Of a stretch of DNA of 64,000 nt, positions 1 to 64,000 are shown in pieces. A program made the translations under genes and the position numbers. A model generated the notes under the pieces. That model was given only the letters and a program-made list of their open reading frames with translations, was not told the DNA's origin and made no database searches. Positions within the stretch are counted from its first letter, which is position 1. The number at the start of each line of letters is the position of its first letter. The DNA lies in the NCBI GenBank assembly GCA_035084275.1, contig CM068759.1:10044001-10108000 (forward strand), given 5' to 3'. This stretch comes from Hydrolagus colliei (Eukaryota).

Positions 1-469
1 GGGTGGGTGTGTGGAGGGAAGGGGGGGGTGTGTGTGGAGGGAGGGAAGGGGGGGGGGGGGGTGGAGAGGGTCGCTCTCCTCTCAGGCCTGGGCAGCCTCC
101 CCACCCCTCCCCCACCGCCATGGCTACGCACAGTCACTACACTACACCCGGTCTCACTCCAAACACTCTCTCTCTCTCTCTCACTGTCTCTCACTCACTC
201 ACCCTCTCTCTCTCTCTCTCTGATCTTCACAATTTCACTGTGTTATATTTTATACAGACAGAGACACAGATGTTTTATTCACTTGAATAAACCCTCAGCT
301 CAGCGCCACTCACTGTTTCCTGTTCCACAGTCAAAGGTTCCCCCCGGAACCGCGGGGCCTCGGACAAACAGTCCCCCCCCCCCCCCCCCCCACCTACCCC
401 AGCCCCGCCCCCCCCACACCCAACTCTGTCCCTCCCACTGCCAACCCCCACACCCTCCACCCCTCCCTC

Positions 470-1064
470 TCAACAACAACAACAAAATGGCATTTCCCCG
501 GTGCCTCTTACTGACTGCCCAGGGCGTTGGGACGTGAGAGGCGCTGTCCGGTGTGACGTTGTCGTTATCGTTTCACGTCAGGGGGACGTCCCAAGGAGCT
601 GGACAGACACTGTGTCAGCCCCGAGCTGGGGTCGGGGAACAGGGAGGGTGGAGGGAAAGGAGGGCGGGGGACCGGTGGGACCGTCGAAGAGGAGAGGCTC
701 GAGGCGGGACTGGAAGCAGGCGAGGGGTGGGGGGGCGGGGGGACTGCGGGGTTGGGGTTCCAGAGGTTGGGGGCGGAGTGGCTGAAGCCTCGCCCGATGG
801 TGGGGGACGTGGAGCAGCCCAGAGCCTGCTGAGCGGAGGGAGGGAGGGAGGGAGGGGGCGGCCAGGTTGCTGAGGGGTTAGGAGGTCACGGAGGGAGGGA
901 GGGAGGGTGGGGGGAGAGGCCGTGGAGGGTTTTGAAGGTGAGGACCAGGATCTTGAATTGGATCCTCTGGGAGCCAATGGAGTCGGGCGAGGATGGGGGG
1001 AGATGGGGTCACGGAGCTTGGAGCGATGGGGGACACGGACTGCTGAGCTCTGGATGCAAGTCAC
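470..1064 (-). mobile_element. LINE L2-clade 3' fragment
   Basis: Degenerate HWLP..RIQFKILVLTFK-type ORF2 C-terminus plus (TTG)n tail. Confidence 0.75.
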
Positions 1065-2340
1065 CCTTATTAAATGGCTAAATTGATGATATTCGGTTTA
1101 TTTATGCTGATAGTGTGTTCAACGCATTGGCAAATAGGCAACAGGAATATTCTTAATGGTGAACTAGTTTACAGCCCTGCAATTAGATGTAAAATGACTG
1201 AATATTTGGTTATAGGACCGCTAGAGTTCCTGTTAATTTAACAAATAAAGGTTAATGTGCAGATAACGTCAGAAATGAACTTCTTAATGTAGAATGCTTT
1301 TCCGTTGAGCAATGTAAATGGTAATCATAACCTTTCTTAGGAATCTGTAAAGAAATATGATTGAAAGGTTTTAATAAAACACATGCAAAATATGCCGTAT
1401 GATTTATTCATGTTAATTTCTCAGTTTGTCCCATGTTTAATGCATGTTATTTGTAAGGATAATTTAATCCATTAAAAAAATTGTTGTATTGGAGCACACA
1501 CCACAAATACTGTACATAAAAACAAATACTGCAGCCCTGTCAAACCTCATATTGATTAATAAAATCAATTCAGTCCAAGGTAAATGTGCAAAATAAATGA
1601 TTAAATTATTAGTGCTATCAATATTCTAATAATCATAATAATAATCCTTGCATTTAATATAGCACTTAATCACATCTTCAAGGTGCCTCAAAGAACTTCA
1701 CGCAATATACTGTAAAATGAATTGCCTGTTAATATCTTGTGGTCAAATATATTTTCTGTCCCCCAATTTCTATATTATAATGTATGCTATGAATCAATAG
1801 CATTGAATTGTTTTATTCCAAATGTCTTAAGTTTAGAAATAATAAGAATAATTCTGCATTTGATAAGAGACGTTTCAGGTTGGGAGACCATCTCAAATTG
1901 GTCACACATTGATTCATTTAACCTGAACTCATTTGTTAATGTCTCATCCGAAGAATGACAATGTAGGCGCATGCGGCCCCCAGCATACCCCAGGAGTATG
2001 AGGCGACCAGTGCAAATTCCTTTAACGACAAACCTTGATTTATTTTCATCTAGCGTTTCTCATGTTCTGATTTCTCTTTAGGGAAATAACATTAAGGGAT
2101 ATAGTATAGAGGTAGTTCGGGTCATCTGCCCATCCGGCCACCAGGAAGGTGGAAGACTAGATGAACCGTGATCTTGTTTCGTCTAAGCGTTTCTCATGTT
2201 CTGTGCGTTGACTTTCCCTGAATCGACATTGTTGAAATTTACTATCCCCGGGATTAGTTCAAGTGCCTTGTCTTTTGTTTGATTGAACATGCAACATTCT
2301 CAGACCCTGGGTTATTCTATATTGCACGTGAAAGGCAAAA

Positions 2341-2359
2341 TACTACCATCTGGTGGCCA
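2341..2359 (-). promoter_or_regulatory. CTCF-like motif
   Basis: TGGCCACCAGATGGTAGTA versus consensus TGGCCACCAGGGGGCGCTA. Confidence 0.55.
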
Positions 2360-3874
2360 TTTGAATGTATTACATGAACCTAAAAAATAATTCATGCCTT
2401 AACCAGCGCATAAGATTTCTCAAATATTCTCCTTGCTGGACTCTGCCATTCACAAACTCTTAACTAAAGCTCAGGTGGTTTGCTGCTGACTAACAATGAT
2501 GTTAGTCTGCACACGCAGAAGAATTTTGTGGGATTTCCCAACTCCTCTTGTTCGCCGTCAATATACAGACACATTTTACAGGGAATCCTATGCAGCGCTT
2601 TTGAGACATCTTCCCGACATGAAAAACGCGGTATCAACTCCAAGTTTATAGTTTATTTCTATTGTCTTTTGATTTACGATGTCATTCAGCAGCGCTCAAG
2701 ATCATATCAATGAGATTGCTAAAATTTATAAATACTACTACACTTTTGATAACCCTTGTATTTGGCATTGCGCCTTTCTCAAGCATCAAGAGGATAGACT
2801 GTAACGCACAGTGACTGTGTACTTTGTAGGCGAATGCAGTAGGAAACAGCCATGGAGTGAAGTGAGTGTTGGCCGTCATTGAGCCGAGATGCCAGGATAT
2901 CCACAGAACTATATTTGTACAGTGACTTTCATGTCGGAAGGATGTCACAAAGCGCTAGACAGTCAGGGTTCGCACCTGAGTTGGGGATCGGGGATGGTGG
3001 AGGACAGGGAGAGGAGTGTAACCAAAGGCACAAAGTGGAGGTTCTTGAGACGGGTCTTGAAAGAGGTAAGGGAGGGGGTGAGGTTGAGGGACTGTGGGAT
3101 AGAGTTCCAGAGGTTGGGGAAACGGTGGTTTGGGCAATACGGGGGATGTGAAACAGCCAGTGGAATTGGGCGAGGGTGGGGGTGATAGGTCATGGAGTCT
3201 GTCAAAGTTCTATAACAGTTCTATTCATGCAACACTGTAAATTCGGATAGAAGCATGAAGTAGCTTCATAACAATTTCTGAAATACATTGTTTGGTTAGT
3301 AACTGCTTGCAATGTGCAACCAGATGTGGGAATTTCAAGATGCCCTAAAAAGTGTGCAAAACTGCTTCACGTATCTAGGGAATGTATCAAAAGGTGCTTT
3401 GTTTTTGCATGTAAAATCGATTCAGTGATAAAAATAAAATCATTGGTGATTTGAGCAGAAATGCTGATATAAATCGGATGAAACGTAAAATCTCACAATA
3501 ACAAGGCACCACTTGCCTCACCAATACCTTCCAAATAAGTTTTCCACGTTTTCTTCCATGCTGAAACCAGATGGTTGTCAACCCTTTGCATCGAGGATTC
3601 TTCACAAAATTGGGGGGGAAAACAGCAACACGAGCTACGTCACGGTTTTCGGTGTTATTCCTTGACAGTTCTGCTATTTTATTTAGCGTTGGAAAAAAGC
3701 GCATCAGGAAAGAGTGCATCTAAAGTCATGTGGATCCTTTGAGCAACAAAGTTCTTCCGAATCACTGACCCAGCATTAGGAAGCGCAACAAAGCTTCAAT
3801 ACTAACGCTAGCGGCTTCCAGCAAAGCCCATTTTGGTGCTCTGCGATCTTTCGAAAGTACAACAAAGGAATGAG

Positions 3875-5444
3875 CACAGAATATGCTTCTGACACATTTA
3901 TTTTGCTATGAAGGGATGAGGATACAACGAACACATATCACAGAACCGTAGGAAAATAAAAACTGCAATGATGGAACGTTTTATATATCTGCATTAAGGT
4001 GCGTCAATGCACTCATGCACACACACACACACAAGGTTATTGTCAGCCTTTGTTACAGTTGTAAAGATTCTCGAATCCTTTTTAACTTCCCTGTTCAATT
4101 TGAAATTCTTGGGTTAAGTCACAAAATCGATCCTATCAAAAATATACAGTATTTAGCAATGGTAAACAAGACGGGGACAACCCATCTGATAATGCCAAGT
4201 GTTGCAAATAACCTCCTATCTTGGTGTATCATTGGAAGCATGAGCGTGGTGGTTTGACTTTGTAAGTGAGTACATAGATGGTGATTAAACTTCCTCAGTT
4301 CTTGATATTGAGGTACGCTTCCCACCCACCCTCCCCCATGTCATGCTCACTGAATATAATAACCCGCTTGAGTAGTCTGTATGGTTGAGGATTTGATTCT
4401 GAGCATTGCAACACTCTTCTTCTTTGAGTGAAAAAAAAGTCAGGAGAAGTTCTAAAGGTGGCAATACTTTTGTGACGGTGCGCATTGGAACAGTGAGGAA
4501 AACAAAAAGGCATTTACATCAAAAATTGTGAACCATTGCTAAGTATTTTTTTTACTGAACCCCTTATTTTGATCACTTTCTGAAGACACATCACCTGGAA
4601 CACCGAGCGGCGCCCTGACAAACATCTATCTAACTATTTCCTCGATTAAGACACCTGTGAAACATTGTTTTTTTCCCCCAAATTTTTCACTTTCAAATAA
4701 TTAAAGTTTATTTATTTTACAAAACAACACAAACTGCTGTCAGCCCAAGAGGCAGATTGCAACCAGCACTGGGCTACCTTCTGGATAGTAAAAATGTCAG
4801 GGAAGGTACACATCCAATCTTTATAATACCAGATAAGCATACTTCAATTATAAATTAACGCACGTCCAAACTGGGAACCAATATGTGCCAACCATTTCAA
4901 AACCTTTAGGATAATTTCTAATAATCGGTGCTGGGGACCTGCCTTAGCCGGTCAAAAAGGAGTAAACCAAAAATGCAACTAAATTGACATCCATTGCGTA
5001 AGCACGTGTTATCGAACACTATTTGCTGGATTTGTTTTCTTCCGTCTCCACAAACAGTATTTCTCTCGCCGGCGAAGCTCATGTACATAATGAATGACGG
5101 TTCGAGGTTCTATTTGGAATTTTCTCTTTCTCTCTCTCTTTCTCCCTCGCTCTTTCAACATGCGTCTCTCTCTATCTCTGTAAATGCGAACGTTTATTTT
5201 GCTTTGTGGTGCTTGCAACGGAAATGCTTTTAGCACTGCAGGAGTTATATATAGATATAACTATATATTATATATGTGGTTTTGTTTGCTTTACATCAAT
5301 ATTGATAATCGTTTTCCTGGTTCGGCTTTGCGAAGCATCGTGGCAGAGGGAAGTCTGTGGTGACGAAAGCAGCAATATGATCCTCCTCCTTTTTTGTTCA
5401 TGGGGGAAATTAAGGAGCTGGGTCTCCAAGGCTTTTCGAAGCTC
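3875..5444 (-). other. EPB41L1: Probable 3' UTR of EPB41L1
   Basis: Repeat-poor AT-rich stretch after the stop codon, ending near an AATAAA. Confidence 0.55.
3897..3902 (-). terminator. Candidate polyadenylation signal AATAAA
   Basis: Followed on the minus strand by a U/GU-rich element (ttcctttgttgtac); other AATAAA at about 4708-4717 and 5193-5198. Confidence 0.5.
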
Positions 5445-5450
5445 TTATGC
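5445..5450 (-). CDS. EPB41L1: Coding part of the terminal exon (Ala-stop)
   Basis: Strong acceptor ctcttttctttcag followed by GCA TAA; human 4.1N likewise ends in a very short coding stub (recalled). Confidence 0.75.
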   Translation of the reverse strand, partial: A

Positions 5451-5589
5451 CTGAAAGAAAAGAGGCCACAGATTTACAGTTCATACTGTAATGTTTGTAA
5501 AAGTTACTGTACATCCAAACCAAGTCATACCGAATAAGCTGGGATACAACGAGCTAGCTTGAGAGGCTATAGTCTTGATGTGTTTCTGT

Positions 5590-5922
5590 GGAGCTCCTGT
5601 AGCTCAGTGATTAGAGCACTGGCCTTACAAGCGTGAGACCTGTGTTCGAATCCAGGTAGGTCGGGGAGAAACCTCGGGCTAGTTTCCTTACTCCACACGC
5701 CTAATAATAATCCCTCCCCCCCAAAAAACACAATAATAAAAAATTGGTCATTTCAATCCACGACTGTTTGTGGGACGCCGCTGTGCACAATTGGCTGCCG
5801 CGTTTCACCCACAAATATACAGTCAATTCACTTTACAATATATTCTGTGAAGCGCTTTGAGACGTCGATAAGATGTGAAAAGCGCTATATCAAATGCAAG
5901 GATTATTATTATTATTATTATT
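5590..5922 (+). mobile_element. Full-length tRNA-derived Deu-domain SINE
   Basis: A-box tagctcagtg, B-box gttcgaatcc, Deu-like tgtgcacaattggctgccgcgtttc, L2-like tail ending in (ATT)n. Confidence 0.9.
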
Positions 5923-6157
5923 ATAGACAGGACACGTTTTGACAAGGCTTTGCCACGGATCAGACCTCCCCCTTTCTGGTACTGAGATCGGACGAAGCGA
6001 ACAGCTTGTAAGGCGGGATTAGAGGGGGTGAGACAGAAGGGTGTCACGCAGAGTGATATGGCACAGGAAAGGACCACTTGGCCCACAAAGCACAAGCAAG
6101 AGGCAGGCAGAGAACAGGCAACGTTTTACATAATGAGGGCATGGGCTGGCACTTCAC

Positions 6158-6289
6158 CTTGGATCCGTTTTCCTTGGATTCGCTTTCCTTTTGCTCTGGG
6201 GTGGGCTCCGATTCTTTGTAAACCACGGCCTTGGTCACGAGCATGTCTGGGTGCTCCTGCTTCACTTCCTTGATCGCAAGAGCCAAAGC
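6158..6289 (-). CDS. EPB41L1: 4.1 CTD exon ([26 protein letters not shown]...NGSK)
   Basis: 132 nt; ctccag acceptor, gtgaag donor; [12 protein letters not shown] matches 4.1N. Confidence 0.95.
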
Positions 6290-7310
6290 CTGGAGTGGAC
6301 AATACATCCCCGGTCAGCCAGGAACCCCCCCCACGAGGTCAGGAATACACATTCCGTCAACTGTGCAACCCATCAGTTTGGTTAGTTGATCATTAAGGAA
6401 CTGGGGAGTAGATTAATGATTTATTTTTTTCCAATAAAAGGGATTCAACGGCCTGTGATTCAGAGTAAGACCCTCTGCCCCCGCCCCCCACCTCCCCCCC
6501 TTACACCCTCTGCCTCACCATCGGAGGTCGTGCTTTCAGTAAAGACCTGCATACAACCCAAGAGTTGTAAATAGCATTCCTTCCGTTTTGTCGTGCGGAA
6601 ATGCACACTCACTACACTCCGTGGTAAACACGGTGAAGCCCTTTTGAGACGTCCTCCTAATGCGAAAGGCGCTAAAATCAAGCATTGGCATTGCAATGAT
6701 TTAGGATGGCAAATGTTTTGCTGTTCGGTGCATAAGAGGTTGGTCAGACATGATTTAATGTTCAAATGTGTGTTCCTTTGAGCTGCAAAGTCAATTTTGT
6801 ATTGTTGGAATTCCATATAGCCTTTGTGTGAATTAAAACTATTGTACAAAAGCAATGCTGATTTATAGACAGTGGTACAGTAAATGCACTGTCTAAAGCT
6901 TTGAAGCTTCTGAGGAGTAAGCTATTCAGCCCCTCGATTCTGTTAGATCACGGCTGATCTGTACCTCAACTTCAACTTATATCATGTATTCAGTGTCTGA
7001 CGTTCTGGATATAAGTGTGTAGCAGGCGTTTCTAACTCCCTTTGTGTACCCTGCGTCTCGCACCCCCCTGCCCCCCATCTGTCTTTAAATCCTGCCAAAA
7101 ACCTAACCCTTCAACCGCGTCTCAGATCACGCTGCCCCTCCCGTGCTCGGCACCTGACCCTGTCTTGGGACGTCCTCCCGACGTGAAAGGCGCTATATAA
7201 ATGTAAATTGTTGTTGTTGTTGTCTTGGTGACGCGCTCCGGGCCCGTTAGCACTAAACGAACGCAACGAGATCCTGGAAGAGATTCACTCTGAGAAACCC
7301 GGCCCCTTAC

Positions 7311-7391
7311 CTGGTCCTGGTCAACGTCTGCGTCTCCTGTGATGATGATTCTTTTCTCAATTCTTGTTTCCGAGAAGCCCCCTTTCACTGA
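7311..7391 (-). CDS. EPB41L1: 4.1 CTD exon ([27 protein letters not shown])
   Basis: 81 nt; attcag acceptor, gtaagg donor; CTD signature. Confidence 0.97.
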
Positions 7392-8108
7392 CTGAATGCA
7401 CAACAAAGTCAGTTTGTTAATGGCTGTTTAAAGTGGACGGCAAATTAAATCTGAACGTATAGGTTATTCCAATCATTGAGCGCTTCTTGGTGCAATTCCA
7501 ATGTGACGTTTACTACAATCACCCAGCTTAACTGAACATAATTGCTACTTAAAGAGAGAAAGCTCAGTCTGATGGATCCATTGCAGAAACTGTGTAATTG
7601 TCCTAAAGTCTTTTTATCAGATGGAAGGATGATTATTACAATACAAAACTCGCATACATCTTATCTCCTAACTCAAAAAGCTGCTGCCCTACCATCCATT
7701 ACTCCCACTTACCAGACGGCTGCTCTGAATCGCAGTAATGTTTATTAGTTACAGCGAAGCGAGAATTCGTATGGCTGATCAACTGACAGCATAAAATATT
7801 AAATGATCAGAAAAGGTCGCTCCATGACCCCGTCTTCCCCATCCTCGCCCGACTCTATTGGCACCCCATCACCCAGAAGATCCAATTCAAGATCCTGGTC
7901 TTTACATTGAAAGCCCTCCATGGCCTGGCCCACACTAACTCTGCGACCTCCTAACCCCCTATCAACCTACTCAGCCTCCCCACTGCAGCAGGCTCTCCCC
8001 TGACCCACTCACCCATCTTGCCATCAGCCATCGATCCCGCTTTACCTGGCGCTCTCAACAATGAAGTGCATGCTCAACGCGATCTACGTTGTGGACGCAG
8101 GCTCTCAC

Positions 8109-8207
8109 CTTGGTGATGTGTGTGGTAGTTGATGTAGAGATGGTTTCCGAAGTGACAGACTGATTGTTAGTTATGGACGCAGGTCCACCTTTACTCTCGC
8201 CGTCAAC
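8109..8207 (-). CDS. EPB41L1: 4.1 CTD exon (VDGESKGG...TSETISTSTTTHITK)
   Basis: 99 nt; cccag acceptor, gtgaga donor; TTTHITK motif. Confidence 0.94.
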
Positions 8208-8699
8208 CTGGGATGCCAAAAAACACATTCACAACTTACAAGCGGGCTCGGGAGCGCAAGCCAACGTAGCTTTAACCTCGTGATTTTTTTAAAAAAAAAC
8301 ACCTTTGTAGCTAGCGTTCAGCAACTTACAGCTGAAGGTGAGGACGCAAATTCCGAGACAACGGTCTGAGAGCTCGAAACAACCTCGGCCGCTGAACTGA
8401 GAACGCTGTTGGCCTGCAGGAACAAACACAAACACAGTTTAAACTGGCCAATTTATATTAACAACATCTTGCACTTATCCAGGACCTTGTACATAGGAAA
8501 CCAACATAACCAACAACAACTTTGATTTACATAGAGGCGTCTCAGAGCGCTTCACAACAACTGATCCCAGGGGAGGGGCAGGGGGAGAAAGGTGACCGAA
8601 AGCGCGGACGGAAGAGAAAGTCTTTAGCAGAGACCTGCAACTAGGAAGTGAGGGGCGGGTGAGGCGAACAGAGTGAGGAAGGGAGTTCCAGAGCGCTTC

Positions 8700-8804
8700 A
8701 ATAAAAAACAGAAGTTGCTGGGAACACACACACAGTACGTCAAGCAGCATCTATGGAGAGAGGAAAACGAGGAAACGTTTCAGGTCGATGACGTTCGCCT
8801 GACT
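8700..8804 (-). mobile_element. Penelope-like element terminal remnant
   Basis: gcagcatctatggagag...aacgtttcaggtcgatgac resembles the shark PLE terminal repeat as recalled; a related fragment lies at 63930-64000. Confidence 0.55.
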
Positions 8805-9214
8805 GACACACAAGTGCGAGCTCGAGCAGGGATGGAAGTTTGGAGGGTGGATTGAGGGGACGGGAGGGGATTGGGGAGGTGACCAAAGGCGCAATCAAAG
8901 AGATTGTTTTTTTAAGGATTAAGGAATTGAAATTGGAGAGAGTGGGTGCAATCCCGGAGGAGATTTAAAGAGAGAGCACCAGAGAACAGGGCAAAGTGGC
9001 TGAATACTCACCTACTGATGGTCGAGGAGGATGGGGGGAGGAAAGGGTATAAAAACATAAGAAATGCTAGACGAAAAAAGACAAAGGTCCAAAGTTTGGC
9101 TTCCACCTTCCTGGTGGTTGCGTGCACATATGTCCCAAACTACCTATGTACTCTATATATATATATATATATATATATCCCATAATGTTATTTCCTAAAA
9201 GAAAAATAACAGCA

Positions 9215-9640
9215 ACAAAATAAATAAATAACATTTGTGTGGCACCTTTCACGTCGGGAGGACATCCCAAGGTGCTGGATAGTCAGGTTTCGGACCTCAG
9301 CTGGGGTCGGGATCGAGGAGGGTGTGACCAATGGCACAGTTGAAGGAGGGTCTTGAGGCGGGACTTGAAGGAGGCGAGGGAGGGGGTGAGGTCGAGGGAT
9401 TGTGGGAATGGAAATCCAAAGGTTGGGAGCAGAGTGGCTGCAGGGGCGGGTGGATCGGGGGGGCAAGGAAAGGCCGGAGCCCGCTGAGCGGAGGGAGCAG
9501 ACAGGTTGAGTTGGGAGTTTGTGGAGTAGTGAGGGGGGGGGGGGGCAAGGCCATGGAGGGCTTTGAAAGTGAGGAGAAGGAGCTTGAATTGAATCCTCTG
9601 TGTGATGGGAAGCCAGTGGAGATAGGCGAGTATTGTGGGG
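9215..9640 (-). mobile_element. LINE L2-clade 3' fragment
   Basis: ORF track LAYLHWLPITQRIQFKLLLLTFKALHGLAP, followed by the 3' tail. Confidence 0.85.
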
Positions 9641-10020
9641 TGGAATATAAGAACATAAATGCTAGAGGAAAAGGAAGGGAGGGAGTGGGGGACGGAAGTG
9701 GTGGGGGGCAATGTCTAGCAGTGGCAGGATGATCATTAACTCTAAACATAGTGCAAGTTGAAAATTAAGGGTTGTATTTTTCCAAATTCTGGATGCGACC
9801 AAAATGTTTCACAAATACAACTATAACAATAAAAAGTTACATTTGTATTGTTATATTTTAGCGCCTTTCACGTCGGGAATACTCAAACTTGAGGCAGAAT
9901 TCCGCCCTCACCCCCATACCAACCACTCTGCGAGTGTGAGTGTTTGTGTGTGAGTGTGAGCATGTGTGAGACTGTATGCGTGACGTTTTCTGAAAACAAG
10001 CAAAAAAAACACCCGAGCAC

Positions 10021-10140
10021 CTGTGTGGCCGTCACAGTGGTTTTGGTCTCTGATGCTAAAGACGTTTCTTCCTTTGGGGAAACTTCAGACTTCACAGACT
10101 GGACATCACTCGCGGGAATAGTTACCGGTTTCCTGGCAGG
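10021..10140 (-). CDS. EPB41L1: 4.1N exon, 120 nt (PARKPVTIPASDV...TVTATQ)
   Basis: ctcttgcag acceptor, CAG|gtgctc donor; positional homolog of human PVKTET...DNTQ. Confidence 0.8.
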
Positions 10141-11282
10141 CTGCAAGAGAAGGAGACACCAACCTTTCAAATTCATTCGTCCTTATACAAGGGGATCACT
10201 GGCCCCAAATTCCACCTAGCCTTAGAGCGTAAGATCATTTGGTCATACAACTGAAGGTTCCACAGAATTGACGAAAATTCCTGAATCCATTGATAAACCA
10301 ATCTGTGTGAAATACAGTCAATCTGCTTCATAGGACATTCTATGAAGCGCTTTGAGAGGCCTCAAGGGTGTGATAAGGCGCTATATTAAATGCACAAATT
10401 ATTATTATCATCGTCATTTATATTTCTGCAGCGCCTTTCGGGTCAGGGGCACGTCTCAAAGTGCTTCACCTGGGAAACTTAATTTGGAGCTTAATTTGTA
10501 AGAGCTTTTCAAGAGTTCCGGGCAGATCCGAATTTCAAGGCTCGGTGCAATTTGGGAGCTGTGATTAACATTCTGTTCACGGCAACATCCCGCAGTCAGA
10601 GAGAAAGCTTCATTTGGGGAATAAACAACACAGACATAAGATGTCAACAGGCGACAATCAACGTTCATGCAGACATTGTTTTTGGCAATGAATAATCCAG
10701 CAGTAATCTCTTAAGGGAGCTACATGCAATAATTAAAGTGACTTGTATTCTCAAACCTTCGGTTTATATAATATTCAGACCCAAAAAAATCACAGAAACC
10801 TTAGCATTATATGTTAATAGCATTTTAACAGTAAAATTATGTAAAATTCCTTATTGAAGTACTGCATGGAGCTCCTTTAACTGAAACATTCCCGGCTGAA
10901 AGCAAAATGCCTTCTTTAGCAAACCATTCGGTGGAGCGCGTGTGAGGAATGGATTAGTACTTGAGCAAACGCTCTTGAAACAAAAATACATTGACATTAA
11001 GAAGGTGCCTCATTAACTGGCACATAATGTAACACAGACAGACACTTTTTACACTCAATTAGAGGAAAGCAAGCATGCTCTTGAGAGGCAATTAATGAAG
11101 AACATCAAGTAATAATTGGCAGGAGGGCAGCTTGCCCTAATTCATGAATGTATTAGTCAACCTGATCTGCAGTCTGGTTTAGGGAATGGTGGGGATGCAG
11201 AGGTTATGGTTTTACACACAAAGGGAAAGTTGAAAACACAGGTGACATGGACAATCACTAGGTGGGAGGGGGGAGATTTTAC

Positions 11283-11717
11283 CTCAAAGTGAGGTTTTTC
11301 TTGAGACTCTTCAGATAAATGGTCAATGGTTTTAAGTTGGTTCTCCCTTTGTGTTTGAGGAGATTGGCTTTCAGGACTTGAGGAAGGCAGATAACTGTCA
11401 ATGGCTTCCACTGTGTCACTGCCTAGCCCCTCTTTATCATCCTCTCTAGTTTGGGTTGGTTTCTTCTTCTGCACCTTCTCCTCCTCCTCCAGGACTATCT
11501 TACTGTCTCCCGCTTTCCCCGGTACTTTGAGATCTTCCTCAGCTTCCTCATGGGCTGTGGAGGCTGCGGGGACGCCTGTATGTTTATGGTCTCCCTGTGC
11601 GTGCAGCTCCTTTGTCAGGGTCTCTGGAGCACGTTCCTTCGTCTGTTCCACCGTCTCTACCACGTCTTGTTTGGCTGAAATAGGTCTCTCCTCTAAGTCC
11701 TGCTTTGTTTCAGTGCT
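11283..11717 (-). CDS. EPB41L1: 4.1N U3 exon, 435 nt (STETKQDLEE...EKPHFE)
   Basis: ttgctcag acceptor, GAG|gtaaaa donor; ends PHFE, like human PQFE. Confidence 0.8.
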
Positions 11718-12550
11718 CTGAGCAAGAAAGAACTGCGAGTATTAAGGCAGAAGGAATGAAACGCATTAGGAGTGGAATGGGATTAAGATGGATGTGTGCG
11801 TGTGTGCAAGAGGGAGGGAGGGCAAAATAGTGGAATTGGGTGAAAGTAAGGATGAACGTTTTTCAGAATGATCAATGCTCATGGGTAGGATGAAGAAATG
11901 GAAGGAAAACTAAAATCTAAACAACTCTGACCATTGTGAAATAACCAACCTGGGGTTTTCTAGATTCTTCACTGCACTTTTTACGTGGAGATGTAGGCTC
12001 CTGCAAATGAACCAAAAGTACTTGTGATTAAGCGGTCGTGTCTTGCAATCAAACAAAGAACATCTGCTCCCCCGAACAAATGAAATGAACACAACAGGGA
12101 GTTTGATATAACAGCTTTCACACGGACTGAAAGGCATTTTCTATGAATAATACGAGTACTAGGGAACGGCGATGTATCGGTTTTTCGATTAAACCCGATA
12201 TGATTTTCAGATCGGTATGCCGATATGGTGATTCTAAAAAAAACGTTATATCGAGAGATTCGATTTTAAAAATATACATCGTTATATTTTTAATATCGCT
12301 CCTGGCAATATATCAATATTGTTGGTATTATCAGTGTTATGCGATCTTTTCCAGCTTACCTTGTCGCCGGCATTGCAATCTCCTAGACTTAGAGCATGGA
12401 ATGCGCGTACATTCGGTGCGCGCGCACAATTAACGGGCGCGCACATCCGATGCGCGCGCACACTTTACTGTGTATACTCGACGTGAGTCGTGGCGTCTTA
12501 ACAAAGTCGCATCGCTGAAAATTGTAGTTTGAAAATTTACCTTTCTCATC

Positions 12551-12985
12551 ATGGGGAAAAGAAGCCCCGTATGGGACTACTTTGAAAACAATGCAGTCAG
12601 TAATGGTGTGTATAGATGTACAGTTTGCAAGGTCTTGGTTAAGACATCTGATTCGAGCACGAGCAACCTGCGACAACACATTAAGCAGCACCAGCCCGCC
12701 CAGCACACTGCCCTCAGAGCGAAATTATTGTCGACAACAGCAGGAAGTCGAACCAGCGCTTCGGAGAAAGCGACAGGTAGTGGGGCCAGTGCAGCTCAAA
12801 CAATTCCTGCTTTATTTAAGAGGAGAACATTGTACCAGAGAGGGGACAAAAAGTGGCAAAGTATCACGAACGCTGTCACTTTTTGCATAGCAAAGGAGAG
12901 CTTGCCAATGGCGATTGTTGAGACGCTTGGGTTTAAGCAACTCCTAAACTAACTGGACCCCAGGTACAAACCACATAGCGAAGGA
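12551..12985 (+). pseudogene. Truncated hAT transposase, BED zinc finger and N-terminal domain
   Basis: SPVWDYF...CTVC...TSNLRQHIKQHQP BED motif; IAKESLPMAIVETLGFKQLLN*LDPRY has an in-frame stop; no catalytic domain seen. Confidence 0.88.
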
Positions 12986-13288
12986 CATTAATTCAGACTA
13001 CATAAAAATAAGTGGCATTTTGTGGCTGTAAGTGTTATTTTTGTGTGTGAGAGAGTTAGAAGCCAGATTATCACTGCTGTGTGTGTCTGACTAGACACAC
13101 ACATAGAAGCAGTGATAATCTGGCTTCTAACTCTAACAGTCAGACTGACTGTCTCTCTCTTTTCTATTGTAATAGATCTCATTTACACGTGGACATTACA
13201 TGCTAGTTTCAAGCAAGAAATGGAGGAGAATAAATCTCTAGATTTTGTTTTTGGTGTGTGTGTGTTCTATTTTGTGTTTAGAGATGGA

Positions 13289-13860
13289 GTGAGAGAAGGA
13301 GAGGGGGAAAGTTGGGAGAGAAGGAGAGAGGAAGAGAGGAGAGGGAGGGAGAGAATGAGAGGGGGAAAGGAGGGAGAGAAGGAGCGAGGGAGGGAGGGAG
13401 AGAAGGAGAGGGGGAAAGTTGGGAGAGAAGGAGAGAGGAAGAGAGGAGAGAGGAAGAGAGGAGAGGGAGGGAGGGAGAGAAGGAGAGGGGGAAAGGAGGG
13501 AGAGAAGGAGCGAGGGGAAAGGAGGGAGAGAAGGAGAGAGGGGAGGGAGGGAGAGGGGGAAAGTTGGGAGAGAAGGAGAGAGGAAGAGAGGAGAGGGAGG
13601 GAGAGAAGGAGAGGGGGAAAGGAGGGAGAGAAGGAGCGAGGGGANNNNNNNNNNNNNNNNNNNNNNNNNNNNNNNNNNNNNNNNNNNNNNNNNNNNNNNN
13701 NNNNNNNNNNNNNNNNNNNNNNNNNNNNNNNNNNNNNNNNNNNNNNNNNNNNNNNNNNNNNNNNNNNNNNNNNNNNNNNNNNNNNNNNNNNNNNNNNNNN
13801 NNNNNNNNNNNNNNNNNNNNNNNAGAAGGAGAGAGGAGAGGAGGGAGAGGAGAGGGGGAG
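13289..13860 (+). repeat. Polypurine composite minisatellite spanning an assembly gap (N 13645-13823)
   Basis: Repeated gagaaggagagggggaaag and ggagggagagaaggag units. Confidence 0.9.
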
Positions 13861-14589
13861 GTAGGGAGCAAACAACATCGTATAATTCAACAGACCTTGA
13901 CACCAACATTTCAAACTTTCTGGACCTAGAGCACGCATTTCGAAATGTGCGTGCACCGCGACTGCGCGCACATCGTCAGTGCACGCGCACTTCGAATGCA
14001 CGCGCATGCGCAGTATAAAAACTCGATAGATCGGTTTAAGCAGGTATGAGCAACCCGATATATCCATATCCGGAAAAATCCCATATCGCCGTTCCCTAAC
14101 GAGTACTAATAAAATAATATAGTTGCGTTTGATGTTAACGCCTTCACATCAGAAGGATGCCTCAAAGCAACCATAGGAATTTACTGTAAAGTGTAAAGAT
14201 ATTGTATAGTTTTCATATTTAGACGAAAGCAGGGATTCAACAGATGTTCTTTCTAGCCCCCAAGCCTTGGCTCTGGTCAAACTGCGCCTGGTACGTTCGA
14301 GAATGAGGTAACCAGGATTCAACCCTCCAGGGAGAGAGTGCGCCCACAATCTATCTCTGGGGTTTCCATGTGAAGGTGGGGATGCATGCAAACCTTTGGG
14401 GTTTGGATACTCCTAAGCACGGTGATGGATTTCCACATATGTCAGACACCAGGTGGGTGACCAAAACAACAACAACAACAACAACAACAAAACGATTTCT
14501 AGTGCAAAAGGATAAAATATCAGTGCTATGGAATGTTATGCGGATTGTGGTTCAATTCAGAGATGAAAAGTTTATCAAGACTTAAACAC

Positions 14590-14724
14590 CTGTGTGGCAT
14601 TGACTGAAGCAGAAGCAGCATCTAATCTGTCTTTCATTGGCGATTTCCTCGGAGATTTTGAAGTCTCCTGCGGGGGCTTCACCTCCCCGTCTTCCAAGGC
14701 ACAATCGTGGGCGGCAGCTTTAGT
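14590..14724 (-). CDS. EPB41L1: Candidate 135-nt exon (TKAAAHDCALEDGEVKPP...NATQ)
   Basis: Branch point gactaat, pyrimidine tract, ttag acceptor; CAG|gtgttt donor; open phase 0. Confidence 0.65.
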
Positions 14725-15424
14725 CTAAGTAGAAAAGGGCATTAGTCAGACGCTGAAATGAAGGGAGGCAGAACGCATGGCTTTAAAATGGAATAGCAAC
14801 AAACATTCTGGCAGCGAGCTTCACAGCAAACGGTGGAAAGTCAGCCATTAGTAATTGTGTCAGCCATTAGTAATCTTGTTGACAGGCATGATTACGCTGA
14901 AAGGAAGGAGAACAGTGAAAGAGAAGGTGGGGGAAGAGAGGGGAAAAGAGAAAAAATAAGCCGTAGAAAGCAAAGGAAATGGGGTAGGGGCCCGGGGGTG
15001 GGGGTATAGAAGCCAAAGACTTTCACTTTTCTGAGCACCAAAATGCAACTTTCTAGCAATGCAGGAAAAGCGTAGACACTCCCAGAGGTTCGTGGAGACA
15101 CTTTCAACAGCTGCCTGGTCAGTCTGTTCCCATTGCTGCCAAAGCTACATTTGGCTCGATCGGTTTCCGTTTTGCAGTCGTAAACAAACTCCAAAAAGGT
15201 CCAAACAAAACACGCAAAAGGAATGCAAATCAACGGCGAGGATCAAACAAACCCTCTGCGTTTTAGCGAATGCACACGGAGTAACAAAAACACAAAGTAG
15301 CAACTTGGAAACAAACTTTGCTTTCAAGCTGTTGGAAAGCTTGGAGGATGATGTAAAGACAAAATACAACTCGGACAAAACATGCTGCGACAACAACGTG
15401 TTGTTTCCTTGCAGGAAGAGTTAC

Positions 15425-17953
15425 CACTGCTTCGGTCAACTCCACTTCGCAGCCCGAGTCTGGCGATCCCACCTCGGTGAAGTGTGTGGAGACCTCGGTG
15501 GCTTTGAATGGCTTTTTGGGGAACGTGTTCTCGCCCAGTTTCAACTCAAAGTAGGATATCTTATCCTTGAGCGTGGCTGAACCCATGTCGTAGGCCCCTG
15601 CGTCCAACTGCCTCTCTTTACGCTTGGTCGAGGAGAGAGATCCGCCTGACTCGTCCCCCGGGCTCAGAGACTCCGTGCTGGGCCTGACTCCGGATGCCTC
15701 CTTCTTAGGTTTCAGGGCCTCCGGTTTCGAGGGTCTCTCGGGTGACCCTTTCTTCATGCCTAGCCACTCAAGTTCCGAGGGTCTAACTGGCTTAGCTCCT
15801 TCGTCGCCAGCCGCGCATGGTTTTGACCGCGGCGGTGATGCCACTTCGGCTGCCAGTGGCAACTCGGACCCATCGGGCCCTGATTTAAGGGCTGAACCTT
15901 GTTGCTCGAAGCTCTCCAGCACAGGTTGGGATCCGGGTTCACTTTTGCCCTGCGCAGGGAACAACCGATCTCGGGGTTTCTCGGGAGATTGTTTCTCGGA
16001 AACAAGGACATCGCCTTCAGGTAAGTCCTGAGATTTTGCCGAGGCTGAAGTAGACTGCGAGTCTTGACAAGGCAATGGTTTAGATTCGTCTGCACCGCGC
16101 TCTCTCTCAGTCTCCCGGATCATCGATTCAACCCAGCCGTTGTCATCATCGCCGTGGGAAACCCCTCCGCACTTCTTGCGGTCCTCTGGTGAAGGGGCTC
16201 TGGACTTACCTCTGTCCTGTCCTGAAGGTGGCGACTTGAATTCCTTTCTGCCCTGGTCTGGTGAGCACGGCTTTGGCTCTTTGGCCAGGGTAGGTGACTT
16301 TGCTACTTTGTCCTGCTCTGGGAAACGCAGCTTAACCTCTTTTCCAACATCCACCAGGAAGCACGGCTCTGACTCTCTCACGAGGGAGAAGGGTTGCAGC
16401 TCTTTCCCTTCACCCCCTACGGAGCAAGGGCGTTGCTTTTTCCCATCCCCTCCTATGTAGAAAAGCTGCAGGTCTTTCTCATCACCACCTAAGGAGTAAG
16501 GGCGCTGCTTTTTTCCCTCCCTTCCCGGAGAGCAAAACCATTGGTCTTTTTCATCGCTTCCTGAGGTTACCAGCGGTGTTTGCTTTTCCCGATCTTGGCC
16601 ATCAAGAAAGCATTCAGCGATGTAGGCTTCAATATCATCGAACCGAGAAATTCCTTTATCCTCATCTCTTTCACCGACGCTTTGCGGCTCATCCATAGCC
16701 ACTGGCGAATCGAGTTTGGATTCGACCTTTCCTTCGTCTTCTGAGATGGGTGTGGAGTCCTTGTGCCTCGCTGGTTTAGCTCCTTCCCCACGTTCTTCCC
16801 CTGGGCAAGTTGGTTCAGGTTCCCTCTCAGCATCCGACTCGGAATCAACCTCAGAAATCACAACCTGAATTGGAGTAAACTTTTGGTGTCTCTTTGGGGA
16901 ATCCGTCTCCATTTCTTCATGCTTCCCTTGGTCATTCATTGAGGAATCGATCTTGCTTTCTGGGTATCTCTCTTGATCATCCGCTGAGGATCTCATCTTG
17001 GTTTTCACATGTTTCTCTGGTTCATCCATCGGGGAATGTGTCTCGATTTCTTCGTGCTTCTCTCGGTCATCCATTGAGGAACTTGTGTCGGTTCCTGTCT
17101 GTTTCCCTGGATCATCCATTGGTGAATCTGTCTTTACGTCTTGCTTACCTAAACGAGAGTCTGTCGTCTCCTTCTGATCAGCCATTGGAGAAATGGGTTC
17201 AAATTCTTGGCCATCAACCTTTCTGAAACCTTGGCTGGAATCTCTTTGATCATCCTCTTGGAAAACTACGCTGGACTTAGTTTCATCCTCCACCGGGGAA
17301 GTAAATTGAGGTTCCTCCATTACGCTGTCTGGCAAGAGTTTGGTTAATGCAAATCCTGGCTTGAAAGAGCCTGACTCTGAATCGTTTTGAGGTTCAGCTA
17401 AGGCTTCTTTACTGTCTTTTGTCGAAACCTGTACAAATGAAGATAAAATGGTAATGGACTCGTGAACAGTTCGCTTATTTGTCGAGCTCAACGACTCTCG
17501 ATCGAAACGATCAGCGGGTGCTATGTTCTCAGGGTCAGTGGGTGCTATGTCCTCGGGGTCAGTGGGCTCCTCTGGGCTCAGAGTTATTGCTCGTTCCTTG
17601 GCCGTTGCCACCACCACCGTCCGATGTTCACTCTTGACCGGAAGAGTTGCCGTGCCGTCTGCCATGTCCTCTGAGCCAACAGTTTCAGAAGCTTCTTCTT
17701 GTTCGACTGCTGTTTGAACCCCAAAGGCATCCTCGGTTGCTGAAGGTGTCTCTCCGAGCGACTCGTCCCTTGGAATCCATCCTTCGGTGAATTCCAACCC
17801 GGTGGAAGAATACTCTAATGGCGGAATCTGGTTGTCGTCATCTTCCGGAGTTCTGTCTTCCAGGGATTCTCTTCTGCCACTTTTCATTTGATCTACAACT
17901 AGTTCTTCTAGCCTAGAAGCTTGACTTTCTATTATAACCCATTCCTCAGAGCC
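15425..17953 (-). CDS. EPB41L1: Giant acidic low-complexity exon, ~843 aa (GSEEWVIIE...ELTEAV)
   Basis: 874-aa ORF in the track extends in frame to a tgtag acceptor (AG at 17954-17955); donor GTG|gtaact at 15425, alternative GAG|gtggga at 15473; phase 0/0. Confidence 0.8.
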
Positions 17954-18471
17954 CTACATTTCAAATATAGAAACTTGTCAACGTTACAGTATTGTAAGAG
18001 CAGGCACACAGCATGCAGTTCCCTCACATATTTTGCTCTCTTTTTTAAGGGCAACCAAGAGGCAAAACACGTGGATAAAATGTGCATCCGAGACTGTATT
18101 GAAATTAGCTTACTGAACTGCAGCATGCACAGCGATTGCTAGTTATAGTAAGTACACTGCGTTAAACGCTATCGATAATCGCTCGATCAAACCTTTAGTT
18201 TAATATGCCAACTTATGATTGAAGCTCTAGCCTTATGTGTTCTGCGATTTCTCTTTGTAAGTTGTTAAATATTATTTAACCCCCCCCCCTCCCACCCTCC
18301 AAAACAAAATCAACACCCGAGTTAAAAAGAAAAGGATCGTTTGCTATCAATTATTGTTCCGCAACTCTTGCATGAAACCACTCTTAACGTCATCCAATAG
18401 TTTTATTTTATTCTAATTTAGACCGAATTACAGGGCTAACAAGCGTGTAAACTGAAGAAATAAAGGTCAAC

Positions 18472-18579
18472 CTCAGGGGAAGAAGCAAGGCTTTCCTGTG
18501 CAGCATCTTCCACAGATAAGGCAATAGCGCACACATGAGAAGCCGGCTCTTCTCTCATCTCCTCTTCAGCGCCCGCAGG
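18472..18579 (-). CDS. EPB41L1: Candidate 108-nt cassette exon (PAGAEEEMREEPASHV...SSPE)
   Basis: Good acceptor gctaattaacctttctaacag; open phase-0 frame; weak donor GAG|gttgac. Confidence 0.5.
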
Positions 18580-21500
18580 CTGTTAGAAAGGTTAATTAGC
18601 TGACATACCAGAACGCATCACACAATAAACAAACAATAGAAGTGTTAGCTTCCTCCTTGTGGTTTCCATTATTATTCCCCCACCCCACCCAGAGGATTCT
18701 TTGTCGGTTTAGAAAATCCAAAGCTGAAATACATGCTCGCGTGTTGCTACACACACCACCATAATCACTTAAGAACGCACCGACCTCTTTATTGATCCTG
18801 GCTGTTTACACAATGCCAAATACTTTATACTCCAGAGTTTGGGAAACTCAGTCCTTTTGTCTATAGCTGGAGCGTGTTGCTTTTGTATTTTATTCAGCCT
18901 GCGGGCAATGATCTAAATTTGTACCATGTCTGCATTAGCCACGGGCTGTGGAAGTACGTGGTGAGAGGAACAATGTGCAGCAGCAAAAAATGGATTGGTA
19001 GTGTAAAGTCAGTGCAAATGGGTGAGAGTAGGTTTAAACTGATCTCTGTCGCTGGCCTCAAGTCGGAAATAATCCTGTTCCAACTAAAGAAGGCTGGCTG
19101 CAACTGCTAGGCCAAGATCTCTCTACATATGTTTGCATATGTCTACGTTTCATTACCATATTCCAAGGGCAGGCACACAGCAGCCTCCATGCAGTTAGCT
19201 CACTATGTTCCACTCTTTACATGGACGTGTAATTGCTACAGTGAATATATGTTAAAAGCAACCAGGAAAGAAACGTGTGGATAAAATGTGCGTCTGAGGT
19301 TGTGCTGAAATACAATAATGCCCAAACAAAATAGCGATAATCAAGATCTCTTTAAAAGGAACTTTTTTTTTTTAAGTCTACTTTAGTCCATCTCCGCTTC
19401 CTACTTTACACATGCAATACTGTACTGCATAACAGAATGACAGATTAAAGTGTTGCATCAGTGTGTTGCATTAAACTTACCCAAAGAGTAGGGTGACCGA
19501 TCCGAGCTGGACTAGCAGCCGGAATCTTGTGTTTTCAATGGCAAGCAAATTATTTTGTTTCTTTATAAAAATGCTGGTTAAACTCCAGCATTACCTGGAG
19601 TTACCTCCAGCGCACACTTTGGATCTCACCAATTTGTGCTCAGTACTCAATAAGTGGAATTATGTAAGGGGGAGAGAGAATGCGCATAGCATTCCAGACA
19701 CAGGAATGTCCATGTGCAGGTAGCAGACTGGAACTCTCAGTCTAGTTTGGATACTCTGAAGCATTGGTGATGAATTTCCCATGTCAAGTCACTCAGCTGA
19801 CTAAAAGTAAACGCAGCGCTTCATTTACCAATCGAATATGCTTTCGCCGCCTGCAAGGGAGGCTATTTTCAGTCTTGGAACTCGATTTTATCAAAATGGG
19901 TGAAGGGGGGCTGAGCGGATTCACTGGGACTCAAACCCACAACCTCCATGTCCTAAATCCAACGCACAAACAATTGAGCTACTCCAATTGGAAGAAAGGG
20001 AGCTTTTGGAACAAACACACTGACACAAATTTTGTGTTTCTTTCCCTCACTTGTTATGTTATAGTCAATAATATTGCTGATTTGTTTGTTTTACTAGTAC
20101 TGTACTATAATAATATATATATACACATATGTATTACACATACATACACGCACACAGAGTACACATTCATTCAGCAGGTTGTGTTTTATGCAAAATACCC
20201 TGAAGAAGACATAGGAAGATTACAGGATACAATAAATATGCTAAGAATGCAATCAAATCTAGGCAACCCCACCCCATGCTCGAAACCAAGGGGGTGAAAA
20301 CTGCAAAGTGTAATTGTGATATCATCTAACACCAACTGCGAAAATATAATTGACCGGGCTGGTCAATGACTGGACACTGTAGAGACCACAGGTGTGATAC
20401 AGGTGATATAGGTGTTATCGCCCTCCCACTCTTTCCTCCATCCCCAACTTTGTCACAATGGTTAGACGCAGAGCTGCCTTGTGGTTTGCAGCATCAGAAT
20501 GCCAGGTAGTTGGGATACCATGTTATTAACACAACAACAAAATAAAAACAAACGGAGCAAAGTCAAGTAATCCCTGAATCGGCAGTCCAATGGTACAATC
20601 CGTGTCCGAAATGCACAGCTCAGCTTCAAAACGCACGGCCCGACCACTCTGTGTCAGGGAACTGGGGGTGTCACACACGCCAACCTGCCAATGTGTCCCT
20701 GTTGCCAACGGCTGCAATTTCCAGCGATGTGGTAATTGACATTGGCATAAATTAACACAACACAAAACATGCACACGAAGACTAGGGGCATGATCTACCC
20801 GCTGGCGGGGAGTTAATATTCTAATTCCCACGGTTTTATCAGGCCCGAATGTGATTAGGAGAACAAAAGCAATCTATCGGTTTATTCGACCGTGCCTTCA
20901 GCCGCCTTCCTACATCGCTGCCCTGCCCCCCTCCCCCCACCACCACGCTCGAGTCCTGACCCCCGACTGTTCAGCGTGTTGAAACATCCGCCCGACGTGA
21001 AAGGCGCTCTACATATGTAATTTTGTGGTTGTTGTTGGTTTCAGCAACTGAAACCAACAATTTTGGTGGTTGAGATGAAGAGGAAAGGAAGGCACATTAT
21101 ACAGAACATCGCGCAGGGGTGTGAGAAGGTGGAATTATCAGGTGTACTTAGTGATATGTTCTGGCTGATTTCCACCATCATGTTGTCTGATCTCCCCACG
21201 TCAAGTGGAGTAGAGTAATGAATGACGCACTGCAGTGTGCAACTTGGAAGCATTATACTGCACTAAAAGCTACAATGAGCTTGGATTAACAGCAGGTGGC
21301 ATCAGGGCATTCAAACCCTCCATTTGGACATCCTGGGCTGCAGTTAGTCACTGCTGAAGCAGTCTGGCCTGGCATTAAAATGACACTCACAGAAAAAAAT
21401 AACCTGCAAATGGTATTACTGTCACGCAAGGGACAGACAGAAAGTGCTGTATTCACTGCGGGCATATGAGATTTGAGAGCTTTAACACAATGCGTACGGT

Positions 21501-21644
21501 CCACTGTTCTTTACCGAGAAGAGCAGAACGCCACAAATGGCTGAGCGAGTCATGAGCAAGGTTTTTGACGCACACAGTGCCGCACAAGCGTACCCGGAGG
21601 TACTTTGGCAATTACTCATAGGAATGGGCCTGCTGAATGACCAG

Positions 21645-21908
21645 ATTGTAATTGTGGGTGAAACACAGCAGCCAATTTGCATGCGCACAGCAGTGTTCCA
21701 CTGACCAGATTTGTTTTTGTAAGGACTGGCACCCCTGAAAAGTATTATACCAAACAACGAACAACCGGGTTCCTAATTACTGCTCGGCCAACAGAGGTGT
21801 GTGTGTGGAGAATGAATATTTGCTTAAAGTTTCTACACCACCCGGGAATCGAACCCAGGTACTCTCTCTCGCGAGGCAAGCGTGCAAACCACTGCACTGA
21901 GGAAGCAG
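21645..21908 (-). mobile_element. Divergent SINE subfamily (tRNA head, ggaacccggttgtt segment, Deu domain)
   Basis: Head GCTTCCTCAGTGCAGTGG...GGTTCGATTCCC; a related copy lies at about 41434-41790. Confidence 0.65.
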
Positions 21909-22183
21909 CGGCGAAATCTCAAACGTACTTTTGACTGTGTGCACAAAAATCACGCGTCCAAAACACATGGCACTTTTGCTCACGATGCACAGAATCAGCA
22001 GAGGGGACATTCCAGTTGTGAACCCGACACCGACTTGACAACCCCCGGTTAGATCAACGCTAAAACTAGAAATATAACCAGCACCAACAAACTGACAATC
22101 AAACGGATCACCATGAACGATGCCCAGGATGCCAGCCCAACTGTGCCTGCAACTTCTAAGATGCGTTCGTGAACAAAACTCAC

Positions 22184-22375
22184 CTCTTTGGCCTTCTCGT
22201 TCTCTGCCTGATCTTTGGGTTTGGTTTTCGCAGTGGATGAAGTGGGAGAGGTGGTGAGCTTCTTGTCCCTGTCGCCGTGGCCTAACTTAATACTCGTGGA
22301 TTCTTGCAAAGTCCGTTTAAGTTCGTTTATATTGGCCTGGTGCTTCATCAGTACGTCCTCGGGTTTATCCAGGAA
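22184..22375 (-). CDS. EPB41L1: 4.1N SAB-like exon ([23 protein letters not shown]...KAKE)
   Basis: 192 nt; aag acceptor, gtgagt donor; KHQAxINELKR motif. Confidence 0.93.
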
Positions 22376-23507
22376 CTTTGGCAAAATTGAAAGAGAAATA
22401 TATCCGTGAAAAATTATGTCGGAAGCGACAATGCACAAGCACAACATACATCCCCTAATCTATTTAGCAGTGCAATAATATTAATGATAAACCTCGTATT
22501 TGATATTGAACCTTTCACGGCAGGAGGAGGTCTCAAAACGCTTCGCAGGATGTGCTGTAACGTGTAAGGCGCTCTATAAATGTAAATTGTTGTTGTTGTT
22601 GTTGTGACTGTATATTTTGCAGACAAACGCAACCGAATTGGGCACAGCAATGCGCCACAAACAGCCGTGAAGTGAATGAGCTATTTTATCTGAGGGAATA
22701 TTAGCCATGGGGTCGTTAACATCAACCTGGACAGGCCTCCGTTTGTTCACATCTCATCCGAAGGAAGGCACCTCCGACCGACTGCTCCCCCAAACCCAAC
22801 ACCTTGTGGGATTGTCAGACGAAACAATAGGGGTTCCAAGTTCTGACATCGGGTTTGAACCCACAACTTTACCATTCAGAGGCGAGAGTGAGCCAGGATT
22901 CGAGAGGCTGTTCAAACATGGTTATATCTTTATATTTCAGAAAACAAGAAAACAAGGCAGAAAACAAAACTGAGATGCAGCAACTTCGAGTGCTGTGAAA
23001 CCACCCCACATTTGCAATGTGAGGGAATCGTGTGTGTGTGTGTGTGTATGTGTGAAAAATCTTCATTACTATTCAAATGATTCAATATTAAACATTTATC
23101 AATAACAAGGTATTCAGTGGTGGAATAACATGAAGCAGAATATTATCACCCACTCTCCTGCACCCAACAAAAAGAATCCCAATCTTCGAATAACATTGTT
23201 TCTTGCAGAACGCTAATATTTCATTTTGAATTACAATTTAACATAAGAAGTGAGCAGTAGGAACCCTAAATTGCGCCAGAGATTTCAATCTGTTATTGGA
23301 TTAGTGGAGGATATGAGTTGGAATCTCTCAGAATGGACCTATTTCTGTTCAGTGACCTGTGCTCATCTACACTTTGAATCAGACCTACCATTGCCTTGCC
23401 TATCTTACAGCTGAAATAATACTTTTAAAGACAGATATGATTATAAAGTCACAGAATTACAATCAACATGAAGAAAAACAGCTCGCGCCGGCCGGTCTGT
23501 ACACTAC

Positions 23508-23543
23508 CTCAAGCCTAACTTTCGGTTCATCTTCATTTTCCAT
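23508..23543 (-). CDS. EPB41L1: Candidate 36-nt mini-exon (MENEDEPKVRLE)
   Basis: tgtcag acceptor, GAG|gtagtg donor, phase 0/0; same length and position as the recalled human segment PEQETTPRHKQE. Confidence 0.7.
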
Positions 23544-25170
23544 CTGACAGCAGAATTTTAAGAAAAGTGGAAGTCAATTAAATCCAAGACAGTAATAGTC
23601 ACAGTTTATCGACGCTTGTGCGAAAGCAATGAAACAAGCACGACAGAACTGAAGTGTGAAGTGTTCGGAAGAAATCAAATTCTACAGCGATGAATTAATG
23701 GAGACACAGTCGAGCTTCCATCCTGGCGCTGGATATGGCGCTGGCAATTTGCAATTAATGAGAATGATTGCAAAGCAGTGTGTGCAATTTGTCTGTGGGG
23801 TTAATGCTTTCGGCTTGGAATGCATTACGACTGACTTTCACAGAAGCTCAATGCTTTCAACTTAATTCAGAGAACGAGTGAGTCCTTTTCCGAGCAATAG
23901 GATCTTCCTTTAGTCTTTGTTCTCCTGTTTTTTCATGCAGCGCCTTCCTTTAGTAAACGAGAAAGGCCCTGCCCATCTGTAAACCTGCACAGAGTCACGA
24001 GTATTAATGCCGAGCTAGGTTTCAGCTGACGTTTGAAGGGATTGATCTGCCAGCAGATGTTGTCCTACCTCTGTAGGTGCTCTACACTCATCAACTCGTT
24101 TTCCAAGAAATACTGAGTTGTACGGTAATGATATTTATAATCCCTGCACTTGATATAGCGCTTTTCACATCTTTATCGACGTCTCAAAGCACTTCACAGA
24201 ATATAATGTAAAGTGAATTGACTGTATATTTGTGGGTGAAACGTGGCAGCCAATTGCGCACAACAGTGTCCCACAAACAGTTGTGGATGGAAAATGACAA
24301 TTTTTATTATTGTAGGGGTTTTTTTGGGACGGATTATAATTTCAACAACAACTTGCATTTTTCTGACAGCCTTTTATGCAGAGCAGGGTCCTGGAGCGCT
24401 TGGCAATGACGGAGTCTGATCTCGAGCTAGGGATTGTGGTGGGGGGGTGTGGAGAGGAGAGGTGACTGCAGACACAAATCAGGAAGGAAGGTCTTTTGGT
24501 GGGAATTGAACCATGGGTGAGATGGGGCAAGGAGGAGGGATTGAGGGAGAGAGTTCCAGAGTTTGGGGGCGTATCGTGGCTGAAGGCACAGCCATCAATG
24601 GAGGAGCAGAGTGGACCAGGGACAAAACAGGAGGCTGGAGCCAGGTGTCGGAGAGGGAGAGGGGGAGGGGAGGGGAGGTCAGCAAATTGTATATAGGTAG
24701 CAGTGGATTTGAAAAATTTGGGGGAAGAAGGAGAGGTTGAAGCGGACACAATCTCTTGACCTGTCTGTACAAAGTGCTACCTACCTATGCACCAAGGGGT
24801 CCATTTAATTATACCAACAGCATCGAGACCTTGAATAGGTCCAGTGGAATGTCACTGTGATGAATGCCCTCGGGAGCGGCAGAAAAGATTGTTACATCGG
24901 AGTGTTTTCAGCGCTTTGGGACGTCCTCCCGACGTGAAAGATGCTCTATAAATGTATTGTTGTTGTTCACTATATCAGGGTTTGGTCAAAGAGGTGAAAA
25001 AATCGCTTCTTGCCATTAAAACCAGGGGTTTATTATAAGCGGGGGTCCATATAGTGAGGTTCGACTGCAATTTTGATGGACAATGCAAAGAAGCAGAGAA
25101 AAAATAAGATCTACAGAGATAGAGGCATTCTCGGACTAACACCAGTCATCATTCCGCTTTACATAATATA

Positions 25171-25488
25171 ATAATACTGATAATCCTTACATTTGATATA
25201 TCGCTCTTCACATCTTATCAATGTCTCAAAGCGCTTCACAGAATATACTGTAAAGTGAATTGACTGTATATTTATGGCACAACGCAGCAGCCAATTGCGC
25301 ACAGCAGTGTCCCACACACAGTCGTGGATTGAAATGACCAATTTTTTTTTATCATTCCATTTTTTGGGGGGAGGGATTATTATTAGGCGTGTGGAGTAAG
25401 GAACTTGCCCGAGGTTTCACCCCGACCTGCCTGGATTCAAACACAGGTCTCACGCTTGTAAGGCGAGTGCTCTAACCACTGAGCTACA
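25171..25488 (-). mobile_element. Same SINE family, near full length
   Basis: Reverse complement of the 5590-5922 consensus. Confidence 0.88.
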
Positions 25489-25529
25489 TATAATCACATC
25501 AAGACGTACAAAACTGCAGCCTGCTGTAC

Positions 25530-25714
25530 CTTCAGCTCCTTAATTTTGGTCGGGGTGGTTACTTCATCTCCTCTGTCCGACTTCTGGGAGGATTTCTTAC
25601 TGTCGGACTGCGGTGTGACGGGGGTGTCTGTCCGGGACGCCTCGCTGGTATCTTTCTCCGAATCCTTCAGCAGAGCGTCGTGGTTCTCACCGACCGAAGC
25701 TGGACGGAAAAACT
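25530..25714 (-). CDS. EPB41L1: 4.1N U2 exon (EFFRPASVGENHDA...TPTKIKELK)
   Basis: 185 nt; ttgcag acceptor, gtacag donor; ends match human RPASVSENHDA and TPTKIKELK. Confidence 0.93.
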
Positions 25715-27492
25715 CTGCAAGTCACAATATCCGACATAAAATGTGTCTGCTGTGTGCCCCCAGCAGTAACTTACACCGAGCAACGGGAAGAGGATGTCAA
25801 TCAGACAAGTGACAAGCATGGACCCAAGCTGGGAGTCAGGGTCAGGAAGGGTGGAGGGCAGGTGGGGCGATGGTGGGAGGGCGGCCGAAGGCACGGTCGA
25901 AGAGGAAGGTCTTTAGACGGGGCTTGAAGGAGGCAAGAGAGGGAGTGAGGCATAGAATAGAATACATGCATAGAATATAAACTATTTCACAATTTAGACT
26001 TGTATGATTTATGCCAATCACAGTTATGCGAGTTTTCCTGAAGTACTTTGAAGACACTGGGAGCCACTTGTTCTGAGCCTGTAAGGCTTCTCTGTGTTCA
26101 CCTTTAAGACTGAGCTGACCTATGGAAATTTCTTTAGCTGAAGACTGGTATGCTGATAGAATGGGGTGAAGTGGGTGGGGCAGTTAGGGGCGTGAAGCAG
26201 ACACAATAGACGAGGCAATCGAGTGGCAGAGGCGGGATGCGTTTGACGGTGAAGATGAGGATCGTAAAAATGGATTGAAAACCTTCCAATCAACCCTAGG
26301 CCCCTTCATTGAATCCTTTCCAATATTTCAAAGCCGTTTCAAAGGCAGAATGACCAAAGCCACGAGCAACAACTGAGCTATAGCCTCTTTCAAAATGCCC
26401 TTCGTTAACCTTGTGAACATCAGTGCATTGCAAAGTCTCCAAGTGCAACAACAACCTTCTCACTGTTATTGCCTTTAAAGAAACCTCTATGAAGCCAGGA
26501 CATATCCAAGTTGAATACCATTGTCGTGAGTTATGTATTAAGAATACATCTGTTACATAAGTTCCTGGCAGTACTGCTATGGATTAATGGGAACGTGGTA
26601 ACATTAGTCCTTTCAGATGTTAAAAGTGTACGTTTCCAGCAGGGAGCAATAAAGCCTCCAGTGTTCATAATCCAACGGGATTTACATACAAACCCTCTTG
26701 TTTCTACAAACACTCTCTCGCATATTTCTAATGTAACCCAGCGCAATAAAATAAGCAGCTGATCTACACAATGAATAATGTACTCCAACACTTCAGGCAA
26801 AACATTCATCTTCCCCACATCCTCTTCCCCCACCCACCACTTCTGCTCCTTTTGCTAACAAACTTTTACGTGAATTTCATTCACCGCGTTCACGGGAAGG
26901 GCACAATGTGTAGCATCGTAACTCTGGATACTTCGCTGTGACAATGGCACTTTAAACATCTGATAGAAGTTAAAAAGGGATGTTAAAGCACTTTCTAAAC
27001 CATGAGCGAAATACATTAAGGATTCGCCCGTGGCTCTGCACATTCTGAGCTGTTCATGCTACAGTTCGGAACGAATCCTCTTGACTTGTGGTGGTTTAGG
27101 GTCCAAAATAATCAGACTCTAGAGTTGTTATAGTGGGCCCAATTATAAACATTCCCCTCGAGCGGCAAGCTCGGAATTTGTTGACTTTGTTAATGGCGGA
27201 TGATTGCAAAGTCGCATATTGCTGCACCGACCTTCTCACTGTAATTGTCAGACCTTCTGATTTCGACTGATTCCACTCCGACAGTTGGACTTGGATTGCA
27301 AAGGATACAAGATGCATTTAAGAGGAAGCAAGAAACACACACGAGGGATACGGGAATAGGAGGGTACGGGAGGGAGTAGGGACTGGGTGCAGACACATGT
27401 GGAATGCAAACACAAGAACAGGCAATTTGGGCCTAAACACCCTGCTTCAGTGCTGTAAATTCTAGGCAAATTTGATACAATCAAAACCATAC

Positions 27493-27668
27493 CTCCATCG
27501 AGACTCCGTGACATTGTGTATCGTTTGCTTGAGGATCGTTCAAAATAGGGTGCTGGGCGATCAATTAATGCGCTGGCTTGTCTGGTTTGAGCCTGTGTAC
27601 GACCACTATAGCGAAACTTGGAGCCCATGACGAGGAATCCCTTTGGCGGGGGCTCGGGGGACACCAGT
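27493..27668 (-). CDS. EPB41L1: 4.1N FERM-adjacent exon ([27 protein letters not shown]...SRSLDG)
   Basis: 176 nt; tttcag acceptor, gtatgg donor; [15 protein letters not shown] matches 4.1N. Confidence 0.97.
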
Positions 27669-27927
27669 CTGAAAGGAGAGGAACAGTTTGTACAGAAAAC
27701 TGCCTGCCAGGGAACAAGGATGAAAGTACAGGAAACTCTGGCTCAAATTGTCATAACCACCTTAAGTCATCACGTTATCCCAACTGCATTTATTTATGCA
27801 TTTACACGTCTGACTAACCCGACAATGAGCTGTCACTGAACCCTTTTCCCTGGGAGTGGCTTGAGGATTTTACTTAACTTGTGCAACCAAACACAACAGG
27901 TGTTGGGCAGGGCTCCAGGTGAGGCTA

Positions 27928-28165
27928 AAAGCGCTTCACAGAATATACTGTAAAGTGAATTTGCTGTTCATTTGTGGGTGAAACCCGGCAGCCAATTGCA
28001 CATAGTGGTGTCCCACAAACAGTCGTGGATTGAAATGACCAAATTATTTTCTTTTCAAGGGATTATTATCAGGCTTGTGGAGCAAGGAAACTTACCCAAG
28101 GTTTCGTCCCGCCTGGAATCGAACCCAGGTCTCATCCTACCTGGAATCGAACCCAGGTATCTTGC
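27928..28165 (-). mobile_element. Same SINE family, truncated, abutting an exon donor
   Basis: Deu domain plus duplicated B-box cctggaatcgaacccagg. Confidence 0.8.
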
Positions 28166-28168
28166 TTA

Positions 28169-28288
<120 letters not shown>

Positions 28289-29150
28289 TTAAAAACATTT
28301 GCAGGAATTTCTGCAATGTGCAGTGACCGGAGATTTTGCAGTCTAACCTCTACGTCAACAGGCAGACAAGGGCAGAGCAAGGGACAACTCACATCTCAGT
28401 ATTTAGGGCTGTAACTGTTGGAAACCGAGTGCACACAAGAGCAGCATACAACTCCAAATATTTGCACTCTGCATCTCATATTACACAAAAGGTGCTAATT
28501 GCAGAAATTATACAAGCAGAGTGTACCTGATGTCAAAACAAAACAGCACGATTTACCCACGATGTATCCTCAGTGCTGAGAAAACACTGCACTCTAACTC
28601 AGGATTTACCCACTTTGGATATGCAATAATACCTGTTCAGGTGGGCATTAAAGATCCCTAGTCAACAATCTCCCAAATAAAGCTGGTCATTTCACTCACA
28701 AATTACACAGTCAATCCTGTAAAGTGCGATTGAGACATCCGAACGACATGATAAGGTACTGTATCCAATAGGATTATTTTTCATTGCAATCAATAATTAT
28801 CCTTGCGTTTGATGCAGCATCTTTGGTGGCCGGAAGATGTCTCACAGAACTTCACAGGATTTAGAGTACAGTCACTGGACTCGGTAGCCAAAGGCGACCA
28901 CCGATTTTCACACCGCAGTGTCACAGTGTCAGTAACAAGTGACCAATTTTGTTCATCTGAATCTCCCGTCTCTTCACGAATGGTGTCATGGGACCATTAG
29001 GGTCCACCTAAAAGGGACTTTTGGTTCAATATCTGATTTTGAAGGAAGATGCTTCCAACAATGCAGGGCACACACAGGATTGAGGCCCAGGACACTTTCC
29101 CCCCCCCCCCCACCCCGTCCCCCAGCGAAGTGTGTCATATAAATGCAAGT

Positions 29151-29435
29151 GGAGTCCCGTAGCTCAGTGGTTAGCACACTCGCCTTGCAAGCGAGAGACC
29201 TGGGTTCAAGGTTTTAGAACGAAACCTTGGGCAAGTTTCCTTTCTCCACCCGCTCGATAATAATCCCTCACAAAAAACGATAATAAATTCAATCCACGAC
29301 CATTTGTTGGATACCGCTGTGCGCAATTGGCTGCCATGTTTCGCCCACAAATGTAGTCAATTCACTCTACAGCATGCTTTGTGAAACGCTTTGAGACATC
29401 TAGAAGACGTGAAAAGCGCTATGTCAAATGCAAGG
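29151..29435 (+). mobile_element. Same SINE family
   Basis: tRNA head, Deu domain and tail. Confidence 0.85.
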
Positions 29436-29611
29436 GGGGAAATAAAAGCTGTTGTTGTTGGCAACGGAGTGTGATTTCAAAGACCCGACATGGGACCTCA
29501 ACCCACAACCTTCTCCCTCAGAGGCAAGAGTGGTGTACTGAACCCTATAATATTGCAGAGGGATGGGAAAAATAACCCAAGTTGTTATCAGAGATGAAGC
29601 AACCAGGCATG

Positions 29612-29630
29612 TGACCAGTAGAGGTCACTA
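29612..29630 (+). promoter_or_regulatory. CTCF-like motif
   Basis: TGACCAGTAGAGGTCACTA resembles the CTCF core. Confidence 0.4.
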
Positions 29631-30594
29631 AGTGCTTTGGAAAATGATTTTGGGGAAGTGATTTAAACAGTTTTAAAATTGATTCGCACTAGAATTGGCA
29701 AGCAGGAACGTTTTTAAAAAAATACCCTAAATGTCTGTTGGGAATGTTGAGAATCACATTAATTCTTGCAAATGATTTCAGCGTTGGGATTCCAAAGCTA
29801 ATTTGTTTTTAAACGTTTAAAAGATTTATTGCCTTCAAGTGTGAAGAGGTTTTGCTTTGCGGCGTCTGCATAATAATAATAATCCTTGCATTTAGTTCGC
29901 AACGTGCCTCATCATGTCATCGAGATGCCTTTTCAAAAGCAAGGTGTGCTGTGGTGTGATAGGCTATAGTCCTCGGGCTAGGTGGAGGGAGACAGTAAAC
30001 CTCATACAATGAAGACGTCAAAAGGACACGGTCGTTATCACCCATTCTGCAAGGTGGTCCCCGGCATTCGCAAGCCACCCACTTCCCTCCACGATGTGCA
30101 AATGCATTGGGTTTCAACAAATGCTTGCGATACACTTGAAAGATACTCAGTAGGTTCAAGGTCAACTAGAAACTTGTCTGAAGGGCAGGGGAGGGGGGGA
30201 TATTCCCCCGTTGAACCGAATCAATTCAAAACCCAACTTGTAGGTAGTTCTTCGCATTACAGGGCTGGAGTTTTGTACAGTCTTAGCCTGTGAAAACGTT
30301 TCATCTTGAAATGCAAGGGTGTGCAGAATTGAAGAAAAAGCATAAAGTTAATCACGTAAATTCAAAAGCTGGATCCTGATAGAAAAACAGTTTCCGGAAT
30401 GAGAGTTGGAATTTCAGCAAATCTGCACGATCGTAAAACATTTTTAAGACCAAATAATGATAATTCATAATCCTTGCATTGGACAGAGCACCTGTTAACG
30501 TCATTGAAAACGTCTTGAAGAGCTCCGCAGAATGAGAGACGTTAACGATGAAACAATAAATCCCGCAATTAATAAAGAAGCAAGCCTCACATAC

Positions 30595-30747
30595 CTCCCC
30601 GGGTCTGATCTTTATGTAAAAGTTGCTCCTCTTGTAGGAAATCTTCAGTATCTTTGGCCAGGCAAAACGGTTGATTCTCAGCCGATCCCTGTAGATAAGA
30701 AGCCCGTTCGCACAAACGCCGAGCATGATGTCAATCCCTTCAGAGTC
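30595..30747 (-). CDS. EPB41L1: 4.1N FERM F3 exon ([51 protein letters not shown])
   Basis: 153 nt; matches human 4.1N as recalled; caacag acceptor, gtatgt donor. Confidence 0.98.
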
Positions 30748-31149
30748 CTGTTGCGGGCAAATGTGGAGAGGAAACGGCTCTTGAGATTCCAAGCGTTCAA
30801 GTTAAAACATCTGGTTAATAACTTGGGAGCGAAAATTGTTCTGGGCCTTTCAAGTCAGGAGTATGTCTCAAAAGTGCCTCACACAGCTGATTGAGAGCCA
30901 GGTTGTGGGGGGGGGGGGGGGGGGGAGGGGGAGGAGGGAAGAAAGCAGTCAAAAGCGCAGTTGAATAGATTGGTGTTAAGATGCATTTTGAAGATGGGGT
31001 GTGGGTAGATAAGATGGAGGGACTCAGTGATAATAATAATAATAATCTAGTGGGAGATGGGGGCCAGTGGATCCGGGCGAGGATAGGGACCGAGAGGCTT
31101 GCTGTGCCTGAAAGCAACAGCAGACAAGAGAGAGAGAGAGAGCAAGTTA

Positions 31150-31287
<138 letters not shown>

Positions 31288-31482
31288 TCACATTATCTCT
31301 CACATAATGGCTTCGAAAAAAAAAGACATTAGGTTACAGCAAAAATTAACGCAGTGAGTGCAAAGAGTCATTCAATAAGTTTTCCATCATTTCTCTAGTT
31401 TCTTCTTGGCGACGTCATCCTTTATTGTTCTGCCGCTATTCATTTCCATTGCTAATTAATTCTGACATGTCAAACAGACTTT

Positions 31483-31736
31483 GAGCTCCTGTAGCTCAGT
31501 GGTTAAAGCACTCGCCTGACAGGCGTGAGACCTGTGTTCGAATCCAGGCAGATCAGGGCGAAATCTTGGGTGAGTTTCCTTACTTACTCCACACGCCTAA
31601 TAATTAGTCCAAAAAACTGCTAAGTTTTGCCCACAAATATACAGTTTATTCACTTTACAGTATATGCTGTGAAGCGCTTTGAGACATCGATAAGATGTGA
31701 ATAGTGCTAAATCAAATGCAAGGATTATTATTATTA
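31483..31736 (+). mobile_element. Same SINE family, with internal deletion
   Basis: Head and tail present, most of the Deu domain missing. Confidence 0.85.
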
Positions 31737-32810
31737 GTTTTCCCCAGGTTCAGCCTCAACCTGCCAGCTTTCTCCACCACTATTCTCCCCTCTGCTAAAG
31801 ACTAAACTCAAACCGATTTGGCAATGCAGCTCACCATTATCGCGTTTATCGCCTCGTGTATGGCCGCCTCACTTTTTTTTTGACATGGTTAGTGATGAGT
31901 AAGCTAACTAACAACAACAAATGACTCTTTTTTTTTTTTACACACGCACACACACACCCCTAGATCTCTTTCTGATGGTCCACCTCCACAGTGGACCATC
32001 ATCTCAATACTTTGCAGCAGCATGATGAATCAGCAGGCAGCCACGGTGCAATGCGTGGACCTTGTTTGAATGCCTCAACTGCTCATTCAATACCCCTCTC
32101 AGCTGTTTCATTGGGATTTAAACCATGACAATAAATTGAAGCAAATTAAATCCTCACAATGAACATGAAGGATTATAACAGCAACAGAAGAGAACGATGG
32201 GCATGCAAATCATGCTATTGAACAAGCCCTATCCCCTCTCGCATTGTGTTGTGTAATTTAATTAACGCACACTGACATTGTGCAGCCTGAGCTAAAATTG
32301 CTCTGATCAGCAAGGATTCTGAAACGTTCCGAATTTCTCTGCATTAATGGGAGTAAAAACACTTCCAGAGCAATCCTGTGGCGGAGAGCGTGGAAACGCA
32401 AAAGGGCGTGGACACGGCAAAGCCACTAGATCCAATTCTGGCATGGATTGAATCGGAAATGAGACAATTCTGTGTTCCTTCGCGTCATTACTCTAGCATC
32501 AGTCAATCGATTCCCATCCGTTCTGCAGGGCAGCCAGGCTCACTGGTGCATTTCACAGAACAGTATGAGGGATGGCATTGCACTAGGAATGCATTAGGCC
32601 TCTGCCGAACCACTTCACGTCAAGAGGGTGCCATCAGCAACCACAGCAGTAACGACAACAAGTTGCATTTAAATAACACTATTTACTTAGAATAACAGCT
32701 CAGAGCATTTCACTGTAAGAATAAGATGAGCAGAGGAGAGGGTGGGGAGGAATGGGAGGTCACTGTAGACGCGGTTGAAGTCTTTTTCAAGGCAGGGTTT
32801 GAAGACAGAT

Positions 32811-33115
32811 AATAGTCCTTGCATTTGATATAGTGCTTTTCACACCTTCTAGACATCTCAAAGCGCCTCACAGAATACACTGTAAATTGAATTGACTGTA
32901 CATTTGTGGGTGAAACGCGGCAGCCAATTGCGCACAGCAGTGTCCCATAAACAGTGGTAGACTGAAATGACCAATTTTTAAAAAATTATTTTGGGGGGAT
33001 TAGGCATGTGGAGTAAGGAAACTTGCCCAAGGTTTTGCCCTGACCTACCTGGATTTGAACACAGGCCTCACGCTTGTGAGGCGAGTGCTCTAACCACTGA
33101 GCTGCAGGACTCCAC
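32811..33115 (-). mobile_element. Same SINE family, full length
   Basis: Reverse complement of the consensus. Confidence 0.88.
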
Positions 33116-33380
33116 AAAGATAGTGGCAGAGGGGTGAAACTGAGAATTCCAGTGATTCCTGGCCACCAATGGTAGGCGGGGGAAGGGGTGGGCTTGTGGC
33201 CGTTCTACAGCAAGCCCAGGTTAGCTGAGCTGCATTGGGGTAGGTAGCGATGCGCATGGAATCAATGCCTATTGATAGCTGTGTGCTGGCCTCTCAGTGA
33301 AGAGGAACAGGGGAGAGAGAGGTGAATCTGTAGTTATGTACAGGTCGGATCACATTCAAACCAGGTGGGACATGACTTGC

Positions 33381-33599
33381 CTGTAGGTCTTATGTAGCTC
33401 CACCACCCTTTCTTCGAGTTCTTTTGTCTGATTCGGTGCAAATCGGATCTCACTGATGTAATCGGGGCTGTGTTCCTCTGGGTCGTAGTCCCCCAACTCT
33501 GCCTGCACGGCGTACGAGCCCAAGAGAGCGTGTGTAACGAAAGAACACGGCAATCGGCCACTGATAATGTCATCTCTTAGCTGTAGACACAGGTAATAC
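33381..33599 (-). CDS. EPB41L1: 4.1N FERM exon ([29 protein letters not shown]...ELHKTYR) with GC donor
   Basis: 219 nt; tttag acceptor; ends AG|gcaagt; frame continues into the next exon. Confidence 0.96.
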
Positions 33600-36218
33600 C
33601 TAAAGCGAGACAGAGAACAATAAGCCAGCTGCTGGTACAATACTAACAATAATATTCCTTGCATTCAATATAACTAACGCCTTATTACGTCTTCGAGACG
33701 TCTCCAAGTGCTTCATAGAGTGCCGTGCTTCGCCCAGTATGTTTTGTGGGCAAAGCGCGGCAGCCAATTGCACACAGCGATGTCCTATAAACATGGATTG
33801 AAGTGACCAATTTATCATTATTATGATTTTGTTTACACTGTACATCAGAGGCCAGAGACTCCACCTTGTCTTAGCCTGCAGGTCCACAGTGCCTTCAACA
33901 CCCAGGCACCATCAATCATACTTTAAAAAGCTTCTATTCAATAATTCAGCAGCTGGCCTTCCGAGGACTGGTTTCCAAAATTCAGGCTGAATTTGTATGC
34001 GTTTTGTTTTGCTGGTTAGACTCCAGCAGTCACCCCAACACACACTCTGAGCTCCCTAAGCCTTGGCTCTTGCCAACCTGCACCTCATTCTTACGTGTCC
34101 CATAATCGGGACACGTCCCTCCAGGGAGAAAGCACATTCCATTCCAACAATCTATCTCTTGGATTTCCACCTGCTATGGGTTGCATGGAATTCTTAGTTT
34201 GGTTTGGATGCTCTTAAGTATGATGATGGGTTTCCGCATGTGCCAGATACATAAGAATATAAGAATTAAGAGCAGGAGTAGGCAATTCGGCACCTCGAGC
34301 CTGCCCCACCATTTAATAAGATCTCCATATCCCATTTTGCCCACAAATATACAGTCGATTCACTTTGCAGTATATTCTGTGAAGCGCTTTGAGACATCTA
34401 AAAGATGTGAAAAGCACTATATCAAATGGAAGGATTCTTCTTATTATTAATCCCTTCAGTTTTTTTTAAAAACTATCGATCTCAGTCCTCACCAAACAAC
34501 AGTCTGAATTTTGTAAATTTTCTACAATTCTGGGCAATCGAAAACTCTATAAGATAAAAAAAAACGGTCTCGCGGGCTCAGACTAGATGAAATTCCTCTC
34601 GTTGCCGCTGACATCAATTACTGTGAAGTGTGTTTCTGAGACATTCTGACCTCACAAGACGCTATGTGTTAAAAAGGAAGATTATTGGTCTGTGTTTAAC
34701 ATGACGGCTGAACATCACGTTGCCAATCTCGCAGCATCTCCTTGATGCAAGGTCCCGTCGGTCAGATTGAGACACTTGTGTTCAAGTAGGAGGTCGTAGC
34801 CCATTTAGAGTCCTGCGTTAGGAATCCAATTAGAAGCTGGGCGTTCATGACCACATTGCTGTTTGCAGAGTCAAGCGCCAATGAGGTGTTTGACCACATT
34901 GGAGGGCAGGGTATGAGTGAGCTAAAATGTCAGCCTTCAGCCCGCAGACGATGAATTAATAACAGCAAACACATCATGAGCTTTCAAAGCAAGATCTTTA
35001 ACGGGCACCCGAATAGGCACAGAGAGTTTTGCCCACAAATACACAGTCAATTCATTTTACAGTATATTGTATATTGGGACGTCCTCTCAACGTGAAAGGC
35101 ACTGTATAAATGTAAGTATTGATTGATTGATTGATTGATTGATCGTGTGAACACACGAAAAGCGCTCTAATCAAATGCAAAGATTATTGTTGTTAAGAAA
35201 GTGAGTACTTTAGTTTTAACACCTCATCTGGAGGCCAGTGCCCACAGCACGACATTGGGAGTCCCCAACTCAAAGCCTTCTTATTCAAGGACAAGAGTGC
35301 TGGCGACATCTAAATGACACATTACTCAGGCTATTGACATCAAAGCCCAGCCCTCCTGCCTATGGGCTCGATTTACGAGGGTTCAGTTTGTAAACACATT
35401 CACAGTGTGATAATGTGGTTCCATCTGCTTCTTTAATTAGATTTAAATAAATAAACAAACAAACAAAACTCCAGAGGTTAATTACTATGAATCGCAAGGT
35501 CCCCATCTCATCCGTGAACCAGGCATGTGTCCATTTTGCTTGTTACAGCATATACCACCAATGATACTATATTAGAATTGCAAAGCTTCGCTTGCTACAA
35601 AGAAAGGCGGGCAATAAGGGAAACCATGCTTCCCAAAGATCTGAACCATCTGTGTGTCTGTTTCCACTCACTTGAGCGAGTATGACTGGTCTGACATGTG
35701 GGGTCCTATTGTCAGGAGTCTTTTGCTCAGTTAGGCTGAAAAACAATGCACTGTTCAGTAAGCCGAGTTGCAGCAATCTGTCTGCACTGCTTACAAAGTT
35801 GTACGAAGAGTGTACAGCACAGAAACAGGCCACTCGGCCTGACCACTTGGAGGGCTCGGGTGTTTATACTCCACTCAAGGAGCTCTTTGAATGGACGAAC
35901 TAACATGTTAGCAATCATTACTCTTAATCTCAGTAGGAGCTGAATCTTGCCAACTCTTGTTATTTGACTGCAAAAAACAGAGAATCTTTTGTTCTGAAAC
36001 ACAACACAGAGGCGCGCGCTGATGCGAATGTGGTAAAGTTCGAGGGACAACCTTGTCTCATGACAAGTGGTCTGACTTGGTCACCCTGACGGAGCTGTAG
36101 AAAGAAGGACCACCAAATAGTTGCTGTATCTGTCAATGCGTATGTAGTACTGCGCAGACTACTGCCATGTATTTCCTAAGCAGTTACACAGTCACTCCAT
36201 CCAAACCAGAGATCTTAC

Positions 36219-36294
36219 CTTGTGATATCCTCCGACAACTGGGTTGGGTCTGGAGGGTAGAATTTTACGGTGTATGCGAAATGCCAAGGGGCAC
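36219..36294 (-). CDS. EPB41L1: 4.1N FERM exon ([26 protein letters not shown])
   Basis: 76 nt; ctctag acceptor, gtaaga donor; VKFYPPDP motif; phases fit both neighbours. Confidence 0.97.
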
Positions 36295-37487
36295 CTAGAG
36301 AAAGATCACAAAGTCATCGAGAGAAGCAGATTACACGAGCACAGCGGTGTGTTCCCATTGTGTGTCTGGCCGTGAACCTGAATGCAATGTGGACAATTTG
36401 GAACAGAAGCTGACTTGTTGAATGGGCCAATGGCCCAATGGCCCATACACAGAGCTGGAGAACAGCAGGTGCGTTTTTCTTCCCTGAAATCCAGTTGCTT
36501 TCACTTGTATAAAGAAAAATTGCCACTCTTTTCCAAGCCCAACAAAGCAACGGCAACCAACCGTGGGATTATTTTATTAGACTCGGTCCCAACCCGAAAG
36601 AGATCCTTTAACACCAAGGTATCAATGGAGCACGCCACTTAACACAGTGAAGACTGATTTCTAGAGTCCGATACACATTTTGTTGATACGGGGGGAAGGG
36701 GGGAGGAAGTGGGGGGAATTCCCAAGCTTGCGCTATCTTTCATGCTGATATATAAAGGTCACTGAGCCACGTGAGCGATTCATCGCAAAATCATCAGAAA
36801 TTCTCTTTGTTCCAGGGTGAATGCTGAGCAGTGTGGCCTGTCTATGGCACGATCACGATGTAAGTGTAGCTAAGTTAATAGGGAACTGGAACTGTATTCT
36901 CTACAAAGAGCTGCAAAGCCCATTCCCCCCCCACCACCACTCCCTTTTTGTTCGAGGATATTTTTCGCGGAATGTGCGTGGTGGAAGAGTGAACGGAAAC
37001 TGTTTGAGTGAAACTCTAATTTTTTCAATTGTTCCAAAGAAGTCTGGTTGCAAATATCGTGTACCAAACCTCATTGTGTCGTGTGTGGTACCAGAAGCCA
37101 GAGAATATTTCGTAAAGCATCGACATTTTCTTGAGGTGGATTAAAAAAGAAAACATGGAACTTCTCTGCAAGTACTCTAAGGAAAAAATACACACACACA
37201 CACAAACACAAATCTTGCCTGTGCAAAAGCCAGCACCAATTTGCCTGGAGAGCTTTATTTCTGTGTCTGCCATTACATTCTGTACCAGGTCACTCCATTC
37301 CTTGATGATTTGTATCAAAAATTTTGAATGGCCCTTTTGTAGATTTTCCTGAGGGCAATGTCAGATCGGATTTGCCAATGGGGAGTGTCCTAAACTACCT
37401 GTCAGGAATCAAATTTCTCCAAGATATCTCATGGGGCAGAGTTCCAATAATATTCATAAAACAAGGTTGTACAGTGCAGCAGTTGTA

Positions 37488-38151
37488 CAGTAGAAGCCAG
37501 TTTATCCGTGACTCGATGAACCGGCACTTCCGTATAACCGGCACGCCCCACAAAAAATCCCCATTCGATAAACCATTGTATTGTATTGGTATTTATTGTT
37601 AAAAAAAAACTTCTCTCTTGCGCTTCTCACCTTTACTGGTAGATGCTGTGCTTGAAGCCGTGATGCTGCGGTTGAGGTTTACAGTCCAGCGATTCTTTTT
37701 AAAATGGAGGACGCCAAGCGGGTGAAAAAAACGGGAGCACGACTTTAAAGTCTTACTAGCAGCAAGCCGATAACGCTAGCCGATAACCCACATTGTCGCG
37801 CACGTGATGTATTTTGGTTTGCCGCTAGTAGAGTCTAGGGCTATCGGCTTGCCGCTAGTAAAGTCGCGCTGCTGTTTTTTTCACCCGCACGGCATCCTCC
37901 ATTGCAAAAAGAATCGCTGGACAGTAAACCTCAACCAGTAAAGGTGAGAACTGCAAAAGAGTAGTTTTAACAATAAGTACCAATACAATATTCTGTTATT
38001 ATCTGTTATTATTTAGTCTGGTGTGTATGGTGTGTGTTAAAAGAACTTACATTTTTGAAGGTTTTTAGCCATGGGCTGCCCGAATATCCGGCAGGCACCT
38101 GCGGGACCATTGGCCAGGTCCCGCAGGTGCCGTATAAATGGGCTTTTACTG
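37488..38151 (+). mobile_element. Tigger/pogo-like MITE with long internal palindrome, copy 1
   Basis: TA|CAGTAGAAGCC...GGCTTTTACTG|TA termini; internal inverted arms about 37580-37990. Confidence 0.85.
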
Positions 38152-39635
38152 TATTAGCATCTAGTCTCTGGAAACTTGTTTTGGAGCACAGCCCTGTTAT
38201 AGTACCACCTTTTTGGATGCCTTTGGATAACATAGGGTGCGGACTTCATTCAATAGGAGCAAAAAAAATTAAAATAACAATCGGGTCACTCAATCTATAA
38301 CTGTTTATGGGACACTGCTGAGTGCATGCAATTGGCTGCCACATTTCGCCCACCAAACATTCAGTCAATTCACTCTGCAGTAGTCTCTGAGACGCTTTGA
38401 AACGTCTAGAAAACATGATAAGGCGCAATATCAAACGCAAGGATTATTAAGATTAATAATATTATTATTGTGCACGTGCCCGACTGGACATCATTTCCCG
38501 TGAGCTGTGGAGCTCATCTGTTGCCTGAAAAATGGCTATGAACTCGGCTCTCCTTTAGCTCGGGAACAGCTGCAGGTCACTTGTGCACACATGCAGCAAA
38601 CGCAAGAACGCTGACCATTTATTACAAACTGACCAGTGCTGTTATACAGCAGACAACAAGCTTATACCATCACCTTTAACAGGATTTTATGATACCACCG
38701 CAAAAACTAACTTTAACAGCACTCTGCGGAGTGGTGATTTTTAGTGTCTTTCTGTATCGAACTGACTCACAACAAGGTACACAGTCACTCCACTTTGCAA
38801 TAGAAAAAAACTAGAAGCTCTTTCACATGTCGCCAACCCCACACGTAGATATCAAATGTAAGGATTAATGTTATGTTGTTATTTTTAAGCCCATCGCCGG
38901 AGAAAGGAGAGTGATTGAGGGCGGTGGGCTTTCCATTTCAGGGATGAATAGACCGGTAATGGTGTGGGAGCATGCAATAGCGAAAGTAACGGCAATCTCT
39001 GGGCACCATTAACCACATGCGACAAGGTAATGACTAGGAGATTCGCTTGTGCAGGGAACTGAGGGAGGGGGGAAAAGGATCACTAAACACTCGGCAGCAC
39101 CAGATCCAAAATGACAGGGCGATCTAATGGAAACGGAGCACAACTTTAAGTGAAAGGGACAGGCATCAATGGGAGAGATAACGATTAGCGACCTCCGATA
39201 CCATTGAATGGAGGTCGACGGGGTAATTCAAATTGAGTTCTCTGTTACTGCCAAGGATTGGTGACAACACAATGGGAGCAACGTTTCACAGTGTGCAGAA
39301 TTTAGCGTCCTGTTGAATTCAACAACAAAATAACAAAATTACACTTCTATAGTGCCTTTCACGTCAGGAGGATGTCCCAATTCAATTCAATTCTGTCTTA
39401 ACTTTGCAGCTTAATTACCTTTCTGCCGTTCTTAAACGTACGTAGGGAAGAAAAACACCTTCAAGAATTATTCACCAAATACTGTGTGCTTTGAAATGAT
39501 ACATAAATGGGGTAAATCTAAACCCCGGGTGGAATTTCTCCACCTCAGTGAGTGGTTAAGTGCCTGCCACTGTGGTGTGTGTCGATTGCACTGAATGGCG
39601 TCATGACAGTCGTGTCTGGGAACAAAAGGACTCAC

Positions 39636-39678
39636 TGCGAATCTGCTTCTTGATATCTTTTGAAGGATCCAGCCAATT
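39636..39678 (-). CDS. EPB41L1: 4.1N FERM exon (NWLDPSKDIKKQIR)
   Basis: 43 nt; tttcag acceptor, gtgagt donor; WLDPSK motif. Confidence 0.96.
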
Positions 39679-42194
39679 CTGAAAGTACAAACCAGTTCCA
39701 TTGTCAGAAACAAGACAGAAGGAGAGGAAGGACTTATTTTCAGGCTCACACTGAAAAGGGAACAAGGGGCGTCAGCCACGAACAATTCCAGCTGCTCTGG
39801 CATGTCGATCCCATTGATTTCAAGGCTGAAGGAGTGAAATTTGCCAAGATTGTAATGAAGCAATTAAATGATCTCTTTATAGTTATTTTGGTGACCTTCA
39901 TGCCACACTGCCAGTCCAAGTGAAGAAACAAGTCTTACGAGTTTTAGCAAGCAAATGAACGCAACACAATTTACATTTACACTTACAATAGCAATAGAAT
40001 ACCATGAGGTTTTAGCTGGTTAGATTCCAGCAGTTACCCAATCTACACTCTGGGTTTCCCAAGCCTTGGCTCTTGCCAATCTGCGCCTAATACTTTGTGG
40101 AATTAGGTTAACAGGATGTATCCCTCCAGCGAGAGAAAGAGAGAGAGAGAGAGAGAGAGTGCTCATTCCATTCCAACAATCTATCTCTGGGATTTCCATG
40201 TCTAGGTGAGACGCATGGAGTTTCAGTTTGGTTTGGAGTCTCTTTAAGCATGGTGATGGGTTTGTGCATGTGTCAGACACTCAGCTGAAACAAAACAAAC
40301 CAATGCCTTTCATGTCTTGGGGCCAATTCAAGAGTGTTCAACCCTGCTGCTTGGACTTGGGGTGGGGGGGAGAGGGTGACGAAGGTGTGTAAGCAACAAC
40401 AACAACAAAATTGCATTTATAGAGTGCCTTTCATGTCGGGAGGATGTCCCAAAGCACTGGGGAGAGATGCGGACAAAGAGATACAATTTGAGACAGAACA
40501 CACACATAATGCATTTCGGGTTTGAGAGAGGCGAGTGTAACGACACGTTTGACCATTTACAACAACAACTTGCATTTATATAGCTCCCTTCATGTGGGGT
40601 AGCCTCCTGGAGAGCTTCACAGAGCCGGAGTTCTGAAACCGTGATGGGAGAGGGGGAGGAGGTGAAGTGACCATAAGCACAAACAGTTGGGCATTTTAGT
40701 AAAACAAAATAAGGCCAAAATAATTGAATTAACTGTTAGGCACTTAAGCAGTCTCATCACCTCATGAACCAAGAATACTTGCAAACATCTCCCACAACAA
40801 GGCTAAGTGGTCACGGTTTGGCAGTGATTGCTACAACCTAAATACTTTCCTTTTTTGCAAACATCAATCAGACATTTTTAAAGCTATTATTAAAGCTGTT
40901 GCATCTAATTTGGTTCTTACAAACCTATTTTATGGTACAGTCATGGCTGACCTGTGACTATGAAATTGTCAGGTTTTTTTTATGGTTGCGTCTGCCCAAT
41001 GCATTTTATCTTGAAGAAAATTCATTCATTTTTTCAGGGGAGCATGGGTGGGGGGGGAGGGGATTGGGGGTTAGAAAACAATCACGTTCCTCAGCTGTGA
41101 GCAATGAATAAATTTAACTGTTGACCTTTCAAGTGTTTCAGGCTAATTTTACAGCAATTCAAAGTCAATTTCATGTCTAATTTGAAAAATCATTATTCTC
41201 GGCTCCCTCCTCACTCCTCTGTTTTGGTCTTTGGCTTTGATTTTTACATTTAAGACTGCAGTGCTTCAAAACCCTTTTTATTAATACAACTATGGAGAAC
41301 AAGCTTCTCAATGAAGACTGTGGATTGAAGAATTTCCTTACAAATCTTCACACTCTTACATTCCGAGTCTAGACAATGGCCCTAAGGCTAAAAAGACACT
41401 TTGAGCCACAGCACTTAGCTCAGCATTTAGCTAATAATAATAATCATCATCTTTGCATTTGATATTGCGCTAGATGGCTTCTTCTAGAAGTCTCAAGCAC
41501 TTCGCAGGATATAATCTAGAGGGAATTGACTGTTTTGTGGGTGAAATGCAGCAGCCAATTGCACACAGCAGTGTCCCACAGTCGTGGATTGAAGTAAATT
41601 GAAGAAATGATTCCCCCCACCCACCCCCAGTAAAGTGATCCACAAGCAACTAACAACCCGGTTCCCATTTTCCGCTAGGTAAACAGACGTGCTTGGAGTA
41701 CTTCCCCAAAGTTTCACCCTGCCAGAAATCAAACCCAGGTCCTCTCACTTGCAGGGCAAGGGCTTTAACTACTAAACTGGGTCCTTCTGAAGTCAAAGGC
41801 ACAATACAAATGCAATTTGTTGTTGTTGTTGTTGTTGATCTTGGACCCAACAATGCTTGCCACCGCTGAACCTATCTGCGCATCTTCCCTGCCCGCCCAA
41901 TCCAAACGCGCTTTCATCTGCTGGTTGTATTCTGTCAGAATCCCTCTTCAGCAAACTCCCGTCCTCCTGCAAAAATACAGCCATGCCACTTTACAGTAAA
42001 ATCTTGTGAAGCGCTTTGAGACACATGTCCTCCCAACATTGAGAGGTGCCACACCAAATGATGATGATGATGATTATGATTATGATGATTATTATTATTA
42101 TCCCAGGCTCAGTGGCCCTGACTTGCTGCGCTTTTACGGAGGTACGAGGGAAGTTTCACCGCACTCAGCGATGAAGTACAACAACGAGACTTAC

Positions 42195-42299
42195 TTTCTG
42201 GGTTTCCGAATCACAAAACGTCAGCCCAAAATAGTCCTTCTCCAGGAGGTTGAGATGCTCGCAGACCTGATCAAACAAGACTTGTCCTTTGGCACGTTT
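42195..42299 (-). CDS. EPB41L1: 4.1N FERM exon ([35 protein letters not shown])
   Basis: 105 nt; tttcag acceptor, gtaagt donor; FERM F1 motif LLEKDYFGL. Confidence 0.97.
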
Positions 42300-42699
42300 C
42301 TGAAAGATGGAAGGAAAGAACAGCATTAATGTGAAGAAGAAGCAGGGAGAAGAAAAAAGGCTTGCAAGGAGGGACACATTTGAAGTACAGTACGTCAAAC
42401 ATGTTTCCAGGGCTCAACTTCAGGAGATTAAAAAGGAAATTAAGGGTGCTTAGCTTCCGCCACCACAAAGCTATCTGCTGCTCGCACCTTTTGCTATAAA
42501 TCACCTTTCCAGCCTCTTGATCTACAGTATTTTCGAGATGTGGTGTTGGAGGTTGAAGGGGTATCTGAAGACTTTTGAGAATTTGGATGAAGCTTAGCCA
42601 GATCGGATTTGCAAAAGCCTTGCAGTTTTTCCTAAGATCATTGACAAACATCGTGTGACCACTTGGCTCTGAGAGCCGTTCGATTTTCACTGTTGATAC

Positions 42700-43081
42700 C
42701 GTGGACCACTCTATCGCCCTCACCCGATACCACCGGTTTCCCATCACACAGTACAAGATCCTGGTCCTCACCTTCAAAGCCCTCCATGTCCTTGTTCCCC
42801 CCTATCTCTGCAACCTCCTAAATCCCTACCAACCTGCCCGCTCCCTCCTCTCAGCGGGCTCCCTTCTGCTTCATGTCCCCCACCTGGCCCACCCCACTAT
42901 AGGTGGCGTCGCTTCAGTCACTCCTTCAGAACCCGTCTCTAGATCTTCCTCTTCGATCGTGCCTTTGATCACCCTGCTTCCCACGGTGCCTTCCACCCTC
43001 CCCGATCCCAATCCCCAGGCCAGGTCCAAAACACTGGTTATCCAGCGCCTCGAGACGCCCTCCTGACGTGAAAGGTGCCAT
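42700..43081 (+). mobile_element. LINE L2-clade 3' fragment
   Basis: ITQYKILVLTFKALHVLVPPYLCNLL; tail resumes at 43411. Confidence 0.8.
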
Positions 43082-43410
43082 TAGGTTCCGTCAATATCAA
43101 AATTTTCCGATATCGATTGGCTCATATCGATATATACAGATATATCGATATCTCCTGTTTTTTTTGTACTGCGCATGCATGCGCATTCGGAGGTGCTCTA
43201 GGCCCAGGAGGTTTGCAATGCCGGCGACAAGGTAAGTTGAAAAGGTTTGCTTTATCCCGATATAACTGATACATCGATATATCGCCGGACACGATTTGAG
43301 AATTTTTTTAAATATCAAATTTTTCGATATATCGATATATTTGAATTTCCAATATCGGCAAATCGATATGAAAAATTATACCGATATAACCAATATATCG
43401 CCGGACACTA
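43082..43410. mobile_element. hAT-type MITE inserted in an L2 3' tail
   Basis: Degenerate TIRs TAGGTTCCGTCAATAT / TAGTGTCCGGCGATAT; many CGATAT repeats; decayed 8-bp TSD ggtgccat / ggcactat. Confidence 0.75.
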
Positions 43411-45524
43411 GGCACTATACAAATGTAATTTTGTTCTTGCTCACTGATCACTCAGATTGTCTCTAGGATTTCGGTGACCATTTTCCTGCAGCAATACCAA
43501 TCCCTTTGTAATGGATCAGAATTGTGACCTGGCTGCAGATCAATTCATCTTACGCACTCTCCCTTTTCCCTCTTCCCACTCCCGTTCAGAGGCATTGTGT
43601 GAACAGTGTTACCTTCCCATCTACACACCCATCCTGTATCTATTTACACTGCACCGAGCAGCAGTGGCATCAACAGCGAAATGACTGAGTTCAAATGTAG
43701 GATCCAAAATAAATTGATCACTTCAGTCCACAACTGTTTGTGGACACTGCTGTGTGCAATTGGTTGCCACATTTCGCCCACAAATATACAGTCAATTCAC
43801 TTCACAGTATATTCATTCTGTGAAGCGCTTTGAGACGTCTCAAAGACGTGAAAAACGCTACATCATATGCGACGATTATTATTATCATCATATATCACCC
43901 ATTAATGTTACTGCACAAAAAAACCTTGCCACATACAGTCACACCTCAAGAGTTGAAATGGAACAAAGGAACTTTTCAGAAAAACCAACGTAACATTTTT
44001 TTAAATTAAATTACACCCAGTTTCAGCTCAAGGTGTCGACCTTGACAGCATTAGTCACTGCATTTGTCACATTAATCACAAAGAGTTTCGGTTGCTTCAA
44101 TGTGTCAGGGTTATAGAGCCGGATTCCTTCTAATTCCTTTTAGACTAATACTCAGCCACTCAAAGCTTTGAAGCATGATAATGAATGCAACTTCACAGTT
44201 TTTGCTGGATCAGAGGTTGTGTTTCCTCTGGGACGAAGTTTTCTGAAGCCCACACTGATTGCCGCATGCTTTTTTTCTCCGCGTCTCTTGAGTGAAGGGG
44301 AGTAGAGAGAAACGTTTCTCCCAAGTCGGTGTTGGGTTACGAAAATGTGGAAATCTCCAATTCTGCACCATCACAAATTTTAAGACATAGTGTTCTCGAG
44401 GTGCTAAGAGAAGCAGAATTTGTCAGCCTCAGGTCGGGGAAAAAATTGTGCTTGGCTGTGATGCCCCAAGGCAGATTGCCAACACACACTGACGACCTTC
44501 ATGCATAAAAGACACCTGGTTGAAGCACGAAGGAGCACCAAAGGGTTTTCTCTTGAAGCCAGGGTTCAGTGGAAGGAAAAGGGAGTCTTCGAAGATGGGA
44601 ATAATTAGCAGCAAAAACACTCCCCCAAGAACGATTTGCATCAGGCATTCTGTAATCAGGCATTACGACCCACTTAGTACAGGGGATAAAGCCACACATC
44701 AAAGAACTATATAATAATTGATGCATTTGATGTAACGCTTTTCACATCTTATCGACGTCTCAAAGCGCTTCACAGAATATACTGTAAAGTGAATTGACTA
44801 TATTTGTGGGCGAAATGCGGCAGCCAATTGCGCACAGCAGTGTCCCACAAACAGTCGTGGATTGAAATGACCAATTTTTTTTATTATTGTGGAATTTTGG
44901 TGAGGGGGGTGGGGGGGGGGGGCTGGGCAAAGGGAACAATAATTAATAATTAATTTCTCCGCCCTACATCCAGTAAACATAATAGCTGCGCTTTTCAGAT
45001 TTTTCTGCAACAACTACAATTAAGAGCAGATCAAGAGTAGAAAAAGTCATTCTTAAGAGGCTTGGGTGAGCAGGATGTCAGCTCACATTCACCGAAGTCT
45101 CTGGCTGTGCGATAGGAGTCCACAGAAATGAAATAGATTATCTTTATTCCTGCGGTGCTCAGAGGAAAGACGACAAGTTGCATTTATTTAGCGCCCAATT
45201 CACTCAGGATAGCAACTCGGAGTATGGCAGAGTGATGTGCAGGGTTGTGGCAGGTTAAGCAATCGGAAAGTTATTCTGGTCTTTGGCATCATTTTGTTTA
45301 TCCCGTCTTGTGTTGATATTTCGAGCTATTTTTGCTTGAACAGCAGTGCAGTTGATATTGAGGGTGGGGGGGGGGGTTGCCTGGTTCTGATCCCACGTGC
45401 AGGGAGATTTAATTAACACCAGTGGAGGTACAGACATTCACGCCTGAGTTGTTTCAGCTTCAACTGCATATGTTAATTCAACTCTCCTCCAGGTTAATCT
45501 TGACGGATGATGTTAAACGACAAG

Positions 45525-45965
45525 TCACGGAGGGCAGGGAGTCACTCAGCTCCTGTTAACCCCACAAGCCAAAGCCCTTAACCGGGTAGGGTGATCCCAG
45601 CCGGAGGAACAGCAGGGAAAGCTTGTCTAACAGTGATATCAATGGCAGTTTTACTTGGTGAGACTCCGGAATTTACCACAACGCATACTCTGGGGACCCC
45701 AAGACTTATCTCTTGCCAACCTGCGCCTAATGTTTCCCAGCATTAGATAAGCCGGATGTGTCACTCCAGGGAGAGAGTGCGCATGGCATTCCAGCAAACT
45801 ATCTCTGGGATTTCCATGTGTAGGTGGGATGCCATTGAAATGTGATTGGTTTTGATAATCCTACAACAACAACAACTTCAATTTATATAGCTCCCTCCAC
45901 GCCGGACGGCGTCTCTGTGCGTTTAATCTTAAACACAGTGATGGGTTTCCATCCAGTCACCCAGT
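45525..45965 (+). repeat. Unclassified interspersed repeat, longest copy
   Basis: Homologous to 14255-14455, 34055-34250, 40050-40285 and 51900-52330. Confidence 0.7.
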
Positions 45966-47843
45966 TGACTGAAAAAAAATGTTGGAAGCCATTTACAATT
46001 TTCATGGAATAATAATCTTTTGCAAACAATAATAAGAGAGCTCAAAACAATCTCTCAGACTCTGGATGGTAATTATAGTGACAGTGTATTTTGCAGGTAA
46101 ACATGAAGACAATTTGCAAATGACAAGGGCCCTCCAAACATCTTGCGAAGTGTCGAACGGATTATTGACCAGGACACTGAGACTTATCTTGACGGATTCA
46201 GTTCTTTGTAAGTTGCCGATATTGTCGCTATTTTTTTTCGCGCGCCAACAATTTCCCAACCTCAGCTTCTTAAGAAACAACCTAATTAAAACCTAATTCA
46301 AGAATCCTCCACTAATCTGAAGATTTTCAAAAAAAAGTAATGAGTTGGAACTGGGGTGGGGGGGGTTTAATGAAGCGACGTGTGATTAAACTCGTTCAGA
46401 AAATCTTATGAATCATTCAGACTATCCTTGGGAAATTTCACTGATTTGTTCTATGCCAACACAATAACCTGTGAAGGAATTGAAACAGTCCTTTTTTAAA
46501 AAAAATATAAAGGCAGCAGTTTGGTCCACTACCACCGAACAGCCCTCCCCCCATCCACCATCACATAAACACTCACACACACGTGAATAAGTAGTAGTCA
46601 TCGGCAGTCTTTCCAAATTTCCATTCTGAATTGAACAAAAGGTGTAAATATGCTTCGATCTCGAGGTAGAGCCGGTGCTCAATACTCGTTATCCAACAGC
46701 TGATAACAATTTAAAAAAATATACCCCTCAATTGATACTCCTACAAGTGATTGTAATGTACACCAATGCCAACAACTCCCTACTTTATACAGAAAACACA
46801 TAGTCAACACACTTTACAGCATACTCTGAGCCGTGACTCAACGATATGATAAGTCAGGGATATCAGAACCATATGCAATTCCAGACACATAGCAAGAGAT
46901 CAGTCTAGCAGAGCAAGGAAACTGCTATTTTCGCAATATTTCCAAATGCACAGAGACCGCACTTGAGGTCACCCGAGGACACATTTTAGGGCAGCGAACA
47001 GAGAGTAATTAACACTGGAGCCACCGGGAACGGTGTGATTGAGGATTCAGGATTCTGGGACCCATTTGAGAAACAGCTTGACACGAGGCAGGCCGGGGGG
47101 TGCGGGTGGTGCGGGGGGGAAAGGAAGGAGGAGGTTCAATTCTTCAAAAGAAATCGGATTCAAAATAAATCGAAATTCAGCCTGAGTTTATTTTCCATAA
47201 TTCTGAACACTTTAAAAGCCAACATGGCTCTGCAAACATTAAAGAGTAGAAACGGCACCAATTACTGTCTTTTAAGGACATTTATAGAGACAGAATCGTG
47301 ATTTTTTGTTTCACGTTTCGTGTCCTGTTTGATTTTTTTTAAGATTGATGAGGAAGCGCCAGTAACGATCACGACGATCCTGGCAGCAAAGCCGTTAGCT
47401 TTACAGGCATGTTATTACCATAAGAGTTTCAAGATGCTCAGAAAATTATTGTGCATTAAAAAGTGAAATAGGATATTGTTCAGTGGAATTGTACTGCAAA
47501 GCAATTCTATTTTGTTATGAGGGGAATATGGCATATACACTGCAATGCCCCACAAACAGCCATGAATGTAATGACCAATTTTATATTAAGAGATTTTTGG
47601 CCAGGGCACACTGGGAGAAACTCTCTTTTCTTTTCGAGTAACGCTAAGGCGTCTTTCATGTCTAGCTGAACACTAAGTCTGTGGGGACCACGGTTTAACA
47701 ACAACAAAAAAAAAAAAATTACATTTATAGAGTGCCTTTCACGTCGGGAGGACATCCCAAGAACAGTTAGGTCGGACCTGAGCAGTGGGGGAACGGTCAG
47801 GGGGTAGGGACAGGAGGACAGAGAGTAGGAAAGGGGGCGAAGA

Positions 47844-48865
47844 CAGGCCCGTACGCAGGATTTTTAATGGGGGGGTGCGAATTGCTAGTAATGGGACCAA
47901 CAATGGCCGGCGGCTTGGGGGCTGTCCACGAGGGCCCCTGGCGGGGGTGAAGGGGGCAAAGCACCCTCGAGGCTCCGACGTTTTACACAGTTTGAGGTCA
48001 TATTTTACACATTTTTGCGGTCATTTTTTTTTGCATGCCAGTGGACGTCTCTAAAAGCAATTTTTAATTACAGGAATACATTTTTAATAATATAAATCAA
48101 ATGTGATAATCAAGACAAAACAAGAAACATGATATTTCAGAAACACGCCTATCAAAACTTCATTTTTACTTATATTTATCAGATTAAAATATGATTTCAG
48201 CTTCCACAAAGTGGTGCTACCTTTTTATGTAGTGACTGTATACGGGATGATTTCCAATTGACACACCACGTAGACATAGGCGCTAAAGCATAGGCCTACG
48301 TCCATGAGTATGTTTTTTAAAGATAGGCATTCCCGTCCAGACACATATAACTTTTTTGTTGGGTTCTCAAAAGCTTTAATTTCTCAGAAGCTTGTAAATA
48401 TGTTGTCATTGTTGGCTAGCATTACAGTCACACCTCTCAAAACTTGAGTAATTTTTACTTACGGTGATCAGATGAAAAGATGATTTTAACTTCCAAAAGT
48501 GGTGCTACCTTTGCTGTATACGGGATGATTTCCAAACGAGGATGGATTTGAGTCTTGGCCTATGTTTACGCGGTGAGTCACAGACTCGCCGCGTCATTGA
48601 CTAGCGCGTCTATCGACGCGGTATGTGTTGGGTAGATGCCGATTCTGGTGTGCGAGTAATTTTATATTAATACTAAATCATTCAAAGATGTGTATTTATA
48701 AGTAATACATAGTTTTGAAGAATTAATTGTTACACAAATGTTCAATAAATTTACTTGGTATTTAAATTTGATAAAAATACAATTCTCTACCCCGGAAAAT
48801 GTGGACCTTTTATAATTTGGGGGGGTGCCTACGCACCCGTCGCACCTCCCCTGCGTACGGGCCTG
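47844..48865. mobile_element. Non-autonomous TIR element, hAT-like
   Basis: 16-bp perfect TIRs CAGGCCCGTACGCAGG; AT-rich non-coding interior; interrupts an L2 remnant; TSD not recognisable. Confidence 0.75.
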
Positions 48866-49049
48866 GAGGAGTTAGGAGGGCAGCAGAAGGCATGGTCGAA
48901 GAGGAAGGTCTTACCATCTCATCTGAAAGACGGTGCCTCTGTCAATACTGTGCACCCACAGCACTGTACTGGCGTATCATCGAGTTCAATCGTCTGACAT
49001 GGGGCTTCAACTCACAACCTGCAGTGGAGTCCTAAAGCTGAGTGGTGTG

Positions 49050-49362
49050 GATTTCCGTAGCTCAGTGATGAGAGCACTCGCCTCACAAGCGAGAGACCTG
49101 GGTTCAATTCCCAGCAGGACAGAACCTTAGGCAAGTTTCCTTACTCCATATGCCTAATAATAATCCCTCAACAAAAACAATAATAAAATTGGTCACTTCA
49201 ATCCACGACTGTTTGTGCGACAGTGCTGTGCACAATTGGCTGCCGCGTTTGGCCCACAAATATTCTGTCAAATCACCTTACAGTATATTCCGTCAAGCGC
49301 TTTGTGAGAGATGTTTAGAAAACATGAAAAGCACTGTATCAAAGGCAAGGATTATTATTATT
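49050..49362 (+). mobile_element. Same SINE family
   Basis: Head, Deu domain and tail. Confidence 0.85.
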
Positions 49363-49926
49363 TTCTATCATTACAGGTTGATAACCTAACAAACCTACAT
49401 CCCACCAGCGTGCCCTACAATCAATCAAGAGATTAGCAGTGCAGAATGCAGCTTTCCAAGAAAAACACATTAAAAACTTGAGCTTAATAACTACCATTCA
49501 ATTGGCAAAGTATTATTCTTTTTTTCGCTTTGGGAGGAAATCTAATGTGACTTTGACTCTGCTTAAATGAATGTCGCAATGGAGAAACTCCGCAAGTCCG
49601 TTGGCAAAGCTTTCATTTAACAAGTGCCAGCAAAGGCGGAGAGATTGACCGGCTCCCAGCAGCAGTGATGTGTGAAGTGTACTTTATTCATCACAGCAAT
49701 GCTGAGTGATTTTCATTTAAGTTTGCTCTCATCGCTTCTCGGCAATGGTGACACTCTGCTGTTGGGGTGAACAGGCCACCCACAGTGCCAACACATATGA
49801 TGTTCCCTCACTCTTTGTCCACCTCCCCCTCCCATTAAAAACATTAGAGATTCAAAAGCTCGGAAACCCAGGCGGCGAACAATCAATGGTACGATTTTCT
49901 CTACCACGATCTGTCACGACGACATT

Positions 49927-50242
49927 AATAATCCTTGCATTGATAGAGCCCTTTTCACATCTTATCGACGTCCCAAAGCGCTTCACAGACTATACTGTAA
50001 AGTAAATTGACTGTATATTTCTGGGTGAATCATGGCAGCCAATTGTGCACAGCGGTGTCCCACAAACAGTCGTGGATTAAAATGACCAATTTTATTATTG
50101 TGGTTTTTTTTGGACGGATGATTATTAGGTGTGTGGAGTAAGGAAACTTGCCCAACGTTTCGCCCTAACATGCCTGGATTCGAACACAGGTCTCCCCAGC
50201 TTGTAAGGCAAGTGCTCTAACCACTAAGCCACAGGAGCTCCA
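49927..50242 (-). mobile_element. Same SINE family, full length
   Basis: Reverse complement of the consensus. Confidence 0.88.
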
Positions 50243-51952
50243 CATTGGGATGCTGCTGTGTGGAATTGGCTGCCGCGTTTCATCCACAAATATGCAGTAC
50301 AATTCACTTTACAATATATTCGTGAAGTGCTTTGAGACGTCTAGAAGACGTGTAAAGCGCTATATCAAATGCAAGGCATATTATTATCTGTCTTTGTTTT
50401 GTCTTTGCCTCTGTTCTCTGCAACTCATTCTCAAAATGCTTATACCTTGTGCCCTGCCCTCTCTACCTTCAAATCCCTCCTGAAAGCTACCTTGTCCTCT
50501 ATGACATTCAGCCCCCTAACCCCCACGACTCCTCCCTTACTCAGTAATCCACACCGACTCCACAAAGCCTTGAGACATTGTGCACACAGCAATGGCACCA
50601 TACAAGTGCACCTTATTGTCATTGTAATATGTGGCAAGGTCACACACAGCCCGAGGACAATTAACTAACATTGGAGCATTTAATGCATCTCCTCAATGCC
50701 AATCTGATTGTCTCTATCAGTGAACGGAGTGATGCGGAAATCAAATGCTGCAAGTAATGGAGAAAGAGAGGACTAGAGGCTGATCTCCACACTGCTACAC
50801 GCAGCGCCACATCCAGCGGAGGTGCACATCAATAGAATAAAACGTCAGTCCACTCTGAAAAACAATTCTTTTGAGACTTTGCACCAGAGGGAAACTTTAA
50901 TTAACCAACCACGGGTTCAGCAAGCTGAGCACATCGTCACACAAACTGCACTCTCACACTCTCGCCACTCGATCAGAAGCTTGTGGGTTCAAGCCCCACA
51001 ATGGCACATCAGCATTTACTCAAGGCTGACACTACGGCGCTGGAATCCTTTACGCGAGACATGAAGCCGCTTGTTCAGGCGTACATTATAAACCCTGTGG
51101 CAACATTTGGGAAGAGAAACGAGTTTCTCCCGGCACGCCAGCTGACAATCGTCTGGATAAAATTGCTCAATTTTTCCTTTGGATCGTTCTTTAGTTTCAA
51201 AGTCTCATGCTCGGAGCAATTTCAGACCTGGTAATAATACCCTATACCCAATTACTATTCACCCTTACCTCAACCCTGGTCTGTCCACCCACGCTTCCCT
51301 TTCTCAAACAAAGATTAATATTTGGCCAAACCCGAGACGGGCAGTGCCAGGAAACTGGGTTCTTTCAAAGGTGCCCAGCTTACATGGGCAGCTAATAATG
51401 TACTTGAAAAGGTTAAGGGCTTTGAAATCCGGTACTTTATGTAACCCAATAAATTCAAGCTAATGCTTTGTATGATGCCACGGCCATAATCTAGAATGAA
51501 TCAGTCTAAAACGCTTCATACAGTGTGTGCTTAAATCATTTGCTTGGTTGAAACTACAACCACCAAGCATATATACTGTTTCTACATGTCTGCATTCCCT
51601 TAATGATAATGCAAAAAATGTGATTGAATCTGTGAAGAGATAGGTTTTGAAAGGAGACAGAGATAAAGACAGATTCAGTTGTTATGACTGCCAGACATTT
51701 GCAGCCATATAACTTTAGAATGCGGTACTTTCTTTAATCCAATCAATTCAGGATAATGCTCTATCTCTTTCTCTTTGTCTGTCTCTCAACCCAATATTTC
51801 TCGTTCTTGCCGAGGTCTCTCTAGTTCAATTCCCAAATCAGACCCAGGCACTGGCGATGACAGCACAGCCCAGCCTGGCTCACCGGCTGGACTTTGAAGG
51901 GTGAACCAGCCGCTGGGGGTAGCTAAGTCAACCCATCAGCTCCTGTGACTAA

Positions 51953-52253
51953 CATTTGATATAGCGCTTTTCACATCTTATGGACGTCCCAAAGCGCTTC
52001 ACAGAATATACTGCAAGTGAATTGACTGTATATTTATGGGCGAAACGCGGCAGCCAAATGCACACAGCAGTGTCCCACAAAAAGCCGTGGATTGAAATGA
52101 CCAATTTTATTATTGTGTTTTTTTAGGGACGGATTATTATTAGGTGTGTGGAGTAAGGGAACTTGCCCAAGGTTTCAACCTGAACTACTTGGATTCGATC
52201 ACAGGTCTCACGCTTTTGTAAGGCGAGTGCTCTAACCACAGAGCTACAGGAGC
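51953..52253 (-). mobile_element. Same SINE family
   Basis: Reverse complement of the consensus; splits an older repeat. Confidence 0.88.
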
Positions 52254-52458
52254 AACAGTTAACCCTGCAAGCCGAAGCCCTATCGGGTAGGGTGGTATTA
52301 GCCGGACAAATAAGAGGGAAAGCTTACCCTACGTCAACCTCCTCGCTCACACGGACGAAAGCCAAAATGAACTCATAGGGACGTTCACAAACTTGACAAT
52401 TTACCATTTGCTTGAGGTGCAATTGACCTCTTTACCTGCTCGCGCCTGTTTCACTCAC

Positions 52459-52662
52459 CTCCACCTCGCACTCGTAGTCTGTGCCATCCAACAGGGTTAT
52501 CTTGCAGGGCACGTTCTTTGGTTTTTTGGACCCCTTCAGTGGAGACTTGGGGATTTTGCCAGGTGTCGTCCGTTCTGATGTCCTGTCATCATCCGTTTCC
52601 CCAGTTTCCTGTTCCTCGATTACTTTTGGAATAGCTTCTGTCTTTTTATCTTTCTCAGCATC
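52459..52662 (-). CDS. EPB41L1: 4.1N exon, U1 region and FERM start (DAEKDK...[13 protein letters not shown]...[16 protein letters not shown])
   Basis: Manual translation of 204 nt; gacag acceptor, GAG|gtgagt donor; resembles human SERTTPSK...CRVTLLDASEYECEVE. Confidence 0.95.
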
Positions 52663-53069
52663 CTGTCAGGCAAAGGAGATATTTATAGTACATTAATAAT
52701 ACTGTGCTTACATTTGATGCATTTATTATTATTATTCGCCTTATCACATCGACATGCCTCAAAGTTTTCTATAAAGTGGAGGGAGTGTGCATTGGTTTGC
52801 ACACTGTTGCGAGACGTTTAGCGCCTTGGGACGTCCTCCCGACGTGAAAGGCGCTATACAAATGTAATTTTATTGTTGCTGTTGTTTAGTCTGGATTACA
52901 GTACGTAGTAATAATTATAGCAATCAATAATAATATAATCCTTGCAGTTGATATAGCTACTTGCGCGTCCAACGTCTAGTGACCATGTGTCATTTTGTAG
53001 GTGGACTAGGTGCTTGTTTGACATCACTTGCATTGCTACCTTTGTGTGTGTGTGTGTGTGTGTGTATAT

Positions 53070-53354
53070 AATAATAATCACTGCATTTGATATTGCGCTT
53101 TCCACAACTTATCGACGTCTCAAAGCACTTCACAGAATATACTGTAAAATGAATTGACTCTATATTTGTGGGAAACGCGGCAGCCAATTGCGCACAGCAG
53201 TGTCCCACAAACAGTGAATTGAAATAACCAATTTAATTATTGTGGGTTTTTTGGAGGGATTATTATTAGGCATGTGGAGTAAGGAAACTTGCCCAAGGTT
53301 TCGCCCTGATCTGCCTGGACGCTTGTAAGGCGAGTGCTCTAATCACTGAGCTCC
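53070..53354 (-). mobile_element. Same SINE family
   Basis: Reverse complement of the consensus. Confidence 0.85.
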
Positions 53355-53503
53355 GTGTATGTGTAAGTGCGATTGTGAGCGTGTGGGGGTCCTGCCTGGA
53401 ATGTAAATTCCAATGTCAGTAGATATGAATTGTGCAGAGAAGCTAAGTCTGCTTGTGGCAAGCCGGCAAAGTCCCAAAGTCCCTTCAAGCGCACTGCCCT
53501 CAC

Positions 53504-53617
53504 CTGCTCCTGTTTGGTGCTGTCCATTCTCTGCTCTTTGCTGGCTGCTATCTCCTGATTTGGTTGTTCCTCAAGAGCATTCTTCAACTCAGAATCCATG
53601 GCGGATTCCGTTGTCAT
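53504..53617 (-). CDS. EPB41L1: Protein 4.1N first coding exon (MTTESAMDSELKNALEEQP...KQEQ)
   Basis: MTTE start typical of the 4.1 family; long pyrimidine tract and cag acceptor before 53631; CAG|gtgag donor; phase 0. Confidence 0.93.
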
Positions 53618-55228
53618 AGTTACAAATTATTCTGCGTAAGTGGAAGGGTGGGGGAGGAAGAAGGAGAGAGGGAAATAAAATCATTACCTACTATTAAGTG
53701 TAAGCTGAAAGGCAACTTGAAAAGGCTACTGAGCGGAGAGAACAGCAATACACAGCACAGCAATATTTCAAGCATAAAAACAAGACAATTGGCAGCTTGA
53801 CTTTCAACCCTGCCAGTATTTTGTATCCTTTATGAGAAAAATGGTGTCACAATAAATTTCTCATCACCCACTGGATAGAAAGAAAAGGCGTGGCAAATAA
53901 ATGAATCTCTCGCTCCTAAAACAAAACGGCATTGTTATGTTGTTGTGCTCTACCCGTCACTACTGTAGAGCTGAACCCAGGAAGTTAACGCCAAATGCCC
54001 TCGAAGCCGGATTGTGGGGCAGAAATTGCAACTGGTGAAAATGTTCTTTTCTTTTGTGAAACGTTCTGGGTTACGTTACATAAATTACATTTTACATTTG
54101 TGTCGGCGCGAGGGAAAAAGCTGCGTTTCGCTTCACTTTCGGGTCACAACGACGACAAATTGTATGAATATAACGCCCTTCTTGCAGGGTAGCGTTCCGG
54201 AGATTTGACGGTGGCGGAGTTGGGGGGGGGGGGGGGGAAATGGACGGGGACACACACACACGCACGCACACACACACACACACACACCGAAAGTCATCCG
54301 CAGGCCCTCAATTTAAGAATTCTCCCACAGTTTTCCGTGTGACGTTCAATTTTAAATCAAAATGAGAAAAGAGAGTAAAGGGAGAGGGAAAGCTCTGGGT
54401 CTCTTGAGCGCGAGGGCACATCTGTGATTCGTTCCAATCAGGATCAGCTTCATCAAAACCAGAAAACTATAGCGTAAGCTCGGAAACATTTAGAGGCCGT
54501 GTGTTTCTCAACCGCATTTTATCAGCCCCCATTTTACATCCACAGACATACACAGAAGCGGAAAAATGTATGGCAGAAGACATCCCGTTCAGTCCAACCC
54601 CATCCCACTCACAGTAGAGAACAAAGAACAACAATAACAACCAAATAATTATAATAATAATTTGGTGACTCAAATCAAGACCGTTTGCGGGACACTGCAG
54701 TGCGCGATTGGCTGTCACATTTCACACACAAAATACAGTCAATTCTCTTTACACTTTACAGTCAGTTACTATTTTATTCGGTGAAGCGCCTTGAGACGTC
54801 TCAACGACGTGATAAGGCGCAATATCAAATGCAAGGATTATTATCAGCATTATTATTACTTAACCAAACCCGTAATGTGTTTTTTTCTTCCCTCTCTGTC
54901 GACCCGACGCATTTTGAAAGGACGGTTTCACACCGTCATCCTGAGTGGCCGATTAACTGCTCTGGTTTATTTAATGTGCGGCATTAATGCAGCTCCTGCG
55001 ATCGCAGAGCAGTCATTCAGTCAGTCACAGGTTTAAAAACCTGGTATGCTGACTGCCGGAATGATTGCAACTCATTTCTGCCTCCAGGAATTTTCCACAC
55101 CGCTCACGTGACGCTAAATGTCGGCTCTTAAGGATGCTACTCTCTGCTCTGTACTCCTCGCACAGTGGGGGGGCCAGAATCTTTCCAACGCCCTCAGCAA
55201 GATCACTGCGGGCATGGAGGGCAGCAGG

Positions 55229-55259
55229 GGTGGGGGGGGGGGGGGGGGGGGGGGGGGGG
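55229..55259 (+). repeat. Poly-G tract
   Basis: Long G run; other G runs near 30907 and 54222, and a C run at 373-390. Confidence 0.85.
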
Positions 55260-56484
55260 AGAGAGTCGGTTTGACCAAAGCCGTGGTCAAATAGAAAAAC
55301 TATTTCGGTTTGAATCGTACCTTGCACGTCAGAAGGATACTGGGACACCACTGCTGTGCGCAATTGGCAGCCTCATTTCGCCCACTAAATATACGGTCAA
55401 TTCACTTTACAGTATATTCTGTGCGGTATATTCTTTGAGACGTCTCGAAGACATGATAGTGCGCTTTGTCAATTGCAAGGATTAGTATTATTATTATTTA
55501 TTGCAAACTACTTTACACAACTGACTGGTAGCAACGGCTGCTTGGATCTAGTTTCATTAGTTTAATTACAGTCACCTACAGTCAATCCACTTTGCAATAT
55601 ATCCTGTGAAGCACTTTGAGACGTCTCAACAACCTGATAAGGTGCTGTATAAATAACAAGGATTATTATTATTATTATTTTCTATCTCATATATACGCCC
55701 TCCCATTTTGGACTCATCACCAAGTGTAAACAGCCCATCCTAGTCCACCGTATCGATTCCTTTCAATACCCTAGCGTACCTCTATCGGGTCCCTTCTCGA
55801 GAGTCTCAATTTGAGAGAGAGATGAGCTCCAAACTGTCCACTCATCTTCAAATCCACCGACTTCCTACTCTTGAAACACTCTCCCTCAATCCCTGCGCCT
55901 TGCCCTCTCCTCCTTTCTCTCCCACTTTTCAAGTCTTGCCTGAAAACCATCGCCTTCCATCGTGCTTCGGGCCACATTTCCCAGCTCGGAATCCGGCTCT
56001 GACACTTGAGAAGCTAACCAGCGTCGAGGGCGCTGTATAAGTGAAAGTTGTTGTTATATCTGTATCATCCCTCATCCCAGGCAATCTACTCCATCCTCCC
56101 TCCAATGCTGCTTGGCCACCGATCACAAAGCCTTTGTGAATTCCCGAGGTAGGGATGAACACTTAAGCAGTGTCACCAGTCACCATTAAGCACTGTTTTT
56201 TTTTAACAGCTATTCCCCCCCCCACCACCCCCCACAGCTCGGGCTCGAAACAAACACTGACCTTTCTTGCCCCATCCATTTCAAACTTATGTTCCGTTGT
56301 CAAGGTGACCACCGACCCGGGTGTCGCAAAAAAACTACCGCAGCGATAGGAACACAATTTATTGCCAAGTTTGCTGTGAATTCATCTCCGAGATGCAAGA
56401 AGAGTATCGGAGAAAGCAGCAGAACTGAGGAAGGGACGGATCGAAGACGGAATTGTCTCCGAAATGCTGGAATGCAAACCCTTT

Positions 56485-56522
<38 letters not shown>

Positions 56523-58098
56523 CTGTTTCTAAGCAACCTAAACAGTGTCAAATATAATCTCTCTCTTTCTCACTCCCTCTCTCTTTCTCTCCCAAATAAA
56601 TCCTGGTTTGGATGATAACATTCATCCAAAATCGCAAAGCCTGAGACTCGGGAGGCAAATCGCCTTCAGGAGTGGTTGTAAGATATTACGTTTCCCATCG
56701 GAATTTATCACCGATTTTTTTTAGATGTCTTTTTCCGACAAAGGACGGGGAGGTTTCCATATCCATTATCTGAGCCGCAGTAACAATTCAGTTCTAACCC
56801 AACAGCCCATTTATAGACCACTGTCAAGTATATGGGTGTAATGTGTGTATATATAGTGTGTACGCTGTATATATGTGTGTGATATACACTTAGCCCACGC
56901 ATAACGTCGCAGCTGTATTTGCAAAAAGTGCGACTCTAGGCGAAACAACATCAAGCGAACCCGCGCAAGAATGCCGGAGGGTCTGTGTGTGCCTACACTA
57001 CCCAAAATTATTCGTTTCCACACACGCTAACGACGTAATAGCGAACGTTGTGAGGTTAAATGAAAGTATGTTGCCCATGTATCAGCAACCTAATAAACAA
57101 AACAACGTTGAACGAATCGGCGTTAAGCGAGGTCTACCTGCACGCAACAATAGCTTGCATTTATACAGATCCCTCGACGCTGGCTAGCGTCTCGGAGTGC
57201 TTAACAGTGGGAGCTCGACAACAAGCTGGGGAAGGGAGCAGGTAACCGTAGGCAGAGTGGAAGAGGAAGGACTTCAGGCTTGGTCTGAAAATGGAAGAGG
57301 AGGGGGCACGGTGGAGGCTTTGAGGGAGAGAATTCGAAAGCTTTGGGGCTGAGAGCACGGCTACCGATGGTGGAGCAAGGAGGACAAGGGACAAACAGGT
57401 GGCCGGCCGGAGCCAGCAGATCAGGCAGCAGGATGTGCACAAAGCAGGTCGGAGAGTTAGGGAGGTGCCAAGGCATTAAGGGCGTAGACGATGTATGCAG
57501 TATGTGTACATATACTTGTCATGTAAATGTGTGTGTGTGTCGAGCGCATACAGTGTATCTATGGGGAGTGTACTGCATAGGGTATGTGTATGTAGCCTAT
57601 AAATCTGTGAGTATTCTATGTTGCGTGTGTAATGTGTATGCACACTGTGCCAGATTCAAAACAACTAGGCCCCTTTCTCTCTGCTCAGTGGTGTCAAAAT
57701 TCATCCTGGAGCCAAACGGAATCGTACTTGACAGTTTAATACAACACCAAATAAAGGCAACGACTTTCAGATTGAATCTCAGAAATGCCCAACAACATTG
57801 GAAGCAACGCGGGGGACTCAAAAGTCACCAAATCCATCAAAAGGACATAGGGGCTTGGTGTCATATCTAATATTGGTTTGGATTTGTGCCAAAGCACAAA
57901 TATTGCACTGTACATTGCTGGCCTACTCGGGGCTATCAATGAGGTGTATTAACTTTGACACTGCAACTACTTTTGTGGTCTCAATTGCTGAATCTCGGTC
58001 AACTTCAACGTTCTGTGGTCAACTGTGTTATCCTGGTAACCAAACTCACATCACACTGACCTACACATCACACATCACACTGAGCTCCTGTGGCTTGT

Positions 58099-58424
58099 GG
58101 AGCTCCTGTAGCTCAGTGGTTAGTGCACTTGTCTTGCAAGCTGGGGAGACCTGTGTGCAAATCCAGGCAGGTCAGGGCGAAACCTTGGGCAAGTTTCCTT
58201 ACTCCACACGCCTAATAATAATCCCTCCAAAAACCACAATAATAAAATTGATCATTTCAATCCACGACTGTGTGTGGGACACTGCTGTGCGCAATTGGCT
58301 GCTGCGATTCGCCCACAAATATATAGTCAATTCACTTTACAGTATATTCTGTGAAGCGCTTTGGGACGTCGATAAGATGTGAAAAGCGCTATATCAAATG
58401 CAAGGATTATTATTATTATTATTA
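58099..58424 (+). mobile_element. Same SINE family, left arm of an inverted pair
   Basis: Full-length copy. Confidence 0.9.
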
Positions 58425-58490
58425 TAACGGGAACTCCTCTCGGAAGAAAACTAATTCCGGAGAGGGATTTCCGTGGTCGATAAGATCTGT

Positions 58491-58808
58491 TAATAATAAT
58501 AATAATAATAATAACCCTTGCATTTGATATGGCGCTTTTCACGTCTTCTAGACATCTCAAAGCGCTTCACAGAATATACTGTAAAGTGAATTGGACTGCA
58601 TATTTGTGGCCGAAACACAGCAAACAATTGCGCAATGCGGTGTCCCACAAACAGTCGTGGATTGAAATAACCAATTTATTATTGTGTTTTTTTGAGGGAT
58701 TATTATTAGGTGTGTGGAGTAAGAAAACTTGTCCAAGGTTTCGCTCTGCCTGGAATCGAACCTAGGTCTTTCGCTTGTAAGGCGAGTGCTCTAAGCACTG
58801 AGCTACAG
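58491..58808 (-). mobile_element. Same SINE family, right arm of an inverted pair
   Basis: Full-length reverse copy. Confidence 0.9.
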
Positions 58809-60291
58809 AAACCCTTTAAGGAATCGTGTTAAGAAATAGCCCAAATTAGACCTCATTGCAAACTGAATCAACCCATTAAATGTGATGACTTAATCAATGA
58901 GTTGATAATAAAACAATAAATCTTCTATCTGATATACTGGCCTTTGCCTCAGAAAGTCTCAAAACACTTCATGCGATGTACGGTACATGACGGTATACAG
59001 TATTTTGCAGGTTAGTGCAGCAGCCAAATGGTGCACAAACAGTCCAGAAGAAGAGTATGACCAATTTCTATCTGGGGGATTGTTGGCAAGAACATCGGGA
59101 AAAACTCCCATCTCTTTTCAAGCCGTGCCACAGGATCTTTACCGTCCACGTGAACAGGCAGACAGGACGTTAATATCTCATCTGAAGGATAGCATTTAAA
59201 ACAATGCAGCACTTCCTCCCAGCGTTGTATTGGAACGTCAGCCGAGAGTTGCAAGTTTAAAGTGCCACATGGGGCTTGAACGCTCAACCTTCTGACTTAA
59301 AGAGGCTACTGCCAACTGAGCCAGGCTCCCTCACATACACACAATGCCTTGATATGAGGGGCATCAAGCAACTTTGGCTGCTGAAAGCTGAGAGTGGGTT
59401 ATGTCTGTGCTCTGAATAAATTCCATCAAAGACTCTTTGGAACTTTGCGCAGTATTAATTATTCATTGCATTAAAATGTGCACCTTAAAAAGGGTTAGAT
59501 CGACGCTTAGCATGAATAAAACATTTAGAATAGGTAGGTTTGAACTTATTTAGCTACACAAACAGTGTGCAAAAAAAATCACCCTCTTTCACATCTGCAT
59601 ATTTACATTGTGTCTGTCATTGCGAGATCCAAGAAAAAAATATTCTTATTTAAACACATCCTGAAGGTATCATAGGGGGAGGGGGGGGAATTCTGTCTAC
59701 TTTCGGCTGAAATTGAAGTTAGCAATCTCTAAAGCTATATTTTTAACAGTGAGAAATCCGGTTATCATAGTTAATAACGAAAGGGAAATTTTTTTTTCTT
59801 TTTAACCATTAGCATTAATTCCCCGGTGACTCCAATTTACGATTTCATTAAGATTCTCGTTTCAGATTTTTATGCCCTTGAGCTCAGGTGCGTAGTATTT
59901 TAAAAAAACGTGATGTTCTCCGTTTTTGTTATCGCCTGAGCAAACGGCATCCAATAAACCACAGCTTCCAGTAAATCATGTCAAGCACTTTCTTACACAA
60001 CACACGTGCACGGCCATACGTACGAATTCACATGTACACACCATGTATATACGCACACATACACCATATGGATTTTAAACACACTAGGGCATTACAGTAT
60101 TAAGATTTTCTGCTAAACTCCAGATGATGTGCCCAGCAAACGATTTAAGAAATATGGACTTTGAAAATTGCATTCAGCACACTGAAAATCTGTACGCCTG
60201 AGTCCCTTAAACCAGGATTAGGAGGGAGAAACACAAAACCCAAATCCTTAAGACATAAAATTCGATGCTCAGCTTTGCTGCGAAGCAATTA

Positions 60292-61033
60292 CAGTAAAAG
60301 CTCGTTTATACGGCACCCGTGGGACTTGGCCAATGTCGGTTACAGCGCCTGTCGCATATTCGGGTGGCCCGCGGCCGAAAACCCACCACAAAAACATTGA
60401 CGTTCTTTTAACATACACCATACGCACCAGACTAAATATTAACAGATAATAACAGAATATTGCATTGGTACTTATTGTAAAAACTCCTCTCTTGTGCTTC
60501 TCACCTTTACTGGTTGAGGATTATAGTCCTCACAAATTCTTTTTAAAATCGAGGACGCCAAGCAGGTGAAAAAAACGGCAGCATGACTTAAAAGTTGCGC
60601 GACTTTACTAGCAGCAAGCCGATAGCCCTAGACTCTACAAGCGGCAAACGGAAATACTGCACTTGCGCGACAATGTGGGTTATCGGTTAAGGTTATCGGC
60701 TTGCCGCTAGTAAGGCTTTAAAGTTGCGCTCTGTTTTTTTCACCTGTCTGGCGTCCTCCATTTTAAAACGAATCGCTGGACTATAAACCTCAACCACAGC
60801 ATCATGGCTTCAAGTGCAGCATCTACCAGCAAAGGTGAGAAGTGCAAGAGAGTAGTTTTAACAATAAGTACCAATACAATATTCTATTATTATCTGTTAT
60901 TATTTATGTTTACAAATGCTTCACCGCTATTGTTGCGGATAAGTTCCAGTTTATCGAATGGGGACTTTTTTTTGGTGAGCCGGTTATACGGAAGTGACGG
61001 TTCGTCGAGTCACGGATAAACGGGCTTCTACTG
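60292..61033 (-). mobile_element. Tigger/pogo-like MITE, copy 2 (opposite orientation)
   Basis: TA|CAGTAAAAGCTCG...GGCTTCTACTG|TA; reverse-complement homolog of 37488-38151. Confidence 0.85.
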
Positions 61034-61449
61034 TAGTTTTCATCTACAGTAGTTTCAATCGATGATGAAACTACTATTGTAAAAATTGGAACTGGTTTTA
61101 TTTGGGAACATTTTGCTTTCATGGAATGCAGTGATATATTTGGACCTATCCGAATAATAATGGTCACTTTTGATGTAGCATCTTGTCATGTTGTCGAAAC
61201 GTAACAAAAGACCTTCACAGGATTTGCTGCTGAGACTATGTTAGCTCAAAAGTCCTGACCAGAGGCTCGAATCCACAAGCTTCTGACTCAGAGACAAGAT
61301 GAGCCAGGCTGACACCACGCCTATTGAAAGTAGAATGGGGTAAGTTGCAATCTGTGACACTGATACAATTGTTAAAGGTAGGCTTCAGAGCAGCCTGTGT
61401 GGGTGTGAGCATCTCAGTACTATGCACTCACTACCCAAGACGCAAGTTC

Positions 61450-61910
61450 ATCGTGGCTCAGTGTTCGTAGCACTCTCATCTCTCAGTTAGAACTTAAGAG
61501 GGTTTTTTAGCCCCACATCGGGATTTGGTATCACATAATCATAAACAATGCAGTGTTTGGGTGGGGTGAGGGGATAGAGTTACATTGTTGGGGATGCCAA
61601 CAATCAAACCGAGATCCCATCTAGCTGTTCAGTTGGAATTTTAAGATTCCAGTGTGTGGGTGTGCACATAAATGTATGTTTGAAAACAGGAGGGAGTTTC
61701 TCCCGATGTCCTGGCCAAACCAATCCCCCAAAATAAAATTGGTCACTCTCTCCATGGCCGTTGACTTGGGACTTGACTCTGCACAAATTAGCTGCCGCAT
61801 TTCGCCCAGAAAATAGTCAAATCCGCTTTGCAGTCTCTCTCTCTCTCTCCTGTGAAGCGTTTTTAAAACGTGAGAAGGAACAGAAATCCAATGTAAGGAT
61901 TAGTATTCTA
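61450..61910 (+). mobile_element. Older SacSINE1/AmnSINE-like DeuSINE remnant
   Basis: Degenerate head, gagtttctcccgatgtcctggcc segment and Deu core; related remnants at about 22690-22900, 48910-49040 and 58900-59330. Confidence 0.6.
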
Positions 61911-64000
61911 ATATTATTGTTATGATAGACAGCTCTCCAGGCCAACGATTCCCATGAGAAAACTCAACAGGCTTACTCAGCGGGAGCAAGGAAGGAAACC
62001 GCATGCAAAACGTGCTTTGATAGCCAGTTACAGCATGACATTGGCAAAGGATCTGAAAGCAGCTCTTCCCACCCCAACCCCCCTCCCCATCAAGGAAGGC
62101 ATAAAATGCAGGGGGAAAAAATACAAGAGGAGAAATTCATTGAAACATGAGGGAGTTTGATACCAGCGCAAGGAGTTAATGTCTCACTGCCGCGGGCAGG
62201 TACAGGCTAGCTTAATTCTATCCTGCTTGGTTTAGTTCAGGTCATGCTGTCAAGACATTAGCTTTTAACACAGTGTTGCTGAGGTCTTCTTTATGTGAGG
62301 CTGTGTCAATTCTCCAGCAGTCGTGTAGCAAACTCGGTGGGAGCGCATGTCAGATTCTCGAATCATTTTAATAATAATAAACCATGATTTTGCCTTTCAA
62401 GTCAAGAGAACATATCAAAAGTTCTTGAAATGGATTTACTGTAATCCGCAGTGAATATGTGCTTTCTATCGCGGTACAAATTTCCTCACAGCAATATCCT
62501 CGCAGCAAACAGCCATGAAGCAAATGACAAATTTTTGTTTGGGGTGGGGAGATTGTTGGCCAGAACTTTGGGAGAAACTCCCTTCTCTTTTTGAGTTGGG
62601 AATCTTCAGTGACCAGGCAGACTAGAGTATTGAGACACTTTCTCACATGATAGGGACTATATACCTAAAGCATGGATTATTTATCATTCAATGCTGCTCT
62701 CACAGACTCCCTTGGTAGAAACGTGCTGACACGCATTGAAAGCGTTACAGGGAGCTTGCTGATCCATTGTTATAGAGCTCCATAGGGCTGCAATATTTAA
62801 TTATTACATGCCGATGGCAAATTAATTGCATTTTCTGGACCATTTGAATCATAGCCAAGCAACAATAATCGTCTTGTGTGCCTTTTAACAGCACAAAATA
62901 ATGTCCAAAACGTAAAGTCTATTTTCCATTCTTATTGATGTCAACTAACAACAATAAATTACATTGGTATTGCGCCTTTCACGTCGAGAGGACGTCCCAA
63001 GGCGCTGGACAGTCGGGGGTTTGGACCTGAGCAGGTTTGAGAGACGGGCAAAGCGACCGACAAAATATTACAATGGGGGACACAAAACATTGAGGCATCT
63101 AATATACGAGATTTCTTAAAAGGCTTTATAAATTAGACACACTGAACTGCGTTAGTAATAATAATAACACTTGCATTTGATCTAGCGTTTTCACGTCTTC
63201 TAGACGTCCCAAAGCGCTTCACAGAATATACTGTAAAGTGAATCGACTGTATATTTGTGGGTGAAACGCAGCAGCCAACTGTGCACAGCAGTACAGAAAT
63301 ATGTTCACGCCAGACTAGGCAAGCGCTGATACTTTGCGATGAGGAATCTCGCATTTTGGAAAGCGAATAGCGAAGGGGAAGGGAGCAGCCCAAGAAAACA
63401 GGCATCTCGACCCTCAATGCGCTGACAAGAGACACGCATAGACAGAGAGTGAGACGCAAGAGAGTGAGACACATTCACTTGAGAGGAGCTCGCAGGCAGT
63501 GGGGGAAAACGATTGCAAATAGCAACCGGTAAGAACAGCTGTCACACAAAGCGAATCTGCTCCCTGATTTTGTTAATTAAATGAAATATTCTTGTAGAAT
63601 GGCCTCTTGGGGGTTCAATGGAAATGTTTGGTGGTAAAATGTAGTTAAAAAAGTGTCTATCGTCTATTAGGAAGAGATATTCAGACTTTAGGCACATCCA
63701 TTCCAGCAGATCTGAACATTCAAGCCATCCGATACACACTACATGATGTTAGTAACTTCATCGCTATAAAGAGACTTTGTCTCGCCCTCACTCCCCCGTC
63801 CACATCACCAGGAAATAAAATCTTTTACCTCTTGATCTTTCCCAACCCCATTCTCCTCCTTCCTCCCATCTCCCAATAAACTGAGGACCCAACACTGTTG
63901 CGTCCTCCTCCTACATAGATAAGATACCAGATAAACAAAACACAAAATACTACAGATGCTGGGAATCTGAAACAAAAATAAAAGTTGCTGGGGAAACTCA

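What the first reader, a model, noticed from the sequence alone, without database searches (positions are those of the whole stretch)
15425..17953. Giant 2.5-kb exon in 4.1N, reminiscent of giant ankyrins
Seen: 843 open codons, acidic and probably disordered, free of transposons, with in-phase splice sites; it would almost double the protein. Recalled and needing verification: a ~1550-aa long 4.1N isoform exists in rat brain. Established: ankyrin-B and ankyrin-G use vertebrate giant exons in neurons. Inference: a giant-exon strategy in a second spectrin-skeleton adaptor, dating at least to the jawed-vertebrate ancestor.
Basis: partly seen in the sequence, partly recalled or inferred. Interest (0 to 1): 0.7.

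Follow-up and report, generated by a model that had tools for sequence, protein, structure and literature searches.

The report
Conserved long exon of protein 4.1N
This 2.5-kb open stretch is the counterpart of the exon that lengthens the already catalogued long form of the scaffold protein 4.1N; its ends are kept from cartilaginous fish to mammals, and it likely acts as a floppy spacer carrying a predicted GABARAP-binding and a predicted actin-binding motif, as giant ankyrin exons do.

Summary
The ORF is real: 843 codons, minus strand, AG/GT sites at 17953 and 15425, both phase 0, inside an EPB41L1 (4.1N) gene after the SAB exon. It is not new as an exon: the curated rat isoform L (NP_067713.2, 1551 aa) and database models of sharks, rays, a chimaera, amphibians, reptiles, birds and mammals carry a segment with the same ends; bony fish keep the start. 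The middle is acidic, predicted disordered and varies from about 400 to 1470 aa. Three short motifs survive: a LIR-like W-V-x-[ILV] at the start (236 of 237 long models, seeded searches), an F-actin SFM-like motif (154 of 155 chondrichthyan and amniote models, absent elsewhere), and SPDSGC at the end. The ANK2 and ANK3 giant exons of the same genome (1969 and 2656 codons) carry the same two motif classes; the other three 4.1 genes have no such exon. Binding, splicing in this species and neuronal specificity are untested: no RNA run was listed and the complex predictor was unavailable. A known but little-studied isoform, now with a testable mechanism.

The parts
15425..17953 (-). Long internal coding exon of EPB41L1/4.1N (U3 region), 843 codons, phase 0-0
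   Evidence: same boundaries in sawfish and Callorhinchus models
17927..17953 (-). LIR-like motif GSEEWVIIE (core W-V-I-I, residues 5-8), predicted Atg8/GABARAP or FIP200 site
   Evidence: consensus from PMC5538626 abstract and PMC7615515 passages
15545..15571 (-). SFM-like motif LKDKISYFE (residues 795-803), predicted F-actin site
   Evidence: motif table of PMC13364712
15425..15466 (-). Conserved 3' end SPDSGCEVELTEAV; role unexplained (degron-like DSG, recalled)
16894..17121 (-). Degenerate 45-nt (15-aa) repeats inside the exon
16385..16555 (-). Degenerate 36-nt (12-aa) repeats; 13 regular copies of the like unit in the sawfish
18472..18579 (-). Upstream 108-nt phase 0-0 cassette exon ending ...SSPE; supplies the residues before the LIR-like core
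   Evidence: skipped in one Callorhinchus model (P0299)
14590..14724 (-). Downstream 135-nt phase 0-0 exon (TKAAAHD...)
22184..22375 (-). SAB exon of the host gene, ends ...KAKE, phase 0
18012..18129 (-). Two TGCATG hexamers (RBFOX-type, recalled) 64 and 176 nt upstream of the acceptor
   Evidence: 2 in the 518-nt intron, 21 on that strand of the whole window
6158..53617 (-). Host gene EPB41L1/4.1N, first coding exon to CTD exon
   Evidence: tblastn of sawfish and rat proteins; splice sites

Best explanation
The stretch is an in-frame coding exon of the 4.1N gene, matching at both ends the insert of the curated rat isoform L, and it likely works as an optionally included disordered spacer that holds the FERM and C-terminal domains apart while presenting a predicted Atg8/GABARAP-binding motif at its start and a predicted F-actin-binding motif near its end. 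Shown: open frame, splice sites, phases, conserved ends, free length change of the middle. Inferred: inclusion is regulated (all neighbouring U3 exons are phase 0-0, so skipping keeps the frame). Predicted, untested: the long isoform would link FERM/CTD-bound receptors to GABARAP-family trafficking with ordinary micromolar LIR affinity (it lacks the +7 acid and helix of ankyrin LIRs) and, in cartilaginous fish and amniotes, would gain the direct actin grip that the 4.1N SAB domain is reported to lack.
For: Open frame and sites. Same boundaries: of 289 models with the start motif (of 301 proteins read), 288 have Glu before it, reached from two different upstream exons (261 xSPE, 27 SAB-exon ends such as KANE or KAKE), which pins the acceptor. 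Read-through models of sawshark, quail, Xenopus laevis, sloth and mouse continue with V-T as the window does at GTAACT, which pins the donor. Rat isoform L has start, SFM-like and end motifs. Identity to six elasmobranchs is 0.88 in the first 20 residues, 0.68-0.83 in the last 63 and 0.04-0.40 between. W117 and V118 are invariant in 31 gnathostome sequences. The SFM-like motif lies outside both search seeds yet is in 11 of 11 chondrichthyan and 143 of 144 amniote models; it fits P1/P8/P9 of the published motif, whose table holds entries with Lys or Arg at P4 such as ITPKB, SHROOM3, DENND2C. ANK2 and ANK3 giant ORFs of this genome carry W-type LIR-like and SFM-like motifs.
Against: No expression or junction data for this species were obtained. 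Support for splicing rests on database models, mostly predicted, plus one curated rat record. Short motifs arise by chance: 3.5% of composition shuffles of the exon hold a LIR-like and 21% an SFM-like pattern, so only conservation argues for them. The LIR tally is biased because both searches were seeded on that region, and models are not independent (many isoforms per species). The SFM-like motif is absent from 24 of 24 amphibian, 1 of 1 lungfish and 57 of 57 ray-finned models apart from one off-site match, and a chondrichthyan profile did not ring on the amniote site, so it may be two origins. P4 is Lys where the published consensus has Leu. Mammals have His at -1 of the LIR-like core. Direct window-to-rat BLASTP matches only the two ends, each at E about 0.03. 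Six newer Callorhinchus RefSeq models stop mid-exon after a one-base frame shift, while older models are open.
Confidence: 0.5

Rival explanations
1. Real exon, but a plain spacer: the ends are conserved for splicing signals or phosphorylation, and the LIR-like and SFM-like matches bind nothing.
For: Two of three conserved blocks sit at the splice sites; patterns occur in 3.5% and 21% of shuffles; SFM-like motif missing in amphibians and bony fish.
Against: Conservation is at amino-acid level with conservative exchange (WVII, WVFI, WVLI, WVFV); the SFM-like block lies 40 to over 100 residues inside the exon and is nearly invariant within each clade.
Confidence: 0.2
2. Real exon whose motifs bind other partners: the start as a FIP200 claw (FIR) or adaptor site, the SFM-like motif as a microtubule site like the ankyrin BG-box, the SPDSGC end as a phosphodegron that sets the isoform's lifetime.
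For: The FIR consensus also fits EEWVII (PMC7615515 passage); the ANK2 entry of the SFM table (1990-1998) lies in the BG-box (1984-2017), which bound microtubules (PMC7401806 passages); DSG is kept in 150 of 237 models (degron reading recalled).
Against: His at -1 in tetrapods fits FIR worse; the DSG motif is degenerate in several mammals and turtles and was not found in bony fish.
Confidence: 0.2
3. The exon is used mainly as an alternative last exon: splicing stops, the frame reads 53 codons past the donor to a stop at 15263, giving a 4.1N without its CTD.
For: Sawshark models (3 of 3), a sloth model and mouse assembly products read through the same donor; the window's read-through tail is hydrophobic like the sawshark's.
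Against: No AATAAA/ATTAAA in the 700-nt intron; most models splice on to the CTD (Pfam PF05902); rat isoform L has the CTD.
Confidence: 0.07
4. Chance or decayed ORF in an intron, kept in databases by annotation transfer.
For: Weak acceptor; six newer Callorhinchus models are frame-shifted mid-exon.
Against: P about 1e-17.6; open in all major jawed-vertebrate groups; curated rat record; 70% identity to the open Callorhinchus model.
Confidence: 0.03

Closest known systems
Rat 4.1N isoform L (NP_067713.2, 1551 aa)
   Same: Same gene, same place after the SAB exon, same start and end motifs, SFM-like motif present.
   Different: 601-aa segment against 843; middle not alignable; SFM-like motif about 75 residues before the end motif in rat, 35 in the window.
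Vertebrate giant ankyrin-B and ankyrin-G exons
   Same: Single large internal exon between folded domains of a membrane-skeleton adaptor, disordered, with a W-type LIR and SFM-like motifs (10.1101/307512, PMC7401806, PMC13364712 Table 3).
   Different: No sequence homology found; 2.5 kb against 5.9 and 8.0 kb here; LIR-like core at the very start and without the +7 Glu and amphipathic helix; neuron-specific use and function not shown.
Short linear F-actin motif (SFM; ITPKA, Lifeact)
   Same: Hydrophobic P1, Phe P8, Glu P9, in a disordered region, conserved amid divergent flanks.
   Different: Lys at P4; EPB41L1 is not in the paper's text or 4 readable supplements; binding untested.
Paralogues 4.1R, 4.1G, 4.1B of the same genome
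   Same: FERM-FA-SAB-CTD layout.
   Different: No acidic ORF over 300 codons between FA and CTD in any of the three; largest acidic ORFs 143-200 codons. Paralogue names are my assignment from sequence and neighbours.

Membership tests
EPB41L1 / 4.1N long-isoform exon | Host gene is the 4.1N orthologue | tested here: met
   Rat 4.1N matches the window better than the three other SAB loci at FERM-M, FA, SAB and CTD; nearest named hit is Callorhinchus band 4.1-like protein 1. No tree was built.
EPB41L1 / 4.1N long-isoform exon | Same position and boundaries as the rat isoform L insert | tested here: met
   (boundaries in relatives inferred from proteins, not from their DNA)
EPB41L1 / 4.1N long-isoform exon | Spliced into mRNA in this species | not testable with these tools
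   No RNA run of this organism was offered
Giant ankyrin exon | Lies in an ANK gene between UPA and death domains; homologous sequence | tested here: not met
   Host is 4.1N; no ankyrin hit or 96
Giant ankyrin exon | Single internal exon of about 6-8 kb, disordered | tested here: not met
   Disordered but 2.5 kb, against 5.9 and 8.0 kb ORFs at the ANK loci
Giant ankyrin exon | Neuron-specific inclusion | not testable with these tools
   No tissue data
LIR/GIM motif | [WFY]-x-x-[ILV] with acidic or phosphorylatable residues before it, in disorder, conserved | tested here: met
   SPEGSEE-WVII; 236 of 237 by pattern, the remaining one also W-V-F-I; exact GIM W-V-x-V in 24 of 237
LIR/GIM motif | Extended ankyrin-type LIR: Glu at +7 and C-terminal helix | tested here: not met
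   +7 is Ala in the window; Glu in both ANK ORFs; feature
LIR/GIM motif | Binds an Atg8 protein through its two pockets | not tested
   Needs ITC or pull-down
SFM actin-filament motif | VxxLxxxFE-type pattern, P1 and P8 essential | tested here: inconclusive
   P1, P8, P9 fit; P4 is Lys, as in several listed members; the authors' matrix and docking step were not run
SFM actin-filament motif | Co-sediments with F-actin | not testable with these tools
   Bench test

The most novel reading that the evidence does not exclude
4.1N and the giant ankyrins evolved the same device independently in early jawed vertebrates: one large disordered exon that adds both a GABARAP-binding LIR and an F-actin motif to a membrane-skeleton adaptor. 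The long 4.1N isoform would then be a neuron-enriched link between glutamate-receptor/KCC2 cargo, Atg8-family trafficking and actin, and the only 4.1N form with a direct actin grip.
Probability: 0.25. Interest if true: 0.75.

Novelty: new member of a known kind. Interest (0 to 1): 0.45.

Why it matters
A 2021 review of 4.1N (PMC8473747, passages) names 135- and 100-kDa isoforms and states that its SAB domain binds neither spectrin nor actin; the passages I saw do not mention a 1550-aa form. An isoform kept since the jawed-vertebrate ancestor with a candidate actin motif and a candidate GABARAP motif offers a direct, two-point-mutation test of how 4.1N could tie receptors to actin and to trafficking. 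It also shows why proteome-wide motif screens on canonical isoforms may miss such exons.

Tried and rejected
Sequencing runs: no RNA holder listed. Laying the one listed run gave five 31-nt pieces outside the exon, uninformative. Complex prediction of the LIR-like peptide with a GABARAPL2 protein (alignments) was not available: queue full, nothing folded. ESM Atlas could not read the sequence. PDB sequence searches with the two motif regions: 0 hits each at E 10. Whole-exon homologue search found only 2 of 5019 candidates; seeding on the SAB-plus-start region was needed. In one search three rows (pig, two marsupials) were cut at wrong ends, so its tetrapod column is approximate. Chondrichthyan profile against amniote SFM-like sites: no match. 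dN/dS not run: no DNA of relatives. Jawless fish not tested: none among the 120 of 140 hits listed, no dedicated search. Literature: 10 searches listed no paper on the long exon's function; 4.1N+GABARAP gave 3 papers, one read at passages and unrelated, two seen as listings. Yamakawa 1999 (seen only as a reference), Walensky 1999 and Shen 2000 were not held; most subscription papers are not searched. PMC13534637 supplements: no EPB41L1 in 4 files. Earlier findings of this scan: none. Alternative donor 15473 rejected.

Full report
Observation. The minus strand holds an 843-codon open frame from 17953 to 15425, the only one above 300 codons among the 85 frames of 100 or more in the window. It starts after ...tgtag and ends before gtaact, both in phase 0. 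Chance is excluded: log10 P -17.6, longest shuffled ORF 270 codons in 300 shuffles, 35 and 59 stops in the other two frames. The peptide is 21.5% Asp+Glu, on the disordered side of the charge-hydropathy line, has mean pLDDT 40.7 with a 16-row alignment (a shallow alignment lowers pLDDT too) and no Pfam match. It is single-copy in the genome and holds degenerate 45-, 36- and 24-nt repeats.

Host gene. tblastn of a sawfish protein lays FERM, FA, SAB and CTD exons from 53617 to about 6170; rat 4.1N matches this locus better than the other three SAB loci. The nearest named protein is Callorhinchus milii 4.1N, 70% identical over the exon, so the window looks like a chimaera (inference). The SAB exon ends at 22184; then come a 108-nt exon (18579-18472), the long exon, and a 135-nt exon (14724-14590), all phase 0-0, so each can be skipped in frame.

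Relatives. A search with the whole exon found 2 proteins among 5019 candidates, sawshark and sawfish 4.1N models misnamed 'uncharacterized', 'RSF1-like' or 'titin-like'; the sawfish models have the same first and last residues as the window's exon. Searches seeded on the SAB-plus-start region returned long models from sharks, rays, a chimaera, lungfish, bichirs, teleosts, frogs, turtles, squamates, birds, marsupials and placentals (best 120 of 140; best 120 of 241). Segment length from start motif to end motif: 762-1472 aa in 12 of 12 chondrichthyans, 751-1150 in 19 of 20 sauropsids, 398-426 in 24 of 24 amphibians, 503-685 in 103 of 124 mammals (the rest lack a recognisable end motif). In bony fish only the start is recognisable, so a single exon there is not shown. 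Acceptor and donor positions are fixed by models that reach the same Gly from two different upstream exons and by read-through models that continue with V-T. Against this: six newer Callorhinchus RefSeq models end mid-exon in a tail that matches the shifted frame of the window's repeat, whereas the older 1849-aa model and two UniProt models are open; an assembly error is my inference.

What is conserved. Identity to six elasmobranchs is high only in the first 20 and last 63 residues. Three motifs stand out. (1) W-V-x-[ILV] after SPEGSE[EH]: 236 of 237 models by pattern, the last also W-V-F-I. It fits the LIR consensus and is close to the GABARAP-selective GIM (PMC5538626, abstract), and fits the FIR consensus too (PMC7615515, passages). 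The tally is inflated by seeding and by many isoforms per species. (2) LKDKISYFE in 11 of 11 chondrichthyans and V-A-[SNT]-[KR]-I-x-x-F-E variants in 143 of 144 amniotes, none in 24 amphibians, 1 lungfish, or 57 ray-finned models save one off-site match. It resembles the short actin-filament motif VxxLxxxFE (PMC13364712: passages, sections 7 and 8, parts 1-2 of supplement 2). EPB41L1 is absent from that paper's text and 4 readable supplements; one PDF was unreadable and one too large. Homology between the fish and amniote sites was not shown. (3) SPDSGC at the 3' end, 150 of 237 by pattern, unexplained.

Comparison with ankyrins. At the two UPA loci of this genome lie ORFs of 2656 and 1969 codons, which I assign to ANK3 and ANK2. 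Each has a W-type LIR-like motif with Glu at +7 and SFM-like motifs; one is identical to the human ANK2 entry in the SFM table. The ankyrin-G LIR binds GABARAP at 2.9 nM through that Glu and a helix (10.1101/307512, passages); the 4.1N motif lacks both, so weaker binding is predicted. The ANK2 SFM entry lies in the BG-box, which bound microtubules (PMC7401806, passages), so the partner is open even there. The three other 4.1 genes show no comparable exon. So this works like a small giant-ankyrin exon in layout but is not a member of that family.

Mechanism. Most likely a regulated in-frame cassette that inserts a disordered spacer of free length with short binding motifs at fixed places. A review states that the 4.1N SAB domain binds neither spectrin nor actin (PMC8473747, passages), which makes an exon-borne actin motif attractive, but binding, inclusion and tissue are all untested here. 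Confidence: exon real about 0.95; the full LIR-plus-actin reading about 0.5 at best, with neuron-specific convergence on the ankyrin device about 0.25.

Novelty. The exon and isoform are in public databases and one curated record. Ten literature searches listed nothing on its motifs or age, but the original rat paper (Yamakawa 1999, seen only as a reference) and most subscription papers could not be read. Verdict: new member of a known kind; interest 0.45.

Noticed in passing
window 12533-12949 (+): BED zinc finger ORF of 139 codons (Pfam zf-BED, E 6e-7) in the intron after the 14724-14590 exon; likely a hAT-type transposon fragment.
   Followed up: partly
window 11717-11283 (-): A second acidic U3 exon of about 435 nt, conserved in the sawfish model; no convincing Pfam match.
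   Followed up: partly
window 15263-15424 (-): The frame reads 53 codons past the donor into a hydrophobic tail that loosely resembles the sawshark read-through tail; possible alternative C-terminus or conserved intronic element.
   Followed up: partly
host gene U3 region, 14724-8109 (-): The ERKCSSI exon seen in tetrapod, lungfish and many teleost 4.1N proteins was not seen in the chondrichthyan models or in the window's tblastn hits; the U3 exons after the long exon differ between lineages.
   Followed up: no
P0025 (skate model), residues about 1000-1400: The exon has grown to 1472 aa by expansion of a 12-aa repeat.
   Followed up: no
G000:C15:9092645-9084678 and G000:C1:93149054-93143148: Intact giant-exon ORFs of the ANK3- and ANK2-like genes with LIR-like and BG-box/SFM-like motifs; the published SFM candidate and the microtubule-binding BG-box of ankyrin-B are the same residues.
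   Followed up: partly
P0003, P0006-P0019 and others: Shark and ray 4.1N long models are auto-named 'remodeling and spacing factor 1-like', 'titin-like' or 'band 4.1-like protein 3' because of the acidic insert.
   Followed up: yes

What the first reader, a model, noticed from the sequence alone, without database searches (positions are those of the whole stretch)
17888..17953. Ankyrin-B-like LIR motif at the very start of the giant exon
Seen: the exon opens GSEEWVIIESQASRLEELV; this lies upstream of the ORF-track start and is easy to miss. Established: LIR motifs are acidic residues followed by [WFY]xx[LIV], and giant ankyrin-B/G exons carry high-affinity GABARAP/LC3 LIRs (AnkB EEEWVIVSDEEIEEA, from memory). 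Inference: splicing may switch on ATG8-family binding in 4.1N, a known AMPA and IP3 receptor adaptor, linking it to receptor trafficking or autophagy. I know of no description of this.
Basis: partly seen in the sequence, partly recalled or inferred. Interest (0 to 1): 0.72.

Follow-up and report, generated by a model that had tools for sequence, protein, structure and literature searches.

The report
Conserved LIR-like motif in giant 4.1N
A large optional exon of the nerve-cell scaffold gene 4.1N opens with a short tryptophan motif kept from chimaeras and sharks to reptiles and mammals, which likely lets the long isoform bind ATG8/GABARAP trafficking proteins, though binding is untested.

Summary
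The window is EPB41L1 (4.1N) of a holocephalan. A 2,529-nt alternative exon (17953-15425) opens with GSEEWVIIES straight after a phase-0 acceptor, and annotated isoforms of relatives splice into that same glycine from two different upstream exons. The core W-V-[FIL]-[IV]-[ED] is present in 12 of 12 long isoforms found without using the motif, and in 38 of 38 aligned exons from cartilaginous fishes, squamates, turtles and mammals, while the exon averages 19% identity. It is the only one of nine LIR-like cores in the exon that is conserved. A GABARAPL2 complex prediction gave weak support (0.47, best control 0.01). 'Ankyrin-B-like' holds only for the core: the acidic +7 residue of the ankyrin C-helix is absent (0 of 120) and position -1 is non-acidic in amniotes (His in 107 of 110), so nanomolar binding is unlikely. 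Two further conserved islands lie at the exon's 3' end: an F-actin-motif-like KIxxFE and SPDSGCE. Verdict: a real conserved short motif, probably an ordinary-affinity LIR (about 0.55), not found in print by my searches, and cheap to test.

The parts
17900..17953 (-). Conserved island 1, exon residues 1-18: GSE-x-W-V-[FIL]-[IV]-[ED]-[RKS]-x4-[LP]-E-[ED]-L; candidate LIR with downstream acidic/hydrophobic patch
17930..17941 (-). LIR-like core WVII (W0 V1 I2 I3)
   Evidence: position; 38 of 38 aligned exons keep aromatic/aliphatic pair
15425..17953 (-). Giant alternative exon of EPB41L1, 2,529 nt, 843 aa, phase 0/0, acidic/Ser/Pro-rich, no Pfam family
   Evidence: skipped in P0003/P0004 and included in P0005/P0304 of C. 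milii
17954..17981 (-). Acceptor TAG (17956-17954) and branch-point-like TTGAC (17981-17977)
   Evidence: read; AG list
18472..18579 (-). Small alternative exon (36 aa, ends SLASSPE); when included it places serines and a Glu upstream of the motif
   Evidence: junction counts
22184..22375 (-). SAB-domain exon, the other donor seen spliced to the giant exon in relatives
15545..15571 (-). Conserved island 2, LKDKISYFE; amniotes V[AS]x[KR]IxxFE; resembles the short F-actin motif VxxLxxxFE
   Evidence: 119 of 120; motif definition in bioRxiv 10.1101/2025.04.16.649135
15446..15466 (-). Conserved island 3, SPDSGCE; resembles a DSG phosphodegron (label recalled, not from a call)
   Evidence: SPDSG in 109 of 120
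14590..14724 (-). Next exon downstream (TKAAAHDC...), phase 0 acceptor
6155..53617 (-). EPB41L1 coding span (FERM, FA, SAB, U3, CTD)
   Evidence: tblastn of C. milii isoforms on the window; Pfam on P0304

Best explanation
The first 18 residues of the giant alternative exon of 4.1N are a short motif conserved from cartilaginous fishes to mammals, and it likely works as an ordinary-affinity LIR that would let only the long isoform dock on ATG8-family proteins. Shown: exon boundaries, optional inclusion in annotated isoforms, invariance of W0/V1 and the restricted choices at +2, +3 and +4. Inferred: W0 and I/V3 fill the two pockets of the ATG8 docking site; E-2, S-3 (perhaps phosphorylated) and E+4 add charge; the E[ED]L patch at +11 to +13 may add a second contact out of the ankyrin register. 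Inferred consequence: including the exon would tie FERM/CTD-bound membrane proteins (GluA1/4, IP3R1, KCC2) to GABARAP/LC3-positive membranes, or mark the long isoform itself for turnover.
For: 12 of 12 proteins over 1300 aa found with the SAB exon alone (10 species; chimaera, sharks, sawfish, skink, deer mouse) carry S[ED]xWVx[IV][ED], 0 of 52 shorter ones do. In 38 aligned exons mean clade-averaged identity is 0.19, but residues 1-10 score 0.71 and 14-23 score 0.54. WVII is kept in 38 of 38; the other eight LIR-like cores in 1-9 of 38. Among 66 distinct motif windows +1 is always V, +2 is F/I/L, +3 I/V, +4 E/D; these fall inside the published LIR preferences (V/I at +1 for GABARAP; I, L, V or F at +2 for LC3: PMC7615515 section 12; acidic +4 helps LC3B: PMC6499816 passages). 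EEWVI matches the AnkB LIR start. ESMFold2 with medaka GABARAPL2 and C. milii residues 104-138: 0.47, best of 3 controls 0.01, 'weak support'; runs share at least 56% of contacts, partner pLDDT at least 46; the mark was reached by 51 of 78 solved and 2 of 108 mismatched pairs, but at 0.60 or under by only 5 of the 78 and by all 4 mismatches that passed.
Against: Position -1 is acidic in none of 110 amniote sequences (His 107, Arg 2, Asn 1), though acidic -1/-2 are described as important for GABARAP binding. +7 is acidic in 0 of 120. +5 is usually Arg. The complex pass is weak, peptides are outside its calibration, and LIR-ATG8 complexes including AnkB-GABARAP are solved, so it may reflect memory; only GABARAPL2 was tried and no contacts were returned. 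Hydrophobic-only substitutions fit any beta-strand-adding motif. The 120 sequences were selected by the motif and cannot show loss. No teleost, amphibian or bird sequence was among those listed (120 of 367 hits shown).
Confidence: 0.55

Rival explanations
1. The motif is a functional short linear motif for a partner other than ATG8 (a beta-strand addition to an unknown domain, the FIP200 Claw, or 4.1N's own FERM domain), and its LIR look is incidental.
For: The conserved unit is longer than a LIR core and has features a LIR does not need: G-4, His-1 in amniotes, Arg+5, [LP]E[ED]L at +10 to +13. FIR consensus overlaps LIR.
Against: FIR needs an acidic or phosphorylated -1, absent in amniotes. 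No PDB chain matched the motif. No candidate partner was identified. Weak positive with GABARAPL2.
Confidence: 0.3
2. It is an ankyrin-B/G-type super-strong LIR (core plus C-helix, nanomolar).
For: EEWVI identical to AnkB; E[ED]L conserved in 118 of 120; single-sequence AF2 makes residues 3-25 helical (low value).
Against: The defining acidic +7 (or +6) with hydrophobic +8/+11 (PMC8727931) is missing: +7 acidic in 0 of 120, +11 is Glu; mammals have Pro at +10.
Confidence: 0.07
3. The conservation reflects splicing signals at the ends of a very large exon, not protein function.
For: The two best-conserved windows are at the exon's two ends; the acceptor is weak.
Against: Changes are conservative in amino-acid terms (I/F/L, I/V, E/D), +6 to +9 vary freely while +11 to +13 are held, and Trp is invariant. 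Synonymous sites could not be compared, as only proteins of relatives were in hand.
Confidence: 0.08

Closest known systems
Ankyrin-B (440 kDa) and ankyrin-G (270/480 kDa) giant-exon LIRs
   Same: Membrane-skeleton adaptor; vertebrate giant alternative exon; W-V-I-[IV] core with EE upstream in the chimaera (AnkB sequence: PMC9100651; AnkG W1989 in giant exon: bioRxiv 10.1101/307512 passages).
   Different: No acidic +7/C-helix register; His at -1 in amniotes; sits at residue 5 of the exon; no sequence homology detected outside the core (own-genome search found only itself), so convergent if real; binding untested.
GIM-type LIRs without C-helix (ULK1, PCM1, ATG13)
   Same: W/F-V/I core, non-acidic +7, C-terminal flank may contribute (PMC6499816 passages).
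   Different: +3 is mostly Ile, not the Val of the GIM consensus; +2 is hydrophobic, which permits LC3 binding, so GABARAP selectivity is not predicted.
EPB41L1 / protein 4.1N long predicted isoforms
   Same: The exon is already in RefSeq/UniProt models of many vertebrates; a faint ~165 kDa band is suggested as a larger splice form in mouse brain (PMC7550591). A long rat 'brain 4.1' cDNA is recalled, not seen in a call.
   Different: No function, motif or ATG8 link for this exon turned up in my searches.
[quoted passage not shown]
   Same: Island 2 keeps P1 (V/L/I), P8 F and P9 E.
   Different: P4 is K/R rather than L; EPB41 not found in the preprint's main text; untested.

Membership tests
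Canonical LIR/AIM | [WFY]-x-x-[LIV] core | tested here: met
   WV[FIL][IV] in 120 of 120 listed long isoforms and 12 of 12 unbiased ones
Canonical LIR/AIM | Acidic or phosphorylatable residues at -1 to -3 | tested here: inconclusive
   S-3 and E/D-2 invariant; -1 acidic in 10 of 10 cartilaginous-fish and 0 of 110 amniote sequences
Canonical LIR/AIM | Located in an accessible, disordered region | tested here: inconclusive
   No Pfam domain, E/S/D/P/K-rich composition, 19% identity; no disorder predictor run
Canonical LIR/AIM | Conserved in orthologues | tested here: met
   teleosts, amphibians, birds not seen
Canonical LIR/AIM | Docks in the ATG8 LIR docking site (prediction) | tested here: inconclusive
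   Weak support 0.47 vs 0.01, no contacts given
Canonical LIR/AIM | Measured W-dependent binding to ATG8 proteins | not testable with these tools
   needs ITC/BLI/pull-down
GABARAP-interacting motif (GIM) | [WF]-[VI]-x-V | tested here: inconclusive
   W-V met; +3 is I in 61 and V in 5 of 66 distinct windows
Ankyrin-type LIR + C-helix | Glu/Asp at +7 with hydrophobic +8 or +11 | tested here: not met
   +7 acidic in 0 of 120; +11 is E; definition from PMC8727931
FIP200-interacting region (FIR) | Acidic or phosphorylated residue at -1 | tested here: not met
   met only in cartilaginous fishes; His/Arg/Asn in amniotes
SFM F-actin motif (island 2) | V(P1) and F(P8) required; L(P4), E(P9) typical | tested here: inconclusive
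   P1 V/L/I, P8-9 FE in 119 of 120; P4 K/R; binding untested
EPB41L1 (4.1N) | FERM-FA-SAB-CTD architecture and best hits to band 4.1-like protein 1 | tested here: met

The most novel reading that the evidence does not exclude
The 4.1N giant exon is a gnathostome-old three-motif cassette, a long disordered spacer with an ATG8-binding LIR at one end and an F-actin motif plus a phosphodegron at the other, so that one splicing choice turns 4.1N into a tether between ATG8-coated membranes, actin and its receptor cargo; this would be a second, convergent case of the giant-ankyrin design in the spectrin membrane skeleton.
Probability: 0.2. Interest if true: 0.75.

Novelty: new member of a known kind. 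Interest (0 to 1): 0.5.

Why it matters
4.1N is a much-studied adaptor for AMPA, kainate and IP3 receptors and KCC2 (review PMC8473747, passages), but work uses the short isoforms; in the passages I read that review names only 135 and 100 kDa forms and no ATG8 link. A motif held for the whole span from chimaeras to primates in an exon that otherwise drifts freely marks a function of the long isoform that seems unstudied. If it is a LIR, splicing would control a direct link between this receptor scaffold and GABARAP/LC3, as for giant ankyrin-G. One peptide experiment decides it.

Tried and rejected
RNA evidence: no RNA holder listed; the one run laid gave only repeat-type contigs and nothing on splicing. 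HMMER over 50%-identity representatives with the whole exon: 4 hits, 2 identified as cartilaginous fish and 2 unnamed but shark/ray-like, so no route to bony fishes. PDB sequence search with the motif: 0 hits. ESM Atlas: leads under 0.9 only. Paralogues: no giant coding exon or GSE-x-W motif seen on the + strand downstream of the SAB exon of the three other 4.1 genes of this genome, so a family-wide motif was rejected for this genome. Own-genome ATG8 search found four loci (GABARAPL2-, two LC3A/B- and LC3C-like) but no GABARAP/GABARAPL1 (only best candidates are scored, so not proof of absence); GABARAP itself therefore was not modelled. Single-sequence AF2 of the first 50 residues: helix 3-25, pLDDT 66, pTM 0.30, not discriminating. 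A short 'LIR-only' exon form suggested by ~950-aa C. milii RefSeq models was rejected: the four checked run 348 aa into the exon and then stop out of frame, likely an assembly indel. An alternative N-terminus MLTLLAPI..Q in a horse model and a squamate contig ends in Q at the acceptor position and is probably intron read-through; not resolved. Earlier scan findings: none. The original 4.1N paper was not held.

Full report
Gene and exon. The window holds EPB41L1 (protein 4.1N) on the minus strand. The SAB exon's best hits are Callorhinchus milii band 4.1-like protein 1 at 97%, and C. milii isoforms map exon by exon from 53617 to 6155, so the organism is a holocephalan. The finding's peptide is not on the + strand but opens the 896-codon minus-strand frame at 17953. 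The coding exon runs 17953-15425 (843 aa), between atgtag|GGC and GCAGTG|gtaact. It is optional: P0003 and P0004 skip it, P0005 and P0304 include it.

Acceptor. The stop before the frame is the acceptor TAG, so no upstream in-frame extension is possible. The next in-frame AG (17944) would keep EWVII, and the one after is at 17827. Among 120 long isoforms, 111 join a small upstream exon (..SPE) to the Gly, 8 join the SAB exon (..KANE/KASE) to the same Gly, and 1 reads through the intron. In C. milii, 8 of 8 further cluster members carry the motif, 7 after SSPE and 1 after KAKE. These are database gene models, not reads seen by me; no RNA run was available.

Chance and conservation. A LIR core alone means little: 9 in this exon against 4.8 in shuffles. 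Conservation is the evidence. Without using the motif, the SAB-exon search gave 64 proteins; all 12 over 1300 aa (10 species) carry it and none of the 52 shorter ones do. A profile search gave 367 hits, of which 120 were listed; all 120 carry [GD]S[ED]xWV[FIL][IV][ED], though this set is selected by the motif. For the alignment I chose 40 exons and dropped 2 lacking the end anchor; in the 38 left (9 cartilaginous fish, 13 squamate, 3 turtle, 13 mammal) mean clade-averaged identity to the window's exon is 0.19, and the top 10-residue windows are 830-839 (0.84), 1-10 (0.71), 14-23 (0.54) and 789-798 (0.49), all other listed windows 0.36 or less. WVII is kept as aromatic/aliphatic in 38 of 38, the other eight cores in 1-9 of 38. 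Teleosts, amphibians and birds were not among the listed hits; this is a gap, not a loss. The three paralogous 4.1 genes of this genome show no such exon.

Fit to LIR rules. For: W0, invariant V+1, F/I/L at +2, I/V at +3, E/D at +4, S-3 and E/D-2, all within published preferences (PMC7615515 section 12 read whole; PMC6499816 passages). EEWVI equals the start of the AnkB LIR (PMC9100651 passages). Against: -1 is acidic only in cartilaginous fishes (10 of 10; amniotes His 107, Arg 2, Asn 1); +5 is mostly Arg; +7 is acidic in 0 of 120 and the conserved E[ED]L lies at +11 to +13, after a Pro in mammals. The ankyrin 'core + C-helix' mode depends on an acidic +7 (PMC8727931 passages), so membership of that subtype fails while 'works like a LIR' stays open.

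Complex prediction. Medaka GABARAPL2 (P0205; 98% identical to this genome's GABARAPL2 exon over 57 aa) with C. milii residues 104-138 scored 0.47, best of three controls 0.01: weak support. Runs share at least 56% of contacts; partner pLDDT at least 46. The mark was reached by 51 of 78 solved and 2 of 108 mismatched pairs, but at 0.60 or under by only 5 of the 78 and by all 4 mismatches that passed; peptides are untested in that calibration, alignments were not used, no contacts were given, and solved LIR-ATG8 complexes make recall likely. It moves the odds slightly.

Other islands. LKDKISYFE (15571-15545) corresponds to V[AS]x[KR]IxxFE in amniotes (119 of 120) and resembles the F-actin motif VxxLxxxFE, in which P1 and P8 are required (bioRxiv 10.1101/2025.04.16.649135, passages and section 7); P4 differs, and its table of candidates and supplements were not seen. 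SPDSGCE (15466-15446; SPDSG in 109 of 120) is the best-conserved stretch and recalls a DSG phosphodegron (recalled label, untested). The exon thus looks like a variable-length spacer (616-1005 aa) with motifs at both ends.

Mechanism. Shown: optional exon, motif position, conservation. Inferred: W and I/V occupy the two ATG8 pockets with ordinary affinity, perhaps tuned by phosphorylation of the serines supplied by the exon start and the small upstream exon; the long isoform would couple 4.1N cargo (GluA1/4, IP3R1, KCC2; PMC8473747 passages) to GABARAP/LC3 membranes or be turned over by them. AnkG's giant-exon LIR is the precedent (bioRxiv 10.1101/307512 passages). Odds: LIR 0.55, other partner 0.30, splicing constraint 0.08, ankyrin-type super-binder 0.07.

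Literature. No paper held EPB41L1 + 'giant exon', 4.1N + LIR + GABARAP or Epb41l1 + 'large exon' + 'alternative splicing'. EPB41L1 + GABARAP gave 13 papers (listing seen; passages of 2 read, both incidental); 'protein 4.1N' + autophagy + LC3 gave 4 (listing only); the 12 listed of 1,443 for EPB41L1/LIR motif/ATG8 lacked EPB41L1. A faint ~165 kDa mouse brain band is suggested as a larger splice form (PMC7550591 passages). Subscription papers, LIR databases and proteomic supplements were not searched and could list this site. The exon itself is already in database models, so the novelty is the motif and its reading.

Verdict. Observation confirmed; interpretation partly supported; a candidate new member of a known motif class. 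Interest 0.5.

Noticed in passing
window 15545-15571 (-): Conserved LKDKISYFE / V[AS]x[KR]IxxFE near the exon's 3' end, like the Lifeact/ITPKA F-actin motif but with K/R at P4 (119 of 120 long isoforms).
   Followed up: partly
window 15446-15466 (-): SPDSGCE is the most conserved stretch of the giant exon; resembles a DSG phosphodegron (recalled).
   Followed up: partly
window 18472-18579 (-): Small alternative exon ending SLASSPE, conserved to mammals (SLAASPE), can be included with or without the giant exon; weak donor gag|gttgac.
   Followed up: partly
P0061, P0066, P0171 and other amniote proteins: A second LIR-like core EVDFT[VMI][IM]G lies in a downstream amniote exon (106 of 120); no match to its keys was found in the window.
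   Followed up: no
window 16385-16555, 16894-17121, 17511-17566: Degenerate 24-, 36/72- and 45-nt tandem repeats inside the giant exon; sharks and rays have other, independently expanded repeats there.
   Followed up: no
P0297-P0302 (C. milii RefSeq X1-X8): These models enter the giant exon correctly but end out of frame after 348 aa, probably from an assembly indel in the repeats.
   Followed up: partly
P0314, P0150, P0175, P0176: FERM-less models starting just before or inside the giant exon (P0176 starts after the motif); an internal promoter is possible but unverified.
   Followed up: no
G000 C23, C26, C3 (L001-L008): ATG8 family search found GABARAPL2-, LC3A/B- and LC3C-like loci but no GABARAP or GABARAPL1; one LC3 gene lies about 1.6 Mb from this window on the same contig.
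   Followed up: no
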